From contig OZ241865.1 in NCBI GenBank assembly GCA_965203275.1, positions 1,344,001-1,408,000 of the forward strand: 64,000 nucleotides of DNA, written 5' to 3'. Both the position numbers and the translations under genes were made by a program. A model generated the notes under the pieces. The model was not told where the DNA came from. It worked only from the letters and a program-made list of their open reading frames with translations, and made no database searches. Of this stretch, positions 1 to 64,000 are shown piece by piece. Source of the DNA: Bdellovibrionales bacterium. Lineage in GTDB: Bacteria > Bdellovibrionota > Bdellovibrionia > Bdellovibrionales > JAUICD01. Every line of letters starts with the position of its first letter. Positions within the stretch are counted from its first letter, which is position 1.

Positions 1-1089
1 TGATTCCATAATGGCATGAATAGTATCATGTATTAATGTTTCGCGACCTGTTCCTGGAAGTCCTGTCACGGCTACAGAAGAGTTACCTATATTAGTAAGG
101 GCTTGTGCCACTTTTATAATCAAATTGGGATCAGAAACACCTTTAGATAACTTACCTTCTTCAGCTTTACGTGTTAAGTTTTCTGTAGTATAAGGGATAG
201 AGGCATTTTGGACAGATGCACTGGATGAAGCAGGAGGGTTATAATTTGAATTTGCATACTGCTGAGTATCTGTAAAACTTGTTCTTTCTTCTCCTCTGAC
301 ATAGTGAATACTTTGATAAAGCTTATCTGTTACTTCGGCAGTTTTTCTATCTATTTCTCTTTGAGGTTTTAGTCCTCCCCAAGTTCTTGTGAACCTTTGC
401 CACCATGTAGATTGAGTAGTTAAGTTAGTGAACAAAAAATCACGAATAGCATGATCCGCGTTTAAAATGCCTAAAAGAAAGTGTTCAGGGGCAGGCGTGT
501 TAAAAAATGCTTTGTTATTCCTTTGTCGGAAAAGTTCTTCTTTTGTTGCGGCATTTTCAGCTAATGCAATCAGGTCTTCATCTTCTTTTATTTTAAGGTG
601 ATCACGATTAAGAATAGATTGAGTATTTTCAGATATTTCCTCTAAATTTAATCTCAAATCTCCATTTTCATTTCTTTCAAAAGGAGGTTCTGGAGTATTA
701 TTTCCATGTTGAAAATATCCCAGTCTGTTCAAAAGAAAGTCTTGAAAAGACTTTACATCAAAGCCTGCATTTTTCAAGATAGCAGGCAAGGTACCATTAG
801 TAAAATTCCAGCCTTGGTAAGTAGAATAGACAGCTTGTGCATCATTATTATTTTTATTAGGTTCTTTAGATCGAACCTCCAATGTGAGTGCAAGCAAGAC
901 ATGTTCTGGTAGGACAATAGAACTTCCTAAGGCATGAGCTATGTGGGTAGCTGCCCCTATAGCTTCTTGAACCTCTCGAGTCATTTTTTTGACTCTACCA
1001 TCAGAAGGACACATTGCATACACAGAAACACTTTGCACTTGAACAAATATCACAAAATAACATATTAAATAAGTTTTTAACTTTAACAT
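1..1089 (-). CDS. Clp/Hsp100-like protein with N-terminal signal peptide, 5' part only (runs off window start)
   Basis: Not in ORF track. Manual translation from ATG at 1089 is open to position 1: MLKLKTYLICIFVIFVQVQSVSVYA, then two Clp-N-like repeats (..IAHALGSSIVLPEHVLLAL.. and ..PAPEHFLLGIL..), then ENLTRKAEEGKL...VAVTGLPGTGRET, which resembles ClpB/C NLT..AREGKLD...GEPGVGKT. Confidence 0.7.
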   Translation of the reverse strand, partial: MLKLKTYLICYFVIFVQVQSVSVYAMCPSDGRVKKMTREVQEAIGAATHIAHALGSSIVLPEHVLLALTLEVRSKEPNKNNNDAQAVYSTYQGWNFTNGTLPAILKNAGFDVKSFQDFLLNRLGYFQHGNNTPEPPFERNENGDLRLNLEEISENTQSILNRDHLKIKEDEDLIALAENAATKEELFRQRNNKAFFNTPAPEHFLLGILNADHAIRDFLFTNLTTQSTWWQRFTRTWGGLKPQREIDRKTAEVTDKLYQSIHYVRGEERTSFTDTQQYANSNYNPPASSSASVQNASIPYTTENLTRKAEEGKLSKGVSDPNLIIKVAQALTNIGNSSVAVTGLPGTGRETLIHDTIHAIMES

Positions 1090-1173
1090 AATGTATGACT
1101 TATATACCACAATTAAATAAATTGCAAGGTTAAATTAAAAATTAATTGTTAAATGCAAAAACCATGTAAACTT

Positions 1174-1314
1174 TTCACTAAAAGTAAACTGACCTCTGGT
1201 CACTTTCTGGTTGCCAGCCGAAGGCTACCGCCTTCTCAAAAGCTGGCAACCTAGAAAGCCTGTTCACTTTGAGTAGGGAGGATCCCTTCACTTTTTTACT
1301 TCATGTTAAGGAAA
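1174..1314 (+). repeat. Structured repeat, module A + tail (chimeric P1 arms)
   Basis: TTCACTAAAAGTAAAC-TGACCTCTGGTCA-CTTTCTGGTTGCCAGC-CGAAGGCTACCGCCTTC..GCTGGCAACCTAGAAA..GTTCACTTTGAGTAGGGAGGATC...TGTTAAGGAAA; same layout as other copies. Confidence 0.9.
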
Positions 1315-1340
1315 CAAAATGCTTTCAAAATTATATTAAA

Positions 1341-1415
1341 AGAGCAATGTCTCAAAAGTGGCCAGAGGCCAGACCACTTTTAGTGAAACAGAGGTCACTT
1401 TACTTTTAGTGGAAA
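1341..1415 (-). repeat. Partial module A plus a stacked ~26-nt A fragment that supplies the last codons and stop of the Rpn gene
   Basis: Reverse strand reads TTCCACTAAAAGTAAAGTGACCTCTG|TTTCACTAAAAGTGGTCTGGCCTCTGGCCACTTTTGAGACATTGCTCT. Confidence 0.85.
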
Positions 1416-2336
1416 CGACTGGCGAATTTTTTTGATTTCTGCTTCTGATAGGCCAGTGATTTCACAGATATCTTGTAATTTTGCATTTCTCTCAATTAGC
1501 TTAAGTGCAATCTCTTTTTGTTTCTTCTCAATACCTTCTTCACGACCCTTCTCAAGACCTTCTTCACGACCCTCGTCACGAACAAATTCTTCTCTGTCTA
1601 CTTGATCCCTCCTAGCTCTCTCTTTCACCATATCAAGCTCTTGTAATGTCTCATCTTTTGATAATATCCATAAATGCTCAGCTGCTTCTGCCATGATTCC
1701 TCCTTTATCTTTGAAATATAAATATTCCTTTTGGTCCATCTGACCCGACCTCTTTAAAAAATAACACCAATTCTCTTTTATGTCAAATAATTCTCCTAAT
1801 TGGGACTGAAATTTATCTAATTCTACTATCACAAAACTCATACCCCGCGACATCACTACTTCTGGATGCTCTGTCCGACGAATATTGCAAACATGGTAAT
1901 AGTCCTTTATTCCTTCAAATTCTTTTAAATTTACAGTTGTGAAAACCAATGAATACACTGGAAGTAACTTATCAATATTCTCACCTTTCCTAATTTGACC
2001 TGAATAGAGCCGAGATAGATACATCAGTAACCTATCCGTAAAATGCTTTTGAGCTGTCGTTTGGACTTCTACATTCGCTGTCTCTGTATTTTGAAGAATG
2101 CCATTAATCCTTCTCCTTAACAGCACTCGCAAATCTAAAACAAAAAATTTATACTCCTCCGGGAATTTATCCGATGGAAGTTCTGTATTTAATATATGAA
2201 TGTCTTCTATTACAGAACCCTCTGGCAATGGAAGAAAATTCTCCATTATCGAAATCAAAAGCTTTTTCTTCCTTGTAAAGAAGGCCTTGAAATTACGATC
2301 TTTTGTTAAACTTAAATTCTTGCTTGGTTTTTTCAT
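1395..2336 (-). CDS. Rpn family recombination-promoting nuclease / PD-(D/E)XK putative transposase, copy 1
   Basis: D.NFKAFF start, LDLRV...NVEVQ catalytic motif, R...Y.SRLY..Q, C-terminal EEGREEGLEKG repeats and IA..L...I.EITGLS tail. Confidence 0.85.
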   Translation of the reverse strand: MKKPSKNLSLTKDRNFKAFFTRKKKLLISIMENFLPLPEGSVIEDIHILNTELPSDKFPEEYKFFVLDLRVLLRRRINGILQNTETANVEVQTTAQKHFTDRLLMYLSRLYSGQIRKGENIDKLLPVYSLVFTTVNLKEFEGIKDYYHVCNIRRTEHPEVVMSRGMSFVIVELDKFQSQLGELFDIKENWCYFLKRSGQMDQKEYLYFKDKGGIMAEAAEHLWILSKDETLQELDMVKERARRDQVDREEFVRDEGREEGLEKGREEGIEKKQKEIALKLIERNAKLQDICEITGLSEAEIKKIRQSFPLKVK

Positions 2337-2486
2337 CTTGTATACCTCATTTTTATTATCTTAGTTTAATAGTAAAAAATCACTTAAGTCAAATATATTC
2401 TGTTTGTCATAACTTTTAACTGCCTTATAACTGCTCTAAGAATGATATGTATTATTCTGTGATCTTCTCTACAAAGATCATCCTTC

Positions 2487-2535
2487 TGGGATCCGGGATC
2501 CCAGATCCCGGATTGAAACGATGTTAAGGAAAAAG
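2487..2535 (+). repeat. GATCCCG heptamer array followed by TGTTAAGGAAA tail
   Basis: GGGATCCGGGATCCCAGATCCCGGATT...GATGTTAAGGAAAAAG. Confidence 0.8.
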
Positions 2536-2546
2536 CAATTCTTAAC

Positions 2547-3481
2547 TTAATATTCTACCTTAATATCAGCAATAGCTTGCTCATTCCGGTAAACTTGTAT
2601 TTGATTCATTTGTTCTTTTAGCCATCTGGTGTAAACTTTTTGTCCTTGGACAGCTATTAAATTATTTTGGATGATGCCCTTAACTTCTTCAAATGTTGAT
2701 AATCTTTTTGCTTTTCTATCTAAAACCCTGTAAATATGATAACCATAAGGAGATTGCAGTATGCTACTCCAAACTCCCTTCTGCATAAAAAAAGCATTTT
2801 CAAAAACATCAAAAGTCCCTTTTTCAATCCAAATCTTACTGTGTTGAAGGGGAATCATAGAAGATTCTACAATCCGTTCAACGTCCTTACTTTGCTTCTT
2901 GATCTCTTGATAAATAGTATGGGCATCACTTTTGTTTTCAATAAAAGCTGTTGAAGGTAAACCCTAGCCTTTTTATTAAATGAAGATTTATGAGTCGCAT
3001 AATGAGCTTTAAGGTCATCTAGTGTCGGTGGGGTTACATGTTGCTGACGAATGGTTTGAAATACTTTTTCTTCTAAAAGTCTAATGTGTAAATTTTTCTT
3101 AAAATCATTGAGATTTTGATTTGCTTCAACAAGACTTTTGCGAAAACTTATATCATCAGGGTAGCTTTGTTTTATTTGTTGGATTCTTTCTTGGATATCT
3201 CTTTCAGAAATAGTCAGATTATTTTGTTCTGCCCATTTTATAACAATAATTTCATGTATAAATTCATCAATCACTTGATTTTTAATACGAGCAATGTTTT
3301 GAGGTTCTTTAAGTTGAAGAACATTTAGTCTTTTAAGTTTATGAGAAAGCTTTTGAGCAAACAAGCCAGCAGTAAGGCGAGCTTTATTGACTTCTACAAT
3401 GACTACATCTTGAGTATTGTTTTGACGAAAGCAACCAGTACAAGAAAAAAGCAATAGGGTATATAAAATATATTTTTTCAT
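2547..3481 (-). pseudogene. SurA/PrsA-like peptidyl-prolyl isomerase lipoprotein, split by a 1-nt frameshift near 2943-2946 (may be a sequencing error)
   Basis: SurA N-domain-like ORF 2867-3481 with lipobox (SCTGC). One extra T in a T4 run gives LQQLFIENKSDAH..., continuing into ORF 2547-2858 with the parvulin motif (FENAF...SSILQSPYGYHIYRV). Confidence 0.7.
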
Positions 3482-3607
3482 AAACTTAACTTATTGTTGA
3501 ATTTTCTTATACCAAACAAACAAGAAAAAAGCAACATGGATTATAAAAACGACAACCTACTACTAAAAAACTATAAAGAAACTTTCATTAGTAAATCAAG
3601 TGATCAG

Positions 3608-4768
3608 CTAAAGTGAGTTATAAATTTTCTCTAACATCACCCAGGTAACTCCTGATGGAAGATGTTTACCATTGATAAATAAACTAGGCGTACCTGTGAT
3701 CTTAGCATTCTCCCCTTCTCTTGCTTGAGCCTTGATAGCTTCTAAGGTGCTATTTGCATCCAGGCATTCAGAGAAGCTAGATTCATTTAAATTTATTTTT
3801 TGTGCGATTTTTGTAAGATCACTTCTTCTCACTTCAGTAACCTTTTCAAAAAGATAATCGTGCATTTGCCAACCTTTATCTTGTTGATCAGCACAGTAGG
3901 TAGCAAAAGCAAGCCAACAAGAACGACCATTGCTTGATCGAGGGATTGCTTCATTGCAAGCACCATCTAAAGGGAAAGACATAAAAGTGAGTTCCACATC
4001 ATCACGTGATTTGATAAATGTATGTAAAATACCAGAAGCTACCTGACAGTGAGGACATTGAAAATCTGCAAATTCAATAATGTTCATTTTAGCAGGTTGT
4101 GTATGAGAAGAATACACCAAAGCTCCTTCTGTTGTGATCTCAAGAGGAGGACTATCTTGCCAATCTAAAAAAAGGGCATCTAATTGTTTTAGCATCTGAC
4201 CTGCTAAATTAGATTTAATGATCTCATTAGCCATTAAAGTAATAGGAGCTATGAGTAAAATAGGCAAATATAATTTAAAGCTTTTGGAAAAATCTATGTC
4301 TGCTTTTGTTTTAAAAGATAATGTATTTTTCCATTTGAAAATAGCTCCTAAAGAAATAAAAGATAAGAGATATGCTAACAAACAGAAAAGACAATAAGCT
4401 TCTAAAACGAAGAAAGAAATCACTCCCAGTATAACAGAAGTCAAAGCAATGAGTCCTGCAAGTAGCAAAAGCAAAGAATAAATATGATATTTTTTGTTTT
4501 CTTTTTCCTCAATCAATATCCAAAAGCCCAATAACAAAAGTACAAGATTAGCAAAAAATCCCCAAAGACTTAAGGGAGTACCTAACAAAACAGCATAAGG
4601 ACTTAAATTGACAACATCACAATTGAATGTATCATTGATATTGCAAAGGCTTTTATCTCCTCTTATGCCAAATTTTAAATTATAATGCACAAATGAGAGA
4701 TACAGCATGTTGACAATAGCTAATAGTTGCGATCCTAAAAATATTTTAAACATAATGCCACCTATCAT
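3608..4768 (-). CDS. Vitamin K epoxide reductase (VKOR) domain fused to DsbA/thioredoxin domain
   Basis: C-x7-C loop, S.Y..LLG.PLS.WG, TM CLFC motif, then EFADFQCPHC and ITGTPSLFING. Confidence 0.88.
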   Translation of the reverse strand: MIGGIMFKIFLGSQLLAIVNMLYLSFVHYNLKFGIRGDKSLCNINDTFNCDVVNLSPYAVLLGTPLSLWGFFANLVLLLLGFWILIEEKENKKYHIYSLLLLLAGLIALTSVILGVISFFVLEAYCLFCLLAYLLSFISLGAIFKWKNTLSFKTKADIDFSKSFKLYLPILLIAPITLMANEIIKSNLAGQMLKQLDALFLDWQDSPPLEITTEGALVYSSHTQPAKMNIIEFADFQCPHCQVASGILHTFIKSRDDVELTFMSFPLDGACNEAIPRSSNGRSCWLAFATYCADQQDKGWQMHDYLFEKVTEVRRSDLTKIAQKINLNESSFSECLDANSTLEAIKAQAREGENAKITGTPSLFINGKHLPSGVTWVMLEKIYNSL

Positions 4769-4841
4769 ATATAGTTATATTTGTTGTTTTGACCTTTATA
4801 GTTGCAAACGAATACATCAAAAGCTTTTAGCTAGCTTAACG

Positions 4842-5138
4842 TCACTCTTGTTCTTTTTCTCTTAACTCTTTTAATTCTTCCTTAAACATCAATCGATGCA
4901 TTCTTATTGAAAAATCTCTATATGACTCATCCTCTTTTTGAACCCCTTCTTCACCATAAAGCCTCTTAAGATCTTTTCGCCATTTTAAATCTTTTGCTAG
5001 ATCAATTTCCCTTTCTTCCCTTGTCATAAAAAATGACATTGGTTTTTCCTTTGAAAATAAAGCATCAAACATAAGATAAAAACAAAGCAGTACTATAAAA
5101 AGGCATAAAAAATCTATCGTTATTAATTTCATTTTCAT
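4842..5138 (-). CDS. Hypothetical small membrane-anchored protein
   Basis: 98-aa ORF with N-terminal hydrophobic helix. Confidence 0.5.
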   Translation of the reverse strand: MKMKLITIDFLCLFIVLLCFYLMFDALFSKEKPMSFFMTREEREIDLAKDLKWRKDLKRLYGEEGVQKEDESYRDFSIRMHRLMFKEELKELREKEQE

Positions 5139-5551
5139 TGTTTATTAAACCTCTCTCTTGAATTTTTACTAAGTTATCTTTCTATTTATTGGTTTCTTCT
5201 TTATCTTTTAGTATGATCATTGACTTAATTTTCAATATGGATAAGCCTTTGATCAAGTTCTTTTATTTTTGTGTTAAAAAGAATCAAACTTTTTATTAAG
5301 TGAATCAAACAAGAATTTAGCATGATGGTCAATGTAGCACTCAGTAGCAAGAGAATCTCTATTTTCTAAAAGCCATTCCATTTTAATCTCCTATATTTTA
5401 CACCTTAGAGATTTTACTTAAGCTTACCACAATCACATTAGATTTCAACCCTAAATCTTTAATGCCTTTGTTTCTGTTGTTTAATGAATGCTTCCCTGCA
5501 AATCAGAAGCTATATGGGACAAAGCATCATTTTGTCAAACACAATCAATGG

Positions 5552-6844
5552 TTATAAAAATAAATCGTGAATCCATATTGTCTCTTGTCGGCTGGGTCCT
5601 ACACTCACTACATCTATTGGAACTTTTAATGTTTTTTCTAAAAAATTAAGGTAATTTTTTGCTTCTTGTGGCAAATCCTGAAGTGACTTAACTGTTGAGA
5701 TATCTTTCTGCCAACCAGGGAAAACTTTTAAAATAGGTTTTGCTGACTGTAATTGGGTCTCAGAAAGTGGAAATTCTTTAGCTTCTAAACCATTTATAAG
5801 GTAACCTGTCACCAATGCAATTTCTTTAAACCCTGTAAGAACATCAAGTTTCATTAAAGCTAGACTGCTGACCCCATTGATACGTATGGCATATTGCAAA
5901 GCTAAAAGATCAAGCCAGCCACATCGACGGGGCCGGCCTGTCGTAGCTCCATATTCTTTGCCACGTTTTTGTAAAAGGCTTCCTGTTTCTCCTTTTAATT
6001 CTGTAGGAAAGGGACCATTACCTACCCTTGTGCTGTAGGCTTTGGTAATGCCTATGACTTTTTTAATAGCAGTTGGCCCTACACCAGAGCCTACACAAGC
6101 TGAACCTGCTATTGTAGAAGAGCTGGTCACAAAAGGATAAGTGCCATGCAACAAGTCGAGAAGTGTGCCTTGAGCCCCTTCATGTAGAATTCTATGACCT
6201 TGCTGACGATGCATTTCAATGATGTAAGAAGTATCAGGGCATTTATAAACTTCTAACTCTTGAGCATACTTTAAAAGCTCTTTATAAATGGCATCTACTG
6301 AAAATGCATGAATACCATAATAATTAAGCAAATGATTTTTTTCTTCTAAATTTAATTTAAGTTTAGTTTTGAGAATATCTGGTTGGAAAATATCCCTTAA
6401 TAAAATAGCCCTTCTAGAAGCTCTATCTTCATAAGCAGGGCCTATACCTTTGCCTGTCGTGCCAATTTTATTATGTGTGAGCCTGGATTCTCTGGCTATG
6501 TCTAATGCCTTGTGGTAAGGCAAAATAAGGGTTGTGTTTTCTGATATTAAAAGTTGTTTCTCTTTTTTAAGAAGTCCTATTTTTTTAAGGTCTTGGATTT
6601 CTTCAATGATCACTTCTAAATCTAAGACAACACCTGCTGCAATCACACACACACAATTTTCATGTAATATGCCTGATGGAAGAAGGTGTAAAATAGTTTC
6701 TTTCCCGTCTACAACAAGAGTATGTCCTGCATTAGCTCCTCCCTGATAACGGATCACAACATCAGCTTTTGCAGAGAACAAATCTACGACCTTACCTTTC
6801 CCTTCATCGCCCCATTGACAACCTACAACAATAACATCTGACAT
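5552..6844 (-). CDS. purA: Adenylosuccinate synthetase
   Basis: QWGDEGKGK, GGANAGHT, IGTTGKGIGPAY, EGAQG, TTGRPRRCGW motifs. Confidence 0.98.
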   Translation of the reverse strand: MSDVIVVGCQWGDEGKGKVVDLFSAKADVVIRYQGGANAGHTLVVDGKETILHLLPSGILHENCVCVIAAGVVLDLEVIIEEIQDLKKIGLLKKEKQLLISENTTLILPYHKALDIARESRLTHNKIGTTGKGIGPAYEDRASRRAILLRDIFQPDILKTKLKLNLEEKNHLLNYYGIHAFSVDAIYKELLKYAQELEVYKCPDTSYIIEMHRQQGHRILHEGAQGTLLDLLHGTYPFVTSSSTIAGSACVGSGVGPTAIKKVIGITKAYSTRVGNGPFPTELKGETGSLLQKRGKEYGATTGRPRRCGWLDLLALQYAIRINGVSSLALMKLDVLTGFKEIALVTGYLINGLEAKEFPLSETQLQSAKPILKVFPGWQKDISTVKSLQDLPQEAKNYLNFLEKTLKVPIDVVSVGPSRQETIWIHDLFL

Positions 6845-7063
6845 GCATACCCCTTTTGAGATTAGGTAAATTTTACAAAGACCTTATATTAGATTTTTTC
6901 TTTAACTTTAGCAAGATTTTAGATAAGAATTTTTAGATAAAAAGAGAGATGATTTAAAGCTTCATAGTATCAATTCTTGACAATGATTGTTATTTCATGT
7001 ACAAGTCATGTACAAGTAAGATAAGAAATCTTTGCTAAAATATTTTAAGGAAATGCATTAAGT

Positions 7064-7963
7064 ATGAAACACACCATTGATTATACATTACAAGAATGTT
7101 TATCACTTTTAGCTTATCATTCTCAAGGGATGACAATAGAAGATTTTATCAAATATTCTGCTTGTCAAGTGATTGAAAAAACCTCTAGTTTATTGCTCGA
7201 GTTAGTTCCTAATGGCAAATTGCGTTCTTACCTTTTAAAACATCCTGATTGGTATCATCAAGCTTCAATGCAAATAAAACAGCTTAAGGAACAAAATATC
7301 CATATCCTTCATGTAGAACACCCTGATTATCCTAAAAACTTTTATAAATTACCTGATCCGCCACTTTTTTTAACATATCAAGGGCAACCTGTCTGGAAAA
7401 ATAACCAATGCTTAAGTGTTGTAGGAAGCCGAGAACCTACTACAAGAGCCTTACAATGGATGGAGACACATCTCAAGTCTGTTTTTGCAGAGGCTTGCTC
7501 TGTGAGTGGAGGAGCAAGAGGTATCGATCAAAAAGCCCATAATATTTCTCTTCGGCTTAAGAGACCTACTGTGGTTTTTCTCCCAAGCGGTTTGAAGACT
7601 ATTTATCCTCAAACATTAAGTCAATGGTCAAATGAAATTATTGAACAAGGAGGAGCCATTGTTTCAGAATATTTACCTGAAGTAGCTATGCAAAAGCATC
7701 ACTTTCATAGACGTAACCGCCTTATAGCAGCTATAGGAGATGTGCTTTTAGTGGTTGAGGCACGTATTAAAAGTGGGACTCTCCTGACTGCTAATTTAGC
7801 CTCTGCTATAGATCAATCCCTAGCTGTAGTGCCTACCTTTCCAGACGATGTCCGTAGCCAGGGCAACCTTAAGCTCTTGCTGGAAGGTGTGCAACCTGTA
7901 GCTTCCTCACAAGACTTATTGAGCTTGATCCATGTAGGGTATGAAAAACGCAAAATACTTTAG
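7064..7963 (+). CDS. dprA: DNA-processing protein DprA
   Basis: PPLFL.Y.G, VVGSR, SGGARGID..AH, F.RRNRLIA, VVEA..KSGTL.TA motifs. Confidence 0.92.
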   Translation: MKHTIDYTLQECLSLLAYHSQGMTIEDFIKYSACQVIEKTSSLLLELVPNGKLRSYLLKHPDWYHQASMQIKQLKEQNIHILHVEHPDYPKNFYKLPDPPLFLTYQGQPVWKNNQCLSVVGSREPTTRALQWMETHLKSVFAEACSVSGGARGIDQKAHNISLRLKRPTVVFLPSGLKTIYPQTLSQWSNEIIEQGGAIVSEYLPEVAMQKHHFHRRNRLIAAIGDVLLVVEARIKSGTLLTANLASAIDQSLAVVPTFPDDVRSQGNLKLLLEGVQPVASSQDLLSLIHVGYEKRKIL

Positions 7964-8212
7964 TTACTCTAGAATTTCTAAAACACTGCGTTTATTGATT
8001 TTAGTACTGGCTGCATTCAATATAGACCGAATAGACTTTGCCGTACGGCCTTGTTTACCTATGACTTTGCCTAAGTCCTCTTTAGCGACCCTTAACTCAA
8101 TCACAGTTGTGTGTTCTCCAACCATCTCATTCACAACAACATCTTCTGGCCTATCTACTAATGATTTTGCCATAAATGCCACAAGTTCCTTTAAATTTGT
8201 TTCATTGCCCAT
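7964..8212 (-). CDS. khpA: KH-domain RNA-binding protein
   Basis: [24 protein letters not shown]; downstream of rpsP. Confidence 0.92.
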
Positions 8213-8379
8213 ATATATCACCTCTAGCTGTTAGCTTTTGTTATCAATAGTTAGTTATTCTTATCTTACTCGATATTCACAACAAAATAAATAGATTTTT
8301 GTTTTTTTTGTATTTTTTTTAACTTATGGCTTTATTTTATCCTTACAATAGCTGTTTTTGTTCCTTTTTGAGACGATAT

Positions 8380-9447
8380 CTATTGTGAAACATCATCATC
8401 CTTTTTGTGATCTTTCTGTGTTGTTTCTTTTAATTCTGGCTGAGTGTCCTTTGACTCATCTAGTTGATCTTCTTTAGATTCTAGCTGAGTGTCCTTTGAC
8501 TCATCTAGTTGATCTTCTTTAGATTCTAGCTGAGTGTCCTTTGACTCATCTAGTTGATCTTCTTTAGATTTTAGCTGAGTGTCCTTTGACTCATCTAGTT
8601 GATCTTCTTGAGATTTTAGTTGAGTGTCCTTTGACTCATCTAGTTGATCTTCTTTAGATTTTAGTTGAGTGTCCTTTGACTCATCTAGTTGATCTTCTTG
8701 AGATTTTAGTTGAGTGTCCTTTGACTCATCTAGTTGATCTTCTTTAGATTTTAGTTGAGTGTCCTTTGACTCATCTAGTTGATCTTCTTGAGATTTTAGT
8801 TGAGTGTCCTTTGACTCATCTAGTTGATCTTCTTTAGATTTTAGTTGAGTGTCCTTTGACTCATCTAGTTGATCTTCTTGAGATTTTAGTTGAGTGTCCT
8901 TTGACTCATCTAGTTGATCTTCTTGAGATTTTTTTGTTGTAGCCCTATCTTCTGAACTTGATTTAGATTTTTGAGACGATGTAGAATGACTCTCTTTTAC
9001 AACAGAGGCTTTTGCTACTTCTGCCTTTGCTGTTTTAGAAGCCTGTTTTGTTGTTGTTTCCTCTTGAGTGTCCTTTGGCATAGACTTTGCTTTCGAGTCC
9101 TGACCAGAAGATTTTGCACTTTGTTTCTCTGAAGAAGATGCTTTTTTATCTTTTTTGAGGTTTTTACCAGGACTCTTTTGAAGATATTGAGGAATATCTA
9201 ATGAAGGATTTTGCTGTTCAAAAATAAGTCTTTGAACCCTCAAAGAAGGCCTTGCCCCTCGATTAATCCATTGATTAGCTTTTTCTAAGTCAATGACAAA
9301 TTTCTTCTTAGCTCCTTTTTGCGAAGGAACATAATGACCTAAAACTTCAATGACATTGCTGTTTCTCCATCGCCTTTGATCTGCCACTGTAACGCGATAT
9401 TTAGCTGCTTTTTTTGCTCCATAGCGAGATAAACGGATAACTACCAT
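8380..9447 (-). CDS. rpsP: 30S ribosomal protein S16 with long low-complexity and tandem-repeat C-terminal extension
   Basis: MVVIRLSRYGAKK..YRVTVAD.R..R....IEVLGHY...W..GA.PS..V S16 core, followed by ~270 extra residues. Confidence 0.93.
   Translation of the reverse strand: MVVIRLSRYGAKKAAKYRVTVADQRRWRNSNVIEVLGHYVPSQKGAKKKFVIDLEKANQWINRGARPSLRVQRLIFEQQNPSLDIPQYLQKSPGKNLKKDKKASSSEKQSAKSSGQDSKAKSMPKDTQEETTTKQASKTAKAEVAKASVVKESHSTSSQKSKSSSEDRATTKKSQEDQLDESKDTQLKSQEDQLDESKDTQLKSKEDQLDESKDTQLKSQEDQLDESKDTQLKSKEDQLDESKDTQLKSQEDQLDESKDTQLKSKEDQLDESKDTQLKSQEDQLDESKDTQLKSKEDQLDESKDTQLESKEDQLDESKDTQLESKEDQLDESKDTQPELKETTQKDHKKDDDVSQ
8439..8933 (-). repeat. 11 x 45-bp coding tandem repeat (KS[Q/K]EDQLDESKDTQL) in rpsP
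   Basis: Counted in translation; DNA unit TGAGTGTCCTTTGACTCATCTAGTTGATCTTCTT[G/T]AGATTTTAGT. Confidence 0.95.
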
Positions 9448-9626
9448 ATTTCAAAACTCCTTCAAATGAAGTAAATCACAATTTCATCATAATATGCAAT
9501 AAAATATCATATCAAGTCAAGGCTAAAATACAAACACTCTTTATTTATTTTCAATTTCTGCCGAAAAGATTAATAGATAATCTTTAGATTGAAAAAGTCA
9601 CTTTTTGATATAGGTAATAATTCCCC

Positions 9627-10955
9627 ATGAAATCAGTAAATAAAAAAAGCTCAAATAGTTTATCAGTTACTGTTTTAATTCTTACTCTCACTGCCATGAT
9701 GATTGGATTTCAAAATTGCCGAGAACCCCTTATTGTCAGAGAAAACAAATCTCAAAGAACGGAGCCTAGTCCTGTTCCTAGAATATCTCCACTTGTTGAC
9801 AGTAGCGATCTTACTCTTAGAACTCCTACCTCGATAGGTCAAATTGTAGCTCATTGTCAACAAGATATTAATTACAATGCCTGTATTTACAAGAAAAACC
9901 CTGTGGCTCAAAAAGCAGGTAGTATTAGCAACTTAGACAACCCCGCAGCAGTATTACAACAACTTATTTCATTACAGACTTATGCTGTCAATATAACAGG
10001 CACACTTGAAGGGCTTCTGAAAAACAAGCATTTTGATATAAAAGTGGATTCTGCTTATACAAGAGCAAGGCTTTCGGGTGGTAAGTGGACTACAAATATT
10101 TCCCATCGTGATTTATCAGTGGAACAAGCTATGGCTTATTATTGGCTAATGTATCAGAAAGAATGGATGGAGCTTAATGCTAGAACTTGGCATGCTACCA
10201 ATAAAAAAGTAAATGTTGAAATCAGTGACGGTGTAGCTCCTACATTATTTTGTGCTTATTGGAGCATGTCGGAAAATAAAATACATTTTTGTGGGATTCA
10301 AGCGGCTTTAAGTGGAGAGATTATTGTACATGAAGCAGGTCATGCAAATTTCCATCATTCTAACAATCAACGCGTTCCGACAAATCTCTGTGATACTCAT
10401 GTCAAATGTTCCAATCGGCAATCTTTATGCTCTCTTTCTGAGGAAGATTTAAACGATCCTAATTTACATCAATGTTGCCTTTCTGAAAAAGGATGTTTAT
10501 TTGCTATCAATGAAGGGCAAGCAGATTTTCATGCATCTCTGTTGTTTTCAGATCAAACTCAAATAGGAGAATTTGTTGTTAATAAGCTGGAAGGCATTGG
10601 AAGTTGTGCTTCCAGTACTAGCCCTTTAAGGGACCCTCAGGCTAATAAAAGTCTCACAGTAAGTAAGGCATTTAATAGTTGCGAAAACCATCTCAATGGA
10701 AAGGGGGAAATCCATGTTATGGGCATACTTTATAATAGTATATGGTGGGAAATTTATAATCATCCCGATGTCAATAAAAAAGAGATTGTTATTTTATTTT
10801 CGGAACACTTACCGCTCTTGACTTACAGAGACAATTTTGAAACGGCTGGGCGTAAAATTATTAATTTAGCTAGGCAGTTATATAGAGGTGATAAAGGCCA
10901 AAACTATGCTAATATTATTAGGCAAGAATTTACTCGCAGAGGACTTAATTTATAA
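9627..10955 (+). CDS. Lipoprotein zinc metallopeptidase (M4/M36-like gluzincin)
   Basis: GFQNC lipobox; HEAGH (HExxH), downstream NEGQADF third ligand, GEIH motif. Confidence 0.75.
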   Translation: MKSVNKKSSNSLSVTVLILTLTAMMIGFQNCREPLIVRENKSQRTEPSPVPRISPLVDSSDLTLRTPTSIGQIVAHCQQDINYNACIYKKNPVAQKAGSISNLDNPAAVLQQLISLQTYAVNITGTLEGLLKNKHFDIKVDSAYTRARLSGGKWTTNISHRDLSVEQAMAYYWLMYQKEWMELNARTWHATNKKVNVEISDGVAPTLFCAYWSMSENKIHFCGIQAALSGEIIVHEAGHANFHHSNNQRVPTNLCDTHVKCSNRQSLCSLSEEDLNDPNLHQCCLSEKGCLFAINEGQADFHASLLFSDQTQIGEFVVNKLEGIGSCASSTSPLRDPQANKSLTVSKAFNSCENHLNGKGEIHVMGILYNSIWWEIYNHPDVNKKEIVILFSEHLPLLTYRDNFETAGRKIINLARQLYRGDKGQNYANIIRQEFTRRGLNL

Positions 10956-10967
10956 AAGCCTGTTGCT

Positions 10968-11057
10968 TTTTGTCAAAGGCGAAAGCCTTTGCGGTCATTG
11001 TCCAAAAGTGACCAGAGGTCAGTTTACTTTTAGTGAAATGGACCACTTTTAGTGAAA
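10968..11057 (-). repeat. Partial module A with a stacked 5' fragment
   Basis: Reverse: TTTCACTAAAAGTGGTCCA|TTTCACTAAAAGTAAAC-TGACCTCTGGTCA-CTTTTGGACAATGACC-GCAAAGGCTTTCGCCTTTG. Confidence 0.85.
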
Positions 11058-11074
11058 AGGACTAAAGGACTATT

Positions 11075-11524
11075 ATGAAAAAAATACTATTAAAGGTTAA
11101 ATGTTTACCACATTATTCTGGAGCAATGCCTCATTATGAAAGCTCTATGGCAAGTGGCTTTGATGTAAGAGCTTGTCTTAAAGCAAGCATGACCATTCAG
11201 CCTGGTCAAAGAGTATTGATTCCTACAGGATTGAGTTTTGAAGTGGCTTCAGGTTATGAAATTCAAGTTCGTCCTCGCAGTGGGCTAGCCCTTAAAAAAG
11301 GAATAACCTTATTAAACTCACCAGGAACCATTGATGCAGACTATAGAGGAGAAGTTAAAATTATTGTTATTCATCATGGGCAGGAACCCGTTGTCATTCA
11401 TAATCAAGATCGTATAGCCCAGCTTGTGCTATGTCCTATTGTGCAGGCTGAATTTCAATTTGTTTCTCATCTCAGCACTACTCAAAGAGGTGAAGGAGGT
11501 TTTGGATCAACGGGTATAAAATAA
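11075..11524 (+). CDS. dut: dUTP diphosphatase
   Basis: SGFD, PRSGLA, NSPGTIDADYRGE, DRIAQLV, RGEGGFGSTG. Confidence 0.98.
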   Translation: MKKILLKVKCLPHYSGAMPHYESSMASGFDVRACLKASMTIQPGQRVLIPTGLSFEVASGYEIQVRPRSGLALKKGITLLNSPGTIDADYRGEVKIIVIHHGQEPVVIHNQDRIAQLVLCPIVQAEFQFVSHLSTTQRGEGGFGSTGIK

Positions 11525-11673
11525 AATATCTTAATGAAATTTCTAACTAAAATTTCTAACTAACAAAACATGTTAAATTATTAATTTTCAAATCCTTCTT
11601 GCTCATTATTGGCCCAAGGCCACAGTATAAATCACAAGTCGGGTCAATCTCTGGTAGGTTTTCAGAAAAGATA

Positions 11674-11868
11674 TTAAATATGATCTATAGGGATATCACG
11701 ATTTAAGATGGTTTTCCGTCTATCTGCTTTAGCATTTTGTATGCCTCTTTTACAAAGAATTTCAACAGCATGAGAAAGCTGGTCTATGCTTTTGCTTGAT
11801 GCATGCAAATCAGCTGTCTCCTTAACATATTTTTTAACTTTGCTTATTATAACAAATCCTGCCATCAT
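11674..11868 (-). CDS. Bacterial histone, Bd0055/HBb-like
   Basis: 64 aa; ..SKVKKYVKE...S...ID.LS.A.E.LC..G...AKAD.RKT...RDI.IDH closely matches my recollection of B. bacteriovorus Bd0055; RKT..RD histone-fold signature; GAGGAG RBS. Confidence 0.9.
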   Translation of the reverse strand: MMAGFVIISKVKKYVKETADLHASSKSIDQLSHAVEILCKRGIQNAKADRRKTILNRDIPIDHI

Positions 11869-11976
11869 TTATCTCCTCTTCCTTCTGTTAAAGCCATACA
11901 CTATAATTATAACATCATAAAATGGACTTTTAGAAAAGTCATAATAAAGAGATATTTGATTTGTCTGGTCTTTAGT

Positions 11977-12681
11977 TTAAAAAGTGGTGTGCATACGTTC
12001 ATGATCTTTAGCAAAGCGATCTATCCCTATGTCCGTCAAAGGGTGTTCTACAAGCTGTTTCATTACTTTAAATGGCATGGTCACAACATCAGCAGCTAAT
12101 AACCCTGCTTCTAAGATATGCAATGGATGACGAGTACTAGCTACCAGTATTTTTGTTTTAAATTGATAATTCATAAAAAGAGTATGAATTTGTGAGACTA
12201 TATCCATACCTTTTGTAGAAATGTCATCTAGCCTCCCTACAAATGGGGAAACAAAAGTTGCTCCTGCTTTAGCACACATCAAAGCTTGAAGAGGATGAAA
12301 TATCAAAGTCATATTGGTCCCTATATTTTTCTGAGATAAGGCACGAGTGGCTTTGAGTCCTTCTATTGTCATAGGAATTTTGATCACGATATTGTCTTTT
12401 TTGTATTTGTTCATAATGGAAGTGCCTTCTGCAATCATATCCTCTGCTGTTTTAATTTGTGTGACTTCTATGCTGACAGGTCCTTTGACTGTGTCTGTGA
12501 TTCCATTGATTAATTGATCTTTAAACTCTTGGATATCTACATTAGAAGATGACTTCTGTGATTTGTATTTTTCAAATTGCTTGGCAATCAATGAAGGGTT
12601 TGTAGTGACACCATCCACCCATCCACATTTATAAGCCTCTTTGATTTCATCTATGTTAGCTGTATCAATAAAAAATTCCAT
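11977..12681 (-). CDS. tal: Transaldolase / fructose-6-phosphate aldolase family
   Basis: FFIDTA, GVTTNPSL, IVIKIPMT, AKAGATFVSPFVGRLDD. Confidence 0.93.
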   Translation of the reverse strand: MEFFIDTANIDEIKEAYKCGWVDGVTTNPSLIAKQFEKYKSQKSSSNVDIQEFKDQLINGITDTVKGPVSIEVTQIKTAEDMIAEGTSIMNKYKKDNIVIKIPMTIEGLKATRALSQKNIGTNMTLIFHPLQALMCAKAGATFVSPFVGRLDDISTKGMDIVSQIHTLFMNYQFKTKILVASTRHPLHILEAGLLAADVVTMPFKVMKQLVEHPLTDIGIDRFAKDHERMHTTF

Positions 12682-12983
12682 AAAAAATCCCCTTGTTTCA
12701 AAAAGAGCTTAATTAGAATTTTATGACTAGATGATATTCATTTTTTGGTAAGCTCCCTAGCTTTATAAAAGTTTTAGACTTCAATCAATATCTTTTTAAA
12801 AATAACTCGCCGTCCTCTGACAGCTTGTGTCAACTTTATAAAAAGCTAGCCATCATCATTTAAGTCAAAACTTAAGTTTTAAGAAGATATAAAAAGACAG
12901 GGTACTTGATTTTCAAAAGATAATTTCTATAACTCTAATATTTATTTATCAAAAGAAACTTTAATGAACACAAATGATTAAAG

Positions 12984-14048
12984 TTATAAAGCATACATCA
13001 GACCAGCTTTTGCTCCAAAAAAGTGAGCTAAAACAGTACTTGAAGAGGAAATAGAAAAATTATAATCTATTTGTAGAGGTAAGTAAACTTTAGAGGTTAA
13101 GCTGATATTTGCACCAAGAGCAGCAGAGACACTTCCCATATTTTTCACTTCTTTTAAAGAATAATTGGTTCTTGTTTTCAAAACAAAATTAATACTTCCT
13201 CCTATTCCTATCCATGTCTGCATCATTTCGCTACCAGCTCCCATATAATATTGTAACTGTAAGCCAACAGTAAAAAGATCTAAAGTCAACTGACAATCTC
13301 TTTCTGATATTGAATCATAACACTCCATATAATCTGTATAAGCTCTTTGACTGTCTTTAGACGCAGCATGGAATCTCTGCAACCCTGTTAAAACACGTAT
13401 CCCTAAAATATCTGAAAAGTCATAATCCATAGCTACTAAGGCATCAAATCCCAAACCACTTGTAAGGATGTTTTTTCTTTCAGGTGTAGGTCCATTCGGA
13501 GAGCTATTAGGTAATTTAAGTGTTAAAATATTATAACTCATACCCCCTAAAAGCCCTATAGCAAAAGATTTGCTTGATGTAAGATATTCTTCATTATCAT
13601 ACTCTCCTGCTCCACTTGAGGGAGGGGGAGGACTACTATTGATGAGACCGTCATTCACATCATTTATATCATCGCTATAATCATCATCTTCTCCTGTTAT
13701 ATCATCATAATCATCTTCATCTTCATCTTCACCTTCATAATAATCTCCATCAGAAGCAAGTGTCCTTATAACAGGGTCTCGAGATGGGGACACTGTATCA
13801 CCTTCAAATACACGTCCTTTCATAATTTCGACCATGATATAAGCCTCTTTCACTTTAGTGACCTTCACTTCAGCTTTTTTTGACCTTCCTGAGTGGACGA
13901 TCAAGGTGTCTCCTGATGAAACACTCATACCATCTAATCGAACAATAGCTTTTTTACCTTTGGTTTTGAAAACTTCTGCTGCAAAAGTAACTTGAGAGGA
14001 GAGGGGAATAATTAAAATAAAAAACAAATATTTTATACAATTTGTCAT
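12984..14048 (-). CDS. Secreted protein with acidic linker and C-terminal outer-membrane beta-barrel-like domain
   Basis: Signal peptide, D/E-rich linker, alternating beta-strand pattern ending GAKAGLMYAL. Confidence 0.6.
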   Translation of the reverse strand: MTNCIKYLFFILIIPLSSQVTFAAEVFKTKGKKAIVRLDGMSVSSGDTLIVHSGRSKKAEVKVTKVKEAYIMVEIMKGRVFEGDTVSPSRDPVIRTLASDGDYYEGEDEDEDDYDDITGEDDDYSDDINDVNDGLINSSPPPPSSGAGEYDNEEYLTSSKSFAIGLLGGMSYNILTLKLPNSSPNGPTPERKNILTSGLGFDALVAMDYDFSDILGIRVLTGLQRFHAASKDSQRAYTDYMECYDSISERDCQLTLDLFTVGLQLQYYMGAGSEMMQTWIGIGGSINFVLKTRTNYSLKEVKNMGSVSAALGANISLTSKVYLPLQIDYNFSISSSSTVLAHFFGAKAGLMYAL

Positions 14049-14322
14049 TATATCTCTTTAAATTTTACTTGTTTGTGATAAATTATTATAATAATATACT
14101 TTATTTTATTAGAAGGTGAATGGTGCAAAGATACAAGAAAAATGCTATGATTAGCCTTAAGATTAAAACGAAAGAAGTAAGACTTTAGTTTTTCTAAAGT
14201 CTTTCGTCCGGTAAAACCGATAACTATAATAACTGAAAGAAAGAAAACATTTAAATTTGCTATAGATTTGCAATAAATGTATCAATATGATACTTTAAGG
14301 TTTTGATGAAAAGGAGAAAACA

Positions 14323-16443
14323 ATGGACCAAAATCAAATAGAAGAATTAAAAAAAGTCAGGAACATTGGCATTTCTGCCCATATTGATTCTGGGAAGACA
14401 ACATTAACAGAACGCATTTTATTTTATACAGGACGTATCCATGCGATCCATGAGGTAAGAGGTAAAGATGGAGTAGGTGCTAAAATGGACTCTATGGATT
14501 TAGAGCGAGAGAAGGGTATTACCATCCAATCAGCTGCCACCTTTTGTCAGTGGAAAGATACCAACATTAATATCATTGATACCCCCGGGCATGTGGACTT
14601 TACTGTAGAAGTTGAGAGAGCCTTGCGGGTGTTAGATGGAGCTATTTTGATTCTTTCCGGTGTGGAAGGAGTTCAGTCACAATCCATCACAGTGGATAGA
14701 CAGATGAGGCGTTATGATGTCCCTCGCTTAGCCTTTATCAACAAACTAGACCGCACAGGTGCTAATCCAACTCGTGTTTTAGAGCAACTTCATGAAAAGC
14801 TTCGCCTTAATGCTCACTTTATTCAATTGCCTATAGGCTTAGAAGATCAACATAAAGGTATTATTGATCTTGTGGAAATGAAGCAAATAGAGTTTTTAGG
14901 TGAAAATGGAGAGGATATTAAAATCACAGATATTCCTGAAGATCGCTTAGAAGAGGCTAAAGTAGCAAGGCATGATCTGATTGGTGTTGTAGCCGATTTT
15001 GATGAGATCGTAGGGGAAAAGTTTTTAATGGAAGAAGACGTCACAGCAGAGGAACTTAAAGTGGCTATCCGAGCAGGTGTTTTAAGTCTAAAGTTTATCC
15101 CTGTACTGATGGGAAGTGCTTTTAAAAATAAAGGAGTTCAAACACTTTTAGACGCGGTGACTGATTATTTACCTAACCCTACAGAAGTGACAAATGAAGC
15201 TCTTGACCTAGACAAAAGTGAGGAAAAGTTTACAATTCAAGTCGATGCAGGTAAACCTTTGTTGATGTTGGCTTTTAAGCTAGAAGATGGTCGGTATGGA
15301 CAGCTAACCTATATGCGTATTTATCAGGGTTGTATTCAAAAAGGTGATACGATTATCAACACTACGACAGGTAAAAAGATCAAGGTCCCTCGTCTTGTAC
15401 GTATGCACTCTAATGAGATGGAAGATATCAATACAGCAAGTGCAGGTGATATTATTGCCATGTTTGGAGTAGATTGTGCTTCTGGTGATACTTTTACTGA
15501 TGGGAAACTCAATGCAGCTATGACCTCTATGCATGTGCCGGATCCTGTTATTTCTCTTTCTATTGCTCCTAATGATAAAGCCCTTGCTTCTAATTTTTCT
15601 AAAGCTCTTAATAAGTTTACAAAAGAAGACCCCACTTTTCGTGTGCATCGAGATGAGGAATCAGGACAAACAATTATTTCCGGGATGGGTGAACTTCATT
15701 TAGATATTTATGTGGAGCGTATGAAAAGGGAGTTTCGTGTAGACTGCACTATGGGTAAACCACAGGTAGCTTTTCGAGAGACCATTACCTCTCATATTGA
15801 TTTTGTACAAGTTCATAAAAAGCAAACAGGAGGTGCAGGACAGTTTGCTAAGATGGGTGGTTATATAGAACCTATTGAGCAGGACCCTGAAACTGGTGAA
15901 TACAAACATTATGAATTCATTAATAAAATTGTAGGAGGATCTATCCCTAAAGAATATATTCCTGCCTGTGATAAAGGTTTTCAACAGCAACTTGAAAAGG
16001 GTGTTTTGATAGGGTTTCCAATGATTGGCATACGTATTGAATTAAATGATGGAGATTTTCATTCTGTGGATTCCAGTGAAATGGCTTTTAAAATTTGTGC
16101 AATGACTACTATCCGAGAACACATCCCTCAGGCCCATCCTGTGATCTTAGAACCTATTATGAAAGTAGAAGTCTCTGCTCCTGATGAATTTCAAGGTTCT
16201 GTGATTGGACAGCTGAATCAACGGCGTGGACAGATCACAGGGACTCAAACTGTAGAAGGTTATGTGACTGTAGAATCTCTTGTCCCCTTGACAGAAATGT
16301 TTGGTTATTCTACTGATTTGAGATCAGCTACTCAAGGGAAAGGAGAGTTTACAATGGAATTTGCAGAATACAAAGCCGTCCCTCGTAGTATACAAGAGCA
16401 GTTAATAGAAGAACATAGAAAAAAGCTTAAAGAAAGTGCTTAA
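14323..16443 (+). CDS. fusA: Elongation factor G
   Basis: [42 protein letters not shown]. Confidence 0.98.
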
Positions 16444-16500
16444 GTTTTTAAGATGGAGTGAAGAATAATTAAATTAATTAAGGAGAGAGTTTAAGGCTAT

Positions 16501-17628
16501 ATGGGCCTGTTGGTTTTTTATTTTCTTTGTGTTTTAGCGATTTCTTTTGTTTGTTCTCTTTTAGAGTCTGTGATTTTATCAGTCAATGATTCTTTTATCG
16601 CTGGACTACAAAATAAAAAGACTCAAGCAGGTCATGTACTGCATACTCTTAAAAAAGATATTGACCGCCCCTTAGCAGCTATCTTAACTTTAAACACAGT
16701 TTCGAACACATTTGGAGCAGCCTTAATTAGTGCTACTGTGATGCATATTTATGGTAGTGAATTTGTAGCTATTGCCTCTGGCGTTCTCACATTGTCTATT
16801 TTGATATTTTCAGAGATTATTCCTAAAACTATTGGAGCTTTGTATTGGAGAAGAATAGCCTATCCAGCTGCTTATAGCATCAAATTTTTAATTATTTTAC
16901 TTTATCCTATTGTGAGAATGTGTGAGTTGATAGCTGATTTGATCACTTATGGAAGAAAACGCCCTCCTCTTTTTACAAGGGATGAACTCATTGCAACCGC
17001 AGAAATCAGTCAAGAAGAAGGTTTTATCCAATATCGAGAACGTGATGTGATTAAAAACTTATTGCATTTAGATAAAATTTTTGTAAAGGATGTGATGACT
17101 CCTCTGTCTGTGATTGTAGGACTTTCAGCAGATTCTTCTGTAGGTCAAATTGTGAAAAAGTATCCTTCTATTCCTTTTTCTCGTATTCCTATTTATAAAA
17201 AAGACATGCGTGATATTATGGGTGTGGTTTTACGTTATGAGCTTTTAGAAATGTATGCTCAGGCAGGGACAAGAAATACCTTATTAGGGGATATAGCTCT
17301 TTCTGTACATAAGGTGCCGGAGACACAATCAATAGGTACAACATTAAATGAGTTTCTCAAAGAGAAAGAACATATTTTCATAGCAGTGGATCACAAAGGT
17401 CAAACTATGGGATTAATTACATTAGAGGATGCTCTTGAGACACTATTGGGAGTAGAAATTATGGATGAGTTTGATTCTGTAGAAGATATGAGGAAGTTTG
17501 CTTTGGAACAATCTCAGAAACGTCATCATAAAAGAAGCACATCTCATTCTGTGCGATCTCTTATTCAAGAAATTTCTCGTATGAAAGATAATTCTTCATC
17601 TCATTTTACAGGTCAAGCGAACGAATAA
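16501..17628 (+). CDS. CNNM/DUF21-CBS domain membrane protein
   Basis: ISFVCSLLES, PLAAILTLNT, LIFSEIIPKTIG, tandem CBS domains, ITLED.LE.LLG.EI.DE.D. Confidence 0.88.
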   Translation: MGLLVFYFLCVLAISFVCSLLESVILSVNDSFIAGLQNKKTQAGHVLHTLKKDIDRPLAAILTLNTVSNTFGAALISATVMHIYGSEFVAIASGVLTLSILIFSEIIPKTIGALYWRRIAYPAAYSIKFLIILLYPIVRMCELIADLITYGRKRPPLFTRDELIATAEISQEEGFIQYRERDVIKNLLHLDKIFVKDVMTPLSVIVGLSADSSVGQIVKKYPSIPFSRIPIYKKDMRDIMGVVLRYELLEMYAQAGTRNTLLGDIALSVHKVPETQSIGTTLNEFLKEKEHIFIAVDHKGQTMGLITLEDALETLLGVEIMDEFDSVEDMRKFALEQSQKRHHKRSTSHSVRSLIQEISRMKDNSSSHFTGQANE

Positions 17629-17798
17629 TCTATTCATTCAGTTATAAAAGAAATCTTTATAAAGTTTTCAAAAAGAGGTTTTTAAGGGTGTAAATTGGTT
17701 AGATTGCTTAAAAACAGCTAGGGATTAGGTAACTTTTATGCCATTTAAGTGAAAAAAACCTTGTCAACACTTAAAATTATTGTTATGGATATTTAAAG

Positions 17799-17822
17799 GT
17801 GGGTGAATAGCCCACTTTTTTT
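17799..17822 (+). promoter_or_regulatory. GTGGG...CCCAC-T-tract leader hairpin upstream of nusA (rimP-leader/attenuator-like)
   Basis: GTGGGTGAATAGCCCACTTTTTTT ~55 nt upstream of nusA. Confidence 0.55.
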
Positions 17823-17874
17823 GTAAAGTTTTATCAAATAAAAATTCAACCTATATTAAAAAGGAGCGTTTACA

Positions 17875-19533
17875 ATGAGTGGAGAATTTTCTAGTTCTGG
17901 TATAGAAAAATTAATAGAAACTATTGTCAGAGATAAGGGAGTTGCACGGCAAGTAGTTGTAGATGCTATTGTGCAAGGTATGCTTTCAGCAGCTCGCAAA
18001 AAATATGGTACTTATAGAGAGATTGAAGCTAGCTATAACAAAGAATCAGGTGAGCTAGAACTTCATGAATTTAAAGAGGTGGTTGATCCCAAAGACTTTA
18101 TAGATGAAGAAGTTGAAATTAAGCAAGATGAAGCAAAAACCTTAGACCCTGACTGTAAAATTGGCGACTATATTGGACTTAAACTAGATTCGTCTGATTT
18201 GGGACGAATAGCTGTTCAAACAGCTAAACAAATTGTCGTGCAGAAAGTGCGTGATGCGGAGCATGAGATTATTTTTCAGGAATTTGAAAAGCGTAAAGGA
18301 GAAATTGCTTCTGGAATTGTCAGAAGAGTAGAACACAGAACCATTGTTGTGGATTTAGGACGAACAGAAGCTTATTTACCTCAAAATGAGCAAATCCCTG
18401 GAGAGCGATATAAGCAAGGAGATCGTGTCCAAGGTTATATTTTAGATGTCAAACAGACAAACCGTGGACCTCAAATCATTATGTCCCGAGCCCATGAAAA
18501 TTATATGGTCAAATTATTTGAAATAGAAGTTCCTGAGATTCATGACGGCATTGTCAAAATCCTAGCAGCAGCTAGAGAGCCTGGCTCTCGTGCTAAAATT
18601 GCTGTATTATCTAAAGATAGTCTTGTGGATCCTGTAGGAACATGCGTTGGAATGAAAGGCAGTCGTGTACAAAATGTTGTACAAGAGCTAAAAGGGGAAA
18701 AAATTGATATTGTTCCTTTTGAAGAAGACATTATTCGTTTTGCTTGTAACGCTATTAAACCTTCTGAAGTGACTAAAATTTTTATTAATGAGACAGATAA
18801 AGAAATGGAAGTTGTCGTTCCAGATTCACAGCTGAGCCTTGCTATAGGCAAAAAAGGTCAAAATGTGCGTTTAGCAACTCAACTGATCAAATGGCATATT
18901 AAAATTATCTCTGAATCTGAAATAGCTAAAAGACAGGCTGAAGCTATTTTTAACCTCTCACTTTTAGAGGGCATTTCTGATACGATGGCTCAAAATATTT
19001 ATCAGAGTCGTTTTAATAGTATTGCTGACTTAGCTAATGCTTCTGTAGAAGAAGTTAAAATAATTCCTGGCTATGAAGACAAAGAGAAAGCTTTAAAATT
19101 AATCAATGACTCAAAGGCCTTTCTCCAAAAATACAAAGACGAAGGTAAAGAAATGCCTACTTTAGCAAATACACAAAAAGGCAAAACAAAAAAGGATGCA
19201 TCACCTACCAAGGCTTCTGATCTTCCTCAAAAAACAAATGAAGCCTCGACCACAAAAGTAACGCCTGCTCCTCAAGAAAAATCTCAAACAAAAAAATCTA
19301 AGTTAGAAGAAGGGACTTTAGAAGAAGAACAAAAACCTACTTCTTCACCCAAAGACAAAGATATTATTTTAGAAAAAAGTCCAAAAGAAAAAGAAACAGA
19401 AATTGCAAAAGAAGAATCTGATGTTCAAGCACAAGCAGAGCAGAGGCTCAAAGAAGAATTATCTCAAATGCAATCTTCTGATTCTAAAAATAAGGATAAA
19501 CAAATAAAGGAAGAACTTGTAAATAAGGGTTAA
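17875..19533 (+). CDS. nusA: Transcription termination/antitermination factor NusA with low-complexity C-terminal tail
   Basis: GRIAVQTAKQ, AREPGSRAKIAV, VGMKGSRV, LSLAIGKKGQNVRLA. Confidence 0.97.
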   Translation: MSGEFSSSGIEKLIETIVRDKGVARQVVVDAIVQGMLSAARKKYGTYREIEASYNKESGELELHEFKEVVDPKDFIDEEVEIKQDEAKTLDPDCKIGDYIGLKLDSSDLGRIAVQTAKQIVVQKVRDAEHEIIFQEFEKRKGEIASGIVRRVEHRTIVVDLGRTEAYLPQNEQIPGERYKQGDRVQGYILDVKQTNRGPQIIMSRAHENYMVKLFEIEVPEIHDGIVKILAAAREPGSRAKIAVLSKDSLVDPVGTCVGMKGSRVQNVVQELKGEKIDIVPFEEDIIRFACNAIKPSEVTKIFINETDKEMEVVVPDSQLSLAIGKKGQNVRLATQLIKWHIKIISESEIAKRQAEAIFNLSLLEGISDTMAQNIYQSRFNSIADLANASVEEVKIIPGYEDKEKALKLINDSKAFLQKYKDEGKEMPTLANTQKGKTKKDASPTKASDLPQKTNEASTTKVTPAPQEKSQTKKSKLEEGTLEEEQKPTSSPKDKDIILEKSPKEKETEIAKEESDVQAQAEQRLKEELSQMQSSDSKNKDKQIKEELVNKG

Positions 19534-19591
19534 GGATTATTTATATATGTCATACAGTGGAAATTTGATTAGTAAAAGTAAAGGATAGGGG

Positions 19592-22171
19592 ATGTCGCAA
19601 CCTAGGGTATTTGAATTTGCAAAAGAAATAGGTATAGAAACCTTATCTTTGATGGATAAGCTAAGGCAATGGAAGATCCCTGTCAAAAATCACATGACAG
19701 AATTAGACGAAGAAACACTTAAAACCATTCGTTCTCATTTACTTTCAGAAACTCGTAAAGATAAAAAAAAACCGCAGAAAAAAAAGCCAGTCAAGAAGAA
19801 GGCAACAACATCAGGAACCAAAGCCAAAACGTCAGCTACTCTCAAAAAAACTACTAAAAAGAAAGTGATCAGAAGAAAGGCCAGTGACCTGCCTTCTGCT
19901 AAACAAACTTATGCTCGAGTTCAAAAGCAATTGAAAAAAGAGGCTAATAAAAAAGAGCTTGAAAAACAAAAAGCACTAGCAGAATCTCAGAAAACTTCAG
20001 GTAAGGACAAAAAAGCAAAGGGTTCAAAGCAGACTTCTAAAGCAGATGTATCTCAAAAGGATCAAGGATCTCCTTCACAACAAAAAAAAACTTCTGATGA
20101 AAAAATTACAGGCAAAGCTATTATCGGAGAGATGGACCTTGGTCAGACGGATGTTTTATCCAAAGACAAAGATCTTTTAGCTGATGCTTCAAAAATATCT
20201 ATTGCTACTAAAGAACATGAGGATAAAGAAAAAGTTGCTTTTGTTAAAACTCCTAAGATACAGAGGGATGATTCAAGCAATTTATTTTTAGGGTCTGAAT
20301 TTCGTAAGAGAGAAGTGATCTTCCAACCTAAAAAGAAAAACCTCACTTTAGATAGAACAGCTCAAAAGACTCAAATCACAACTCCTGCAGCACATAAAAG
20401 GGTAGTTAAATTACATGGACAAATTGCCGTAGGAGATTTTGCACATCAGATGCAAATTAAAACCAGTCAATTAATTAGCACTCTCATTAAAAATGGCGTG
20501 CAAGCTAATATTAATTCTGTATTAGATTATGAAACGGCCTCTTTAATAGCTTCGGAGTTTCAATATGAAACAGAAAATGTACAAAAAACCTTGCAAGAGT
20601 TACTAAATGAAGCCTGCTTTGGAGAATTAGATGCTAAAAAAACAATCAGAGCTCCTATAGTGACTGTAATGGGACACATTGACCATGGCAAAACCACTCT
20701 TTTAGATGCTGTAAGAAAAACGAATGTGGTTTCAGCTGAGGCAGGTGGAATTACTCAACACATTGGTGCTTATTCTGTCTCTTTAGATCAGGGTAAAAGT
20801 ATTACATTTATTGATACCCCCGGACATGAAGCTTTTACTGCCATGAGAGCCAGAGGAGCTAATATTACAGATATTGTGGTGATTGTGATTGCTGCTGATG
20901 ATGGTATTATGCCTCAAACAATAGAAGCAATAGACCATGCAAAAGCTGCTCAAATTCCTATTATTATAGCTGTCAGTAAGATAGACAAAACAGATGGTAA
21001 TATAGAAAAGATTCGCCAAGAAGCTACAAAATTTGATTTGGTTTCAGAAGAGTGGGGTGGCCAAACTATTTTTGTTCCCATATCTGCTCCTAAGAGACAG
21101 GGTATATCAGATCTTTTAGAAACTATTTTATTAGTATCAGAAATGCAAGATCTCAAAGCTAACTCTCATCGCTCTGGCACAGGTGTTGTTATTGAAGCAG
21201 AGATGAAAAAAGGCAGAGGTCATGTAGTAACTCTTTTGGTCCAGGATGGTACTATTTCTAAAGGACAGTATATTGTAGCAGGATATATGGGGGGTTGCAT
21301 TAAATCTATTATGAATGATAGAGGCCAAAGAATCCCATCTGCAGGTCCTAGCATGCCAGTTGAAGTTTCAGGCTTGGATGGCTCACCTGCAGCGGGAGAT
21401 CGATTTGATATTTGCAAAGCAGAATCACAAGTTAATGAAATCATCAAAAAAAGAAAAAGCATGCAAACAACTGGAATAGTTGCTCCTCATCCTCAGATGT
21501 CTTTAGAAGATTTATTCTCTAAAGTTAAAAAAGAAGATGTGAGCATTTTACCTTTAGTGATTAAGACAGATGTATCTGGAACAGGTGAAGCAATTAAAGG
21601 TGCTATCAAAGCTTTGTTTGATAAGCTGTCTACTAAAGAGGTGGATGTAAAGATTATCCATCAAGCTGTAGGTGGAATCAGTGAGTCTGATGTATTACTT
21701 GCTACTTCTGCTAAAGGCATGGTAGTAGGTTTTAATGTACGACCTGACATAGGGGCTAGCCAATTAGCTAAAAAAGAAAATGTTTCTATTAAAACATATA
21801 AGATTATTTATGATCTCATTAAAGATATAGAAATGGCTGTACATGGTTTACTCACACCCACACTTAAAGAAAGTATCGTAGGTCACCTAGAGGTTCGTAA
21901 TGTCTTTACCATATCTAAGGTAGGAACGATTGCAGGATGTTTTGTCACTGATGGGCAAATACACAGAAATTCTGATATTCGACTTTTAAGAGAAAGTCGT
22001 GTGATTTATGAAGGAAAAGTAGGAGGTTTAAAGCGGTTTAAAGATGATATTAAAGAAGTAGCTAGTGGATTTGAATGTGGATTAAGTGTTGAAAACTATA
22101 ATGATATTAAGGTTGGTGACGTGATTGAAGTATTCAAAATAGTAGAAGTTCCTAAGACCTTATCTAGTTGA
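19592..22171 (+). CDS. infB: Translation initiation factor IF-2
   Basis: MGHIDHGKTTLLD, EAGGITQHIGAY, DTPGHEAF, LKRFKDD.KEV. Confidence 0.98.
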   Translation: MSQPRVFEFAKEIGIETLSLMDKLRQWKIPVKNHMTELDEETLKTIRSHLLSETRKDKKKPQKKKPVKKKATTSGTKAKTSATLKKTTKKKVIRRKASDLPSAKQTYARVQKQLKKEANKKELEKQKALAESQKTSGKDKKAKGSKQTSKADVSQKDQGSPSQQKKTSDEKITGKAIIGEMDLGQTDVLSKDKDLLADASKISIATKEHEDKEKVAFVKTPKIQRDDSSNLFLGSEFRKREVIFQPKKKNLTLDRTAQKTQITTPAAHKRVVKLHGQIAVGDFAHQMQIKTSQLISTLIKNGVQANINSVLDYETASLIASEFQYETENVQKTLQELLNEACFGELDAKKTIRAPIVTVMGHIDHGKTTLLDAVRKTNVVSAEAGGITQHIGAYSVSLDQGKSITFIDTPGHEAFTAMRARGANITDIVVIVIAADDGIMPQTIEAIDHAKAAQIPIIIAVSKIDKTDGNIEKIRQEATKFDLVSEEWGGQTIFVPISAPKRQGISDLLETILLVSEMQDLKANSHRSGTGVVIEAEMKKGRGHVVTLLVQDGTISKGQYIVAGYMGGCIKSIMNDRGQRIPSAGPSMPVEVSGLDGSPAAGDRFDICKAESQVNEIIKKRKSMQTTGIVAPHPQMSLEDLFSKVKKEDVSILPLVIKTDVSGTGEAIKGAIKALFDKLSTKEVDVKIIHQAVGGISESDVLLATSAKGMVVGFNVRPDIGASQLAKKENVSIKTYKIIYDLIKDIEMAVHGLLTPTLKESIVGHLEVRNVFTISKVGTIAGCFVTDGQIHRNSDIRLLRESRVIYEGKVGGLKRFKDDIKEVASGFECGLSVENYNDIKVGDVIEVFKIVEVPKTLSS

Positions 22172-22297
22172 TTTTGACAATTTGTATTTATCAAACAAAA
22201 TGTTTCGTAATGAAATATATTGATTTTAATTAAAAGTTATATTATTGTTAAAGATAAGTATTCATTAAATGCAACATAATAAAGGAGAAATAAATTT

Positions 22298-23716
22298 ATG
22301 AGTGACAAATCTATACCTACATTTGAAAGCATTATGAAAACTCTCAGTGAAATAGCGAAAAGTCAGAAAGAATCAGAGCGACAAAGCAGAGAAAGTGAGA
22401 AAAAACTACAAAAACTGCAAAAACAGCGAGCAGAAGATGAGAAAAAAATACAAAAACTACGAGAACAACGAGAGGAAGATGAGAGAAAAAGACAAAAGCA
22501 ACGAGAGGAAGATGAAAGAAAAAGACAAAAACAACGAGCAGAAGATGAGAAAAAGCGAGCAGAAGATGAGAAAAAAATACAAAAACTACGAGAACAACGA
22601 GAGGAAGATGAAAGAAAAAGACAAAAGCAACGAGAGGAAGATGAAAGAAAAAGACAAAAACAACGAGAGGAAGATGAGAAAAAACTACAAAAACTAAGAG
22701 AACAACGAGAGGAAGATGAAAGAAAAAGACAAAAACAACGAGAGGAAGATGAGAAAAAACTACAAAAACAACGAGAGGAAGATGAGAAAAAACTACAAAA
22801 ACAACGAGAGGAAGATGAGAAAAAACTACAAAAACTAAGAGAACAACGAGAGGAAGATGAGAGAAAAAGACAAAAACAACAAGAAGAAGATGAGAAAAAA
22901 CTACAAAAACAACGAGAGGAAGATGAGAAAAAACTACAAAAACAACGAGAGGAAGATGAGAAAAAACTACAAAAACTAAGAGAACAACGAGAGGAAGATG
23001 AGAGAAAAAGACAAAAACAACAAGAAGAAGATGAGAAAAAACTACAAAAACAACGAGAGGAAAATGAGAAAAAACTACAAAAACTAAGAGAACAACGAGA
23101 GGAAGATGAGAAAAAAATGAAAGAGAGAGAAAAAGAACATGAAAAAGCTAAAAAAGAAATGGCAGAAATAAGTCAGAAACTCAAAGATATTTCTGAACAG
23201 CAGATAATATCCGCAAATATCAGAGATAAAGAATATAAAAAAATTTCCAGACAATTTGGTAAGTGGGGTAACGAGTTAGGTTACATTGTAGAAAGTACAG
23301 TTGAAAGTAATTTAAAAGAAATTCTCAATAAAAGAAACATGAATATCATTAGAGTTATTAAAAATGTGGGTGGTAGAAGTTATGATGGGAGTGATGAAGA
23401 TTGGGAATTTGATTTTATTGCCCTTGGCAGAAAGGCCATTGTAGTGGTGGAAGCTAAATCAACTCTTGAGATTAAGGAGGTAAAACGTTTTCTACAAAAA
23501 TTAAGAAACATCAATAAATGGTGTCCTCATTATAGAGGTTTTAAAGTTTATGGTGGAGTGGCTTACTTAAAAGACAAAGAAAAGGCAGCTTTATTTGCTC
23601 AAGGGCAAGGTTTGTTTGTGATTCATGCAGTAGGAGATGCTGCAAAAATTAAGAATCCCAATCCATGGACACCAAAAGAAATTATCCAAGCTTCATTTAA
23701 TATGACTCCAGCTTAG
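22298..23716 (+). CDS. Coiled-coil repeat protein with C-terminal PD-(D/E)XK nuclease-like domain (DUF3782-like)
   Basis: LQKQREEDEKK-type repeats, then WGNELG..VE, EFDFIA..VVVEAKSTL, YGGVAYL, A..QGLFVI. Confidence 0.7.
   Translation: MSDKSIPTFESIMKTLSEIAKSQKESERQSRESEKKLQKLQKQRAEDEKKIQKLREQREEDERKRQKQREEDERKRQKQRAEDEKKRAEDEKKIQKLREQREEDERKRQKQREEDERKRQKQREEDEKKLQKLREQREEDERKRQKQREEDEKKLQKQREEDEKKLQKQREEDEKKLQKLREQREEDERKRQKQQEEDEKKLQKQREEDEKKLQKQREEDEKKLQKLREQREEDERKRQKQQEEDEKKLQKQREENEKKLQKLREQREEDEKKMKEREKEHEKAKKEMAEISQKLKDISEQQIISANIRDKEYKKISRQFGKWGNELGYIVESTVESNLKEILNKRNMNIIRVIKNVGGRSYDGSDEDWEFDFIALGRKAIVVVEAKSTLEIKEVKRFLQKLRNINKWCPHYRGFKVYGGVAYLKDKEKAALFAQGQGLFVIHAVGDAAKIKNPNPWTPKEIIQASFNMTPA
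22400..23120 (+). repeat. Purine-rich coding tandem repeats (33/42-bp units)
   Basis: Repeated CAACGAGAGGAAGATGAGAAAAAACTACAAAAA variants. Confidence 0.9.
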
Positions 23717-23740
23717 AAGAGTGATCTTGAATTATTTGTA

Positions 23741-24391
23741 ATGAAACTTAAAATAAATGAAATTTATAAAAGTATTCAAGGGGAGTCTACTTATGTAGGA
23801 CTTCCTACTATATTTATTCGGACTTCAGGATGTCCTTTAAGATGCTCTTTTTGCGATAGCTCTTTTGCTTTCTATGAAGGGTCTCAAATGTCTATAGATC
23901 AAATCCTACAAAAAGTCAGTCAATTAAAAACATCATATATTTGTGTCACAGGTGGTGAACCACTTATTCAAAAAAATATTTACAAACTTATGAATATTCT
24001 TTGTGATCAAAACTATCATGTTTCACTTGAAACTAGTGGAGCTAGGTCTTGTCAGAAAGTAGATCATAGAGTCAAAAAAATCATAGATGTGAAAACTCCA
24101 GATAGTGGTGCTAAAAATACTTTCTTATTAGAAAATCTTGATTACCTCAATAATAAAGATGAAATAAAATTTGTTATTTGTTCTCAAAAGGATTTTAACT
24201 GGTCCATAGATTTTTTAAAAAAACACCACCTGCCTGCTAAAATAGCTATATTATTTTCTCCTTCCCATGATGAGGTTACTGCTCAATGGCTTGCTGAAAA
24301 TATCCTATCTGCAAATTTTGATTCGGTTAATTTACGCATGCAAATACAAATACATAAGTATATATGGGATAAAAACACACGAAAAGTCTAG
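23741..24391 (+). CDS. queE: 7-carboxy-7-deazaguanine synthase (radical SAM)
   Basis: EIYKSIQGE, GCPLRCSFCD, TGGEPL, LETSG, Q.HKYIW. Confidence 0.9.
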   Translation: MKLKINEIYKSIQGESTYVGLPTIFIRTSGCPLRCSFCDSSFAFYEGSQMSIDQILQKVSQLKTSYICVTGGEPLIQKNIYKLMNILCDQNYHVSLETSGARSCQKVDHRVKKIIDVKTPDSGAKNTFLLENLDYLNNKDEIKFVICSQKDFNWSIDFLKKHHLPAKIAILFSPSHDEVTAQWLAENILSANFDSVNLRMQIQIHKYIWDKNTRKV

Positions 24392-24647
24392 CCTATACTT
24401 CAGACAAGATTCTCACCTTAATACACTATCAAAAGCCTCTTGCAAGTATTTAACACGCCTTGTCATAAATATAAGAGAAATGCTTGATGATTATTAAAAA
24501 AAGAAAGCACAATAAAAGTAAGTTTCGACTGTCTACGTTTAAATTGAAGGAATGTATTTTTATTACAGAAAACAGTAGCGGTTTAGTTCCTTACATCTTA
24601 AACTTTTTATTTTAAGTAAAGTGTTTTCCAAAGAGAGGAGGAACATT

Positions 24648-24986
24648 ATGAAGTCAACAACAACACAAACAATACATGTTCCGAAAGAGCGTTTAGAGCA
24701 AATCGAATATATACTTTCTCAATCAACCAAAGGTGTTCATCTTTTGTTTGATCGAGATACTTTAGTTAGTACTCTTCAAGAGCCTGTGGCTTCTAGAGAC
24801 TATTTTAATTGTGATAACCTCAATAAAGTTCAAAACATCCTTATAGAGATCATTAAGCAACCAACTATTGCAGAAAAAAGAAAATATTTAGCTACTTTAG
24901 AAGATGATGCTTATGAATTATTTCTAAGGACGTACTTTAATATTGTTGAAAACACAGTACTCACTTCCACACCAAACCATCATTAA
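24648..24986 (+). CDS. Hypothetical protein
   Basis: GGAGG RBS before ATG 24648; its last 58 nt fall inside the IS-flanking direct repeat. Confidence 0.65.
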   Translation: MKSTTTQTIHVPKERLEQIEYILSQSTKGVHLLFDRDTLVSTLQEPVASRDYFNCDNLNKVQNILIEIIKQPTIAEKRKYLATLEDDAYELFLRTYFNIVENTVLTSTPNHH

Positions 24987-25235
24987 TGGACATTGTCTTA
25001 AATAGGCTAAGTCTTACATTTATGACTCTTATACTGTTTATGCCTTGGAACATTTGAAAAGGGCAGTCACATTGTGTTTATACGGGATCTAGGATTTAGG
25101 ATCCGGCAGTCAGGCATCAGAAAGAACTTTTTCCTTAACATTTCACTCAAAAAGTGAAAAAATTTTAAACACACTTTATGCGAATCTAAACAAAAGTCAT
25201 AAAAATAAAACAATTATCGCTCTTTCATATCAAAT
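24929..25235 (+). repeat. Left copy of 307-bp direct repeat flanking the IS
   Basis: GACGTACTTT...CATATCAAAT, apparently identical to 27201-27507. Confidence 0.95.
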
Positions 25236-27200
25236 CCTGAGTTTGACAGTTGGAAAAATAAAGTTGAGTAAAATCAGTAGGTTATGAGTCGAAAGGGATT
25301 TTGTGCCACTAGGTTTTTGTTTTTGTGGCAGAATTTTGAACAATCTATTAAGATTGTGATTGTGATGATTCTACTTTTAATTGTTTTGCTGGTATTTTGA
25401 CTCCTATTGCTTTAAATACATCTGTTGCATGACCTGTGATATCTGTTCTCATCCACAGAGTCTTATCTTTTAATGTGACAGGCACTGCTCTGACTTCTTT
25501 TAACTTTAACATTGCTTCTGAAACACTCAGTTGCCTTGGTTGTTTATTCTGACCTGTCATTAATTCTTCTCTACATTTAATACCTTTTTCATAAAGCTTC
25601 TTGCTTAAATAAGCTTCACAAAGATATGATATAAAACATAATACTAAGTGACCTAATATCCTCTTGTCTGTCCAATGAAACATCGGACGAGTCTTGAGAA
25701 AACCTTTTATATCTCTAAATGCTTTCTCTACCTTCCAAAGATGTTTATAATTTAATATAAGCTCCTTAGAGGATAAGTTTTTTGCATTTGTAATAATTCC
25801 AAAAAATCCATCTTGTTGTTCTGATGCTTTTATTGCATCTTCATTTAATTGAGGCTTGTCTTTTGAAGTAGGATGACTTATGTATTTTTTGTAATTCATA
25901 TTAGATATAAAGTCTTTGGGATTAATTGTCTTTTTAGATAATTTTGTTTGCAGTTTAGATAAAATATCTTCTCTTAATTTTTTATCTCTTTCTGCTCGCT
26001 TTCTTGACCAACCGATGATACAACGACGACCTTTATGCTCTGTCTCATAGATAGCTAAGTCATCATTAACCCATTTAAAATTCTTTAGATTATATATCTC
26101 CTTAAAACGATCTTTTAATAAACCTAACTTTAATCCTACTATAAACTCATGACCTTCTTCCTTAAATAAATTTAGATTTTCATTAGAAAATAATCCACGA
26201 TCTCCTACTAATATAAATCTTCTTATGTTAAACTTCTCTTTTAACTTTGAGATCGCTTCTGGCATTGTTTTACCTTCATAAGTATTACCAGGATAAACAT
26301 CAAAGCCTAACGGCATACCTTCCGTATCTACTAACAAGCCAAATACAACTTGTGTGCAATCACTTCTTTTTTCTTTACTGTAACCAAATCTTCGAAGATC
26401 GTCTAAATCTTCTCTTGTACTCTCAAATCTCAAGGTGGTTAGATCATATAAAACAACATCACATTGATTAAAAAGATTCATCTGAGCTTTATTTTTATTG
26501 TAGAGTTTCTTTTCTATATCTTCCTTATGTTCTGCTAGAATATCTAAAGAACGATAAATATCCTGAAGATGAAGTTCTTTTTCTAAAAAGTCCGGATAAA
26601 ATAACTTCTGCCAGTGTGAAAAAACTTGCAGTTTAGAACATGGCTCTACAAATCGACTTATAACCAATGTGAAAACAATCTTAACAAAATCAAATCGCAG
26701 TTTAGGATGTTTTTTCTTCAAATCTGCTAATAATTCATAGAGGTTTAACTGTTTAAAAATAGCATCTATAATAAGCAGAGGACCTAAGATAAATGTATTT
26801 TTTATATCAATTTTTTTAGCTAATTGATTCGCAGAGATGATATCTAAATGACGGCTGATCAGTTCAGATAAGTCTTCTAATCGATCATCTTTAGACTTTC
26901 CTAAAGACATAAGTGTTCTATGGTGACTTTTACCATTTTTCCAATAGCTTTCAGCTATTTGATAGTAAGTTTGTCCTCTAGAGTTTTTTGTTTTCTTTAT
27001 GAACATAAGAATATACTAGAACAAAAATACAAAAAATCAAGAAAAAAACGACTTTTTAACGCACTGCATTCGAATTTTGTGCCACTAGGATTTTTTACAA
27101 AATCCCAAAAATTCAAGCTTGCAAATCCCTCTAACACCTATAAATAAAGCATTCTTAAAAAAAAGATATCCACATTTGCAAATCAACTGTCAAACTCAGG
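25236..27200 (-). mobile_element. IS1634-family insertion sequence (1965 bp)
   Basis: Perfect 17-bp terminal inverted repeats CCTGAGTTTGACAGTTG (25236-25252) / CAACTGTCAAACTCAGG (27184-27200); single DDE transposase; long flanking direct repeat. Confidence 0.92.
25348..27006 (-). CDS. IS1634-family DDE transposase
   Basis: YDLTTLRFES, GYSKEKRSD..QVV.GL, GN..E..T, GDRGL, Y..LW.VEKAFR..K..L..RP.FHW...RI.GH...CF. Confidence 0.93.
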   Translation of the reverse strand: MFIKKTKNSRGQTYYQIAESYWKNGKSHHRTLMSLGKSKDDRLEDLSELISRHLDIISANQLAKKIDIKNTFILGPLLIIDAIFKQLNLYELLADLKKKHPKLRFDFVKIVFTLVISRFVEPCSKLQVFSHWQKLFYPDFLEKELHLQDIYRSLDILAEHKEDIEKKLYNKNKAQMNLFNQCDVVLYDLTTLRFESTREDLDDLRRFGYSKEKRSDCTQVVFGLLVDTEGMPLGFDVYPGNTYEGKTMPEAISKLKEKFNIRRFILVGDRGLFSNENLNLFKEEGHEFIVGLKLGLLKDRFKEIYNLKNFKWVNDDLAIYETEHKGRRCIIGWSRKRAERDKKLREDILSKLQTKLSKKTINPKDFISNMNYKKYISHPTSKDKPQLNEDAIKASEQQDGFFGIITNAKNLSSKELILNYKHLWKVEKAFRDIKGFLKTRPMFHWTDKRILGHLVLCFISYLCEAYLSKKLYEKGIKCREELMTGQNKQPRQLSVSEAMLKLKEVRAVPVTLKDKTLWMRTDITGHATDVFKAIGVKIPAKQLKVESSQSQS

Positions 27201-27507
27201 GACGTACTTTAATATTGTTGAAAACACAGTACTCACTTCCACACCAAACCATCATTAATGGACATTGTCTTAAATAGGCTAAGTCTTACATTTATGACTC
27301 TTATACTGTTTATGCCTTGGAACATTTGAAAAGGGCAGTCACATTGTGTTTATACGGGATCTAGGATTTAGGATCCGGCAGTCAGGCATCAGAAAGAACT
27401 TTTTCCTTAACATTTCACTCAAAAAGTGAAAAAATTTTAAACACACTTTATGCGAATCTAAACAAAAGTCATAAAAATAAAACAATTATCGCTCTTTCAT
27501 ATCAAAT
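27201..27507 (+). repeat. Right copy of 307-bp direct repeat flanking the IS
   Basis: Matches 24929-25235. Confidence 0.95.
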
Positions 27508-27878
27508 TGTGTAAAATAAAAGGTAAAAGAACATCAAAATTTACTAATAGACTTTCTTACATTAAAGGGACAGATAGGGGAAGTAGATGACACTTTAGAT
27601 AGCATGGAAAGAGTTTATGATAATGCATTATTAGGAAGTTATTTACAGGATAAAATAGGTCAACTATTAAACTCTCAGGTTATTTGTTCTGTTCAAAAAA
27701 GATGAGGAGAAGGTTCTATAGATCCTAAAGATATTCAAAAAGAGCTTTTTCCAACAAGCACTCGTACTAGAAGTGATTATCGAGAGAGGCTCCAAAGAAG
27801 AAGATCAAGAACAGGAACAAGATAAACATAATAGAGTGTAATTAGTAACAATGAGTATAGATAAATAAGGAGGTATGT

Positions 27879-28322
27879 ATGACAAGAATTATAAGCAAGG
27901 TTGTTTTTTTAGTGATCATGTTTTATTACCCAATTGTTTTAAGTCAAATTAATTGGGGTAACTGTAGAGCTCTTAATAATCAACAAAAAACAAAAGTTCT
28001 ATATGCTCAATTACCAAGCGATAAGATAACATATTTATGTGTTATGAATGCACAGAGTTGTGAGTACGCGGGTACAGGTATCAGAATGTATGCATCTGAA
28101 AGAACTCCTATTGAGGTTATGTGTCCTGCAGCAAATTGCGAAGGTTCAGTTTACGAAAAAATCTGTCAGTGTCCTAGAGATATTAATGAATGTGCTAGTC
28201 GCAAACTGGAAGAGGATAATGTAAATTATAATAATAATGTAGAAAGAATCTCTTGGGGTTCTGCTCCTGATCGTAGAATTCGTCAACGCAGGTCAGATCG
28301 TAATAATAAAGGAGTCAATTAA
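27879..28322 (+). CDS. Hypothetical secreted Cys-rich protein
   Basis: AGGAGG RBS, signal peptide, several Cys, basic C-terminal tail. Confidence 0.65.
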   Translation: MTRIISKVVFLVIMFYYPIVLSQINWGNCRALNNQQKTKVLYAQLPSDKITYLCVMNAQSCEYAGTGIRMYASERTPIEVMCPAANCEGSVYEKICQCPRDINECASRKLEEDNVNYNNNVERISWGSAPDRRIRQRRSDRNNKGVN

Positions 28323-28352
28323 ATAAGATTATTTATAAAAGGAGTTAGAAAA

Positions 28353-28646
28353 ATGAAAGTATTGGCATTTGTTATAAGTATTTTTTTATTTTGGCCAGCT
28401 AAATCAGATTTAAAAAATGTTGAATTTTCTGGAGAGGTTTACACTTTGAATAAAGAGTATGTCAAACTCCGTGATCATCAAAGAGGATTGGAGATTACTA
28501 TTCCTCGCCATCTTGTTAAAAAAAAGGTTTTAGCTGGAAAGCCAGTTACATTGACACTGGATTCTGTGGAAGGTGTGGTTCTTAAAAAAACACCGAAGGG
28601 ACCAGAACAATCAAAACGCCAACCAGCGACAAAAAAGAAAAAGTAA
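28353..28646 (+). CDS. Hypothetical secreted protein
   Basis: AAGGAG RBS, signal peptide. Confidence 0.6.
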   Translation: MKVLAFVISIFLFWPAKSDLKNVEFSGEVYTLNKEYVKLRDHQRGLEITIPRHLVKKKVLAGKPVTLTLDSVEGVVLKKTPKGPEQSKRQPATKKKK

Positions 28647-28773
28647 GCCATCTTGTTTATCTTCATAGAAGAAATTCTCTCTCTTTAACATCGTGTTAAG
28701 ATATGACTCTGTATAGTTTTGATTGTTTTCTCTTAGCATGGTGATTAAAGCTTTAATAGTTAGAGTATTGTAT

Positions 28774-28849
28774 TGGCTCAGAGGGAGGGACTCGAACCCC
28801 CGACCAATTGATTAACAGTCAACTGCTCTACCAACTGAGCTACCCCTGA
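28774..28849 (-). tRNA. tRNA-Asn (GTT)
   Basis: Reverse strand TCAGGGGTAGCTCAGTTGGTAGAGCAGTTGACT-GTT-AATCAATTGGTCGGGGGTTCGAGTCCCTCCCTCTGAGCCA: cloverleaf, 76 nt, encoded CCA. Confidence 0.97.
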
Positions 28850-28884
28850 ACTATCTTTTATGATATAAGGCTTTAATAGAAAAA

Positions 28885-29985
28885 TCAAGATTTGTTTTTT
28901 ACAATAAAAGGTGTCTTGACAACTTCTGCTTTGACCAAATGTTGTCGAATCACAACCCTTACCTGATGACTTATACTGGCAAACTGATTCGAAACATAAC
29001 CAATACCAATAGGGACACCTAAAGTAGGTGACAATATACCACTTGTTATGTCACCAATTTCAACCTTCTCATCATTTTGAATTTTATACCCTTGTCTAGG
29101 GATACCTCCACCTTCTAACATTTTTAAACCTACAAGTTTGCGAGAAATGCCCATTTCTTTTACTTTCCATATTGCATCTCGTCCTATAAAATCCCCTTTC
29201 TTGAACTTCACTACCCAACCTAACCCAGATTCTATCGGATTAATATCTTCATCGATCTCATGCCCATATAAAGGATATTTCATTTCTATTCGCAAAGAAT
29301 CTCTTGCTCCTAATCCAATAGCACCTACCTGTAAATCTTGACCTTCATCCAAGAGCCTCTGCCAAAGATCACAAACCTGCTCCACAGGCACAAAAACTTC
29401 CACCCCTTCTTCTCCTGTATAACCTGTTCGAGCAATCCAACAATCATGACAAAAAATACAATCAAAAGAGTTTAAACTTAAAATATTTTCACCAAAAATT
29501 AAAGAGGCTAATTGTAGAGCTTTTGGTCCTTGTATAGCAATCAAAGACCAATCATCACTCTCATCACTCACCTGCACATCTTCACGGATATTTCCCCTTT
29601 GATGCTCCTTAATCCATTCTAAATCTTTATCCTTATTAATAGCATTTACACACATCAAATAATCTTTGTCTTTTTCAATACAATAAATAATCACATCATC
29701 CACAATGCCTCCCTTAAAATTTGTAAGTAGTGAATACTGAGCTTTCCCAGTATCTAACTTACTGACATTATTACAAGTGACCCATTGTAAATGATCAGTA
29801 GCTTTCTGTCCCTTGATGCGTATTTGTCCCATGTGAGACACATCAAAAATCCCTACGTGATTCCTGACCCGGTTATGTTCTTTGCGAATACCCTCCTCAT
29901 ACTGTACAGGCAACAAAAAGCCAGCAAAAGGGATCATCCTAGCCTTTAAATTTAAATGACTATCATAAAGAGCTGTCTTTTTCAC
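28885..29985 (-). CDS. gcvT: Glycine cleavage system aminomethyltransferase T
   Basis: T.LY..H, FDVSHMG, ARTGYTGE.G.E, GLGARDSLR.E..YPLYG. Confidence 0.96.
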   Translation of the reverse strand: MKKTALYDSHLNLKARMIPFAGFLLPVQYEEGIRKEHNRVRNHVGIFDVSHMGQIRIKGQKATDHLQWVTCNNVSKLDTGKAQYSLLTNFKGGIVDDVIIYCIEKDKDYLMCVNAINKDKDLEWIKEHQRGNIREDVQVSDESDDWSLIAIQGPKALQLASLIFGENILSLNSFDCIFCHDCWIARTGYTGEEGVEVFVPVEQVCDLWQRLLDEGQDLQVGAIGLGARDSLRIEMKYPLYGHEIDEDINPIESGLGWVVKFKKGDFIGRDAIWKVKEMGISRKLVGLKMLEGGGIPRQGYKIQNDEKVEIGDITSGILSPTLGVPIGIGYVSNQFASISHQVRVVIRQHLVKAEVVKTPFIVKNKS

Positions 29986-30851
29986 GGGTGTTTGCTCCTT
30001 TTTATATTTTCTTGTTGAATAGCAAGATTCAAAGTGTTTTGTAAAAGCATAGTCACTGTCATAGGACCAACGCCCCCCGGCACAGGAGTTGCTGCAAAAA
30101 CATGTCCATCTAACTCATCAAACCTTACATCACCACATAAACTGCCGTCCTTCCTGCGATGTATGCCTACATCAATCACTACAGCATCTTTTTTAAAATC
30201 TTTCTGTCCTAACATTTCGGCCTGTCCCGTAGCCACAACTACTAGATCAGCTTGTTGAGTAAAAGAAGAAATATTTACAGTTTTTGAATGGCACAAGGTC
30301 ACAGTAGCATTCGCTTTTGTGAGCATTTCAAATATAGGTTTTCCTACAATTTGACTTCGTCCAATCACAACAGCTTTTTGACCTGCCACTTTAATATTAT
30401 AATGCTTTAAAATAGCCATAATCCCTTGAGGTGTACAGGGTTCTATTCTTGCCTGTCCCGCAAACAGTCGTCCGATAGAATCAAAAGTTAGTCCATCTAC
30501 ATCTTTTAAAGGTGAAATCTTTTGCAATATCTTCAAACGATCAAACGATTTGGGCAAGGGTAGTTGCACCAATATACCATGAACAGAAGGATCATTATTT
30601 AACCAGTCTAACAGTGTCTCGAGCTTTTCTGATGTTTCATTTTGATCCACATTATATCTATGAAATATAATACCTGCTTTTTTACAAGCTACTTGCTTTT
30701 TGTTCACATAAATATGACTGGCTGGGTTTTTACCCACTAAAACAACAGCTAAGCTAGGAGAACAACCAAATTTTTGAGCAAATTGATCTACCTTCAAACT
30801 TATACGTTTTTTATAAATTTGAGCTACCTCTTGGCCATTTAATATTTGCAT
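29982..30851 (-). CDS. folD: Methylenetetrahydrofolate dehydrogenase/cyclohydrolase
   Basis: HGILVQLPLP, KDVDG, PCTP.G, GRS.IVGKP, TPVPGGVGPMT. Confidence 0.97.
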   Translation of the reverse strand: MQILNGQEVAQIYKKRISLKVDQFAQKFGCSPSLAVVLVGKNPASHIYVNKKQVACKKAGIIFHRYNVDQNETSEKLETLLDWLNNDPSVHGILVQLPLPKSFDRLKILQKISPLKDVDGLTFDSIGRLFAGQARIEPCTPQGIMAILKHYNIKVAGQKAVVIGRSQIVGKPIFEMLTKANATVTLCHSKTVNISSFTQQADLVVVATGQAEMLGQKDFKKDAVVIDVGIHRRKDGSLCGDVRFDELDGHVFAATPVPGGVGPMTVTMLLQNTLNLAIQQENIKRSKHP

Positions 30852-31321
30852 CAACACCTCTTTTGTTTTGATCACTCACATCGTCAATCACTCAACCATC
30901 TTAAGTCTGTGAATTTTAAACCTATAACATAATTTCAATTTGAAATCAAACCCTACCTTCAAGCTATTAAAGTCATAAACAAAACAACCTTTTCTCAAAA
31001 TATCATAATAAATAAACACTTAGGATACCTTTAATATAAAATCTTGTCAATAAAACCAAAAGAAATCATTTGTATACATCTGTGAGGGTTATAATCCCTT
31101 ACCAAAAAATTCTTTATGAATCCACTCAATTATGTTTAAGAAACCTGCCATCACCGATAGACAAAAGACCTATCAAAGGTCAAGTTAGGCAAAAGGATTT
31201 AAGAAGAAATAGATAATATTTGACTTTTGTAATGACAGCCTTTAAAGTTTTTCTTTAGAAGTTAGCCATTTATTTAAGCTTTTAAAAACCATTCAAACTA
31301 TTCTAAAAGGAGATATAATTT

Positions 31322-31528
31322 ATGGGAATTATTCAGTATTCTAAAGATAAGGGCATCATTATAAATACAAAAGATGTTCCTTTGCCTAAAAACATTAAAC
31401 AATTTCGACAGACTCCAGAACTTAAAAGCCTCTATAAGTTCATCCATGAAAACGACCTTAGACGAGAAGCCTTTCTTGTGATTCACAATATCTTTAAAAT
31501 TAGAAAGAACACATTAAAAGCAAAGTAA
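31322..31528 (+). CDS. Hypothetical small protein
   Basis: AAGGAG RBS, 68-aa ORF. Confidence 0.55.
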   Translation: MGIIQYSKDKGIIINTKDVPLPKNIKQFRQTPELKSLYKFIHENDLRREAFLVIHNIFKIRKNTLKAK

Positions 31529-31829
31529 ATCTTAGCTTTCTTTGATCCTAAGATTTCCCCAAAAAATTATGTATTTGACCAAAAATTAAAGAAAGCAAAA
31601 TATTTTACTTATTGAAAAAGAAACTAGGGAATGCAAAAAGAATATAAAGAAAGCTAAAAAAGATTATGAAAATAGTAAAAAATTTAATATACTGGAGATG
31701 ACAAATGATAAACAAGGTATTTTTGTAATCAAAGTATAACCAAAAAACTTTGAATGGAAGAAGCACATATATTTGAAAAACACTAAAAAAGAAAATAACT
31801 ATATTACTATATTAATAGAGAGAACACGC

Positions 31830-33107
31830 ATGCACAATAAAATTTATATACTTTTATTTATAAGCTTTTTGGCAATCAGTATAGGATGTGAAAAATCAAA
31901 CTCACCTGATGCGACCTCACAAAGTCAGGAACACTATACCTGCCCTATGCATCTTGATGTCAAACAGGAAGGGCCTGGACAATGTCCTATTTGCAATATG
32001 AATCTTATCAAAGCAGAAGGTACAAATGAGTCCCCTCAGTCATCCCCAGAAAAAGTAATTAAGACAAACAAACAACACGATCATTTAGACAAAACTGTAC
32101 GACAAGCTGAAGCTGGAGAAATCATTACAAAAGTAAAACTTAAAAAATCACAATTGACTCATTTTGAACCGGCGTTTTTTCCTGTCACAAAAATAAAAAT
32201 GCAAAAAACCATTCGTTTGTTGGGATCTGTTCTTTCTTCTGAGAACAGACAAAGCCACATAGCTGCTAGAGTAGATGGGCGTATTGAAAAGGTTTATGTT
32301 CAATCAACAGGAAGTTTTATACAAATAGGAGATCCTGTTGTTGACCTTTATAGTCCCCAGCTGATCACAGCAGGTCAAGAATATCTCCTTGCCAAAAAAA
32401 GCCACCAAGCTTCACCCTCTGAAGATTCTAACAGTCTTCAAAATCAAAGTGAACAAAGGCTTAAAACCTGGGGTATTAAAAAATTTCAATATGAATCTTG
32501 GTTTAAAAAAAATAAAATCCCACAGAAAATCACTATTTACTCACCTGCCAGAGGAACAGTTCAACAAAAAAATGCAACGGTGGGTAAATACTTTAAAGAA
32601 GGCGAACATTTTTTTGAACTATCAGATCTTAAAGATATATGGGTTGAAATGGATGTATACGAACATAATGCAAGCCTTGTACAGCTCAATCAAACAGTGC
32701 AAATGCAATTCACAGCTCTTCCTGGAGATATCCTTTCAGGAAAAATCGATTTTATTGATCCTATCCTTAACAAAAATTCCAGAACACTTAAAATTAGAAC
32801 AACTATTTCTAATAAAGATGGAAAGCTTAAGCCTGGTATGGTTGCTAATGCCACACTCAACGTTCAATTAGAAGAACTCTCACTTGTTATTCCACGTACA
32901 GCTGTCATTGACACAGGGAAAAGAAAAGTCGTATGGACTCAAGAGAATACAAATACCTTTCAATCTAAAATCATTCACACAGGACATGAGTCTGAAGGAT
33001 ATATTGAAGTCAAAGCAGGGCTTGTTGAAGGTGAAAAAGTTGTTATGGAAGGTAATTTTCTTTTAGATGCTCAAGCACAGCTTTTTGGTGGTTACGAAAA
33101 TATTTAA
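31830..33107 (+). CDS. CusB-like RND periplasmic adaptor with heavy-metal-binding domain
   Basis: YTCPMH...PG.CPICNM.L, G.IEK.Y, LYSP.L...Q.EY, LKPGM. Confidence 0.9.
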   Translation: MHNKIYILLFISFLAISIGCEKSNSPDATSQSQEHYTCPMHLDVKQEGPGQCPICNMNLIKAEGTNESPQSSPEKVIKTNKQHDHLDKTVRQAEAGEIITKVKLKKSQLTHFEPAFFPVTKIKMQKTIRLLGSVLSSENRQSHIAARVDGRIEKVYVQSTGSFIQIGDPVVDLYSPQLITAGQEYLLAKKSHQASPSEDSNSLQNQSEQRLKTWGIKKFQYESWFKKNKIPQKITIYSPARGTVQQKNATVGKYFKEGEHFFELSDLKDIWVEMDVYEHNASLVQLNQTVQMQFTALPGDILSGKIDFIDPILNKNSRTLKIRTTISNKDGKLKPGMVANATLNVQLEELSLVIPRTAVIDTGKRKVVWTQENTNTFQSKIIHTGHESEGYIEVKAGLVEGEKVVMEGNFLLDAQAQLFGGYENI

Positions 33108-33127
33108 ACACCAACACAGAGAATCAA

Positions 33128-36100
33128 ATGTTCAAACTGATCAATCTGTCTATTCAATATCGCAAATGCACAGTTGCCCTTTTTATGTTGATTGCACTGA
33201 CCTCTATTATAGCTATACAAAACTCCAACATAGATATCATACCTGATCTTGGTGAAAACCAACAAATTGTTTTCACTGAATGGCCTGGGCGATCGCCTCA
33301 AGATATAGAAGCTCAAATCACTTATCCTCTCAGCACTCTTCTTCAAGGTATTCCTGGGGTTAAAACTGTGAGAGCCACCTCAGCATTTGGTTTTTCTACA
33401 ATTTATGTGATCTTTGAAAGCCACACAGATTTTTATTGGAGCCGATCGCGTATTATAGAAAAGCTTATTCACACACAATCACAACTTCCATCAGGAGTTC
33501 AACCTCAGTTAGGTCCTGACGCCACAGGGCTTGGTCAGATCTTTTGGTATTCTCTTGAATATTCTCAAAAGCAAGAAGATCAAACTTCACAACCTCAGTC
33601 ATTGGCACACCTTCGCACATTACAAGATTTTTATGTTAAATATCATCTTCAAAGTGTGGAGGGGGTGAGCGAAGTAGCAAGTGTTGGAGGGTTTGTCAAA
33701 GAGTATCAAATTGATGTAGACCCGCAAAAACTTTTTGCCTTTGATGTGCATTTTAGTACTCTTATTCAAGCCATTCAAAACAGCAATATTGATGTGGGAG
33801 CTAAAATTATTGAGGATGGAGATCGAGAATTTATTATAAGAGGTAAAGGCTTTTTTAGATCTTTAGCAGACATAGAAAATACAGTCATTGCTATTAAAAA
33901 TAAAACACCTATTTTTATTAAAGATGTAGCTCATGTTAATACGGGTCCTGCTTTTAGGCGAGGTGTCTTAGATAAAAATGGTTTTGAAGTTGTGGGTGGC
34001 GTTGTCACTATGAGGTATGGAGAAAATCCTCAAAAAGTCATTCAAAATATCAAAGAAAAACTCCAAGAAATCAAACAGGGACTTCCGCAACATGTACACA
34101 TTATACCTTTTTATGATCGCACAGAACCTATTAACAATACTATGACCACTGTTTACACAGCACTTACACAACAAGTGCTTCTTGCTACTTTGATTGTTTT
34201 TTTATTTTTATTGCATATTCCGTCAGCTTTTCTTGTCTCACTGACATTACCTCTAGCTATAGCTATAAGCTTTATATTGATGAAATGCATTGGCATTGAA
34301 TCTCATATTATGAGTCTTTCCGGTATGATCATTGCTATTGGTACAATTGTAGATATGGGCATCATCATGACAGAAAATATTTATCAAAAACTTTCACTGC
34401 ATAGGCCAGAAAATAAAAAACAACAGATTCAAATCATCACATCAGCAGCAAAAGAAATTAGCCCTGCTATTATGACCTCTATCACAACAACTATTATAAC
34501 TTTTTTACCTGTATTAGCCTTACAAGATATAGAAGGCAAATTATTTTGGCCATTAGCTTGGGCTAAAACTTTTACACTTTTAGGTTCGCTCATTGTAGCT
34601 GTCTTGCTTATTCCTGCACTTTCTGTTTTCTTTTTTCAAAATATAAAAACTCAAAACAAAGATTCTGCTTCTCACTCCCAAAACCCTCTTGCAAAAGGTC
34701 AAGCCCATAGCAATAAAGCATTGTGGCATAAATTCATTTTTGAAAAACATTTTTCAAATGAGGTCATTGAAAATATACATGCTTGGATTCATCAGACCTA
34801 TAAGCAAGCTCTTACTTGGGTCCTTGACCACAGAAAATTATTTTTAATAGCTCCCGCAGTGTTGTTGATTTTAGGTATTATAGCGTGGACACAATTAGAT
34901 GAAGAATTTATGCCTGAGGTAAATGAGGGAGACATTCTTTACATGCCTGTTACGACACCTGACATTAGTATTAGTAAGGCCAGGGAGCTTTTATCTTATA
35001 CGGATAAAATCATTAAGGAGCATCCTCTCGTGGAGTTTGCTGTGGGGAAACTTGGCAGAGCAAATTCTGCTTTAGATCCTGCACCTATAGCTATGATGGA
35101 AACTATTATTAAGTTAATCCCTCAAAGTCAATGGTCTCAAAAAGGGTTTAGAGGTCAGAATATTTATGATGTCATGGAAGACTTAGATCAGGCTTTGCAA
35201 ATTCCAGGATTGGTTAATTCTTGGGGGTTTCCTATGCAAACACGTATAGGTATGATCTCGACTGGTATTAAGACACAGGTTGGTATTAAAATTTTTGGTG
35301 ATGATATTTCTGTTTTAGAAAAATTATCATCTCAAGTAGCTCAAGAGATTAAAAAAATAAAAGGAGCTTATGGAGTTTATCAAGAGCAGATCACAAGCAA
35401 ACCTTATATTGAATTTAATATAGATCGAGTGGCAGCAGCTCAGTATGGTATTAATATAGGAACGATACAGACTATTTTGCAAACAGCTGTAGGTGGCATG
35501 CCTATAGGGCAGTTTTACGAAGGCCGGCAGAGGTATGCTATCCGTGTTCGATATAAAAAAGAGTTAAGAGATCGCATCGATCAGCTCAAAACAGTGCTTG
35601 TACCAAGTCCTGTGATCAGTAACGGCGTCAATCAACATATTCCTCTGAATCAGCTTGCAGACATTCGAGTGGTCACAGGACCGGCTCAGTTATCTTCTGA
35701 AAATGGAATCTTACGTTCACTTGTTCTTTTTAATGTAAGGGATAATGATTTAGTTAGCTTTGTTGAAAAGGCGAAAGCTCTTATTGAAGAAAAAATCCAT
35801 CTACCTACAGGCTATTCTTTGAGTTGGGCGGGGCAGTATGAAAATCACACAAGGGCTAATAATTATCTTAAGATTCTTTTGCCACTTGTTTTGATAGTTA
35901 ATTTGATTATTTTATTTTTAAGTACAAGGAGCTTTTCTTATTCTTTGATCATTTTTAGTGCAGTGCCTATTGCTATGACAGGGGGATTGATTTTGCTTTG
36001 GCTTACTGGTTTTCATCTTTCTGTAGCTGTGTGGATTGGTTTTATTGCTTTATTTGGTATTGCTGTGGATGATGGTATTTTGATGATCACTTACTTAAAG

Positions 36101-36385
36101 CAGGCTATGGATGCTCATCCTGTAAAGAACTTACAAGATTTAAAATCAATAATTATTCAAGCTGGTACACGTCGCATTCGGCCTTTGTTGATGACAACGA
36201 TGACAACTATTTTTGCACTTTTACCTGTGATATGGTCAACCTCAACTGGCAGTGAAGTGATGAAGCCTATGGCTATTCCTACACTTGGTGGTATGTTGGT
36301 GGAGGTGATTACTCTTTTTATTGTTCCTGTGCTTTTTTCTTTTACATATCAATTTCACTTTAAAGAAAACTCTAATATTCACTAA
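33128..36385 (+). CDS. cusA: CusA/CzcA family heavy-metal RND efflux permease
   Basis: PDLGENQ.IVFT.WPGRSPQ, GPDATGLGQ, IAIG..VD, FIALFGIAVDDG, R.RP..MT. Confidence 0.9.
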   Translation: MFKLINLSIQYRKCTVALFMLIALTSIIAIQNSNIDIIPDLGENQQIVFTEWPGRSPQDIEAQITYPLSTLLQGIPGVKTVRATSAFGFSTIYVIFESHTDFYWSRSRIIEKLIHTQSQLPSGVQPQLGPDATGLGQIFWYSLEYSQKQEDQTSQPQSLAHLRTLQDFYVKYHLQSVEGVSEVASVGGFVKEYQIDVDPQKLFAFDVHFSTLIQAIQNSNIDVGAKIIEDGDREFIIRGKGFFRSLADIENTVIAIKNKTPIFIKDVAHVNTGPAFRRGVLDKNGFEVVGGVVTMRYGENPQKVIQNIKEKLQEIKQGLPQHVHIIPFYDRTEPINNTMTTVYTALTQQVLLATLIVFLFLLHIPSAFLVSLTLPLAIAISFILMKCIGIESHIMSLSGMIIAIGTIVDMGIIMTENIYQKLSLHRPENKKQQIQIITSAAKEISPAIMTSITTTIITFLPVLALQDIEGKLFWPLAWAKTFTLLGSLIVAVLLIPALSVFFFQNIKTQNKDSASHSQNPLAKGQAHSNKALWHKFIFEKHFSNEVIENIHAWIHQTYKQALTWVLDHRKLFLIAPAVLLILGIIAWTQLDEEFMPEVNEGDILYMPVTTPDISISKARELLSYTDKIIKEHPLVEFAVGKLGRANSALDPAPIAMMETIIKLIPQSQWSQKGFRGQNIYDVMEDLDQALQIPGLVNSWGFPMQTRIGMISTGIKTQVGIKIFGDDISVLEKLSSQVAQEIKKIKGAYGVYQEQITSKPYIEFNIDRVAAAQYGINIGTIQTILQTAVGGMPIGQFYEGRQRYAIRVRYKKELRDRIDQLKTVLVPSPVISNGVNQHIPLNQLADIRVVTGPAQLSSENGILRSLVLFNVRDNDLVSFVEKAKALIEEKIHLPTGYSLSWAGQYENHTRANNYLKILLPLVLIVNLIILFLSTRSFSYSLIIFSAVPIAMTGGLILLWLTGFHLSVAVWIGFIALFGIAVDDGILMITYLKQAMDAHPVKNLQDLKSIIIQAGTRRIRPLLMTTMTTIFALLPVIWSTSTGSEVMKPMAIPTLGGMLVEVITLFIVPVLFSFTYQFHFKENSNIH

Positions 36386-36418
36386 AAGTGGTCTGACCTC
36401 TGGTCACTTTTAGTGAAA
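36378..36418 (+). repeat. Collapsed module A (P1-P2 only); supplies the cusA stop codon
   Basis: TTCACTAAAAGTGGTCTGACCTCTGGTCACTTTTAGTGAAA. Confidence 0.8.
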
Positions 36419-36423
36419 CAAAC

Positions 36424-36815
36424 TCCCTAACCCCACCCACCGCCCTTCGATTCTGCTTTTCTATTTGTATGTTTTTTTATGAGTGGAATGCGATTGCAGG
36501 CTTCCGAAGTCCTCAATTGAGCTTGCTCCTTAAAAGCAAGCTCAATTTGCGGAAGATCTTCAGCCTGCCCCCGCTTCCCACTCATAATATTCTTCATTTT
36601 TTTGAGAGTTACGCAGAATCTAAAAAGAATAAAAAAATAAAAAAACGAAAATCTTTTTCCTTAACATGGTGTCAAGAGACGAGAGGATCCTCCCTACTAA
36701 AAGTAAACTGACCTCTGGTCACTTTGGGTAGCCAGCCCGACGGCTACCGCCGTCGATCAAAGGCTGGCTACCTCAGTCCGTTTACTTTTCGTTTTTTAAT
36801 ACGATGTTAAGGAAA
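36424..36815 (-). repeat. Composite element B + tail + A (A body flipped) with a second tail
   Basis: TCCCTAACCCCACCCACCGCCC...GATTCTGC..GCAGAATC module B, then reversed tail TTTCCTTAACATGG...GGATCCTCCCTAC, then A body and TGTTAAGGAAA. Confidence 0.88.
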
Positions 36816-36839
36816 CAAGATATTTATATTTATTTCACT

Positions 36840-36962
36840 CCCGGGATCCGGGATCAGGCAATCTGGCATCCCGGGATCTGATGCCGGGCTACCGGATGCC
36901 AGATCCCGGATCCCGGATCCCAGATCCCGGATCCCGGATCCCAGATCCCGGATCCCGGGATC
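36840..36962. repeat. Heptamer (GATCCCG/GATCCGG) arrays in opposite polarity
   Basis: CCGGGATCCGGGATC..ATCTGGCATCC ... GGATGCCAGATCCCGGATCCCGGATCCC. Confidence 0.9.
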
Positions 36963-37087
36963 AGTATCTGTCTAATAAAATAACTATTGTCTAATTCATT
37001 ATCACTCTGCATGTCTCATTATGTTACAAAAGATGATTTTCATACTTTAAATACTTAATAAATACACAGATGGACTGCTGTAAGATT

Positions 37088-37103
37088 TGGCATAGTTTTT
37101 GAT
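37088..37103 (+). promoter_or_regulatory. Possible sigma54-type promoter
   Basis: TGGCAT-N5-TTGAT (non-consensus -12) 60 nt upstream of ATG 37164. Confidence 0.3.
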
Positions 37104-37163
37104 GTATTTTAATTAAGGCATAAAAAATATACGCATTTTTCATTTAAGAAAGGGGTTTTAATA

Positions 37164-40153
37164 ATGAAGTTTATTCAACAGCTCAACGATCTAACTATCT
37201 GTAGATTGTTTACATGCTCTATCTGTTTATTTGTGATCGGTTGTTCCTTTATTGCTTGCGGAGAAGCTCCTATGCAAGAACATGGAGCTTTAGACCCTGA
37301 AGCCCAAAGGCGACTTGCTAACCCAGAAGAAAATCGGGAAATATTACGCAGAGAACTTGAAGAAATACAAAAGAGAATGCAAGAGGCTGCTCAGGAGGCT
37401 CAGGAAGCTCAAGAGGCTGAAAGCCAAGACTCGTCTACCCCCCCCCCCCCCCCCCCCCCTCCAAATCTTTAACCTCACAAGCTATTGAAACTATTGAGTT
37501 ATCTAGTAGTCAACCTGAAAAAAGTGGATGGTTTTCGTCATCTTGGAACTATCTTGTAGATAAAGGGTTTAGTGCAACACAAGCTGTAAAAGACTACGTC
37601 AATGACTTCACTACTGACGATGCAGAGAACAACACAATGAACCCTCGAGAATATCAAGAGTTATGGGAGAAGATAAAAAAGTGGGAATCAAGAACTTTTA
37701 AAGATCGAGAACTCATGAGAAAAAACAAAAGTATATACAACAAATTCATGAGTTTGCCTCCAGGTAACAAAGTGTTGATTGAAGATACAATATACGATTT
37801 AGATGAAATGCCAGATGATCTACGCACGGCTATACAAAAAATAGAATCTGAAGATGATACCTTAAAAGAAGAAATTGCTCAAGCGTTATATCCTTTCCTT
37901 TGGATTCAGTCTGTGGATGTAACTAATGTCAACAATGATTCAATATTACGTCCCATGCCATTACCTTTCACCCTATATCGGAGTATGCATGATGACAATT
38001 ATACTCCACAAGAAATTATAAATGCCATACAAGCCTTGATCACACTGGGAGCTGATGTAAACAAAAAAGAAAGGAATCGAATTAAGATGAAGCCTTTACA
38101 TTATGTAATAGATAATATGAGGGATGAGAGGTTAGCATTAGAAATAGCTAAAATATTGATTGATGCTGGAGCTGATGTTAATTATAGCGATAGACAGGAG
38201 TGGACAGCTCTGCACTGTGCTAGCCGGAGAGGATTTTTAGAAATAGTTAAGCTATTACTAGATCATGGAGCTGATATAGATACACAAGGAAGGGAGTGTA
38301 ATATCCTATGTCGCACAATAAGGATAGCAAGAGACCCAGACAAGAGAAAACCACAACATCAAGAGATTATAGAGTTATTGACTGCTGTTGAACAAGAACA
38401 AGAAAAAAAAGATGAAGGAAAAATTTTTCTTCGTCCCATGCTCACTCCAACCGAACAAGAAGAACAAGAACAAGAAGAAAGATGGAAGGCAAAAAAATGG
38501 AGAAGAGAGTATAACATTGATCAACGTGTCCAACGCTGGACTTCTATGACTCCTGAACAAAGAGCAACAAGTAAATTAACAGATTTTTCTCTTAGCTTTA
38601 CCACATCTCGTCGATGTAGAAGAGAATTCCCTGCAAGCAGACAATGCCTTAAAGTAGAGTTTTTGAGAGATGGTTATAAACAAACTTTTATTTATCCTTC
38701 ACCTATATTAACTGAAGATGAAAGAACTGCACTTCAAACAGTTGAACAAGAGCAAGAGGAATATAATGCACAAAAGGAAAGAGAAGCAGTAGAAAGAAGG
38801 GAACGAGAAGCAAGAGAAAGAATGGAACGAGAAGCGAGAGAAAGAAGGGAACGGGAAGCAAGAGAAAGAAGGGAACGAGAAGCAGCAGAAAGAAGGGAAC
38901 GAGAAGCAAGAGAGCGGAGGGCAAGAGCAGAGCAACCAAATCAAGGGCAACGAACAAGCACCCAGTCTGATCCAAGAAGTCAATGGGCTGCTGATAGAGT
39001 CCGTTTAACTCAAGTCAGAGCAGCTTTAGAAGCTCCTCATGTCAATGCTTATGCTATCACACATGTTAAGCTTTTCCCTATTGCTAAACCACGCTTAGAC
39101 CCCTACCCATTTACAAGAGACGAAGATATGGCACATCTGTCTTTGAAAAACAGAAATGACGGATTTACCTTAGAAGTATTTAACCCTGAGCAACCAGAGC
39201 AGAGCAAAGTTGTTCTAGCTCAAAAAGTACATGATATTGAAATGAGCATTAGGTGTCATAATCAACTCAATTGTAATGAAAATATTCTTCGTTATAGATC
39301 TAATGTTGATCAAGATAGCCAGTGGCAAACGTATCCTCTTTCTAACTTGATAGGATATGAGAATGGCAACAATGTTTATCAGATGAGAATAATCTCAGAT
39401 AAAGAGCATGGAGATACTCAAGTGAGATGGGGTACAGGTCGCCGTCGAGTGAATAGATATTATAGAGGTCACTTTCGTATAGCTATTACTAAGAGAAAAA
39501 GCAATGACATGATGGAATGGAGCTTGATCAATGATGTTCCCGTAGAACAATATCTTCGTTCAGTTGTTCCGGGTGAGATGCCATTGACAGATGATCAAAG
39601 TGCTTCAAGGACTGCCTTTGCTGCTTTAAAGGCTCAAGTGATAGCAGCCAGGTCATATCTTTTCAGTAAGATCAAAGAGAATAGACATGTCAAAGCAATG
39701 GGATGGGATGTGGATCCTACAACATGGTTTCAATCTTATCCAGGTTCTAGAGAAGTAAGAAGTGGCAGAGTAAGAAACAGAGAATTTTTAAGAAGCGATG
39801 AAGCAGTGGAAGCCACAGTGGGTGTGATCCTCACATATCGAGGACAGTTAGCTATGACAGAATATCATGCTTGCCGAAGAGATAGCACAAGAACAAGTAA
39901 CAGTCTACCTATATTTAGAGCAAAGAAGATTCCAAGTGGAGAGAGATGTGGTCGTTACAGAGGTGAAGGAGGTCATGGTCGTGGTTTATCTCAGAGAGGT
40001 GCTATGTGGCTAGCCCGTGTAGGATGGGACGATGAAGAATCACCTACAGAAAATGCCGCCAAGCCTGAAGATGTTACAGAGCCATGGAGTCATGTTGATA
40101 TTCTTCGCTACTTTTATCACGGAGTCAATGTCCAAAATCACCACGAGCTTTGA
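37164..40153 (+). CDS. Lipoprotein with ankyrin repeats, coiled coil and SpoIID/LytB lytic transglycosylase domain; frameshifted at C22 tract 37438-37459
   Basis: Lipobox FIAC in ORF 37164; the frame of ORF 37637 is open back to the poly-C; ankyrin motifs (LI..GADVN, TALHCA..G..EIVKLLLDHGAD); SpoIID motifs (IN.VP.EQYL.SVVP.EMP, ALKAQ.IAARSY, GHGRGLSQ.GA, IL.YFY.G). Confidence 0.82.
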
Positions 40154-40530
40154 TTCACTCAAAATAAATCATGCCTCTGGCATGTTTTCTGGCAGTTAGC
40201 CCGACGGCTACCGCCGTCGATCAAAGGCTAACTGCCTAGAAAATTCATTTATTTTGAGTAGGGAGGATCTCTTCGTCTCTTAACTACATGTTAAGGAAAA
40301 AGAGTTTCGTTTTTTTATTTTTTTTATTCTCTTTTAGATTCTGCGTAACCTCAAATAAAAAGTAATTTAGAGGGAGGATGGGGCAGTGTGGGCCTGGAGA
40401 TCTTCCGCAAATTGAGCTTGCTCTTTAAAAGCAAGCTCAATTGAGGACTTCGGAAGGCTCACACTGCCCCATCCTCAAGTAAAAACAAAATGGAAAGGCA
40501 GAATCGAAGGGCGGGGGGTGGGGTTAGGGA
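40154..40530 (+). repeat. Full composite element A + tail + B
   Basis: Starts immediately after the TGA of the upstream gene; all four A helices paired; B ends GGGCGGGGGGTGGGGTTAGGGA. Confidence 0.92.
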
Positions 40531-40587
40531 GTTCCTTTAGATCCCGGATCCAGGGACTAGCTTGTTAGAAAATAAAAAAATATTCTT

Positions 40588-41505
40588 TTAATGAGAAAGA
40601 CTTGATGCTCCTCCTAGCTGTATCGCAACAGAGGCTACAAAAGCAAGATGTGTTACACGATTTAAAAAGAAAGTGCCATCACGACCAATAATAAATAAAC
40701 TATCTTCTTTAACTCCTACATCTTTGCTGATCAAAGCTAAAACAATACTTCCCCAACCTCCCATAAATACAACTATAAGGCTTATAGCCCACCAAAATGG
40801 ACCTATAGGCAAAAAAGTGCTTACAAAATAACTAATAACAAAAACAATAGAACCTGCAATAAACCAACCTTCTAAAGTTCTACGATGGGTGATTTTAACC
40901 CATTTTTTTTTACATAAATGAGAGATTGTGAGGTGAATATGGTTGAATAGCTCAACTAATAAAATAAGATAAATAAGATAAAAAGCTCCATCAGATAAAA
41001 GTACAATCCAAAGAGTATGTAAAAATCCCCATCCTATAAGCAGACATGCCAATAAACTTAAGCAGGTTAATTGCAACATATTTTGAGGAGATCTGTTTTT
41101 AATAACAGCAATTAAAGGAAGCAAGCCTAAATATATCATAGGAAGCAAGTTGTATAAGAGTTTTCCTTTAAAAACAGCAACCCCAGCAAATAGCAAAATA
41201 AAGATATAAGTCAACCAAAGATAGCTCACTTGATGATATATACCTGTGATTTTAAAAAATTCTTTAGTGGCCAAAAGGGCAACACAGGTTAAAGTGATAA
41301 CAGCTAATAATTGGTAAAAACCAATCATAATTATAATGATAGGAGCTAAAATAAACCAGCTTTTGATACTCACCCATTGTACTCGACTTAGAATGCTTTT
41401 GTTACGAAAAGGAAATATCAAAATAGCTACAGCAATTAAAAATCCAAAAGTTAAACAAGTGATTGTTGGAATATCTGTGTGATGGAATAAATATATGCCG
41501 GCCAT
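40588..41505 (-). CDS. Phosphatidate cytidylyltransferase family membrane protein (divergent)
   Basis: Multi-TM; KEFF, RRTLEG, SKDVGVK.....G..G..LNR resembling CTP_transf_1 motifs. Confidence 0.65.
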   Translation of the reverse strand: MAGIYLFHHTDIPTITCLTFGFLIAVAILIFPFRNKSILSRVQWVSIKSWFILAPIIIIMIGFYQLLAVITLTCVALLATKEFFKITGIYHQVSYLWLTYIFILLFAGVAVFKGKLLYNLLPMIYLGLLPLIAVIKNRSPQNMLQLTCLSLLACLLIGWGFLHTLWIVLLSDGAFYLIYLILLVELFNHIHLTISHLCKKKWVKITHRRTLEGWFIAGSIVFVISYFVSTFLPIGPFWWAISLIVVFMGGWGSIVLALISKDVGVKEDSLFIIGRDGTFFLNRVTHLAFVASVAIQLGGASSLSH

Positions 41506-41518
41506 GTTGCTTCTTCTC

Positions 41519-41905
41519 TTATTCGCTATTAATAGGTCGTGTTAAGGTCAAGCACCTCAAAATATCATAAGCAATTTTTTGGCATAGACTGCGATATTCA
41601 GTGTTTCCTTCAATGTATCTACGTATTGAAATATAATCATCTAGAAAATTCTCATCTGTGTTCATTAACCTTTCAATGACTTCTTGGGTTGGAAAGTCGT
41701 GAATAGGGAGATTAGAACTCAACATTAACTCTACAAACAAAACATCACCTGTGTCAGGATCATAAGCCGTGCCTCCTATAATATCAACCTGTAGCTGATA
41801 GCAAACATTTTGTTGACACACAATGGTTTGAAAATCATCCGCATCTTGAGCTAATACATTGATACTGAAAATAATCATTATAAAATATAAAATTGATAGT
41901 TTCAT
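41519..41905 (-). CDS. Hypothetical secreted protein
   Basis: AAGGAG RBS, signal peptide ending VLA. Confidence 0.6.
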   Translation of the reverse strand: MKLSILYFIMIIFSINVLAQDADDFQTIVCQQNVCYQLQVDIIGGTAYDPDTGDVLFVELMLSSNLPIHDFPTQEVIERLMNTDENFLDDYISIRRYIEGNTEYRSLCQKIAYDILRCLTLTRPINSE

Positions 41906-41981
41906 AGTTTCTCCTTTCTATTAAAAGTATGATTCAAAATATTTGATTGGTCAAACAATTAAATTATGAGATAATATATTT

Positions 41982-42647
41982 ATGCAAGAAAAACCTACGT
42001 TGTATACATATTTTAGAAGTTCTTCAGCTTATCGAGTACGTATAGTACTTCATTACAAACAAATTAAGTTTATATCTCATGCTATTCATTTACTTAAGGG
42101 ACAACAGCACAGCAAAGAATATTTGCAAAAAAATACCATGGGACAGGTGCCTTTCTTTCAACATAATCAGGTAGGCCTTATTCAATCTATGAGTATCATA
42201 GAATACATCGATGAAGTGTTTGCTGGACCAAAGGTTTTTCCAAAAGATTTCAAGTCTTGTATTATTGTAAAACAAATATGTCAAATGATTAATTCAGGTA
42301 TTCAACCCTTACAAAATTTATCTGTAGGTCAGAGACTTACTGTTCAATTTCAAGCCTCTCAAGAAGACATCAAAAAATGGAATACTCATTGGATTGCAAA
42401 AGGTCTTACAGGAGTAGAAAGGTTTATTCAAACTTATGCTGGTCAATATACTTTTGGTGATGAGATCACTGTTGCAGATGCTTTTTTAATTCCGCAAGTT
42501 TATTCTGCTCAACGTTATAATGTAGATATGACTGGCTTTCCTTATATTAATCAAATTGTCAAGAATTGTCATTTATTAGAAGCTTTTCAAAAAGCCCATC
42601 CTGATCAACAAGATGACAGCCCTTCTCAGCATAAAAAACTTTCATAG
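41982..42647 (+). CDS. maiA: Maleylacetoacetate isomerase (GST zeta)
   Basis: LYTYFRSSSAYRVRI, IQPLQNL, AD.FL.PQV..A.R, AHPD.Q.D. Confidence 0.93.
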   Translation: MQEKPTLYTYFRSSSAYRVRIVLHYKQIKFISHAIHLLKGQQHSKEYLQKNTMGQVPFFQHNQVGLIQSMSIIEYIDEVFAGPKVFPKDFKSCIIVKQICQMINSGIQPLQNLSVGQRLTVQFQASQEDIKKWNTHWIAKGLTGVERFIQTYAGQYTFGDEITVADAFLIPQVYSAQRYNVDMTGFPYINQIVKNCHLLEAFQKAHPDQQDDSPSQHKKLS

Positions 42648-42733
42648 AAAATAGACACTGTAAAACATGATAAATAATACAACAAATAGGTCTTATTAAG
42701 TCTTTTCCCAAGCATCACTACTAGTGAAATTTA

Positions 42734-43267
42734 CTAGTGAAATTTTTGATCTTCAAAAAAATTCACATTAGCAAGCTTAAAAATATGTTGATTTTCATCA
42801 TATTTATAGATATTGATGCGGGCAGATAAATTCTTCTCATACCCAGGGACAAGAATTTCTAATTTATTATCTCCATCTATATCATGGAGAGCTAAGTTGC
42901 TGGACACTCCTTTAAAATTAATATAAGCATCCCTACCAAAAAAAAGTGGGATACGACTTAATAACAAAGGAGCAGACTGAACATCTGAAGTGTTGCCATA
43001 TATTTCTAAGAAAAATTCATTATTTGTTCTCACTTTAATAACTTTTGTTTTCTGCCCATTATAAAGCAAATTACCTGTAGCCGTTGAAAGTACCTCTCTT
43101 TGATGTGATGTAAATTTTGCATGAAGTTTTTCTCTGACATCATCGTTCAAGACACATACAGTACTCACACAAAAAAGTGTCAGAGCCACAGCATAAAGGG
43201 CAAAATTCAAACAATCTTTAAAAGTGATGTTTTTAATAAAAGTGATATTTTTAATATTTTTTATCAT
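42734..43267 (-). CDS. Hypothetical membrane-anchored protein with an FG-GAP-like motif
   Basis: N-terminal TM helix; NLAL.DIDGD..LEI.VP. Confidence 0.6.
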   Translation of the reverse strand: MIKNIKNITFIKNITFKDCLNFALYAVALTLFCVSTVCVLNDDVREKLHAKFTSHQREVLSTATGNLLYNGQKTKVIKVRTNNEFFLEIYGNTSDVQSAPLLLSRIPLFFGRDAYINFKGVSSNLALHDIDGDNKLEILVPGYEKNLSARINIYKYDENQHIFKLANVNFFEDQKFH

Positions 43268-43535
43268 TTTCTATTATTTCCCCATTTCCATTTATATCTC
43301 GAATATCTCAAATATCTCGAATATATTTATTTTTATTATAACACAATATCTCCTATAAACAATATCGGTTAAAATTAAAAAATTTATTATATAATAATTA
43401 TATTTAAAAAATAAAAAAGTGTCTCTAAATAAGACACTCCTCACCTGAGTTGTCTAAAATACTTGACACTAAATAATTGACACTTTTCGTAAACAAAAAA
43501 CATAAAAATAATATCAAAAAATAAACAGATAAAAG

Positions 43536-43563
43536 TAAAGTTTTTTGCAGTTTTTACCGAAAA
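43536..43563 (+). promoter_or_regulatory. Possible sigma28 (FliA)-type promoter
   Basis: TAAAGTTT-N12-ACCGAAAA upstream of the FQNC lipoprotein gene. Confidence 0.4.
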
Positions 43564-43632
43564 ATAATTAAGTATTGTATATGAAGATTTAGTTTCAGCT
43601 TTTATTTTATTTATATTTGGAGGTATTTATAT

Positions 43633-44823
43633 ATGAATAAACATGAAAAATATTTATATATTTTGGTTGGTAGTTTATTTGTTTTAATGATTGGATTTCA
43701 AAACTGTGATTCATCAACATCTTTATTAAATGCAGAAAATAAAGAACATCCTGCTATTCTTCAAGATACATCATTTAATGCTATAGAAGATGCATTAAGT
43801 ACATCTATTAAACCTATCCGAGCTACATTGGTATCAGACGATGCTCAAACTCCTAGAGATTATTTTTCTATTTATAGCAATATCAAACTATCTTTGACAG
43901 ACTTATTACCAGAATCTTCTCAAAATCAAAGCTTTACATGGAGTATTGAAAAAATATTTCCACAGGGTGTTGTTTTTCAACATACAGTGACTAATGAACA
44001 ATCAGAATATATATATACTTTCCCTCAAGTAGGTGTTTATGATGTTTCTGTCACATCACACCAAGAAGAGAATGCAAACAATGCTGAATCCATTAGAGGA
44101 CATAAAAAACTTGTCGTAGGCCTTTGCAATGAAAATCAAAATATTTTAGAGATCACTTTAAGTGAGGGAACACTTCAACCTAACACAAAATCTGCTTTCA
44201 CCTTGAGCTACTTTGACGAGAATGAAGCTGCTATCTCTAACGTGCTGTGGCAAGTGACACATCACAATAAGAACGTTGCTACTTCTAATAACAATGATCC
44301 AAGTAAATTGGTAACTCAATGGGGTAATATATCAGGAGAAACACTTGTAGAAATTTTTGCTCAATTTGAAGGGAATGATTGCATTTTTCATAGACAAAGA
44401 TGGGTCAATATAGATCAAAACATACGCCCTCATTTTAATTATGTGCGACCTGTTGATGATCACTCTGCCAATATAGCTCTACTTAATAATGATACTTATG
44501 TGTATGTCAGGAGCAGTGCAAACACATCTGTTTTGTTAGATATTCAAAATGCAGATAAGTGCTTATTTAATGGAAAGATTGTACCAGATTGCAATGGTTC
44601 TGCATGGGATTTAAGTCAGGAGAGTCCCAGCACAGAATGTCAGGAAAATGAATTTACAGTCACAGCTTACCGGAACGATAATCAATTAAAAGTTTCTGAT
44701 TCTTTTTATAGTTATTGTCCTGCCAATGATGACTTTTGTGCTTTTGGCCCTCAAAGATATAGACCTGATGAATATAGATGCCATCCTCTTGTGTCAGAAG
44801 TTACTAACTCTGACAGCATATAA
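43633..44823 (+). CDS. FQNC-lipobox lipoprotein with PKD/Ig-like segments
   Basis: GGAGG RBS; MIGFQNC; YTF..VGVYDVSV PKD-like motif. Confidence 0.7.
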   Translation: MNKHEKYLYILVGSLFVLMIGFQNCDSSTSLLNAENKEHPAILQDTSFNAIEDALSTSIKPIRATLVSDDAQTPRDYFSIYSNIKLSLTDLLPESSQNQSFTWSIEKIFPQGVVFQHTVTNEQSEYIYTFPQVGVYDVSVTSHQEENANNAESIRGHKKLVVGLCNENQNILEITLSEGTLQPNTKSAFTLSYFDENEAAISNVLWQVTHHNKNVATSNNNDPSKLVTQWGNISGETLVEIFAQFEGNDCIFHRQRWVNIDQNIRPHFNYVRPVDDHSANIALLNNDTYVYVRSSANTSVLLDIQNADKCLFNGKIVPDCNGSAWDLSQESPSTECQENEFTVTAYRNDNQLKVSDSFYSYCPANDDFCAFGPQRYRPDEYRCHPLVSEVTNSDSI

Positions 44824-44829
44824 TAATTT

Positions 44830-45636
44830 TTATTTTTCGGCTACAATATAGGCAACCCAAGACTGACAATCTTCACCTGTTTCTGTCTTTGTATAATGAC
44901 CATCCCCTTCACCATCAGAGGTTGTACCTTCCCAATAAACATGACTTTTGCTAAAGCCAGCTTCTGTCAAAATATCTCTTAACTCTGGAATACTCCACAT
45001 TCTCCAATCATAACTGAAAACCTTAAGACGCTTTTTTTCTCCTTTGAGCTTAAAATGTATATCAAACCGAGCATAGTTAGATACAGGATCGAAACTAGTC
45101 TGATCCCAAAAATAACTAAAGCCGTTATGTTTGACCTTTTCTTCATTTGGTTCATAACATTCTGACCCACCAAAACAATCTATGACAAAAAGACCTTCTT
45201 TGTAGAGTTTCTTATGCACTAAAAGAAAATATTTAAGCATTTCTTTTCTTGTTTTAAAAAGATAATATGAAAAATTATTAGCTACAATCATATCAGCTGG
45301 AGGAAGATTTTGAGAAAGTACACTTGCATTACAAGTTTTGATGCGGTTTTGTTGGCTTGCTAGCAGTTTTGCGTAATGTGTTTTATAACCATATTCTAAA
45401 GGATGAAAATCAATATCTACTCCTATAGCTTCTCTGTAGCTTTTAGATTTGACCCATTGACAACATACAATAAAAGTACCACAAAAATCTTCTCGCAAAA
45501 GAGCTAATCTTTTCCCTGGTCTAAGCTCCTGCCAAATCTTTTCAAAAAACTCTATATCAGCTTCTGGAGCTTGTACAGAGGCAATGTAATACTTATATTT
45601 ATCAAATGGTTTAGAAGTAGCAGTTTTTTGAGCCAT
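44830..45636 (-). CDS. Class I SAM-dependent methyltransferase
   Basis: Y..SVQ.P..D, LREDFCGT, GVDID, NFSY, F.YDWR.W..PE. Confidence 0.82.
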   Translation of the reverse strand: MAQKTATSKPFDKYKYYIASVQAPEADIEFFEKIWQELRPGKRLALLREDFCGTFIVCCQWVKSKSYREAIGVDIDFHPLEYGYKTHYAKLLASQQNRIKTCNASVLSQNLPPADMIVANNFSYYLFKTRKEMLKYFLLVHKKLYKEGLFVIDCFGGSECYEPNEEKVKHNGFSYFWDQTSFDPVSNYARFDIHFKLKGEKKRLKVFSYDWRMWSIPELRDILTEAGFSKSHVYWEGTTSDGEGDGHYTKTETGEDCQSWVAYIVAEK

Positions 45637-45675
45637 AATTTTATTAGACTTAGCAAATATTTTGATCGCTGTCCA

Positions 45676-46671
45676 CTAAAAAATATTTTGATAAGCAGGT
45701 GAAGAAAGAATTGGAAATTTCTTAAGTTCTTTTTGTCTTATTTGAGAGATCATGTTTTTTTGATCTTGTCTCCAAATCAAATGTATGTGAGGGCCAGCAT
45801 CCATACTGACCAAAGGTCCATCTTTATTTTTCTTCCAAAACTTATCTAAAATATTTAATACTTCAACTGTTTGAGGTTTTAAATAAGAAAAGCTAGGGAT
45901 AGATGTATGAAATAAATCCATCATATCTAAAAACTCCTCTTGAACTGTCTGATAAAGGCCTTTCCAATTGTTTTGCTTCAGATAAGTTATAAAAGTAGAG
46001 AGACGTTTTTCTGCCCTTTGAGGTCTACCTCTATAAAGAGGACTACTTAAAACCATTCTGTGAGCTTGTGAAGAAGATATATGTTTCTTTTCAGATGAAA
46101 CCAAAACAGCTATATGAATCCAATCTTTTGGAAAATCTATAGGCAGAAGTTCCCCATCAGGTCTCCATAAACATCCTGGGAAAAAGCTCCGACAGGCAGA
46201 CCCAGAACCTCGACGGCTTAAATGAGCCATTTCCATATCACTTAATTGTTGATCTGCTATTTCTTTCAAAGCTTTCGCAAAAGCTTTTGTTAAAGCTGCA
46301 AAACTACTAGCAGAGCTAGCAAGCCCTATATCAGCAGGGAAGTTATTATGAGATCGCACAATAAAAGGTTGCTTAACCCTAAATCGATATTTAAGATATT
46401 CTAAGTGTTTTAAAAATCGCTTCTGTCCTTGTGTAGAAATGCCTTTCAAGCATTGAAACTGTCCTCCTGCAATATGAAAAGAAGATTGACTTTGACTTGC
46501 TAAAAAAATATCTTGTTGAGATGTTTTATTAATCTCTAACTGAACAGTGCTGGTTAAATGATCTAAAGTCCAAGAAAGTGATGAATGTGTAGGGGTATTT
46601 TCTCTATCAGAAGCTTTACCCATGTATTTGATAAAGGCAAGATTGGCTGGGGCTTGAGCTTGAAAATTCAT
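45676..46671 (-). CDS. mvaD: Diphosphomevalonate decarboxylase
   Basis: PANLA.IKY.GK, NNFP..GLASSAS.FAAL, SR.GSGSACRS, MDAGP. Confidence 0.92.
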   Translation of the reverse strand: MNFQAQAPANLAFIKYMGKASDRENTPTHSSLSWTLDHLTSTVQLEINKTSQQDIFLASQSQSSFHIAGGQFQCLKGISTQGQKRFLKHLEYLKYRFRVKQPFIVRSHNNFPADIGLASSASSFAALTKAFAKALKEIADQQLSDMEMAHLSRRGSGSACRSFFPGCLWRPDGELLPIDFPKDWIHIAVLVSSEKKHISSSQAHRMVLSSPLYRGRPQRAEKRLSTFITYLKQNNWKGLYQTVQEEFLDMMDLFHTSIPSFSYLKPQTVEVLNILDKFWKKNKDGPLVSMDAGPHIHLIWRQDQKNMISQIRQKELKKFPILSSPAYQNIF

Positions 46672-46679
46672 GATGACAC

Positions 46680-47000
46680 CTAAGTAACCTGTTTTTGAAG
46701 CCATGAAAGATAATCAGAGTTACCTTCAATTATTTTGTAAAAAACCACACACGGGCAATGATAGCTGTGCAGTTTTTTCACACATTCTATCACTGCCTTG
46801 CTATGTTTTTGGAGTGTTTTGACAATCAAAACAGATTCATTGGATTGCTCTAAAGCATTTTGTGGGTTATGATAAAAAGATTGTACGGACTCATGGATAT
46901 TCGCACAAGCAATAAGTTTATCTTTTAAAAGAGCCACAGCTAAAGCTTGTGCTTCTTTTGTATCTTTGCATGTAATATATCCTAAAATCATTTTACTCAC
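46680..47000 (-). CDS. cutA: Divalent-cation tolerance protein CutA
   Basis: EA..LA..LL..KL.AC.N, E..L..KT, LHSY..P, GN..YL.W. Confidence 0.9.
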   Translation of the reverse strand: MSKMILGYITCKDTKEAQALAVALLKDKLIACANIHESVQSFYHNPQNALEQSNESVLIVKTLQKHSKAVIECVKKLHSYHCPCVVFYKIIEGNSDYLSWLQKQVT

Positions 47001-47134
47001 TTATTTTGTGTTTATTTTGCGTTTATTTTGTGTTTTTAAATATGAATTCTTTTGTTCATTAACAAAATTCAAAAAACATAATATAAATTATTTATACAAA
47101 CCAATAGCATTAGAGTCAATAGTCATTTGTTTTG

Positions 47135-47514
47135 TTTCTCTAAAAGTGGTCTGACCTCTGTCTCACTAAAAGTAAACCAACCTCTGTTTCACTCAAAGTG
47201 AACTGGCCTCTGTTTCACTAAAAGTGGTCTGACCTCTGGTCACTTTCTGGTTGCCAGCCGAAGGCTATCGTTCACTCAAAGTGAACTGGCCTCTGGCCAC
47301 TTTTGGACAATGACCGCAAAGGCTTTCGCCTTTGACAAAATGGTCATTGTCTCAAAAGCCTGTTCACTTTGAGTAAGGAGGATCTCTTCGTCTCTTGACA
47401 CGATATTAAGGAAACAAGAGTTTATTTCACGTCGATAAAATGATCATCGCCTAGAAAGCCTGACCACTTTTAGTAGGGAGGATCTCCTCATTTTTTAACA
47501 CCATGTTAAGGAAA
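47135..47514 (+). repeat. Stack of module A fragments: three 26-nt heads, a half copy, a full A + tail and a right-half A + tail
   Basis: Units 47135-47160, 47161-47186, 47187-47212 each end CCTCTG; 47213-47270 ends in the P4 loop; full copy 47271-47414; right half 47432-47514. Confidence 0.92.
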
Positions 47515-47527
47515 CAAGATTTCTTTC

Positions 47528-47677
47528 TGATGCCGGCTTGCCGGACTGCCGGATTCCAGATGCCGGATTCCGGATTGACATGATGTTAGGGAAATAAGAT
47601 GTTCACTCCCGGGATCTGGGATCCGGCAATCTGGCATACCGGGAACTGATGCCGGATCCCGGGTTGCCGGATCCCAG
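47528..47677. repeat. Degenerate heptamer arrays with an internal tail-like motif
   Basis: GATGCCG/GATTCCG/GATCCCG units; TGTTAGGGAAA; TTCACTCCCGGGATC similar to 36834. Confidence 0.8.
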
Positions 47678-47751
47678 AAAAAATCAATTTTAACTTTAAG
47701 TGTTTTTACACAACTTGTATAAATAAGCTCCTAATTTATCAGCTTGTTTTG

Positions 47752-48125
47752 TTTCACTAAAAGTGGTCTAGCCTCTGGCTACTTTCTGGCGATGACCACG
47801 ATGGCTTTTGCCATCGATAAAATGGTCATCGCCTAGAAAGCCTGACCACTTTTAGTAGAAAGGATCTCTTCGTTTTTTAACACCATGTTAAGGAAAAAGT
47901 TCTTTTTTTTTGTTTTTTTATTTTTTTTAGATTCTGCGTAACCATCAAACAAAAAATAATTAGGGAGAGGATGGGGCAGTGGGAGACTGAAGATCTTCCG
48001 CAAATTGAGCTTGCTCCTTAAAAGCAAGCTCAATTGAGGACTTCGGAAGGCTCACACTGCCCTATCCTCAAATAAAAATAAAATGGAAAAAAGCAGAATC
48101 GAAGGGCGGTGGGTGGGGTTAGGGA
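47752..48125 (+). repeat. Full composite element A + tail + B
   Basis: Same order as 40154-40530; ends GGGCGGTGGGTGGGGTTAGGGA. Confidence 0.92.
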
Positions 48126-48179
48126 TAATCCTTTTGTTGCCGGGGTCCCGGAGGGAGAATATCCGTATTTCACTATCGA

Positions 48180-48262
48180 TGTGTATTATATTGATACAGA
48201 ATCTTAGAAAAATTATATATTTTTTACTTTTTTCGTTGAATTGTCGATAAGTCGTTTATAAT
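48180..48262 (+). promoter_or_regulatory. Promoter block shared with the pilin gene (57804-57885); sigma28-like -10 GTCGATAA
   Basis: TGTATTATATTGATACA.AATC.TAGAAAAAT.ATATATT...AATTG[T/C]CGATAA...GTTTATAAT at both loci. Confidence 0.65.
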
Positions 48263-48278
48263 GACTTTAAGGAGTTGG

Positions 48279-48419
48279 TTCACTAAAAGTAAACTAGCCT
48301 CTGGCTACTTTTGGACATTGCTCTGACAGCTATCGCTGTCCAAAAAGAGCAATGTCTCAAAAGTCCGTTTACTTTTAGTAGAAAGGATATCCTCATTTTT
48401 TAACACGATGTTAAGGAAA
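48279..48419 (+). repeat. Module A + tail located between the RBS and start codon of the giant pilin-like gene
   Basis: TAAGGAG at 48268-48274, element, then ATG 48423. Confidence 0.88.
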
Positions 48420-48422
48420 AAA

Positions 48423-51400
48423 ATGTATATATACAAAAAGTTTATTTATTTAGTTTGGTTTTATTTTTCATTTGTACAAATATTTGCACAAACACTTCTG
48501 CAAAAAAATTGCATAACGCAATTAGCCTACCCCCCCCCCCCCCCCCTTAAGTCCAGGTTTTGATTGTCTTAAAAAAAATCATTTTAAAAAGTGCAAACAG
48601 CTAGGGATGGGCTTAGTAGAGATGTTGATTGTGATGACCATGCTTGCCTTAATCAGTGTAGGTACAGCATATTACTTCACACAAAGTCAAACAGTGATGC
48701 GTTCATCTGCACAAGATTCAGATTGTCAGAGCATTGCCCAATCAGGTTTAGATAGAGTTGTCTCATTAGGGACTCGTCTTTATGGATATAGAGTAGGTCA
48801 TACTGACCCTGATCTTAGATATAACCCTCTTTTTATCAAGAGAGGAACTCAAATAACAGGTAGCACTCCAGTAGCTTATCGGATTACAGATACAAGCTCT
48901 GGTAATAATTTAAGCCTTACAAAAAAATATAAGGATTTATACAAAGCATTAACAAATAACACTCCCCCTGCCCTGCTTGTGAATACAGGAGTTCCTTTAG
49001 TAAAGCTTTCTAATAGTGGCTTTATTAATATAGGTACATCTGTGTTGCTGGTTAATTCTGTGAATTTTTTGCAGTATATGTATAATTCTGACCCTGCATT
49101 TTTTAATGGTAATAGTGGCAAAGGTAAAGAATTTACCATTACCAGTAGCACCCAAGCAAGTAATAAAGTGATAGCTTCATTATGGAAGGACTATCTTAAA
49201 AAGTACAACCTTCAAAATGTGAAATTCTACATCAGGATTAACCCTGTTGATCTGAAAAATCAAAAGGTGATAGAGAGTTATTCAGGTATTAAATGTCATT
49301 ATACAAGATATAATGGTTCAAAATTTGTCTCAACAGAGATTCCTTGCCCACGTCCATCCACTCACCCGGCACATAAGTTAGTGTTGACTCATCCTAGGCT
49401 TGCTGTTTCTGGGACTTCAACCTTAAATAGCTCATCAAATTTACGCACCATAGGCAATCCTGATTTAGGATTTCAGGTGACAGTTAAGTTAAGTTATGAA
49501 AAGAATAATCAGGATTATTTTTGTAAGAGCATGCAACGATTTGCTCACCAGACTCGTTTATTGATGGAGCAGACAACTCCAATTAATGTTTCAGTGACCT
49601 CCCTTAAGAATGACTATAACAAGAATTTACTACCTAATGGTGGTCGTAAGCAGACTTCATGTGACACAGATGACATAAATGGTACAGATGGTCATAGAAA
49701 CATCACCATGGAGTTAAATTTTGATAATACAGCCGGCAGAACAACTAAGGAGTTTGGAACATTATTTTTATGTCGTGGAATACGTTGGAAGTATCCTAAA
49801 AGAGGTTGTAACAATACTGCTTCAAGTGAAAAAATATATGGACCTTGGCGGAGATGTCATGAAGTGAAATTTCCAGATCAAAGAGGTCATACAGAGTCTG
49901 TTTTATTAAATAGCAGTGGCCATGATATAAAGCTACGATTAAAATTTAATAACTTAAAGGAAGATAGAAGCTATGCCTTAGAGATTGCAGAGGTATCGCA
50001 ATTAGGTATTTCTAAACCACCTTATCAGCGTATAACAAATAGTCGCTTTTATATAGATGCTACAAGACCTACATTAATTGCAAGTATAAATGATATTGAT
50101 GTCGGTCCACCAGAAGATATGCGAAGAGGAAGATCTTATTTATATAATGGCCATACAACAAATTGGGATTTACCTGAGGTTCGGTTTAAATATAATAGTA
50201 ATTATAAAAAAGGACCTGGTTTGCAGTGCAATGACGATGCTGTTGACTTTCATGGTTGTATTATTGATGAGTTTCATCATAATTTAGGAGACTGCACTGC
50301 AACACATCAGAGAGAAGATGGTAATGGCCTCTCATCTATTACTAGTGTTACCATGACTACTGACACCTCACAACATGCTTGTAGTGGTACTTTAAGTTCG
50401 CCGATTCCACATGGTCAACAAACAGTGAAGATCACTGCCAGTGATATTTGTGGCAGTGATCCTGAGTCCAGCGATCAACTTAAATGGGATACAGACCTTC
50501 CAAATACATTTGTTGCCAGACCTTTTCCAACAAGTCCTCATTGGCTTTACCGAAATGCTAGTAATGCTAGACCAAAATATACAATTCAAACACTCGTACC
50601 AGCTTCAGGGGCGGGTACATTCCCGAAGCATTATGCAGTGACATGTTATGGAAAGCAATACGGATATCATCCAAGAAAAGATGGGAATGGAGGGAGTATT
50701 GCTTGTGAATTTTATGGCAGTCTGAATAGTAGTCACTTAGATCATGATGGTTGCAATCCTGCAGACTTCGGGGTGAAGTATCATCATATTTGTGGTCGTA
50801 ATTCTGCTGTGCAAGCAAAAAAATGGGGTGTGTATGTGGCACATCCAAGTGCTGGTGGTGGCCTTTGTGACAAAGTACCTTGTGAACCTAATTTGATATG
50901 TTGTGATAAAAGTAAAGGTACTTGTGGAACTGGAGCAAGTGTAGGTGATAAAAAATGTGCTAACAAAGTAAGCAACCCAAGGTGTACTGATCCTAAAGGA
51001 GGTACACAGTCTAAGGACGATGAAACTCCATCTGGCTGTTCACCGCTAGGCCTCTATGACTGTCATTATACTTTGCCCTGTGAAGGAGATGCAGGAGAGC
51101 TAAAAAATAGAAGAGATAATGGTGTTGCTTGTAATGAAGATGGTGGTAAACGTGAAGGCGATGGATGTACTTTTAATAGAACTGGTCAGTGTAAACATAG
51201 AAATAGTTCCATAGCCCAGGGAAATAAACACTCTCAAGGTGCTATTCAAGCACATCATGGTGGTGATTGTCATCTTAATGGTAATTCAGAAATACCATGT
51301 ACTGTTCAAGCACAGTGTAAGCAGAAATATAAATATGCAAAAAGGAGCGACTCATGTGAATATCCTGGTAACCTTCCTGATGATCCACCTATAAAAAAGG

Positions 51401-52617
51401 ATTGTAACATTCATCCTCCTAATGAGCCAATCTATGAAATAGATGGTGAATGGACTAGTCAGGAACTTGATGGTGATGGAAAGGGTGTGTGTGCTGATTC
51501 TAATCCACTTGAACCATGTGATTTGAAAGTTGAAAAAGTAACAAATACAAATGACTGTAGAGCCAAGAATACGTCCTGTCCTTTGAAATTCATAGGGACT
51601 TGTCAAGAGCCACAAGGCAGAGGTTGCATTTCAAGAGGTCGTGGTGGTAGTTCAGGGGTACAATGTACTGCACGACCACCGACACCTTCTTCTTCACCCG
51701 GGGCAACCCCTCCTTCTACTCCAGACGCTCCAGGATTTGGAGCATGTGCAAGTGGGACATGCACCCATCCTTTTTGTGCAGAAAACTGTGCATCGCCAGG
51801 CAGATGCCATGTCAAAGATATAGGTGGTGTATGTCATCCTTCTTGTGGACATGCAGCTCGATTGAAATTTGGTAGAGATGGCTATGGACCTGATAGAAAG
51901 CCTAATACCTCTGACGATCTGCATTTTTATCGTCAGAGGCCAGCCACTACATGTAATGATCTTTCTATTACTTATTCTGATGGTGTTACAGTCAATAACT
52001 GGGTAGTACTATCATCTATTCAAGGTCGCATCCCATACGAAGTTTTAGAGCGTGGTGGTAGTAATGGTGTCTGCTGTATACGAGGCTCTGCTTCTTCACC
52101 TACTCCCACTCCTACTCCTACTCCTACTCCTGCATCTACACCTGCACCTGTACCCACACCTTCGGTATGTGAATTCGGAAGTTTTGCCATTTGTAACAAT
52201 GGAAAACCATCAGGAACAAGATGCGATCAGATAGGTGATGGATGCTATGACAGAATCTGCAAAGATGGATATATTGAACAGACCAACGGCACTTGCATTC
52301 AATCAACCCCTACCTGTTCTGGCAATCAATATGTCACTAAAGACACTTGTGAAAACGCTCTCCCCCTCCCCGGTAAAGACTTTTGTGTTAAAAACAACAG
52401 CAGTGGATGCTGGGTCCAAGGACCTCCCGTTCACGGACAATGTGGCAGTGATTGTGGTACATGCCGGTCCGGAGTAAGAGGAAGAGGTACTCTTAGTTGC
52501 AATCTACATCTACCTGATATACCTGAATATCAATGTTCCTGGGCTTGTGATGGACAAAATGGAGGACTAGGCTATCCAGATTGTAGAGCAAGTGATTTGT
52601 CTTCACCATGCGGTTGA
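48423..52617 (+). CDS. Giant Cys-rich protein with type IV prepilin-like N-terminus (putative adhesin); frameshifted at C17 tract 48530-48546
   Basis: Main ORF 48607-52617. In-frame upstream KKNHFKKCKQLG|MGLVEMLIV is a class III signal (G-1, E+5) with no start codon in that frame; ATG 48423 joins it if the tract is 16 or 19 C. Confidence 0.78.
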
Positions 52618-52663
52618 TTTATTTTTAATGTCCAAGTCATTTCTAGGACCTGATCCCAGTTGT

Positions 52664-52963
52664 TGCACTCAAAATAAATCATGCATCTGTTTCCCTAAAA
52701 TTGAACTAGCCGTCATTTTCACTCAAAATGCATCATGCCTCTGGCATGTTTTTGGGCAATGACCGCAATGGCTTTCGCCATTGGCAAAATGGTCATTGCC
52801 TCAAAAATCTATGCATTTTGAGTAGAGGAGGATATCTTCGTTTTTTGACTACATGTTAAGGAAAATATCCTTTTAATACCAGTTAGCCCGACGGCTACCG
52901 CCGTCGACCAAAGGCTAACCGCCTCAAAAGCTTGTTCATTTTGAGTAGAGGAGGATCTCCTCG
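52664..52963 (+). repeat. Two stacked A heads, a full A + tail and a right-half A
   Basis: ..CATGCATCTG|TTTCCCTAAAATTGAACTAGCCGTCAT|TTTCACTCAAAATGCAT..; full copy 52717-52864; half copy 52880-52963. Confidence 0.88.
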
Positions 52964-52997
52964 TCACCAGCAAATCTTATAATTGAAAAAAGACAAT

Positions 52998-53966
52998 TTA
53001 TTTTTTCAGCTTGAGAATGTCATTTTTAGACAAACCTGTCATTGTAGAGATCAATGAAATATTAAGATTTTCTTTTAACATATTTAGTGCTATTTTTTCC
53101 ATTCCTTTCTCCATCCCTTCCTCACGACCCTTCTCAATACCCTTCTTAAAACCCTTCTCCATCCCTTCTTCACGACCCTTCTCAAGACCTTCTTCACGAC
53201 CCTCGTCACGAACAAATTCTTCTCTGTCTACTTGATCCCTCCTAGCTCTCTCTTTCACCATATCAAGCTCTTGTAATGTCTCATCTTTTGATAATACCCA
53301 TAAATGCTCAGCTGCCTCTGCCATGATGCCTCCTTTATCTTTGAAATACAAATATTCCTTTTGGTCCATCTGACCCGACCTCTTTAAAAAATAACACCAA
53401 TTCTCTTTTATGTCAATTAATTCTCCTAATTGGGACTGAAATTTATCTAATTCTACTATCACAAAACTCATACCCCGTGACATCACTACTTCTGGATGCC
53501 CTATCCGACGAATATTGCAAACATGGTAATAGTCCTTTATTCCTTCAAATTCTTTTAAATTTACAGTTGTGAAAACCAATGAATACACGGGAAGTAACTT
53601 ATCAACATTCTCCCCTTTCCTAATTTGACCTGAATAGAGCCGAGATAAATACATCAGTAACCTATCCGTAAAATGCTTTTGAGCTGTCGTTTGAACTTCT
53701 ACATTCGCAGTCTCTGTATTTTGAAGAACGCCATTAATCCTTCTTCTTAACTGTACTCGCAAATCTAAAACAAAAAATTTATACTCCTCTGGGAATTTAT
53801 CCGATGGAAGTTCTGTATTTAATATATGGATGTCTTCTATTACAGAACCCTCTGGCAATGGAAGAAAATTCTCCATTATTGAAATCAAAAGCTTTTTCTT
53901 CCTTGTAAAGAATGCCTTAAAATTACGATCCTGTGTTAAACTTAAATTCTTGCTTGGTTTTTTCAT
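52998..53966 (-). CDS. Rpn family recombination-promoting nuclease / PD-(D/E)XK putative transposase, copy 2
   Basis: Near-identical to 1395-2336 up to the EEGLEKGREEG repeats; different C-terminal tail. Confidence 0.85.
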   Translation of the reverse strand: MKKPSKNLSLTQDRNFKAFFTRKKKLLISIMENFLPLPEGSVIEDIHILNTELPSDKFPEEYKFFVLDLRVQLRRRINGVLQNTETANVEVQTTAQKHFTDRLLMYLSRLYSGQIRKGENVDKLLPVYSLVFTTVNLKEFEGIKDYYHVCNIRRIGHPEVVMSRGMSFVIVELDKFQSQLGELIDIKENWCYFLKRSGQMDQKEYLYFKDKGGIMAEAAEHLWVLSKDETLQELDMVKERARRDQVDREEFVRDEGREEGLEKGREEGMEKGFKKGIEKGREEGMEKGMEKIALNMLKENLNISLISTMTGLSKNDILKLKK

Positions 53967-54358
53967 CTTGTACACCTCATTCTTGTTATCTTAAGTTTAA
54001 TAGTAAAAAATCACTTAAGTCAAATATACTTTGTTTGTCATAACATTTGACTGACTTATAACTATTCTAAGAATAATATGTATTATTCTGTGATCTTTTC
54101 TACAAAGATCATTCCTCTGGGAATCCAGATCCCGGGATCCCAGCTCCCAGATAAACTCCATACTAAAAAAACAAGGCAAATTTTGACACCATGTTCAGAA
54201 AAAAGCATTTTTTAAAATTATTTTAAGGAATATTTCCACGATATGGTGTAAAAGGCAATGAGGTTTTTTCTACTCAAAATACATGGTGCATCTTAAAACA
54301 CATAGTGCATCTTATAAATATCAAAATATATAGCACATACATAAACTAAGGAATACAA

Positions 54359-57300
54359 ATGCCTAAAAAACAAGACATATCATCGGTTTTAATTGTTGGA
54401 GCTGGACCAATTGTGATTGGACAGGCTTGTGAGTTTGATTACTCTGGTACACAAGCCTGCAAAGCCCTTAAAGAAGAAGGCATCCGAGTCATTTTAATTA
54501 ATTCTAATCCAGCAACTATTATGACAGACCCTCAAATGGCTGATGCCACTTATATTGAACCTATTACACTTGAATCTATTGAAAAAATTATTATTAAAGA
54601 AAAACCTGACGCTCTATTAAGTACTGTGGGAGGACAAACTGCTCTTAACACAGGACTAGAGCTATGGAAAAAGGGAGTGTTAGATAAATACAATGTACAA
54701 ATGATTGGTGCTAAACCAGAGGTGATTGAAAAAGCAGAAGATCGCCAGCTTTTCAACAAAGCTATGGAAAAAATCGGACTGGAAGTTCCTCGAAGTGCCA
54801 TTGTTTCATCTCTACAAGAAGGACTTGAACAGCTAGACAAAATTGGCTTACCTGCAATCCTCCGTCCATCTTTTACTTTAGGCGGAATAGGTGGAGGGAT
54901 TGCTCACAACTTAGAAGAGTTTAAGCAAATCCTTAACTATGGGTTGGGTCTTTCACCCAACCATCAGGTTTTGATCAATGAGTCTGTCTTAGGCTGGAAA
55001 GAATATGAAATGGAAGTTGTCCATGACCACAATAACACGGCCATTATTATTTGTTCTATAGAAAATTTAGACCCTATGGGTGTACACACTGGAGATAGTA
55101 TCACTGTAGCTCCTGCTCTTACTCTGACAGACAAAGAATACCAAGAAATGCGAGAAGCTTCTATTGCTGTATTAAGAGAAATTGGCGTTGAAACAGGGGG
55201 ATCTAATGTGCAGTTTGCTATTAATCCTCAAAATGGCAAAATGTTTGTGATAGAAATGAACCCTCGAGTTTCCCGATCTTCTGCATTGGCCTCTAAGGTG
55301 ACAGGCTTTCCCATTGCTAAAGTAGCTGCTAAGCTGGCCATTGGCTATACATTAGATGAAATTCAAAACGATGTGACACAAGCAACACCCATTTGTTTTG
55401 AACCCTCTATCGATTATATTGTAACCAAAATCCCTCGTTTTAACTTTGAAAAATTCAATGGCACGAAGCCTATTTTATCTAGCTCTATGCAATCTGTAGG
55501 TGAGGTGATGTCTATTGGTCGTAGCTTTGCTGAAAGCCTACAAAAAGGACTTTGTTCTTTAGAAATAGGACTTACAGGCCTTAACACCCCTATCATTGAA
55601 GGAATAGACCAAACACAAACTCAAACCCAAACCCAAACCCAAACTCAAACCAAGCAAGAAAAACAAGCTATTTTAAAAAAAACTTTAAGCAGTTTATATT
55701 CTGATCGCATCTTACAAGTGGCAGAAGCTTTAAGATGGGACTTGTCTGTTGATGAAATCTATAAAATCACAGGTATTGATCCCTGGTTTTTAAAAGAGAT
55801 CCAAAAAATTATCATAAAAGAGAAAAAAATCCAAACTCAAGGCCTACCTACAAATAAAATAAAGCTTTTACGTTTAAAAAAAATGGGCTTTTCTGATGCC
55901 CGTTTAGCAGAACTTTCTGGGAAAACTCAAGAAGAGATTTGTCAGTTAAGACACCAATTAAATATTAGACCTGTTTTTAAAAGAGTGGACACCTGTGCAG
56001 GTGAGTTTGAGTGTAAAACAGCTTATTTATATTCTAGTTATGAAGGTGATGGTCTTTCAACAACGGAGTGTGAGGCTTTCCCCTCGACCCAAAAAAAGGT
56101 CATTATACTAGGCAGTGGTCCTAACCGTATTGGTCAAGGCATTGAATTTGACTATAGTTGTGTGCATGCAGCTATGAGCCTCTCTGCTACTCATCTAGAA
56201 ACCATTATGATCAATTGTAATCCTGAAACAGTTTCTACAGATTATGACACTTCTGATAAATTATACTTTGAAGGACTTTGTGCAGAAAATGTTTTAGAGA
56301 TCATTCATTGTGAACAACAAAAAGGACAACTCTTAGGAGTGATTGTGCAGTTGGGAGGGCAAACCCCTCTTAAATTATCACAAGCTTTACAAAAAGCCAA
56401 TGTTCCTATTTTAGGTACCTCACCTGACAAGATTGACTTAGCCGAAAATAGAGAACGTATGCAAAAACTACTGACTCATTTAAAGATCAAACAACCTCAA
56501 AGCACTATAGCTTATAATATGAAAGAGATGGCTTCTACAATTGGCAATCTAGGCTATCCTGTTGTCATACGCCCTTCTAATGTGTTAGGTGGGCGGGCTA
56601 TGGCTATTTTGAAAAGCCCTCAATGTTTAGAAAGATATTTAAAAGAAAATCAATATATGATTTTAGATGGGCCTATTTTAATTGATAGGTTTTTAGAAAA
56701 TGCAATAGAGGTTGACGTAGACGCAATCAGTGATGGCAAGGATGTTTATATTGCAGGTATGATGCAACATATTGAACATGCAGGCATTCATTCAGGAGAT
56801 TCAGCTTGTGTCCTCCCTCCTTATAGCTTATCAAAATCCCTCCAAAATGAAATAACCCAAAGTACTGTCCATTTAGCAAAAGCCTTGTCCATAAAAGGTT
56901 TTATTAATGTTCAGTATGCTATATATAAGGAAAAACTTTATGTGATTGAGGTCAATCCAAGAGTTTCACGGACTGTGCCTTTTGTTGCTAAAGCTACAGG
57001 TGTGCCGATTGTAGCAATAGCCTCTCAAATTATAGTAGCATTTCAAAAGCTTGCTGATTTTAATTTGCCATCTAGTGTGCCTGAGCATTTCTCTGTCAAA
57101 GAAGTGGTTTTACCTTTTTCTCGATTGTCTGGTGCAGATACACTCTTAGGGCCAGAAATGAAATCCACAGGAGAAGCTATGGGTTGGGATCAGAACTTAC
57201 CTATAGCCTTTGCTAAAACTCAAGTGGCAGCTTTTAATCCCATCCAGACACAAGGGACAGCTTTAGTTGTCTATCCAAAAGAACTCAAAGAACAAGCTTT

Positions 57301-57742
57301 ATTTATGCTTAAGTCATTTATTGGTTTAGGTTTTAAAGTAGGTATTTTAAGGGAGCTTATAGGAGATCTATCAGAAGAAGAATCAAAAAGCATTTTTTCT
57401 TTAGAAGATGCTTTATTTACATTTATAAGACAGGAGAAAAAAACAAAGGATCATCAGAGCAGAGGAGAGCAACAAGATTTTGCTTCTTTAAGTTTGGTAG
57501 ATTTGTTAGATTTTATACAGTCAAAAAGGATAGATTTTGTAGTGAATGTGGATCGCAGTGAACGTTTAAAAGTTTTTAGAAAAGCTATTTTATTAAGTCA
57601 TCTAAGTTGCTTTTCTACCCATGAATCTGCTTTATCAGCTCTTGACTTCATAAAGTACAGTCATAGCAAAAATATATCTCCTAATGCTTGGAATATTGCT
57701 CCTATTCAATCTTTACTCTCCCACCAGTCATCTTGTTTGTGA
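54359..57742 (+). CDS. carB: Carbamoyl-phosphate synthase large subunit
   Basis: [64 protein letters not shown]; (QT)n insertion near 55610-55652. Confidence 0.97.
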
Positions 57743-57803
57743 AGATTTGTTATTTTATGGATAGTGACTATAGAGTTTTTTAAAACAGAAAGACATATAT
57801 ATT

Positions 57804-57885
57804 TGTATTATATTGATACAAAATCCTAGAAAAATCATATATTCTTTATATTTTTCGCTCAATTGCCGATAATTTGTTTATAATA
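57804..57885 (+). promoter_or_regulatory. Promoter block of the pilin gene with sigma28-like GCCGATAA
   Basis: GCCGATAA matches the FliA -10 consensus; block shared with 48180-48262. Confidence 0.65.
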
Positions 57886-57944
57886 TAGTATATTAGACCA
57901 TTGTAAAAAGCATGATTTAAGTTAAAAAACAAAGGAGTTTTAAA

Positions 57945-58556
57945 ATGACTTTAAATATAAAAGGATTTTCTCTTATAGAACTAATGGTGGTTGTAGCTAT
58001 TATTGGTCTTTTAAGTACTGTGGCTATCCCCCAATATCAAAAGTACAAGCAGAGAGCTATACAAGCTGAGGCTAAACTTTCCTTATCTACACTTTACACA
58101 ATGGAAAAAGTATTTATCACCAATTATGGATGGGGTACGTCTAACTTTTCACAACTTGGCTTTGAACCAAAGGGCGTTTATCATTATACGGCAGGATGGG
58201 GTTTTCAAGCAAAGAATGGGACGCCTTTCAATGTCAATGAGAAAACAAGGGTAGCCATAACAGCAACACCTTACACAGGGCCTCTAAGTACTCGTGGTAC
58301 ATTAAACATATTTAATAGATGTAGAAGTAATGCAAGGCCAAATAGAAAAAACCATAATTGTTTTTTGAAAACGAGGAGTGGTGGCCTGGGCCTACCACAT
58401 ATCGCCACAAGGGCCCAGACTGGCTTAGCTCAAGACAGACATGTAAGGATAGATAACATTGGATACAAAAATGTAAAGTTTTTAATTGGAGCACAAAATA
58501 TGCATAGAGATAAGTGGATTATAACAGAGAATAAAACACTAGTTAATTTTGATTAA
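57945..58556 (+). CDS. Type IV pilin-like protein
   Basis: KG|FSLIELMVVVAIIGLLSTVAIPQYQKY...Q.EAK..L; AAGGAG RBS. Confidence 0.92.
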   Translation: MTLNIKGFSLIELMVVVAIIGLLSTVAIPQYQKYKQRAIQAEAKLSLSTLYTMEKVFITNYGWGTSNFSQLGFEPKGVYHYTAGWGFQAKNGTPFNVNEKTRVAITATPYTGPLSTRGTLNIFNRCRSNARPNRKNHNCFLKTRSGGLGLPHIATRAQTGLAQDRHVRIDNIGYKNVKFLIGAQNMHRDKWIITENKTLVNFD

Positions 58557-58617
58557 TTATGTTCCTGAGCATATAGAAAGGCCAACAGAACTTTTTTTAA
58601 AGTCCTTGAAGTTTGCT

Positions 58618-59595
58618 TCAAGAGTGACTTTTAAGTGCAAGTTCTTCAAAAAGCAATGCTCTATCTACATAACCTTCTATCCGATAAGTCATCTCTAAAG
58701 TAAATTTAAAAAGTTCAAAAAGCTTTTGATTTGGTACACCTGAGACTTTTACAAAATGAGGCTTTAAATCTTTATTCATTAAATCTTCATATCCAAGCCT
58801 TAAAAGCAATATATCTCTTAAAAACTGCCCTAGATAAGTGACCACCCAAAGAGCTTCAAGACGATCCAATGATTGTGTTTGTTGTTTGATTTTTAAAAAA
58901 GCATCAGAAATATAAGACTGAAATAAGTTTTCAAAAATATCTATAGCCTCCTGTCTTAAATGGCTGTTGTTTAAAAATTGATGGAGCAAATCCGCTCGCC
59001 CTTGACAAGATTTTAACATCCAATCAGGTAAGCTATCTTTTTGCATTATTTTTTGGAGGTTCTCAGGAGATAAAGGAGAGAAGACAAGACTCTGAAAACG
59101 ACTATTTAAAGTAGGCAAAATATGACCTCTACTATTTGTAATAAAAATAAAATATGTGTTTGCTTGAGAGGCTTTGTTGTGAGGAGGTTCTTCAAGTGTT
59201 TTAAGAAGGATATTGGAGGCTTGTAGATTGAGACATTCTGCATCCTTTACAATGACAACCTTAGCTTTTCCTAAAGCTCGAAATTGTAAAAAATCAATAA
59301 TGCTTTTGGCTTGCTCTACCCCAATGATATTTTTTTCAGGTGCTATATAACAAAGACTTTCACTTTGCTGAGAAGCTATCCTTAAACAAGGACCACACTG
59401 ACCACAAGCTTGCAAAAAAGATATAGGTTTTTCACAAAGCATACACTGAGTTAAGGCAAGTGCCATACCAGATTTACCTATCCCAGAGGGACCTAGAAAA
59501 AGCAAATTATAAGGCAAACAATCTTGCTCAAGCAATTTTGCAAGTTTTGTTTTCATTGCCTGATGGCCTTGAATATTTTGAATAAGACAGGTCAT
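58618..59595 (-). CDS. holB: DNA polymerase III subunit delta prime
   Basis: LF.GPSGIGK, CGQCGPC, ASN.LLKTLEEPP, ILPT..SR; downstream of tmk. Confidence 0.9.
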   Translation of the reverse strand: MTCLIQNIQGHQAMKTKLAKLLEQDCLPYNLLFLGPSGIGKSGMALALTQCMLCEKPISFLQACGQCGPCLRIASQQSESLCYIAPEKNIIGVEQAKSIIDFLQFRALGKAKVVIVKDAECLNLQASNILLKTLEEPPHNKASQANTYFIFITNSRGHILPTLNSRFQSLVFSPLSPENLQKIMQKDSLPDWMLKSCQGRADLLHQFLNNSHLRQEAIDIFENLFQSYISDAFLKIKQQTQSLDRLEALWVVTYLGQFLRDILLLRLGYEDLMNKDLKPHFVKVSGVPNQKLFELFKFTLEMTYRIEGYVDRALLFEELALKSHS

Positions 59596-59613
59596 AACAA
59601 TACCTTTGGTTGG

Positions 59614-59820
59614 TTCACTAAAAGTGGTCTGACCTCTGGTCACTTTCTGGCAATGACCACGATGGCTTTCGCCATCGATAAAATGGTCATTGCCTAGAAA
59701 GCCTGACCACTTTTAGTAGGGAGGATATCCTCATTTCTTAACACGATGTTAAGGAAAAAGATTTCCTTCTGATGCCGGTTGCCAAATCCCGGATCCCGGA
59801 TAAACACCATATTAAGGAAA
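59614..59820 (+). repeat. Module A + tail, heptamers and a second tail fragment
   Basis: Full A 59614-59757; GATGCCGG/ATCCCGG; CCATATTAAGGAAA. Confidence 0.9.
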
Positions 59821-59876
59821 AAGTTCCTTTATTGCAAGCCACTTGCTCCTTAAAAACATTTTAGAAGCATATCTTG

Positions 59877-60022
59877 TTTCCTTAACATGGTGTAAGAAGC
59901 AAGAAGATTCGCCCTACTCAAAATGCATAGATTTTTGAGGCAATGACTATTTTGTCAACGGCGTAAGCCGTTGCGGTCATTGCCCAAAAACATGCCAGAG
60001 GCATGATGCATTTTGAGTGAAA
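59877..60022 (-). repeat. Module A + tail, reverse orientation
   Basis: Reverse: TTTCACTCAAAATGCAT-CATGCCTCTGGCATG-TTTTTGGGCAATGACC-GCAACGGCTTACGCCGTTG...CCATGTTAAGGAAA. Confidence 0.9.
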
Positions 60023-60024
60023 TG

Positions 60025-60255
60025 TTAAGGAAAAAGAGTTTCATTGAGATTTCTTAGAGAGCCAAGACTAATATAGTAAAATTTCCTACGATCTTTTGCT
60101 GTAGGTTTAGCAGATCCTTCAGCTAAGTTAAGTACAATACTTGAGACAGCCCTTCGAAATTGACTTCTATGAGGCTCTTTCAGATGTAATTTTTTAGAAT
60201 TACGATAAAATTGAGTAGCTAATTGATAAGTTTTGAATTTTTGTTTTTGTTTCAC
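60025..60255 (-). pseudogene. Four-helix-bundle protein (TIGR02436 / 23S rRNA IVP-like, Avd-related fold), truncated by repeats
   Basis: F.TYQLA..FY...Q..RA.SSI.LNLAEG..K.T.KD...F..I.LGSLR; start codon and last residues come from the flanking repeats; last helix missing. Confidence 0.8.
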
Positions 60256-60537
60256 TCAAAATAAATCATGCCTCTGGCATGTTTTCTGGCAGTTAGCCCA
60301 ACGGCTTATCGCCGTTGATCAAAGGCTAACTGCCTAGAAAATCCATTTATTTTGAGTAGGGAGGATCCTTTTTTTTTCTTAATACCATGTTAAGGAAAAA
60401 GTTCTTTTTAAACCCGCCAGGGCTTGGGAGGAAATTTTTTAGATGCAAAAATTCATTACAATCAATACTCTGGAACCTGATCCCGGATCCCTGATCCCGG
60501 ATCCCGGATCCCAGATCCCGGTTCCCGGATCCCGGAT
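60250..60537 (+). repeat. Module A + tail + ~80-nt extension + heptamer array (direct repeat 1 around tmk)
   Basis: Extension AAACCCGCCAGGGCTTGGGAGG...CTCTGGAACCTGATCCC shared with the 61275 copy. Confidence 0.9.
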
Positions 60538-60581
60538 AAACACCTCTAATACCAACATCTTACATCTTAACGTATAGATAT

Positions 60582-61232
60582 CTAAGTAGCTTCAATGAAT
60601 TTTCTTGCAATGATCTCTTTGATCACAGCTTGCTTGAGCTGAGACACATCTTGTATGGAATTCAATACAAGCCACTTATTTGGTTCTTCATTAATTTGAT
60701 CTAAATAAGCTTGTCTAACATTTTGATGAAACTCTATATTTTCAAGCTCAAAGCGATCGAGTGCAATACCATCCTTTTGGCTACGAATATGGCAACGTCT
60801 TTGGGCTTCCTCAACAGGAAGATCCAAAAATACAATGAGATCAGGAGATAGTCCATTTGTTGCAAAAAAATTGAGCCACTGCACATCTTTAATATTTAAC
60901 TGCCGTCCACCCGCTTGAAAGGCCACAGAGCTATAAGTGAAGCGATCACACAACACCCAGCCTTTTTTATTTAAAAAAGGTTTAATTTTATGTTCAACAT
61001 GTTGCGATCGGATGGCCTCGTAAAGTAGGAGTTCTGCCTTAGGGGTCGGGATATCAGAGTCTTTACTTTTATGACGAGTTAAAATACTTCTCAGTTCATA
61101 TCCTAAAGGAGTTCCTCCTGGCTCTTTTGTTATTAGATATTCAATATTTTTTGAAGATAACCAAAAGGCAAGCTCTTTGATCAAAGTGCTTTTGCCAGAT
61201 CCATCCAATCCTTCAAAAACTAAAAATGCCAT
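60582..61232 (-). CDS. tmk: Thymidylate kinase
   Basis: FEGLDGSGKST, EPGGT, LCDRF..SS.A.Q, PDL..FLD. Confidence 0.96.
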   Translation of the reverse strand: MAFLVFEGLDGSGKSTLIKELAFWLSSKNIEYLITKEPGGTPLGYELRSILTRHKSKDSDIPTPKAELLLYEAIRSQHVEHKIKPFLNKKGWVLCDRFTYSSVAFQAGGRQLNIKDVQWLNFFATNGLSPDLIVFLDLPVEEAQRRCHIRSQKDGIALDRFELENIEFHQNVRQAYLDQINEEPNKWLVLNSIQDVSQLKQAVIKEIIARKFIEAT

Positions 61233-61274
61233 AATTAAAAGTTTTTACCTCAATAAAGAATGGAAGTCAATTTG

Positions 61275-61614
61275 TCTCACTCAAAATAAATCATGCCTCT
61301 GGCATGTTTTCTGGCAGTTAGCCCGACGACTACCGCCGTCGTAAAAGGCTGGCTACCTCAAAAGTCCGTTTACTTTTAGTAGGGGAGGATCCTTTTTTTT
61401 TCTTAATACCATGTTAAGGAAAAAGTTCTTTTTAAACCCGCCAGGGCTTGGGAGGAAATTTTTTAGATGCAAAAATTCATTACAATCAATACTCTGGAAC
61501 CTGATCCCAGATCCCGGATCCCGGGATCCCGGTTCCCGGATCCCAGGATCCCGGATCCCGGTTCCCGGATCCCAGGATCCCGGATCCCGGATCCCGGATC
61601 CCGGGATCCCGGAT
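61275..61614 (+). repeat. Chimeric module A + tail + extension + long heptamer array (direct repeat 2 around tmk)
   Basis: Left arms like the 60250 copy, right arms like the 36696 copy; GATCCCG array 61503-61614. Confidence 0.9.
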
Positions 61615-61619
61615 GAATA

Positions 61620-61711
61620 CCATATTAAGAAACAAAAGGATCTTCCCTTACTTGAAATGAACGGCATGATGCATTTTGAGTGAAAATGACGGCTAGTTCA
61701 ATTTTAGGGAA
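61620..61711 (-). repeat. Collapsed reverse A copy with a 49-bp block identical to 52691-52739
   Basis: TTCCCTAAAATTGAACTAGCCGTCATTTTCACTCAAAATGCATCATGCC on the minus strand at 61663-61711. Confidence 0.85.
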
Positions 61712-61822
61712 CTGGTGATTTGCAAAAAAGAGAGTGGATGCTGTTGCTTTGGCTTGGGAATAACTTGGAATTTAAAAAGATGGAATTAGTTGCATGAAGT
61801 TAAGCTTATTAAAATACAAGTA

Positions 61823-64000
61823 TTAGCATGAAGTTAAGTAGTCTAGTCTACAGGTTATACGTGTTCCTCCATTAAGTCCTTTACAGTCCCAAGAACAATT
61901 AAAATATGGGCTTTCACCTCCTTCTGGTAAACACAACTGAGTACCCTGATCTAGTCCACCACCTCCCCCGCAAAGATAACAATTATTCTGATCGGTGGAA
62001 TGACAGCTTCCGTTGACGGGGTCGCCTCGGACCCAGCATCCATTTTGTTGTTTACATGTATCATTACCAGAGACACTGGTACAGCTGGATTCATCGTTGT
62101 ATTGTCCAGTGCCAGTGCAAGTTGGCGTGCTTTCTTTTGTTTTTGAACATGAAACTGTGTTTCCACCATGTACACAAGACCATTTATAATGAGTTGTTGT
62201 GTCAGGTACTTGACGGAGTGTGCCTCTACTACAACTATTTCGTGTATTATTGTTACAAACTGGAGTTTGTGAATTAGAATTTGGATTAGAATTTGAATCA
62301 GCTTCCTTTGTTTTTGAACATGGAACTGTGTTTCCACCAAGTACACAATGCCACTTATACTTAGTAGCTGTGTCAGCTAAGCTATTATCGTTTGCTGTAC
62401 CTCTACGACAACTATTTCGTGTATTATTGTTACAAACTGGAGTTTGGGAATTAGAATTGTCAGAATCATCAGAATCTTCATCAGATTCTTCATCATCAGA
62501 ATCAGAGTCATCGTCAGAATCTGAATCATCGTCGGAATCGGAGTCTTCATCGGAATCTTCAGAATCATCAGAGTCATCATCAGAATCTGAACTAGGTACG
62601 GAAGTTCTATAACAGCAATGGTTCATCGTACCTTCTTTGATTTCCCAGATATCTCCTACTCCTAGGCTAGTACTAGGAGGATCAACGTGCATCCAACCGC
62701 CACGTCCAGTTCCATGTTTGCTTAACTCATTACAATCTATAGAAGAAGCAATATGTGAATCATCTGCCTCATTTGTATTGCTTTCTGCGTCAGGTTCTGC
62801 TCCATAGCTTCCATAACCTATTAGATGTGCAGCATATCCACAAGATGGATAACACGTTCCATTCACATCTCTAACATGACATGTGAATGGTTCATTAGTA
62901 GCACACCCTGCTGATTCAGCACAATAAGACCCTGTACATCCTCTGCCACAGGCTCCATGGGGATCAGGTGTATTATCAGGAGTCGGATTAGGGAGTGGAG
63001 TGCCACCACAGGCAGGTCGTAGGCTACATTTTTCTTGTAAGTCATTCACTTCTAAACGAGGATTATTTTGAGTACAACCGTTGCCTGTATGCCGTAGACA
63101 GGTTCCATTCTTGAATTCCACAGAACAAGACCCTGGTCCGACTGCTTTACATTCACCATCTATGTCCTGTTTGCCAACAACTTCCAAGTCACATGACCTA
63201 CTTGATCCTTGACATTTCCCCTGGTTTTCACCCTCATCACCATCAGGTTCTTCATCTGATTTATGTGGACCGCCATTACCATCAAGAAGACACTTCACTG
63301 GGTTTTCATTAGGTGGAATACCAGTTTTTCCACACTTATCTTCATCGTCCTGTGCAGCAAGGTTATATTTCCACCGACACTTTACTCTAACACTGTCACA
63401 TGTTTTGGTTGATTTTCTATTATTTTTATTTAAGTAACAAAAACCTTTCTTTAGATCACCCTTATTCTTATCATAACCTCCTCTTCCTATATCATTATTT
63501 TTGCATTTACCAGGTTCTGTAAACTCACACGAGGTATTTCTACGCTTACCATGACAAGGTCCACTACCAGTATTTGTTTCTGTCAGTCCTTCTGCTGTTC
63601 CCTTGCAGGGAAGTGTATATGTGCAAGTATTTAAACCTAGTGGTGGACAGCCAGATGCAGTTTGATCAGTATTAGATTGTGTACCTCCTTTAGGATTGCT
63701 ACATTCTGTTTTTCCTCCTGGATCAGGATCGCCACATCGTGCATAATCTACTCCATTACAATAAGGTCTAGTAGCATCACAGCAAACAAAACCACTCTCA
63801 CAAGGCACATATTGACAACTACCTCCTCTTCCTCTACCACTTCCAGGAGGCGACACATACACGCCCCATTTTGCTACCTTAACGGAAGTGCCTCCACAAA
63901 TATGGTAATACTTAACTCCTACATTGTTAGGATTACAACCATCATGGTCTGTAAGAAGATCTTGTGTTGTCAGTTCACAATTAATGGGAGAACCATTGCC
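61823..64000 (-). CDS. Giant Cys-rich protein, paralog of 48423-52617 (5' part outside window)
   Basis: Frame open to window end; shares DHDGCNP..GVKY.HICG, KWGVYV, PKGGTQS..D.T.SGC.PLGL..C.YTLPC, C.PSCG.AA with the paralog; acidic DSDDD linker and two internal NSQTPVCNNNTRNSC repeats. Confidence 0.85.
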   Translation of the reverse strand, partial: GNGSPINCELTTQDLLTDHDGCNPNNVGVKYYHICGGTSVKVAKWGVYVSPPGSGRGRGGSCQYVPCESGFVCCDATRPYCNGVDYARCGDPDPGGKTECSNPKGGTQSNTDQTASGCPPLGLNTCTYTLPCKGTAEGLTETNTGSGPCHGKRRNTSCEFTEPGKCKNNDIGRGGYDKNKGDLKKGFCYLNKNNRKSTKTCDSVRVKCRWKYNLAAQDDEDKCGKTGIPPNENPVKCLLDGNGGPHKSDEEPDGDEGENQGKCQGSSRSCDLEVVGKQDIDGECKAVGPGSCSVEFKNGTCLRHTGNGCTQNNPRLEVNDLQEKCSLRPACGGTPLPNPTPDNTPDPHGACGRGCTGSYCAESAGCATNEPFTCHVRDVNGTCYPSCGYAAHLIGYGSYGAEPDAESNTNEADDSHIASSIDCNELSKHGTGRGGWMHVDPPSTSLGVGDIWEIKEGTMNHCCYRTSVPSSDSDDDSDDSEDSDEDSDSDDDSDSDDDSDSDDEESDEDSDDSDNSNSQTPVCNNNTRNSCRRGTANDNSLADTATKYKWHCVLGGNTVPCSKTKEADSNSNPNSNSQTPVCNNNTRNSCSRGTLRQVPDTTTHYKWSCVHGGNTVSCSKTKESTPTCTGTGQYNDESSCTSVSGNDTCKQQNGCWVRGDPVNGSCHSTDQNNCYLCGGGGGLDQGTQLCLPEGGESPYFNCSWDCKGLNGGTRITCRLDYLTSC

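What the first reader, a model, noticed from the sequence alone, without database searches (positions are those of the whole stretch)
40154..40299. Multicopy four-helix non-coding module (A) with pervasive compensatory changes
Seen: complete or near-complete copies at 1174, 36696, 40154, 47271, 47752, 48279, 52717, 59614, 59877(-), 60250 and 61275, plus fragments. All share one layout: TTCAC-P1-P2(loop TCT)-P3(single T bulge)-P4-P3'-P1'-GTAG. Stem sequences differ but stay paired. P1: CTAAAAGTAAAC, CTAAAAGTGGTC, CTCAAAGTGAAC, CTCAAAATAAAT or CTCAAAATGCAT, each with its own complement. P2: TGACC/GGTCA, TGGCC/GGCCA, TAGCC/GGCTA, CATGCC/GGCATG. P3: GGTTGCCAGC, GACAATGACC, GGCGATGACC, GACATTGCTCT, GGCAGTTAGCC, GGTAGCCAGCC. 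P4: GAAGGC, CAAAGGC, CGACGGC, CGATGGC, GACAGC, CAATGGC, CAACGGC. Helix lengths, bulge and junctions are nearly invariant. On the minus strand most P4 loops read GNNA (GAAA, GTAA, GGTA, GATA) and the bulge is an A. Inference: structure rather than sequence is conserved, as expected for a mobile structured RNA or ssDNA element recognised by a protein. I do not recognise it as a described family.
Basis: partly seen in the sequence, partly recalled or inferred. Interest (0 to 1): 0.92.

Follow-up and report, generated by a model that had tools for sequence, protein, structure and literature searches.

The report
Hyper-abundant self-nesting hairpin DNA repeat
This is one copy of a roughly 165-base DNA repeat that folds into a three-armed hairpin, fills about 6% of an uncultured Bdellovibrio-like genome and often sits inside older copies of itself; it looks like a selfish DNA element of a familiar general kind, not an RNA gene, though what copies it is unknown.

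Summary
The genome holds 741-762 full and about 530 partial copies, about 153 kb or 6% of 2.57 Mb.

The P1/P2/P3/P4 layout is real. Both DNA strands fold equally well (-46.3 and -47.1 kcal/mol, z about -11). On 134 copies from three genomes, 93.3% of cells pair against 81.8% in shuffles, and 39 of 53 pairs show double changes.

The evidence favours a DNA-level selfish repeat over an RNA:
- The core is Watson-Crick on both strands, with almost no wobble pairs.
- It shows no orientation bias relative to genes.
- Copies are nested, truncated, tandem and chimeric.
- Paralogous loci show filled and empty sites without target duplication.
- No Rfam family matches.

It resembles REP/REPIN/BIME elements, but no RAYT-type transposase accompanies it. 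An Rpn-family nuclease co-occurs with it in part; this is a lead only.

The scan found the same family earlier in two other windows of this genome, and I reach the same general verdict. Interest is moderate: a new variant of a known kind.

The parts
40154..40261 (+). Core of the copy in question, from TTCAC to GTAG. P1 is 40157-40169 with 40247-40259. P2 is 40170-40175 with 40179-40184 (loop TCT). P3 is 40185-40201 with 40226-40243 (bulged T at 40237). P4 is 40202-40208 with 40213-40219 (loop TACC). There is an A-rich internal loop at 40220-40225.
   Evidence: Sequence. ssDNA folds of both strands, z -11.2 and -11.0. nhmmer hit 40154-40302 scoring 145 bits. The core starts directly after the TGA stop of ORF 37637-40153.
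40262..40310 (+). Conserved 3' tail: GGAGGATCTCTTC, the small hairpin CTTAAC..GTTAAG, and the invariant motif ATGTTAAGGAAA at 40288-40299. The 3' end of the unit is approximate.
   Evidence: Column counts, tail logo and classes. The motif has 1247 genome sites at <=1 mismatch against about 20 expected. The end of the unit is taken from filled/empty sites.
1174..1318 (+). Full copy whose P1 arms come from two different subtypes (a chimera).
36696..36819 (+). Near-full copy with internal deletions.
47133..47270 (+). Array of 26-nt 5' stubs (P1 5' arm plus half of P2), followed by a 5' fragment (47214-47270) of an outer copy broken in its P4 loop.
   Evidence: (family D15)
47271..47418 (+). Full copy nested inside the outer copy whose halves are 47214-47270 and 47430-47518.
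47430..47518 (+). 3' fragment (profile positions 60-148) of the outer copy.
47753..47899 (+). Full copy.
48279..48422 (+). Full copy. A paralogous locus elsewhere in the genome lacks the core but keeps a solo tail.
52718..52964 (+). Full copy (52718-52866) followed by an internal fragment (52880-52964).
59614..59761 (+). Full copy.
59873..60021 (-). Full copy of the form with terminal inverted repeats: an inverted tail CTTTTTCCTTAACAT abuts its TTCAC end.
60251..60401 (+). Full copy. Twelve paralogous loci carry a 29-nt segment with a ribosome-binding site and ATG in its place.
61277..61425 (+). Full copy, chimeric: its 5' half is like the 40154 copy and its 3' half is like the 36696 copy.
10963..11037 (-). 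5' fragment (profile positions 1-75).
1395..2336 (-). Rpn-family PD-(D/E)XK nuclease gene, a candidate trans-acting factor (lead only). An element copy lies convergently just downstream.
   Evidence: Pfam PF12784 E 2e-25. NCBIfam TIGR01784 E 1.4e-30. Neighbourhood.
52998..53975 (-). Second Rpn-family nuclease gene in the window, with element copies downstream.

Best explanation
The finding is one member of a very large family of non-coding, non-autonomous selfish DNA repeats. The unit is about 165 bp.

Anatomy. A T(Y)TG-TTTCAC leader is followed by a 105-nt core that can fold back on either DNA strand into a three-way junction: a P1 stem, a P2 side hairpin with the invariant apex CCTCTGG, and a long P3/P4 hairpin with a bulged base. 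Then come GTAG and a tail carrying the invariant ATGTTAAGGAAA.

How it most likely works.
- Shown: the element is copied as DNA into intergenic sites without target-site duplication.
- Shown: it lands preferentially in the hairpin apices (P2 and P4 loops) and just after the tail of older copies. This gives Russian-doll nests, tandem arrays and truncated halves.
- Inferred: the fold-back (ssDNA hairpin or cruciform) together with the two invariant motifs is what the copying machinery needs. Stems may therefore drift only through compensating changes.
- Shown as pattern, mechanism inferred: frequent exchange between copies reshuffles whole nested hairpin modules. Because each module is contiguous, its two arms stay matched.
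- Unidentified: the trans-acting enzyme. It is not a RAYT/IS200-type, RT, IS110 or TnpB protein in this genome.
For: Abundance and placement.
- 1363 nhmmer hits and 762 full copies, 375 plus and 387 minus. After removing strand shadows: 741 full, 287 3' fragments, 180 5' fragments and 60 internal, in 630 clusters.
- 97% of element bases lie outside called ORFs although 76% of the genome is coding.
- Independent read sets show about 100-fold (X1, X3) and about 45-fold (X7) excess depth over repeat bins.

DNA level rather than RNA level.
- 40 core pairs: 28,777 Watson-Crick, 339 G.T and 464 A.C cells.
- Both strands fold alike.
- Orientation against genes is 176 same and 209 opposite. Copies occur in tandem (18.7%), divergent (26.2%) and convergent (28.5%) spacers.

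Structure under constraint.
- 93.3% of cells paired against 81.8% in shuffles (0 of 500 reach it). 972 double-change cells against 336. Slid controls give 33-48%.
- RNAalifold independently recovers P1-P4, with 32 of 40 pairs showing double changes.
- The same architecture appears with new stems in G001 and G004.

Copying and nesting.
- Cluster order is 5' fragment, full copy, 3' fragment in nearly all mixed clusters (a few read F5 or 3F). One locus holds three outer copies whose P1 arms match in mirrored order.
- 107 of 741 full copies sit right after a P2-loop stub, and 69 of 741 right after another tail.
- Of 119 solitary copies tested, 18 have a paralogous locus where both flanks lie within 60 nt of each other. 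One is a clean insertion without duplication.
- The 59 copies with terminal inverted repeats show no target duplication: 4 of 59 against 5 of 59 in the shuffled control.

Mosaic make-up. There are few stem alleles but many combinations, for example 44 of 72 P1 x P4 and 35 of 40 P2 x P4. Chimeric copies exist.

Precedent. Compensatory changes in REPIN hairpins are in print (PMC3116915, passage read).
Against: - No enzyme is identified, so 'mobile' rests on patterns only.
- No empty site was seen in other strains' contigs. Short-read contigs break at every copy.
- Many 'empty' paralogs are replacements, or carry a stub or a solo tail, rather than clean empty sites. Deletion or gene conversion could explain part of the polymorphism.
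- Each 3' tail class goes with one fixed resumption point in the outer copy. This fits amplification of composite units, or site-specific recombination, at least as well as independent insertions.
- The tail helices carry many G.T pairs on the plus strand only, a hint of strand-specific use that this reading does not explain.
- No RNA data could be had.
- Conservation of the family across three species could also mean that the host uses it.
Confidence: 0.6

Rival explanations
1. Driven by an Rpn nuclease. The multi-copy Rpn-family PD-(D/E)XK nucleases cut extruded hairpin apices, and the breaks are healed by primer-template switching onto other copies. This would spread, nest and reshuffle the element without a classical transposase.
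For: - Within the family of five held genomes, PF12784 is found in the three that carry the element (G000 14, G001 5, G004 1) and in neither of the two that lack it.
- In G000, 13 of 14 nuclease genes lie within 300 bp of an element hit. The figure is 30% (543 of 1822) for all ORFs, and 3 of 14 for IS256-like and IS4-like copies.
- The proteins match TIGR01784 'Rpn family recombination-promoting nuclease'.
- RpnA is described as a non-specific endonuclease that raises RecA-independent recombination, with primer-template switching proposed (PMC5350276, abstract read).
- Junctions here lack target duplications and lose about 10-15 nt at hairpin apices.
Against: - In G001 none of the 3 intact nuclease genes has a copy within 2 kb. 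The 2 adjacent cases are truncated genes abutted by a copy.
- The single G004 gene lies on a contig without any copy.
- PF12784 also occurs in four genomes of the order where the element was not found, one of them with 13 copies.
- Rpn proteins are currently read as toxic antiphage nucleases (PMC10400941, listing and abstract start only).
- Only five related genomes were available, and paralogues are not independent.
Confidence: 0.12
2. A MITE of a DDE transposon. The invariant tail ATGTTAAGGAAA is a transposase-binding end, and copies with an inverted tail at the 5' end are the true MITE form, mobilised by a DDE transposase now absent, unrecognised, or the ~550-aa IS4-like enzyme.
For: - 59 of 741 full copies have 13-24-bp terminal inverted repeats made of the tail.
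- The tail motif is invariant at 1247 sites and also occurs alone.
- The ~550-aa DDE_Tnp_1 gene is present in G000, G001 and G004 and absent from G003.
Against: - No target-site duplication: one clean site, and 4 of 59 against 5 of 59 in the control.
- Most copies have no 5' inverted tail.
- No longer element bounded by inverted tails carries a transposase.
- The ends of the IS4-like element (CCTGAGTTTGACAGTTG) and of the IS256-like element (GAGCATGTCC) are unrelated to the tail.
- G002 also has DDE_Tnp_1 hits but no element.
Confidence: 0.12
3. No dedicated enzyme. Long palindromes stall replication and are cut by host hairpin nucleases. Slippage, template switching and gene conversion alone then generate arrays, nests, chimeras and arm-to-arm correction ('neutral palindrome correction').
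For: - Tandem arrays of period 147 or 157, with internal hairpin-sized deletions.
- Apex-centred losses at junctions.
- Strand-symmetric pairing.
- No transposase candidate passes the tests.
Against: - It does not explain arrival at unrelated sites, such as the clean insertion between unrelated flanks.
- It does not explain the 223 solitary full copies spread over the chromosome.
- It does not explain sequence invariance of CCTCTGG and ATGTTAAGGAAA across three species while the stems change.
Confidence: 0.1
4. A REP/REPIN element mobilised by a RAYT (Y1 HUH transposase) that has since been lost or is too divergent to detect.
For: - A GTAG tetranucleotide follows P1' and precedes a small palindrome. 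GTAG-tagged REPs are the class linked to RAYTs (PMC3733652, abstract and the section 'REPs and tyrosine transposases').
- Hairpin with a bulged base, no target duplication, extragenic location, compensatory changes.
- The cited section states that REPtrons can be lost by deletion.
Against: - PF01797 is not found in G000 (0 matches, 6 candidates scored) or in G004.
- The one Y1 gene of G001 is an ordinary IS200-like unit with its own end hairpins and no element copy beside it.
- No replication-strand orientation bias: 127 plus and 154 minus, 233 plus and 227 minus by replichore. The GC skew is weak, so this test is weak.
- The unit is about four times the size of a REP.
Confidence: 0.04
5. A functional structured RNA module (sRNA, UTR element or terminator) that has been multiplied.
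For: - Conserved multi-helix fold with covariation.
- Tail helices with G.U pairs on the plus strand only.
- The 40154 copy begins right after a stop codon.
Against: - No Rfam family. The best sub-threshold hit is a plant miRNA hairpin at 21 bits against a gathering score of 60.
- The core lacks wobble tolerance and is strand-symmetric.
- No orientation bias to genes, and presence in divergent spacers.
- Nesting and truncation.
- No run of T after the main hairpin. The only terminator-like hit is the P2 hairpin itself, on both strands.
Confidence: 0.02

Closest known systems
REPINs / REP sequences with RAYT (TnpA-REP) transposases (Pseudomonas, E. coli)
   Same: Hundreds of extragenic copies. 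A hairpin-forming unit whose stems keep pairing through compensatory changes (PMC3116915, passage read). A GTAG tag next to a palindrome (PMC3733652). Clusters and ordered arrays. No target duplication. Long persistence within a lineage.
   Different: No RAYT gene in G000 or G004, and the Y1 gene of G001 is unlinked. The unit is a 105-nt three-way junction plus tail, not two 20-40-bp REPs. It makes up 6% of the genome. Copies nest systematically in their own hairpin loops.
BIMEs (bacterial interspersed mosaic elements) of enterobacteria
   Same: Intergenic mosaics built from a few palindromic modules and linker motifs in varied combinations and arrays. (Comparison recalled from my own knowledge; no BIME paper was read here.)
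   Different: The modules here are nested helices of one large fold, and other modules (heptamer arrays, solo tails) are interleaved. The host factors known to bind BIMEs were not tested.
Hairpin-type bacterial MITEs (Correia/NEMIS, ERIC, RUP, Coxiella and Rickettsia palindromic elements)
   Same: 100-170-bp non-coding intergenic repeats able to fold as long hairpins. Some copies have terminal inverted repeats (59 of 741).
   Different: No target-site duplication, no parent IS with matching ends, and most copies lack terminal inverted repeats. (The properties of the named MITEs are recalled, apart from review listings seen.)
IS200/IS605 ends and their transposase-less derivatives (PATEs)
   Same: Imperfect hairpins with an extrahelical base, and insertion without duplication. 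(The IS608 model is recalled.)
   Different: No TnpA or TnpB in G000 (the one TNB-domain hit lies in a 1365-aa Cas12-like ORF). No replichore orientation bias. The leader bases travel with the insert at the clean site.
Rpn (YhgA-like) recombination-promoting nucleases
   Same: The genome holds 14 paralogues of this family (TIGR01784/PF12784). The published activity of RpnA (non-specific cutting, RecA-independent joining; PMC5350276 abstract) would fit the junctions seen here.
   Different: No repeat family has been tied to Rpn proteins in the papers I saw. The association here holds in G000 only (against 91).

Membership tests
REP/REPIN-RAYT system | A cognate RAYT (Y1 HUH transposase) gene in the genome, flanked by the repeats (a REPtron) | tested here: not met
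   PF01797 gives 0 matches in G000 and 0 in G004. The single Y1 gene of G001 has its own IS200-type end hairpins, and the nearest element fragment is about 1.8 kb away.
REP/REPIN-RAYT system | An unpaired GTAG tag at one end of a short palindrome | tested here: inconclusive
   G-T-A-G follows P1' (755, 699, 746 and 489 of 762 copies at the four positions) and precedes the small GGAGGAT..TCC palindrome. That palindrome pairs in only 79% of cells and is a minor part of the unit.
REP/REPIN-RAYT system | An extragenic hairpin-forming unit with compensatory changes | tested here: met
   97% of element bases lie outside ORFs. 93.3% of cells pair, and 39 of 53 pairs show double changes.
MITE derived from a DDE insertion sequence | Target-site duplication flanking each copy | tested here: not met
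   A clean filled/empty pair shows none. Among the 59 copies with terminal inverted repeats, 4 have a direct repeat of 4 nt or more at the ends, against 5 in the shuffled control.
MITE derived from a DDE insertion sequence | Terminal inverted repeats shared with an autonomous parent IS | tested here: not met
   Only 59 of 741 copies have tail-derived inverted repeats. None of the roughly 50 intervals between inverted tails shared a transposase gene. The ends of the IS256-like and IS4-like elements differ from the tail.
IS200/IS605-derived elements (PATE) | A TnpA (Y1) partner and orientation coupled to the direction of replication | tested here: not met
   No Y1 in G000. Orientation by replichore is 127 plus and 154 minus, 233 plus and 227 minus. 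This is a weak test because the GC skew is shallow.
Rfam structured RNA family | A match to a curated covariance model | tested here: not met
   Only a tRNA reaches gathering score in the window. At E<=1 there are two miRNA-hairpin hits far below their gathering scores.
Functional RNA in general | Strand-specific structure (G.U tolerated on one strand) and a fixed orientation relative to transcription | tested here: not met
   In the core, G.T 339 against A.C 464 of 30,480 cells. Orientation is 176 same and 209 opposite. Expression itself could not be tested, because no RNA run was listed.
Integron attC sites | Association with an integron integrase and gene cassettes | tested here: not met
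   Only two Phage_integrase-domain genes in G000 and none in G004. Copies are scattered genome-wide in 630 clusters, not in cassette arrays.
Rpn-nuclease-associated repeat (hypothetical class) | Consistent co-occurrence and adjacency of the repeat and an Rpn-family gene across genomes | tested here: inconclusive
   Co-occurrence is 3 of 3 carriers and 0 of 2 non-carriers within the family, but 4 other genomes have the gene without the repeat. Adjacency is 13 of 14 in G000, 0 of 3 intact genes in G001 and 0 of 1 in G004.

The most novel reading that the evidence does not exclude
The repeat family is propagated and reshuffled by the genome's own multi-copy Rpn-family PD-(D/E)XK nucleases. These would cut extruded hairpin apices, and the breaks would be repaired by primer-template switching onto other copies. 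This would be a transposase-free, nuclease-driven way for structured DNA repeats to multiply. It would also give the widespread but enigmatic 'putative transposase' Rpn/PDDEXK_2 family a natural DNA partner.
Probability: 0.12. Interest if true: 0.8.

Novelty: new variant of a known kind. Interest (0 to 1): 0.45.

Why it matters
Selfish hairpin repeats (REPs, REPINs, BIMEs, MITEs) are common, but a cognate enzyme is known for only a few of them.

This family is extreme in three ways:
- Load: about 6% of a 2.6-Mb genome.
- Structural complexity: a three-way junction with about 40 covarying pairs.
- Self-targeting: about one copy in seven sits in the P2 loop of another.

It also lacks the usual RAYT partner and leaves no target duplication.

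It offers a large natural data set, with about 1,300 copies in one genome and more in relatives, for working out how fold-back DNA is recognised, copied and recombined. It would also test whether Rpn-type nucleases play a part.

For genome annotation, a ready covariance model prevents these copies being miscalled as sRNAs, terminators or small ORFs.

Tried and rejected
- My first pattern (TTCACCTMAAAR) was mistyped and gave only chance-level matches. It was corrected.
- Expression: no RNA holder was listed for the locus, so expression could not be examined.
- Strain polymorphism: contigs of four runs were laid on window 35500-49000. They break at every repeat, and no contig bridges an empty site. 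One X3 contig runs from the upstream gene into the first 25 nt of the 40154 copy. This says nothing either way about presence or absence elsewhere.
- Orthologous empty sites in the sister genome G001: gene order is rearranged and DNA identity is only 66-76%, so no orthologous spacer could be aligned.
All multi-match stretches lie in one chromosome labelled 'MAG: Bdellovibrionales bacterium'. The singletons in unrelated taxa are at about the chance level that I estimate for so loose a pattern. The scan is therefore incomplete.
- Suspicion that the G004 copies sit on mis-binned contigs: the three small contigs that carry them have GC content and translated identity to G000 (40-53%) like a large G004 contig (49%). 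There is no sign of mis-binning, but it is not excluded.
- Candidate enzymes rejected by the pattern of presence across genomes or by absence: Transposase_mut/IS256 (absent from G004), IS110, TnpB, tyrosine recombinases, reverse transcriptase.
- A first all-copy flank BLAST timed out and was rerun on 119 solitary copies.
- One script returned nothing because of a faulty regular expression and was corrected.
- An earlier-findings look-up by sequence gave nothing.
Full report

Yes. The stretch 40154-40299 reads TTCAC, then a 12-13-nt arm, a 6-bp hairpin with loop TCT, a 17-nt arm, a 7-bp hairpin with loop TACC, an A-rich loop, the complementary 17-nt arm interrupted by one T, three unpaired bases, the complementary first arm, and GTAG.

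Folded as single-stranded DNA, the plus strand gives exactly this structure at -46.3 kcal/mol (shuffles -14.4 +/- 2.9, z -11.2). The minus strand gives its mirror image at -47.1 kcal/mol (z -11.0).

**2. Scale**

The window lies in a single-contig genome of 2,567,810 bp with 35.1% G+C.
- The profile gives 1363 hits at E<=1e-3. Of these, 762 are full length, 375 on the plus and 387 on the minus strand. Together they cover about 153 kb, or 6% of the genome.
- After removing opposite-strand shadows there are 741 full copies, 287 3' fragments, 180 5' fragments and 60 internal pieces. They fall in 630 clusters, 223 of which are solitary full copies.
- Contigs of independent public runs show 45- to 125-fold excess depth over the repeat bins. 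The copy number is therefore not an assembly artefact.
- 97% of element bases lie outside called ORFs, although 76% of the genome is coding.
- Copies are old and diverse. Mean pairwise difference is 41.6 of 148 positions, and 683 of 762 sequences are distinct. There is some recent copying: 198 copies have a neighbour within two differences.

**3. Covariation**

Over all 762 full copies, the 40 core pairs hold 28,777 Watson-Crick cells, 339 G.T, 464 A.C and 900 other or gapped.

I ran a formal count on 134 distinct copies.
- They were 89 from this genome and 45 from two relatives. The 89 were picked farthest-first from the 249 full copies that lie in fetched loci.
- Nine copies from this genome and seven from relatives were dropped because their length fell outside 143-153 nt. 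Four reverse-strand shadow rows were left in.
- 93.3% of cells pair, against 81.8 +/- 0.3% in shuffles (0 of 500 reach the observed value).
- 39 of 53 pairs show changes on both sides, and there are 972 such cells against 336.
- Versions slid by 1-3 columns give 33-48% pairing.

RNAalifold, given no structure, returns P1-P4, with 32 of 40 pairs showing double changes.

The signal needs one qualification. Each helix exists in a small set of perfectly complementary alleles. Those with five or more copies number 9 for P1, 5 for P2, 5 for P3a, 11 for P3b and 6 for P4. These alleles are combined almost freely, for example 44 of 72 possible P1 x P4 pairs and 35 of 40 P2 x P4 pairs. So the element is a mosaic of reshuffled nested hairpin modules. 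The number of independent compensatory events is tens, not hundreds.

**4. RNA or DNA?**

Four results point to DNA.
- The core tolerates almost no wobble, and the little there is lies evenly on both strands. Functional RNAs normally show G.U pairs on the transcribed strand.
- Both strands fold equally well.
- In co-directional spacers, 176 full copies point with the genes and 209 against them. The element also occupies divergent (26.2%), convergent (28.5%) and tandem (18.7%) spacers alike.
- Copies are routinely cut in two by other copies.

No Rfam family matches at gathering score. At E<=1 only two microRNA-hairpin hits appear, far below threshold.

The two small tail hairpins behave differently. 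They show many G.T pairs on the plus strand only, and little double change. I cannot explain that.

No RNA run was available.

**5. Evidence that it is copied**

Order within clusters is almost always 5' fragment, then full copy, then 3' fragment (a few clusters read F5 or 3F). At C1:2079690-2080420, three 5' stubs precede a full copy and their three 3' remainders follow it in mirrored order. Each remainder's P1 arm is complementary to its own stub.
- Of the 741 full copies, 107 start right after a P2-loop stub (..CCTCTG), 69 right after another copy's tail, and 59-63 right after an inverted tail.
- 139 P2-loop stubs are followed by a new 5' end.
- Tandem arrays of period 147 or 157 occur, some units carrying hairpin-sized deletions.

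I then compared paralogous loci within the genome. Of 119 solitary copies tested, 18 have a second locus where both flanks lie within 60 nt of each other.
- At C1:1827546 the insert TG-TTTCAC...GTTCTTCTATC sits between flanks that are contiguous in the paralogue, with no duplication.
- At 756664 and 757049 two units of a 231-bp tandem repeat carry the element where up to 28 other places in that repeat family have TTG-TTTCCCTCAAAA. That sequence resembles the element's own 5' end.
- The window copy at 48279 has a paralogue that keeps only a tail.
- The copy at 60251 replaces a 29-nt segment that is present in 12 paralogues.

So gains or losses are real, but many are replacements rather than simple insertions. 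The outer copy typically lacks 10-15 nt at the apex where the inner one sits. Each tail class goes with one fixed resumption point in the outer copy. This suggests either recurrent site-specific joining or amplification of composite units.

**6. Who does it?**

No known class of enzyme fits.
- In this genome I found no Y1/RAYT, no reverse transcriptase and no IS110-type enzyme. There is no TnpB either: the single TNB-domain hit lies in a 1365-aa Cas12-like ORF.
- The two real insertion sequences have unrelated ends: an IS256-like element in 8 copies, and an IS4-like element whose 552-aa DDE gene gives 3 hits and whose DNA recurs, whole or in part, at about 6 places.
- Intervals bounded by inverted tails share no transposase.
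- Copies that do have tail-derived terminal inverted repeats (59 of 741, 13-24 bp) show no target duplication: 4 of 59 against 5 of 59 in a shuffled control.
- The sister genome G001 has one Y1 gene, but it is an ordinary IS200-like unit with its own end hairpins and no element copy beside it.
- Orientation shows no replichore bias. This is a weak test, because the GC skew is shallow.

One lead remains. The genome has 14 Rpn-family PD-(D/E)XK nuclease genes, matching PF12784 and TIGR01784.
- For: 13 of the 14 lie within 300 bp of an element hit. The figure is 30% for all ORFs and 3 of 14 for the IS copies.
- For: among the five genomes of the family, the nuclease is found in exactly the three that carry the element.
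- For: the published activity of RpnA would suit the junctions. It is a non-specific endonuclease that promotes RecA-independent joining, with primer-template switching proposed (PMC5350276, abstract).
- Against: in G001 the three intact genes have no copy within 2 kb, and the two adjacent cases are truncated genes abutted by a copy. In G004 the gene and the copies lie on different contigs.
- Against: four other genomes of the order have the gene without the element.

I rate this reading at about one in eight.

**7. Distribution**

BLAST and a covariance model built here (R1: 148 positions, 40 pairs) find the family in three genomes:
- this genome;
- G004, of another genus, with 13 hits on three small contigs.

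It was not found in G002, G003 or 36 other genomes of the order. The G004 contigs look like the rest of that genome in G+C content and in distance to G000.

Many stem alleles are shared between species. The two invariant motifs, CCTCTGG and ATGTTA(A/G)GGAAA, are kept in all three.

Its multi-copy matches all lie in a chromosome labelled 'MAG: Bdellovibrionales bacterium'.

There was no match in the plasmid or phage collections.

**8. Comparison with what is known**

The closest system is REP/REPIN with RAYT. The shared features are extragenic location, hairpin formation, compensatory changes (PMC3116915, passage read), a GTAG tag (PMC3733652, abstract and one section read) and ordered clusters. 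The defining partner, a RAYT flanked by the repeats, was tested and not met. I therefore do not file the element as a REPIN, although it probably works in a similar way.

It fails the MITE tests for target duplication and for a parent IS. It resembles BIMEs in its mosaic make-up (comparison recalled).

Three searches of the held library returned no paper on repeats of this lineage among the papers listed. Papers outside that library were not searched.

**9. Earlier notes of this scan**

Two earlier follow-ups, on other windows of the same genome, described the same family. They concluded that it is a selfish, self-nesting mosaic hairpin repeat closest to REP/REPIN. My independent tests agree. 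They add:
- the cross-species covariation count;
- the strand-symmetry and orientation tests;
- the filled and empty paralogous sites;
- the test for target duplication at copies with terminal inverted repeats;
- the negative RAYT test in the sister genome;
- the partial association with the Rpn nuclease.

**10. Verdict**

It is a new variant of a known kind. Interest is moderate, at 0.45. The interest would rise sharply if a nuclease-driven, transposase-free copying mechanism were shown.

Noticed in passing
window 2480-2515, 36856-36981, 47543-47575, 59769-59801, 60461-60565, 61494-61613: Arrays of the heptamer CCCGGAT, which reads ATCCGGG on the minus strand (a G3N4 pattern prone to forming quadruplexes). 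They usually follow an element tail and are followed by a second ATGTTAAGGAAA tail. They are similar in type to the GGGNATC repeats reported in Xanthomonas and Nostoc (PMC4692102, abstract read).
   Followed up: partly
window 24928-27499: An IS4-like element (25232-27200) with a 552-aa DDE transposase and ends CCTGAGTTTGACAGTTG. It lies between two identical 300-bp direct repeats (24928-25227 and 27200-27499), far longer than a normal target duplication.
   Followed up: partly
window 1395-2336(-) and 52998-53975(-); 12 more loci in the genome: Fourteen Rpn-family (TIGR01784/PF12784) nuclease paralogues with 24-nt periodic repeats near the 3' end (window 1501-1597 and 53083-53203). 13 of the 14 lie within 300 bp of an element copy.
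   Followed up: yes
window 47133-47213: A tandem array, period 26 nt, of element 5' stubs (leader, P1 5' arm and half of P2). It looks as if successive copies had each landed in the P2 loop of the one before.
   Followed up: partly
window 40310-40496 and 47903-48089: An 87%-identical T-rich module follows two element copies of different subtype. It is another member of the intergenic mosaic (family D14).
   Followed up: no
G000 C1:756229-757395, 1739929-1740837, 614613-615561 and others (outside the window): A separate tandem repeat family with a unit of about 231 bp. Two of its units carry element insertions, which gives filled and empty comparisons.
   Followed up: partly
G000 C1:~242285-245800 (outside the window): A 1365-aa ORF with a Cas12f1-like TNB domain next to a Cas1-like ORF, probably a type V CRISPR-Cas locus. 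G001 has a 1343-aa counterpart.
   Followed up: no
G000 C1:214264-215663 and 7 other sites (outside the window): An IS256-like element of 1.4 kb in eight copies, seven of them 99.9-100% identical. It has a 411-aa transposase, ends GAGCATGTCC and an 8-bp target duplication.
   Followed up: partly
window 22345-23253 and 8335-9022: In-frame tandem repeats of 33 nt inside ORF 22298-23716 and of 45 nt inside ORF 8380-9447 (families D1 and D2).
   Followed up: no
L132 and L133 (G001 C1:2777500-2782000 and 2745000-2749400): In the sister genome, two truncated Rpn-family genes end exactly where an element copy begins. The element appears to have broken the gene.
   Followed up: partly

Follow-up and report, generated by a model that had tools for sequence, protein, structure and literature searches.

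The array at 47135-47418, which begins with three 26-nt units, is best explained as a scar record, left by serial self-insertion of a non-autonomous repeat that forms hairpins. The units are the 5' heads of a multi-hairpin repeat of about 150 nt, and the 5' ends of this repeat are joined, in the same orientation and the same phase, to the CCTYTG of the P2 hairpin of other copies. At nested loci, both halves of the split resident copy still flank the incoming one. As to how such arrays arise, our preferred account, in which we place about as much belief as doubt, is that an incoming copy enters a resident whole, in one orientation and at its P2 loop, and that the 3' part of the resident is lost later, leaving an orphan head. 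The array lies in the window, by which we mean the whole 64,000-nucleotide stretch analysed (G000:C1:1344001-1408000), taken from a genome assembled as a single contig of 2.57 Mb with 35% GC and 90% completeness. The features of the window that bear on the argument are the following, a slash marking a junction.

47131..47134, plus strand: TTTG leader or flank directly 5' of unit 1; a YTG motif is common before element 5' ends
47135..47160, plus strand: orphan head 1, 26 nt, allele ..AAAAGTGGTC, P2 5' arm TGACC
47161..47186, plus strand: orphan head 2, 26 nt, allele ..AAAAGTAAAC, P2 arm CAACC
47187..47212, plus strand: orphan head 3, 26 nt, allele ..CAAAGTGAAC, P2 arm TGGCC, without mutation
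47213..47270, plus strand: copy 4, consensus coordinates 1-58, broken off after ...GGCTATCG
47271..~47418, plus strand: copy 5, intact, coordinates 1-148, self-complementary from P1 to P4, tail ...ATATTAAGGAAACAAG
47419..47526, plus strand: 5'-truncated copy, coordinates ~59-156 from 47428, with the trailer AGTTTATTTCAC ahead of it
47529..47576, plus strand: degenerate CCGGATT/GATGCCG heptamer-like repeats (here the slash separates the two heptamers), a module often found 3' of element tails
47575..47607, plus strand: lone tail fragment, coordinates 125-157
47753..47908, plus strand: further intact copy, also within this intergenic region, with the leader GTTTTG and the allele AAAAGTGGTC
1357..1411, minus strand: second example, a head (3-27) followed by the next copy (1-31), junction 1388/1389, GTGAAA/CAGAGG
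52666..52874, plus strand: third example, a head ending ...GCATCTG, then a TTCCCT-type head ending ...TAGCC, then GTCATT and a full GCAT-type copy

The spacer between the minus-strand ORF ending at 47000 and the plus-strand ORF starting at 48607 is filled with these repeats. Direct reading of 47135-47212 bore out the original prediction of three 26-nt units, each having a distinct P1 allele and each ending in CCTCTG at its 3' end, and TRF gave a period of 26 with 4.1 copies at 47133-47238. The outer heads carry mutations at otherwise near-invariant positions, the start of head 1 being changed to TTTCTC and that of head 2 to TCTCAC, and head 1, the outermost unit of the stack, is presumably the oldest. 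The comparison of decay between outer and inner heads was applied to the units of the window only, and its mismatch count is confounded by alleles with a unit longer by 1 nt. A fourth copy ending at the P4 loop with an intact copy next to it had also been described correctly: copy 4 breaks off at coordinate 58, on the 3' side of the P4 loop, after the 5' strand of P1, a complete P2, the 5' strand of P3 and the 5' strand and loop of P4, and copy 5 follows at 47271-~47418. As single-stranded DNA, copy 5 gave a strong fold (-40.6 kcal/mol, z -9.2) with a P1 of 12 bp, a P2 of 5 bp with a 3-nt loop and a long P3/P4 arm; the stack alone gave no fold (z -0.65). The piece behind copy 5, at 47419..47526, agrees with copy 4 in the 3' strand of P1 (GACCAC...) and disagrees with it in the P3 allele, and its junction type, ...GTTTAYTTCAC/GTCGATAAAATGG, occurs about 30 times in the genome. 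The junction 12-mer CCTCTGTTTCAC, with at most one mismatch, was found 4 times in the 64-kb window against 0.25 expected, and 4 occurrences were reached in 0/100 shuffles. Both further junctions named at the outset, 1388/1389 on the minus strand and 52689/52690 (GCATCTG/TTTCCC), are real.

A regular expression recovered 621 full-length copies of the family from the genome, with a modal length of 144 nt from TTCAC to GGAAA. Labelling by k-mers followed by segmentation was too fragmented because P1 is palindromic, and a profile parse was used instead. For this purpose, a 157-column profile was built from 588 aligned full-length copies with lengths of 140-148, and the whole genome was parsed on both strands by a Viterbi model allowing jumps between any profile positions. 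Segments from 14 nt upward number 2624 in the parse and together take up 7.3% of the 2.57-Mb genome; 693 of them are full copies. The other segments of the same parse were intact at the 5' end and truncated at the 3' end (622), truncated at the 5' end and intact at the 3' end (679), or truncated at both ends (630). The family unit of about 144-157 nt consists of P1-P4 and a tail; the element spans a short TTG-type leader and TTCAC to ...GTTAAGGAAA, and a variable trailer of 10-25 nt comes after it. In the aligned copies the stems vary in concert and the loops and joiners are conserved, and the family is strongly mosaic, helices being shuffled between alleles with the conserved joiners and loops lying between them. 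There are 527 dispersed pairs at least 96% identical, whose alignments start at -5 to +2 in 359 cases and end at 141-148 in 249; this shared span (about -4 to +147) points to a recently homogeneous unit of about 150 nt.

Position -2 of the leader is G in 339 of the 588 copies and position -3 is T in 435 of them; about half of the isolated copies have an NTTG or NCTG leader. At several junction classes a leader of 5-6 nt (GTTTGT, AGTTGT, AGCTGT or GTTGG) moves along with the 5' end, and no covariation of leader type with 3' end type was seen. When Rfam covariance models were run over the 64-kb window, one tRNA alone reached the gathering score and the repeat was unmatched. Full copies lie on the plus strand in 332 cases and on the minus strand in 361, with both orientations present in every 100-kb bin. 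No replichore-wide orientation bias is seen and a lagging-strand route through single-stranded DNA gains no support, although the cumulative GC skew is too weak to place the origin and terminus and so to define replichores.

The junction in the window recurs throughout the genome with the same precision. Counted independently of the parse, CCTYTG+K/TTCAC stands directly ahead of 177 of 1274 strict element 5' ends. Among 182 P2-loop junctions, 177 are in one phase and 5 in another, and the 182 represent 110 allele combinations and 181 distinct 220-nt contexts. The base following CCTYTG at the 177 junctions is T in 154 and G in 23. The stop had been placed in the P2 loop; the CCTCTG end is exact, but the break falls strictly outside the loop, after the first G of the P2 3' arm (TCT loop plus G), the P2 sequence around it being ..GCCTCTGGC... 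In the parse, 372 junctions join an internal point to an intact 5' end, and 172 of them break the resident at coordinates 23-28, so that the site-specific P2 junction of the original prediction held up in a genome-wide tabulation. Another 67 lie at 17-22, where units end in GTCTG or GTCTA and also in TAGCC followed by a full leader; the remaining breaks are at 45-50 (41), 66-91 (46) and 92-108 (19), with few elsewhere. The recurrent break points other than that at the P2 loop lie in stems or joiners, and most of them resemble composites inherited by descent. The P4 loop does not stand as a second general target, coordinate 58 accounting for 3 of the 372 junctions with one resident allele in all three. 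Several of these other classes consist of one junction sequence with one downstream allele, for example ..GACCGC/GTTTGTC+TCACTAAAAATA, and are most readily taken for composites that descent has spread. YTG is common to the leader (RKTTGK) and the P2 loop. Because the leader is similar both to the loop sequence CTCTG and to the site GGTCTG, the junction could be set by YTG-specific cutting or by microhomology.

Neighbouring units carry different P1 alleles in 159 of 168 pairs, and the same allele in 9 of 168 as against 13% identity by chance. Simple slippage is therefore not the origin of the stacks, as had been argued from the window. The polarity that had been proposed is also seen genome-wide: 193 heads end at coordinates 23-28, as against 22 segments starting at 24-30, which makes the reciprocal product about 9-fold rarer than the heads. 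An intact 5' end in the same orientation follows immediately after 159 of the 193 heads, and 21 heads run into non-family sequence. The parse contains 164 stacks with at least two members; when chains are defined from the sequence itself, 135 have two members, 8 have three and 2 have four, and the stack in the window is one of the two longest chains in the genome. That this array is a local slippage duplication or an artefact of assembly is very improbable. In its favour, contigs of 4 sequencing runs were compared with the array region and no record bridging the array was found among them; such repeats are also hard to assemble. In three runs (X9, X10 and X14) the short-read contigs cover 46600-47169 without differences and all end at 47169. 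Against both slippage and artefact, these contigs reproduce exactly unit 1 and the first 9 nt of unit 2, the units of the array differ in allele at 3-5 positions each, and the junction occurs 177 times, in 181 different contexts for the 182 P2-loop cases, and also in two other genomes.

The subfamilies differ strongly in their place in the stacks. A P2-loop head stands ahead of 64 of 103 TTCCCT..TTGAAC copies, 33 of 123 CAAAGTGAAC copies, 32 of 231 AAAAGTAAAC copies and 25 of 216 AAAAGTGGTC copies, and ahead of none of the ..ATGCAT (0/120) and AAAAATAAAC (0/61) copies; the last two occur as interrupted heads 19 and 12 times, respectively. We read this hierarchy as a target preference specific to the incomer, or as age. 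It can be noted that the addition of heads alone would also fit the hierarchy if the flanks of the recipients differ.

The abutments between family segments follow the prediction of whole-unit insertion into resident units. There are 858 abutments in the same orientation, and in nearly all of them one side of the join is an intact end, 5' or 3', and the other an internal point; joins between two internal points number about 0. The claim of one fixed end stood in part: intact 5' ends are fixed, but joins of an intact 3' end to an internal point are about as common, with 306 at a gap of at most 6 nt and 427 at a gap of at most 12 nt. The intact 3' ends meet the resident at coordinates 29-44 (133), 51-65 (40), 66-91 (76) and 109-139 (42). 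Many 3' junction types are recurrent, each with a class-specific trailer of 10-25 nt, and these could be composites spread by descent and not independent events.

Serial insertion into residents is most directly visible at 358470-358929 on the minus strand, where head A, head B, the full copy C, the remainder of B and the remainder of A succeed one another, the P1 3' strand of each remainder being complementary to its own head. At 759638 the insertion is precise, the resident resuming exactly at the P2 3' arm after an incomer ending ..CCTTG; any target duplication there is ambiguous by at most one G, and this is the sole precisely resolvable case. More generally, a 5'-truncated copy that includes the P1 3' strand comes next in 53 of 103 composites of a head and a full copy, and 19 of these 53 remainders pair 10/10 with the orphan head, as against 12% of random pairs. 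In a wider search, a perfect P1-complementary remainder was found for 27 of 191 heads, compared with 11.6 +/- 2.9 when head alleles were permuted, and 27 was reached in 0/1000 permutations. Where remainders are present they resume at ~32-45 and not at 26, so that the resident lacks 7-15 nt, made up of its P2 3' arm and a portion of the joiner, or has the trailer in their place.

An alternative that we hold to be unlikely, if worth weighing, is that the 26-nt head itself moves or is copied, as a mini-segment between the YTG boundary before TTCAC and the CCTCTG boundary in P2. This would occur by abortive or one-ended copying or by excision, with addition at the 5' boundary of a resident, and it comes near the HUH/rolling-circle idea of the original prediction. 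It would fit the majority of heads, as 117 of 191 (61%) P2-loop heads have no candidate for a remainder in their contiguous block, heads 1-3 of the window among them, and a loss step has to be assumed for all of these if whole copies insert. A YTG motif precedes the boundary at both ends of the unit. Units of about 19 nt ending in GTCTG or GTCTA also stack (three of them at 2498631), stacks of inverted heads are found at the 3' side of tail-less palindromic copies (locus 11099), and the 21 heads ending at 23-28 that run into non-family sequence point the same way. However, the movement of heads alone does not account for matching remainders whose enrichment is significant and whose nesting follows the predicted order, and it leaves the joins of intact 3' ends to internal points unexplained. 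Likewise, 159 of 193 heads adjoin an element start and not any of the thousands of other YTG sites, the ..ATGCAT copies are recipients in 0/120, and a HUH enzyme was not found (by a Y1 search, the Y2 search being uninformative).

The preferred reading, insertion of whole copies, can be laid out in steps. Whole copies would integrate 3' of a YTG motif, the CCTCTG/G of a resident P2 being by far the preferred site. The 3' part of the resident would then usually be lost, leaving the 26-nt orphan head, and the likeliest route of this loss would be recombination of the tail module of the incomer with that of the resident, the two being conserved and directly repeated. Loss by this route would leave the P1 pair of the incomer intact, as is observed: in 98 of 114 terminal full copies the head of the copy itself is the best partner for its P1 3' strand, and an upstream head is better in 5. 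The next copy would land in the P2 of the newest one, giving a polar pile whose outermost head is the oldest. For the window, the order of arrival would be head 1, head 2, head 3, copy 4 and copy 5, the last having gone into copy 4 close to the P4 loop, where insertion is rare.

Searches of the genome for an enzyme gave little for the two mechanisms named in the original prediction. For HUH/rolling-circle transposition, the Y1 HUH domain (PF01797) gave 0 matches at E<=0.01 in the own genome, with the same search positive in 6 of 14 control genomes; a Y2 search gave no match in the own genome and none in any control genome either. For truncated reverse transcription, reverse transcriptase (RVT_1, PF00078) gave 0 matches in the own genome, the same search being positive in 3 control genomes. 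According to that second idea the heads would be 5'-truncated cDNA on the complementary strand, made by target-primed reverse transcription aborting at hairpins. On the complementary strand the fixed end is indeed the 3' end, as in truncated retro-copies, and the break points lie near hairpins. Nevertheless, with the enzyme unmatched, the breaks at one exact nucleotide and not graded, the heads adjoining element starts and not dispersed nick sites, and nested remainders in existence, this origin is of all those considered the most improbable.

The TnpB core (PF01385) gave 0 matches in this genome (G000) and in 4 relatives, PF07282 gave a single match inside a 1365-aa frame, and searches for rve and IS110 transposases gave 0 matches each in the own genome. 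Two tyrosine recombinases, nine resolvase-domain matches, six DDE_Tnp_1 matches and RecA are present. The DDE_Tnp_1 insertion sequence in the window (25236-27200) was considered as a parent element and rejected, its ends CCTGAGTTTGACAGTTG being unrelated to the element ends. A second, weaker DDE group has 3 copies; the comparison of IS ends covered the IS of the window.

Transposase_31/Rpn frames are numerous, with 16 in this genome, 19 in G001, 17 in G003 and 0 in G002 and G005, and one 343-aa frame, at 1531336-1532370 of G000, matches TIGR01784 (Rpn family). The 16 fall into about 7 paralog groups with 93-97% nucleotide identity, and some are cut by element insertions. A family segment lies within 100 nt of 13 of the 16 Rpn frames as against 262 of 1034 control ORFs, and a P2-loop head within 150 nt of 7 of the 16 as against 64 of 1034; these counts are not independent, because there are only about 7 paralog groups and some share flanks. 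About 20 nt ahead of the start codon, several Rpn frames carry a 26-mer that resembles an inverted head and ends in ..ATGAAA. G003 has many Rpn genes, yet showed no match to the element query. The E. coli Rpn proteins are described, in the cited part of PMC5350276, as nucleases of little sequence specificity that raise RecA-independent recombination and make ends usable in primer-template switching, and the cited parts of PMC10400941 and PMC10400984 present them as toxic proteins of antiphage defence whose antitoxins are intragenic. The link between Rpn genes and the repeat is only a lead, for both of the readings that follow, and is not evidence for a transposase.

The first of these dispenses with a transposase. 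Primer-template switching, or RecA-independent illegitimate recombination, would act at conserved islands with 2-4 nt of microhomology, the P2 loop CTCTG pairing with the YTG of the leader, and stalling at hairpins or the expanded Rpn nucleases could promote it. The mosaic family with its helices shuffled between alleles, the YTG shared by leader and P2 loop, the Rpn frames enriched beside family segments and P2-loop heads, the fit of Rpn-made ends to such switching (cited part of PMC5350276) and the failure to find a dedicated transposase all agree with it. We nevertheless think this origin doubtful. Symmetric misaligned switching would not be expected to give 177 of 182 junctions in one phase or 193 heads to 22 reciprocal segments, and the base after CCTCTG is T in 154 cases against G in 23, though it is a G that would lengthen the microhomology to the resident. 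The shared paralogy and flanks weaken the Rpn counts, Rpn genes, as the toxic antiphage defence genes of the cited parts of PMC10400941 and PMC10400984, may lie beside repeats for other reasons, and RecA is present.

The second reading, for which we see only a slim chance, invokes an unrecognised enzyme of strand transfer, possibly a protein of the Rpn/Transposase_31 family, which would mobilise the repeat by cutting 3' of YTG where this motif has a hairpin context. The cut sites would be CCTCTG/ in P2 and the TTG/ of the leader at element starts. A candidate for the enzyme would be one of the 16 PD-(D/E)XK Rpn nucleases beside stacks.

With a 150-nt copy as the query, the family was found in G001, of the same genus, and in G004, of another genus, whereas the remaining 38 relatives gave no match to that query. 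The exact junction motif occurs 14 times in G001 (0 for the reversed control), two of the occurrences being 26 nt apart, and a junction of a head with a full copy is seen in G004 (L006). The 342-aa ORF flanking the locus has an ortholog in G001 that is only 60% identical, so that the family must be old. The gene downstream of the locus belongs to a multi-copy family and is without synteny in G001.

Several known systems resemble parts of this picture. In REP and REPIN systems a RAYT gene (Y1 HUH, PF01797) is present in the genome, usually flanked by REPs, whereas no Y1 transposase gene was found here. The 5' end of a REP is GTAG, as against TTTCAC here, and a REP is an imperfect GC-rich palindrome of 20-40 nt (a REPIN being two of these inverted), while the present element has about 150 nt with four helices and a tail. 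The likeness to REP, BIME and REPIN elements, as far as the cited parts of PMC3333891, PMC3116915 and PMC2817692 go, lies in the hundreds of extragenic hairpin-forming copies, the mosaic clusters of modules, the vertical persistence in related genomes and the oriented junctions without obvious target duplication. Insertion at a fixed nucleotide of the own hairpin, with stacked 26-nt heads, distinguishes the present family from them.

Elements of the IS200/IS605 type insert in one orientation 3' of a short motif, without target duplication, and have subterminal hairpins. A short internal motif that could serve as an alternative end is a further resemblance, as is the oriented joining after CCTYTG, with 177 of 182 in one phase (see also the cited part of PMC6006769). 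Here there is no TnpA (Y1), no TnpB and no visible replication-strand bias, the GC skew being weak; and the IS200/IS605 target is a flanking sequence, while the YTG leader here seems, in several classes of junction, to be carried along by the copy. REP hairpins are the target of certain insertion sequences (IS1397 and ISKpn1 of the IS3 family, IS621 and ISPpu9 of the IS110 family), which likewise enter at a fixed position inside a repeated palindrome, chosen by the hairpin or by its sequence, according to the cited parts of PMC1525189 and PMC12288879. Those elements are autonomous, have their own transposases and enter another repeat family, as described there; here incomer and target belong to the same non-coding family, and an IS3 or IS110 transposase was not found.

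Frequent insertion into the same family, with multimers formed by independent insertions, is reported in the cited part of PMC5172404 for plant MITEs (Castaway and Gaijin of rice, Tourist and Stowaway). Unlike the repeat considered here, these are eukaryotic elements with TIRs and TSDs, DDE transposases and TA/TAA targets, and that part of the source describes neither a single-nucleotide target in a hairpin loop nor piles of orphan heads. A classical MITE, as a deletion derivative of a DDE IS, has ends that match a resident IS; for the DDE IS in the window they are unmatched. The words 'nested' and 'tandem' are both absent from a 2024 review of prokaryotic MITEs (PMC10969869), and our searches of the open-access literature turned up no account of this family, nor of orphan heads stacked in the repeats of any prokaryote.

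REP-like and MITE-like repeats of bacteria are usually explained by a known transposase, be it a RAYT or that of a parent IS, and here none of the usual ones is detectable. The family nevertheless makes up 7% of a small genome, persists across genera and has its 5' end joined to one exact nucleotide of its own hairpin, and such self-targeting at one exact spot is an unusual habit for a bacterial repeat. The stacks of orphan heads provide a readable relative chronology of subfamily activity. A strand-transfer enzyme of the kind outlined above, if true, would account for a MITE-like repeat aimed at its own hairpin, and if that enzyme were an Rpn protein this would be the first sequence-specific mobile-DNA substrate for an enigmatic family of 'putative transposases'. 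Were an Rpn-family nuclease responsible, a widespread and poorly understood protein family would have a concrete substrate. The precise junction, consisting of the P2 hairpin and a YTG, offers a testable DNA substrate toward the enzyme.

The window contains an insertion sequence of the DDE_Tnp_1 type, present in three copies in the genome, whose inverted ends are perfect over 17 nt (CCTGAGTTTGACAGTTG). It is flanked on both sides by a direct repeat of about 110 nt, part of which is made up of heptamer repeats and of a hairpin-family tail fragment in inverted orientation. The features concerned are as follows.

25236-27200, DDE_Tnp_1 insertion sequence with a 552-aa ORF on the minus strand
25040-25150 and 27314-27420, the direct repeat of about 110 nt
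25143-25160 and 27406-27420, minimal palindrome TTCACTCAAAAAGTGAAA

The palindrome comprises the outermost P1 bases of the hairpin repeat and nothing else, and follows immediately on a tail fragment that is inverted (..TTCCTTAACAT). Of the 588 aligned full copies of the hairpin repeat, 56 are preceded by the arrangement TAACAT|TTCAC. Copies without a tail, having fully palindromic ends (TTCACT...AGTGAA), were also found.

The CCGGATC/GATCCCG heptamers form arrays in the window.

36892-36958, heptamer array
47529-47576, heptamer array
60479-60537, heptamer array
61503-61614, heptamer array

These arrays have no more than 15 copies each and are often located after a hairpin-repeat tail. They appear to be a distinct module within the hairpin-repeat mosaic. 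Simple repeats of other kinds were also present.

37438-37459, perfect poly-C of 22 bases
48530-48546, perfect poly-C of 17 bases
8441-8932, tandem repeat of a 45-nt unit, 10.9 copies, 97% match
22452-23091, tandem repeat of a 33-nt unit, 18.7 copies, A/G-rich

Both poly-C runs could be phase-variable tracts; the shorter lies about 60 nt upstream of a 1336-aa ORF starting at 48607. The two tandem repeats are probably coding, and in the 33-nt repeat the higher-order periods are 108 and 141 nt long.

Genome-wide, 16 Rpn/Transposase_31 (PF04754) frames were counted, which sort into about seven paralog groups of 93-97% nucleotide identity; several are truncated by hairpin-repeat insertions. A 343-aa copy carries tetrapeptide repeats (QEGR/QKGL) at its C-terminus. 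The same-genus sister genome G001 has 19 such frames and the further relative G003 has 17. Examples outside the window, on the same contig (C1), are these.

1531336-1532370, Rpn/Transposase_31 frame
888858-889379, Rpn/Transposase_31 frame
1039244-1040491, Rpn/Transposase_31 frame

The unique flank of the 26-nt head stack (46845-47105) was matched exactly in sequencing runs X9, X10 and X14. A contig of run X1, labelled sponge metagenome, differed from it by nine substitutions and an 11-nt deletion within the TTATTTTGTGT repeat, and therefore a related strain was present in that sample.

In the sister genome, the P2 loop of one hairpin-repeat copy is longer by 14 nt through an insertion or duplication (..GGCCTCT CGAGGCGAGCCTCT GGCC..).

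G001:C1:511961-515086, locus L010, with this copy near locus position 1468

This change is a further sign of the P2 loop as a reactive site.

Follow-up and report, generated by a model that had tools for sequence, protein, structure and literature searches.

The tmk-holB locus

The locus lies within a window of 64,000 nt (the whole stretch of DNA that was analysed; positions refer to it unless stated otherwise) from a Bdellovibrionales bacterium, referred to as genome G000. Here, the host genes tmk and holB, both on the minus strand and both single copy in a whole-genome BLAST, are separated by a spacer of 986 nt. The parts of the locus are as follows, given from upstream to downstream of the host genes.

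61271..61690, minus: second cassette relic upstream of tmk, with an array (about 16 units), leader and tail+A, and without a gene body
60582..61232, minus: tmk (dTMP kinase), upstream host gene (TIGR00041, E 8.9e-48)
60476..60537, minus: cassette 5' array of about nine GGGATCY-type heptamers, from reading the sequence
60410..60475, minus: cassette leader as in the nine intact copies, cut in the loop of the hairpin that sequesters the Shine-Dalgarno (SD) sequence and ending in ...GGCGGGTTT
60244..60409, minus: inserted tail+A hairpin unit no. 1, replacing SD and ATG (junction GGGTTT/AAAAAG)
60052..60243, minus: four-helix-bundle gene body, codons 5-68 of 101, helices 1-3, from the HMM matches
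60022..60051, minus: left end of inserted tail unit no. 2 (AATCTCAATGAAACTCTTTTTCCTTAACAT), source of the stop codon, from its junction
59876..60021, plus: A+tail hairpin unit no. 3, which faces the other way, sits within the loop of tail no. 2 and forms an inverted repeat with unit no. 1
59813..59875, minus: B-type fragment (CTTGCTCCTTAAAA on the plus strand) and tail half, with about 80-300 genome matches
59769..59799, minus: cassette 3' array, GGGATCC GGGATTT GGCAACC GGCATCAG, in the array-then-tail order seen downstream of intact copies
59608..59768, minus: tail+A hairpin unit no. 4, of the kind that usually follows the cassette, in the array-tail-A order of intact loci
58618..59595, minus: holB (DNA polymerase III delta'), downstream host gene (PF13177, E 7e-35; start from the alignment with G001)

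According to an earlier note on this DNA, the roughly 1 kb between tmk and holB consists almost entirely of repeats and repeat-bounded gene remnant, and this holds for nearly the whole spacer. A BLAST of 59400-61900 against the whole genome returned every 20-nt bin of 59600-60540 as multi-copy, with 14 matches for the gene body, about 23 for the leader (some 23-28 copies in the genome), about 580-850 for A and tail and about 250-420 for the heptamer arrays. The heptamer pattern matches the genome 381 times, versus 0 times in the reversed control. A B-loop fragment had been placed near 59842; the motif CTTGCTCCTTAAAA is indeed present there and is found four times in the window, where 0.07 are expected. 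Two A copies in opposite orientation bracket the ORF (arms 59964-60022 and 60250-60308, 59 nt, 86% complementary), in line with the outward elements described on both of its sides. The same note took tmk and holB for a tight pair, and the two genes abut or overlap in all five relatives searched (G001, G002, G003, G004 and G007), with a spacer of 5 nt in the congener G001. Alignment with G001 (MTCLIQNIQGHQ versus MKYLIDSIQGHQ) also sets the start of holB at ATG 59595 and not at GTG 59643. Therefore, the first A copy lies upstream of holB and not within it.

The hairpin units are predicted to fold stably, with −58.5 kcal/mol (z −8.4) for unit no. 1, −55 to −59 kcal/mol for unit no. 3 and −71.5 kcal/mol (z −11.5) for unit no. 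4, which ends 12 nt before the holB ATG. The junction of unit no. 1 is common to copy c14 and to the relic at 61383-61524, and that of tail unit no. 2, directly after GGCTCTCTAAGA, is identical in c11 and c12. The gene body shows 99.5% identity to the truncated copy c12 and 98.4% to the intact copy c1, with zero amino-acid changes. Between the spacer and the relic upstream of tmk, 60359-60500 shares 99% identity with 61383-61524 over 142 nt at a spacing of 1024 nt, and 60246-60306 shares 95% with 61271-61331. An Rfam scan of 59000-62000 gave 19 matches, all below threshold and most of them with miRNA hairpin models; none reached the gathering score, and no known RNA family was recognised. In the short-read runs X1, X3, X6 and X8, contigs end inside the repeats and none spans or skips the insert. 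Both insert borders are reached by single-copy contigs of X1 and X3, and the border towards tmk by those of X6 as well.

Identity of the ORF

The ORF at 60025..60255 on the minus strand (76 aa) was searched with profile HMMs, as the note had called for. It matches TIGR02436 with an E-value of 6.9e-13 (48.8 bits, cut-off 24), residues 8-71 aligning to profile positions 4-69 of 109, and PF05635 with an E-value of 1.8e-12 (47.8 bits, cut-off 33.8). Based on these scores and the partial coverage of the profile, the ORF is a true member of the TIGR02436-like family to which it had been assigned, lacking the C-terminal third. The window copy does not encode a complete four-helix bundle, having lost helix 4, which spans residues 81-100 in the intact protein. 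This 76-codon ORF is a pseudogene, a copy of the family truncated at both ends.

Intact paralogs score up to 59.5 bits against the family HMM. The AlphaFold2 model of one of them, P0001, has four helices and a pLDDT of 92.4, and two S23p proteins, 2GSC and 2RLD, come out nearest to it in both sequence and fold. S23p proteins are those of 23S rRNA intervening sequences (IVSs). The structural kinship with Avd, the accessory protein of diversity-generating retroelements (DGRs), was also recovered, the Avd chain 8UB7_C being found at rank 31 with a TM score of 0.64. Within the same TIGR02436/PF05635 family, XCC0516 forms a homopentameric ring. The 101-aa protein of the intact copies is basic, with a pI of 10.0 and 19 K/R versus 8 D/E. 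In the paralog alignment A1, R34, S38, N42 and E45 of the RxxxSxxxNxxE motif are invariant or nearly so, and they are kept in the remnant. This motif is described for the family in the accessible part of PMC3936711; its published leading G is replaced by Q in the present family.

The cassette family in the genome

Above the cut-off, the genome contains 14 copies of the gene, nine intact and five truncated, in addition to 18 C-terminal fragments. An intact cassette consists of a 7-8-nt array, a leader of about 95 nt, the 101-aa gene, a 16-nt trailer and another 7-8-nt array, usually followed in G000 by a tail hairpin and a three-armed A hairpin. The leader is nearly invariant and forms a hairpin that buries the SD sequence. 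A consensus scan flagged no sigma-70-like site in it. Both neighbours point the same way as the gene at only five of the 14 copies and the opposite way at three; therefore, read-through from host genes cannot explain the expression of all copies.

Among the intact copies (36 pairs), dN is 0.018, dS is 0.306 and dN/dS is 0.059, and the variable columns number 12, 4 and 37 at the three codon positions. With a dN/dS of 0.06, all nine intact paralogs are, judging from their substitution pattern, under strong purifying selection. The five truncated copies, the window copy among them, are broken by a tail+A hairpin unit at two shared junctions, which recur across the family in the loop of the leader hairpin and at codon 68. 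Copies c10 and c14 share the 5' junction, yet the body of c14 is nearest to that of the intact c4. This mosaic sharing of junctions indicates that recombination among copies, and not only transposition, shapes the family.

Comparison of the filled tmk-holB site of G000 with the empty site of G001 revealed neither a recognisable target-site duplication nor a sharp end of the element. The genome lacks a Y1/RAYT transposase gene (PF01797; six candidates were scored and none passed), and an identity of the repeats as REP/REPIN elements with a RAYT was rejected on this ground. Other transposases are present, namely nine IS256-like and seven DDE_Tnp_1. The YhgA-like/Transposase_31 proteins, a 65-member family in the ORF clustering, were considered as mobiliser and rejected, as their HMM counts (16 in G000, 19 in G001, 16 in G003, 1 in G004 and 0 in G002) do not track the repeats. 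P0001 had no tblastn match among phage records. Known IVSs of this kind sit in helix 25 or 45 of the 23S rRNA gene; the single 23S gene of G000 (972841-975857 of the genome) contains no gene copy, array or A unit.

Association of the gene with short tandem arrays

The note had named two outcomes that would refute it, the lack of an HMM match and the lack of an association of other family members with the repeats; neither came about. Chains of at least two array units on both sides were found for eight of the nine intact copies, versus 0.065% of 20,000 random sites. The genome has 310 arrays, about 260 of which adjoin no cassette end; their commonest context is tail-half, array, tail (86 of 310). 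Of 41 genomes, only G000, G001, G004 and G026 have the octamer pattern, and in the latter three the gene also lies between arrays. By hand count, 10 of 18 array loci in G004 and four of five in G026 lie at most 150 nt from a gene match.

For a wider view, 80 loci were fetched, all of them from Bdellovibrionota because a narrow alignment was used for the locus search. The initial periodicity threshold of 24 of 32 was too strict for degenerate arrays, and near flanks were compared with far flanks instead. At a periodicity score of at least 20, this gave 32/146 near versus 1/140 far flanks, and 14/30 versus 1/30 when tested by Bdellovibrionota genome. At 15 plasmid loci from cyanobacteria, Azospirillum and Gemmatirosa, the score was reached in 13/30 near versus 0/29 far flanks, and the two flanks share at least 15 nt of complementarity in 7/15. 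At 11 of the 13 annotated plasmid loci, the gene is wedged co-directionally between its neighbours, e.g. cas6-cas4 or cmr2-cmr3. The link of the gene to 7-8-nt arrays is therefore real, within and across phyla, and the position of the gene between arrays here, in Bdellovibrionota relatives and in other phyla supports the suggestion that it was the original cargo of the heptamer system. In the openly accessible literature searched, a link between PF05635 genes and flanking 7-8-nt arrays was found only for the Coxiella IVS.

The arrays are direct repeats here, not inverted ones. Calculated for array-sized segments without competing local folds, the two window arrays, which bracket most of the tmk-holB insert, pair at −41.2 kcal/mol versus −26.6 ± 4.8 kcal/mol after shuffling, with none of 200 shuffles as good. 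Under the same simplification, the flanking arrays of six of the nine intact copies pair better than all 100 shuffles, and those of the other three do no better. Duplexes of whole 220-nt flanks were discarded, since all energies, for the 59 real pairs as for the 59 controls of either set, lay below −25 kcal/mol, reflecting spurious long duplexes. At locus L025, a perfect 52-nt inverted repeat encloses the gene. The RNase III gene (rnc) is present in the genome. From these predicted energies, folding of the insert out of the tmk-holB mRNA is physically plausible.

Origin and role of the cassette

Family membership, copy number, architecture, array association, purifying selection acting on intact paralogs and an insertion specific to this lineage are established. 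The ORF is probably a dead copy of a selfish IVS-type cassette, carrying an S23p/23S_rRNA_IVP/TIGR02436 protein, that was broken by tail+A units. One cassette would have landed between tmk and holB, then 5 nt apart, in the orientation of the host genes and in this lineage only. Later, tail+A units would have inserted at the loop of the leader hairpin and at codon 68, and these insertions and a deletion would have removed the SD, ATG and helix 4 of the window copy. The leader hairpin itself is probably the vestige of a divergent twin gene. In the transcript, pairing of the arrays could produce a stem as in an IVS, which the GGATCC core of the heptamer found here would allow for arrays in direct orientation, and the stem might be cut by RNase III; such a cut would release the cassette RNA and limit the damage to the host operon. 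By analogy with its relative Avd, the 101-aa protein may bind nucleic acid.

It is also conceivable, though unlikely, that the four-helix-bundle protein is a trans-acting partner of the repeat system, binding arrays or hairpins as RNA or ssDNA and being needed for their spread or upkeep. The roughly 800 tail+A units and 310 arrays would then descend from the cassette by loss of the gene, much as MITEs derive from autonomous elements. G000, G001 and G004 each have the genes, the octamer arrays and the A hairpins, whereas G002 and G003 lack all three, even though G003 belongs to the same genus as G004; the five compared genomes are, however, not independent samples, and G021 and G025 have 24 and 12 gene matches yet lack GGCANNCN arrays. 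For a partnership with hairpin A, as suggested in the note, this joint distribution is the one argument in favour; a tail+A unit is what disrupted the window copy. The frequent tail-half/array/tail context would be the expected residue of recombination between the direct arrays of a cassette. A basic protein under apparent purifying selection in all nine intact copies also fits, as does the membership of Avd in a nucleic-acid-handling complex (PMC10053308). No match to a reverse transcriptase (RVT_1) or Y1/RAYT transposase was found in the genome to take this role, and the YhgA-like family does not follow the repeats, but the IS256-like and DDE_Tnp_1 transposases could act instead. Moreover, gene-dead copies and the 18 fragments still multiplied, therefore spread needs no protein in cis. 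To our knowledge, the four-helix bundle has no catalytic role.

Still less probable is a domestication of the paralogs to the benefit of the host, for example as small RNA-binding regulators or defence accessories, with the arrays as regulatory or terminator elements and the tmk-holB copy as a lost paralog. The low dN/dS across paralogs and the nearly invariant SD-sequestering leader would agree with this, and so would the recurrence of family members inside cas loci, both in the accessible part of PMC3936711 and among the loci examined here. Gene presence varies between congeners, however (24 matches in G004 versus none in G003), a conserved essential operon was hit, decay is frequent (five truncated copies and 18 fragments versus nine intact), and the same packaging occurs inside 23S rRNA. 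Therefore, a selfish passenger fits better than domestication. The idea that the ORF is the Avd accessory gene of a decayed DGR can hardly be upheld and was rejected as an identity: its fold is related to Avd, and Avd has PF05635 as its nearest Pfam family (PMC10053308), but RVT_1 has no match in the whole genome, none of the 14 copies lies beside a reverse transcriptase, no pair of template and variable repeats (TR/VR) was seen, and the nearest matches in sequence and fold are the S23p structures and not Avd.

Implications

The locus itself is a wreck. It shows that such cassettes can split an essential operon of normally abutting genes without killing the cell. More informative is the family in the genome, with nine intact paralogs and dozens of decayed copies. 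It bears on the function of S23p/IVS proteins, a question dating from the discovery of their ORFs in 23S rRNA intervening sequences, and on the origin and binding partner of the over-represented heptamer arrays of bacteria; the partner is "yet to be identified" according to the accessible part of bioRxiv 10.1101/2022.06.06.494920. Here, a hyperabundant hairpin repeat includes the arrays as one of its modules, and close relatives have either all of gene, arrays and hairpins or none of them. As a speculation that we consider doubtful, S23p-type proteins might be the missing binding partners of bacterial 7-8-nt arrays, and array-armed cassettes their autonomous parents. If true, gene-less derivatives of the cassette (array, tail and A hairpin) now fill several percent of the chromosome, and nine intact, selected paralogs beside hundreds of arrays would offer a natural system to study the function of IVS proteins.

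Comparison with known systems

Intergenic tandem 7-nt arrays are known from cyanobacteria and Xanthomonas (PMC4692102; bioRxiv 10.1101/2022.06.06.494920, both as far as accessible), and the heptamers flanking the cyanobacterial four-helix-bundle genes are of the kind described there. In contrast to the present arrays, these are not linked to PF05635 genes in the accessible text, and 'S23' and 'four-helix' occur 0 times in that of PMC4692102. The accessible part of PMC3936711 describes 23S_rRNA_IVP genes in cas operons, likewise small genes of the same family lying co-directionally between operon genes. Such insertions were confirmed in Picosynechococcus (cmr2-cmr3), Anabaena sp. 90 and Pseudanabaena (cas6-cas4), and 7-8-nt arrays flank the gene at all three. 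That part of the paper makes no mention of flanking arrays and treats the gene as possibly Cas-related, whereas the host operon here is tmk-holB.

Avd resembles the present protein in being a basic four-helix bundle of related fold; the family described here differs in having neither a reverse transcriptase nor a TR/VR pair, and matches Avd more weakly than the S23p structures. Like REP/REPIN elements with their RAYT and like MITEs, the repeats are very abundant intergenic hairpin units that are nested in each other and disrupt genes. Unlike REP/REPIN systems, the genome has no Y1/RAYT gene, and unlike both REP/REPINs and MITEs, the units include variable 7-8-nt arrays and have modules in common with a cassette that encodes a protein.

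The closest parallel is the 23S rRNA IVS. According to the accessible part of PMC4990558, the Coxiella IVS has two to three tandem GACAGAT heptamers before its S23p ORF and a 28-bp terminal stem, and is excised by RNase III; S23p-encoding IVSs are cited there for Leptospira, Brucella and Xanthomonas as well. Both systems share the protein family, tandem heptamers preceding the ORF and the position of a passenger inside a host transcription unit, and the sequences enclosing the ORF are predicted to be able to pair here too; that text regards the element as selfish. The Coxiella ORF is decaying, as far as the accessible text tells, whereas the present gene has a strong SD and a signature of purifying selection. 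Furthermore, none of the 14 present copies lies in the 23S gene, and the arrays here are direct repeats whose core is palindromic, not plain inverted repeats. What is new here is the amplification of the cassette, to 14 copies and 18 fragments, and its fusion with a hairpin repeat family.

The tmk-holB interval and its ORF

The ORF at 60025-60255 (minus strand) comes from a four-helix-bundle cassette of the IVS (intervening sequence) type, armed with arrays, that separated tmk from holB in this lineage; this copy was killed recently. The tmk gene (61232-60582, minus strand) lies upstream of the insert, and holB starts at ATG 59595 (minus strand) according to an alignment with the congener G001, where the ORF finder had listed GTG 59643. 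The spacer between them is 986 nt on the minus strand. In the congener it measures 5 nt, and the two genes overlap or abut in each of the five relatives searched: the congener, three genomes from the same family and one from the same order. Cassette insertion at this site is specific to this lineage.

In an HMM search, the 76-codon ORF scored 48.8 bits against TIGR02436 (cut-off 24; E 6.9e-13) and 47.8 bits against PF05635 (cut-off 33.8; E 1.8e-12), with the match confined to profile positions 4-69 out of 109. When the region was compared by BLAST with the whole genome (2.57 Mb, 35% G+C), all 20-nt bins from 59600 to 60540 proved multi-copy, with tmk and holB being single copy. Inverted copies of A, an abundant three-armed hairpin repeat, are present on both sides of the ORF (59 nt, 86% complementary), and the loop motif of a further repeat type, B, occurs four times in the window versus 0.07 expected. 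The earlier note's description of the interval as repeats enclosing a member of this protein family is thereby confirmed. An Rfam scan of the tmk-holB region yielded no family at the gathering score. Elsewhere in the window, carB (54359-57742, plus strand) has a (TQ)7-like run within the protein, while a large ORF (61823-64000, minus strand), open at the window's end, is rich in Cys and contains a long acidic repeat of the SDDDSD type.

The intact cassette

Fourteen TIGR02436 matches over the cut-off (c1-c14) were identified in this genome, nine of them intact 101-aa genes with an amino-acid identity of 93-100% and five truncated. A protein search added 18 C-terminal gene fragments, one of which (residues 84-101) also lies in the window, at 47699-47752 on the minus strand (genome positions 1391699-1391752). 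When the 14 loci were printed in register, the intact copies were seen to share one layout:

5' array: 7-8-nt units, GGGATCY followed by GGCANNCN-type units ending in GGCATCAG
Leader: conserved, ~95 nt, between the 5' array and the gene
Gene: four-helix-bundle protein
Trailer: 16 nt, after the gene
Second array: after the trailer, in the orientation of the first
Usual downstream neighbours of the second array: tail hairpin (CCTTAACAT-NGT-GTTAAGG) and three-armed A hairpin

Eight of the nine intact copies are flanked on both sides by two or more chained array units, compared to 0.065% of 20,000 random positions; in the ninth, the array units are degenerate. The intact paralogs have a dN of 0.018 and a dS of 0.306 (ratio 0.059, 36 pairs), with 12, 4 and 37 variable columns at codon positions 1, 2 and 3, respectively. 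Since they vary mostly at synonymous sites, the protein is under selection. It is basic (pI 10.0) and is modelled with confidence (pLDDT 92.4) as a four-helix bundle, with 2GSC and 2RLD of the S23p (IVS protein) family as top structural matches and Avd, a protein of diversity-generating retroelements (8UB7_C), as a weaker one at rank 31.

Disruption of the window copy

From the tmk side to the holB side, the insert is made up of the following parts:

60537-60476, minus: heptamer array
60475-60410, minus: leader, cut short at GGCGGGTTT within its hairpin loop
60409-60244, minus: inserted tail+A unit, in place of the Shine-Dalgarno (SD) sequence and ATG
60243-60052, minus: gene codons 5-68
60051-60022, minus: start of a second tail unit, the source of the stop codon
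60021-59876, opposite orientation: third A+tail unit, nested in the loop of the second tail
Between the third A+tail unit and the 3' array: B-type fragment
59799-59769, minus: 3' array of the cassette
59768-59608, minus: usual tail+A, stopping 12 nt short of the holB start

Nothing remains of codons 69-101 or of the trailer. The 5' junction is shared with c14 and with a relic that lies upstream of tmk and has no gene. The 3' junction recurs, identical or with a small indel, in c11-c14, and in c11 and c14 the gene picks up again beyond the insert. Moreover, 10 of the 18 C-terminal fragments begin at residues 65-68, which is this same 3' junction. The remaining 189 nt share 99.5% identity with c12, a truncated copy, and 98.4% with the intact c1, without any amino-acid change; therefore, either the break is recent or the copies exchange sequence. 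Without an SD, starting at an unlikely GTG within a hairpin end and reduced to three helices, the window copy is a pseudogene.

Two direct composites of A, tail, truncated leader and array start (60246-60500 and 61271-61524; 95-99% identical, 1024 nt apart) bracket tmk, and recombination between them would delete it. Their heptamer arrays have ~9 and ~16 units, so the arrays change in length more quickly than the sequence next to them. A promoter-like TTGACA-16-AAAAAT (10 of 12) inside the inverted A unit (59931-59958, minus strand) points to holB, and the small arm of every A unit scores terminator-like (7 sites versus 1.7 expected). Together, such hairpins could both stop and restart tmk-holB transcription.

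Leader and array pairing

The leader hairpin (-29 kcal/mol, z -5.0) buries the SD, and its left arm repeats the SD and first codons in inverted form. In relatives, pairs of divergent genes have a palindromic leader: intact ones occur in G035, and coordinates point to such pairs in G025, G026 and G031 as well. The leader in this genome is therefore what is left of a twin gene. Across the nine copies, only three positions vary in its final ~68 nt, which makes that stretch less variable than synonymous sites.

The arrays are direct repeats, with a palindromic unit core, GGATCC. With competing local folds ignored, the upstream and downstream array zones are predicted to pair as RNA better than all 100 shuffles in six of the nine intact copies, and the window's two arrays at -41.2 kcal/mol versus -26.6 ± 4.8 (0 of 200 shuffles as good). 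Folding of the insert out of the tmk-holB mRNA, as the earlier note had proposed, would be energetically plausible.

Gene-array association in other genomes

Among 41 related genomes, gene matches number 32 in this genome, 35 in the congener G001, 24 each in G004 and G021, and 12 in G025. The same search gave no match in G002 or G003, though G003 and G004 are congeneric. The exact GGGATCY heptamer occurs 381 times in this genome, five times in G004 and in none of the other 39 genomes or the controls; in G004, all five belong to a single array lying immediately upstream of a gene copy. The octamer pattern GGCANNCN(x2.5) is found only in this genome (44), G001 (67), G004 (62) and G026 (18). By hand comparison of lists, a gene match lies at most 150 nt away from 10 of the 18 array loci in G004 and four of the five in G026, and printed flanks of gene copies show the arrays directly.

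A search with one genome per species retrieved 80 loci from 30 records, all titled as Bdellovibrionota lineages. In these loci, a 7-/8-nt periodicity of at least 20 of 32 is seen in 32 of 146 gene-adjacent flanks versus one of 140 flanks 500 nt off (14/30 versus 1/30 counted per genome). Outside the phylum, 15 plasmid loci were compared: both hits of one search and 13 of the 34 records of another, these 13 being selected, non-randomly, for genus spread. Here, a periodicity of at least 17 of 21 occurs in 13 of 30 near and none of 29 far flanks. Arrays are visible by eye, a subjective count, in 14 of the 15, and upstream and downstream flanks are complementary over at least 15 nt in seven. In 11 of the 13 annotated plasmid loci, the gene stands co-directionally between two genes, including cmr2-cmr3 and, twice, cas6-cas4. 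Array flanking at all these levels upholds the idea that the ORF is cargo of the heptamer system.

In L025 (genome G016), a lone four-helix-bundle gene sits within a perfect 52-nt inverted repeat of 8-9-nt units (1417-1468 / 1799-1850), the cleanest IVS-like stem outside rRNA among the loci examined. In L146, on a Pseudanabaena galeata plasmid, the gene (CDS 698-1057) lies between cas6 and cas4, with ~14 AAAAGCT heptamers upstream and ~10 AAAAGCC downstream, direct rather than inverted, as in the window's genome.

Hairpin repeats and spread of the cassette

This genome contains 310 arrays versus 0 in a reversed-genome control. A tail follows 190 of them, a gene trailer precedes 33 and a leader follows 18. 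The commonest context, tail-half, array, tail (86/310), is the expected product of recombination between the cassette's two direct arrays. In this genome, the arrays are now one of the modules that make up the hairpin repeat family. Among the 41 genomes, A units are confined to this genome, G001 and G004; within the family-level group, these three are the ones that have gene and arrays as well. The sole pointer to the four-helix-bundle protein as a candidate partner of hairpin A is co-occurrence in five related genomes.

Neither a reverse transcriptase nor a Y1/RAYT transposase was found in this genome, which holds IS256-like and DDE_Tnp_1 transposases and a large YhgA-like family (PF04754, Transposase_31; 65 ORFs by clustering, 16 HMM matches, e.g. 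genome positions 1135838-1137040). The latter was rejected as mobiliser because its copy number does not follow the repeats across relatives (19 matches in G001, 16 in G003, one in G004, 0 in G002). All 14 gene copies are intergenic; five agree in orientation with both neighbours, three oppose both and six are mixed. Truncated copies and fragments have also multiplied, and gene bodies and junction types are mosaic, so general recombination among repeats accounts for at least part of the spread.

Comparison with known systems

According to PMC4990558, the 23S IVS of Coxiella burnetii carries two or three tandem GACAGAT heptamers before the S23p ORF, has a terminal stem of 28 bp and is excised by RNase III. 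Genes of the four-helix-bundle family inside cas loci are described in PMC3936711. Relative to the literature searched, with subscription papers outside its reach, what appears to be new is a cassette that lies outside rRNA, has been amplified and is fused with a hairpin repeat family.
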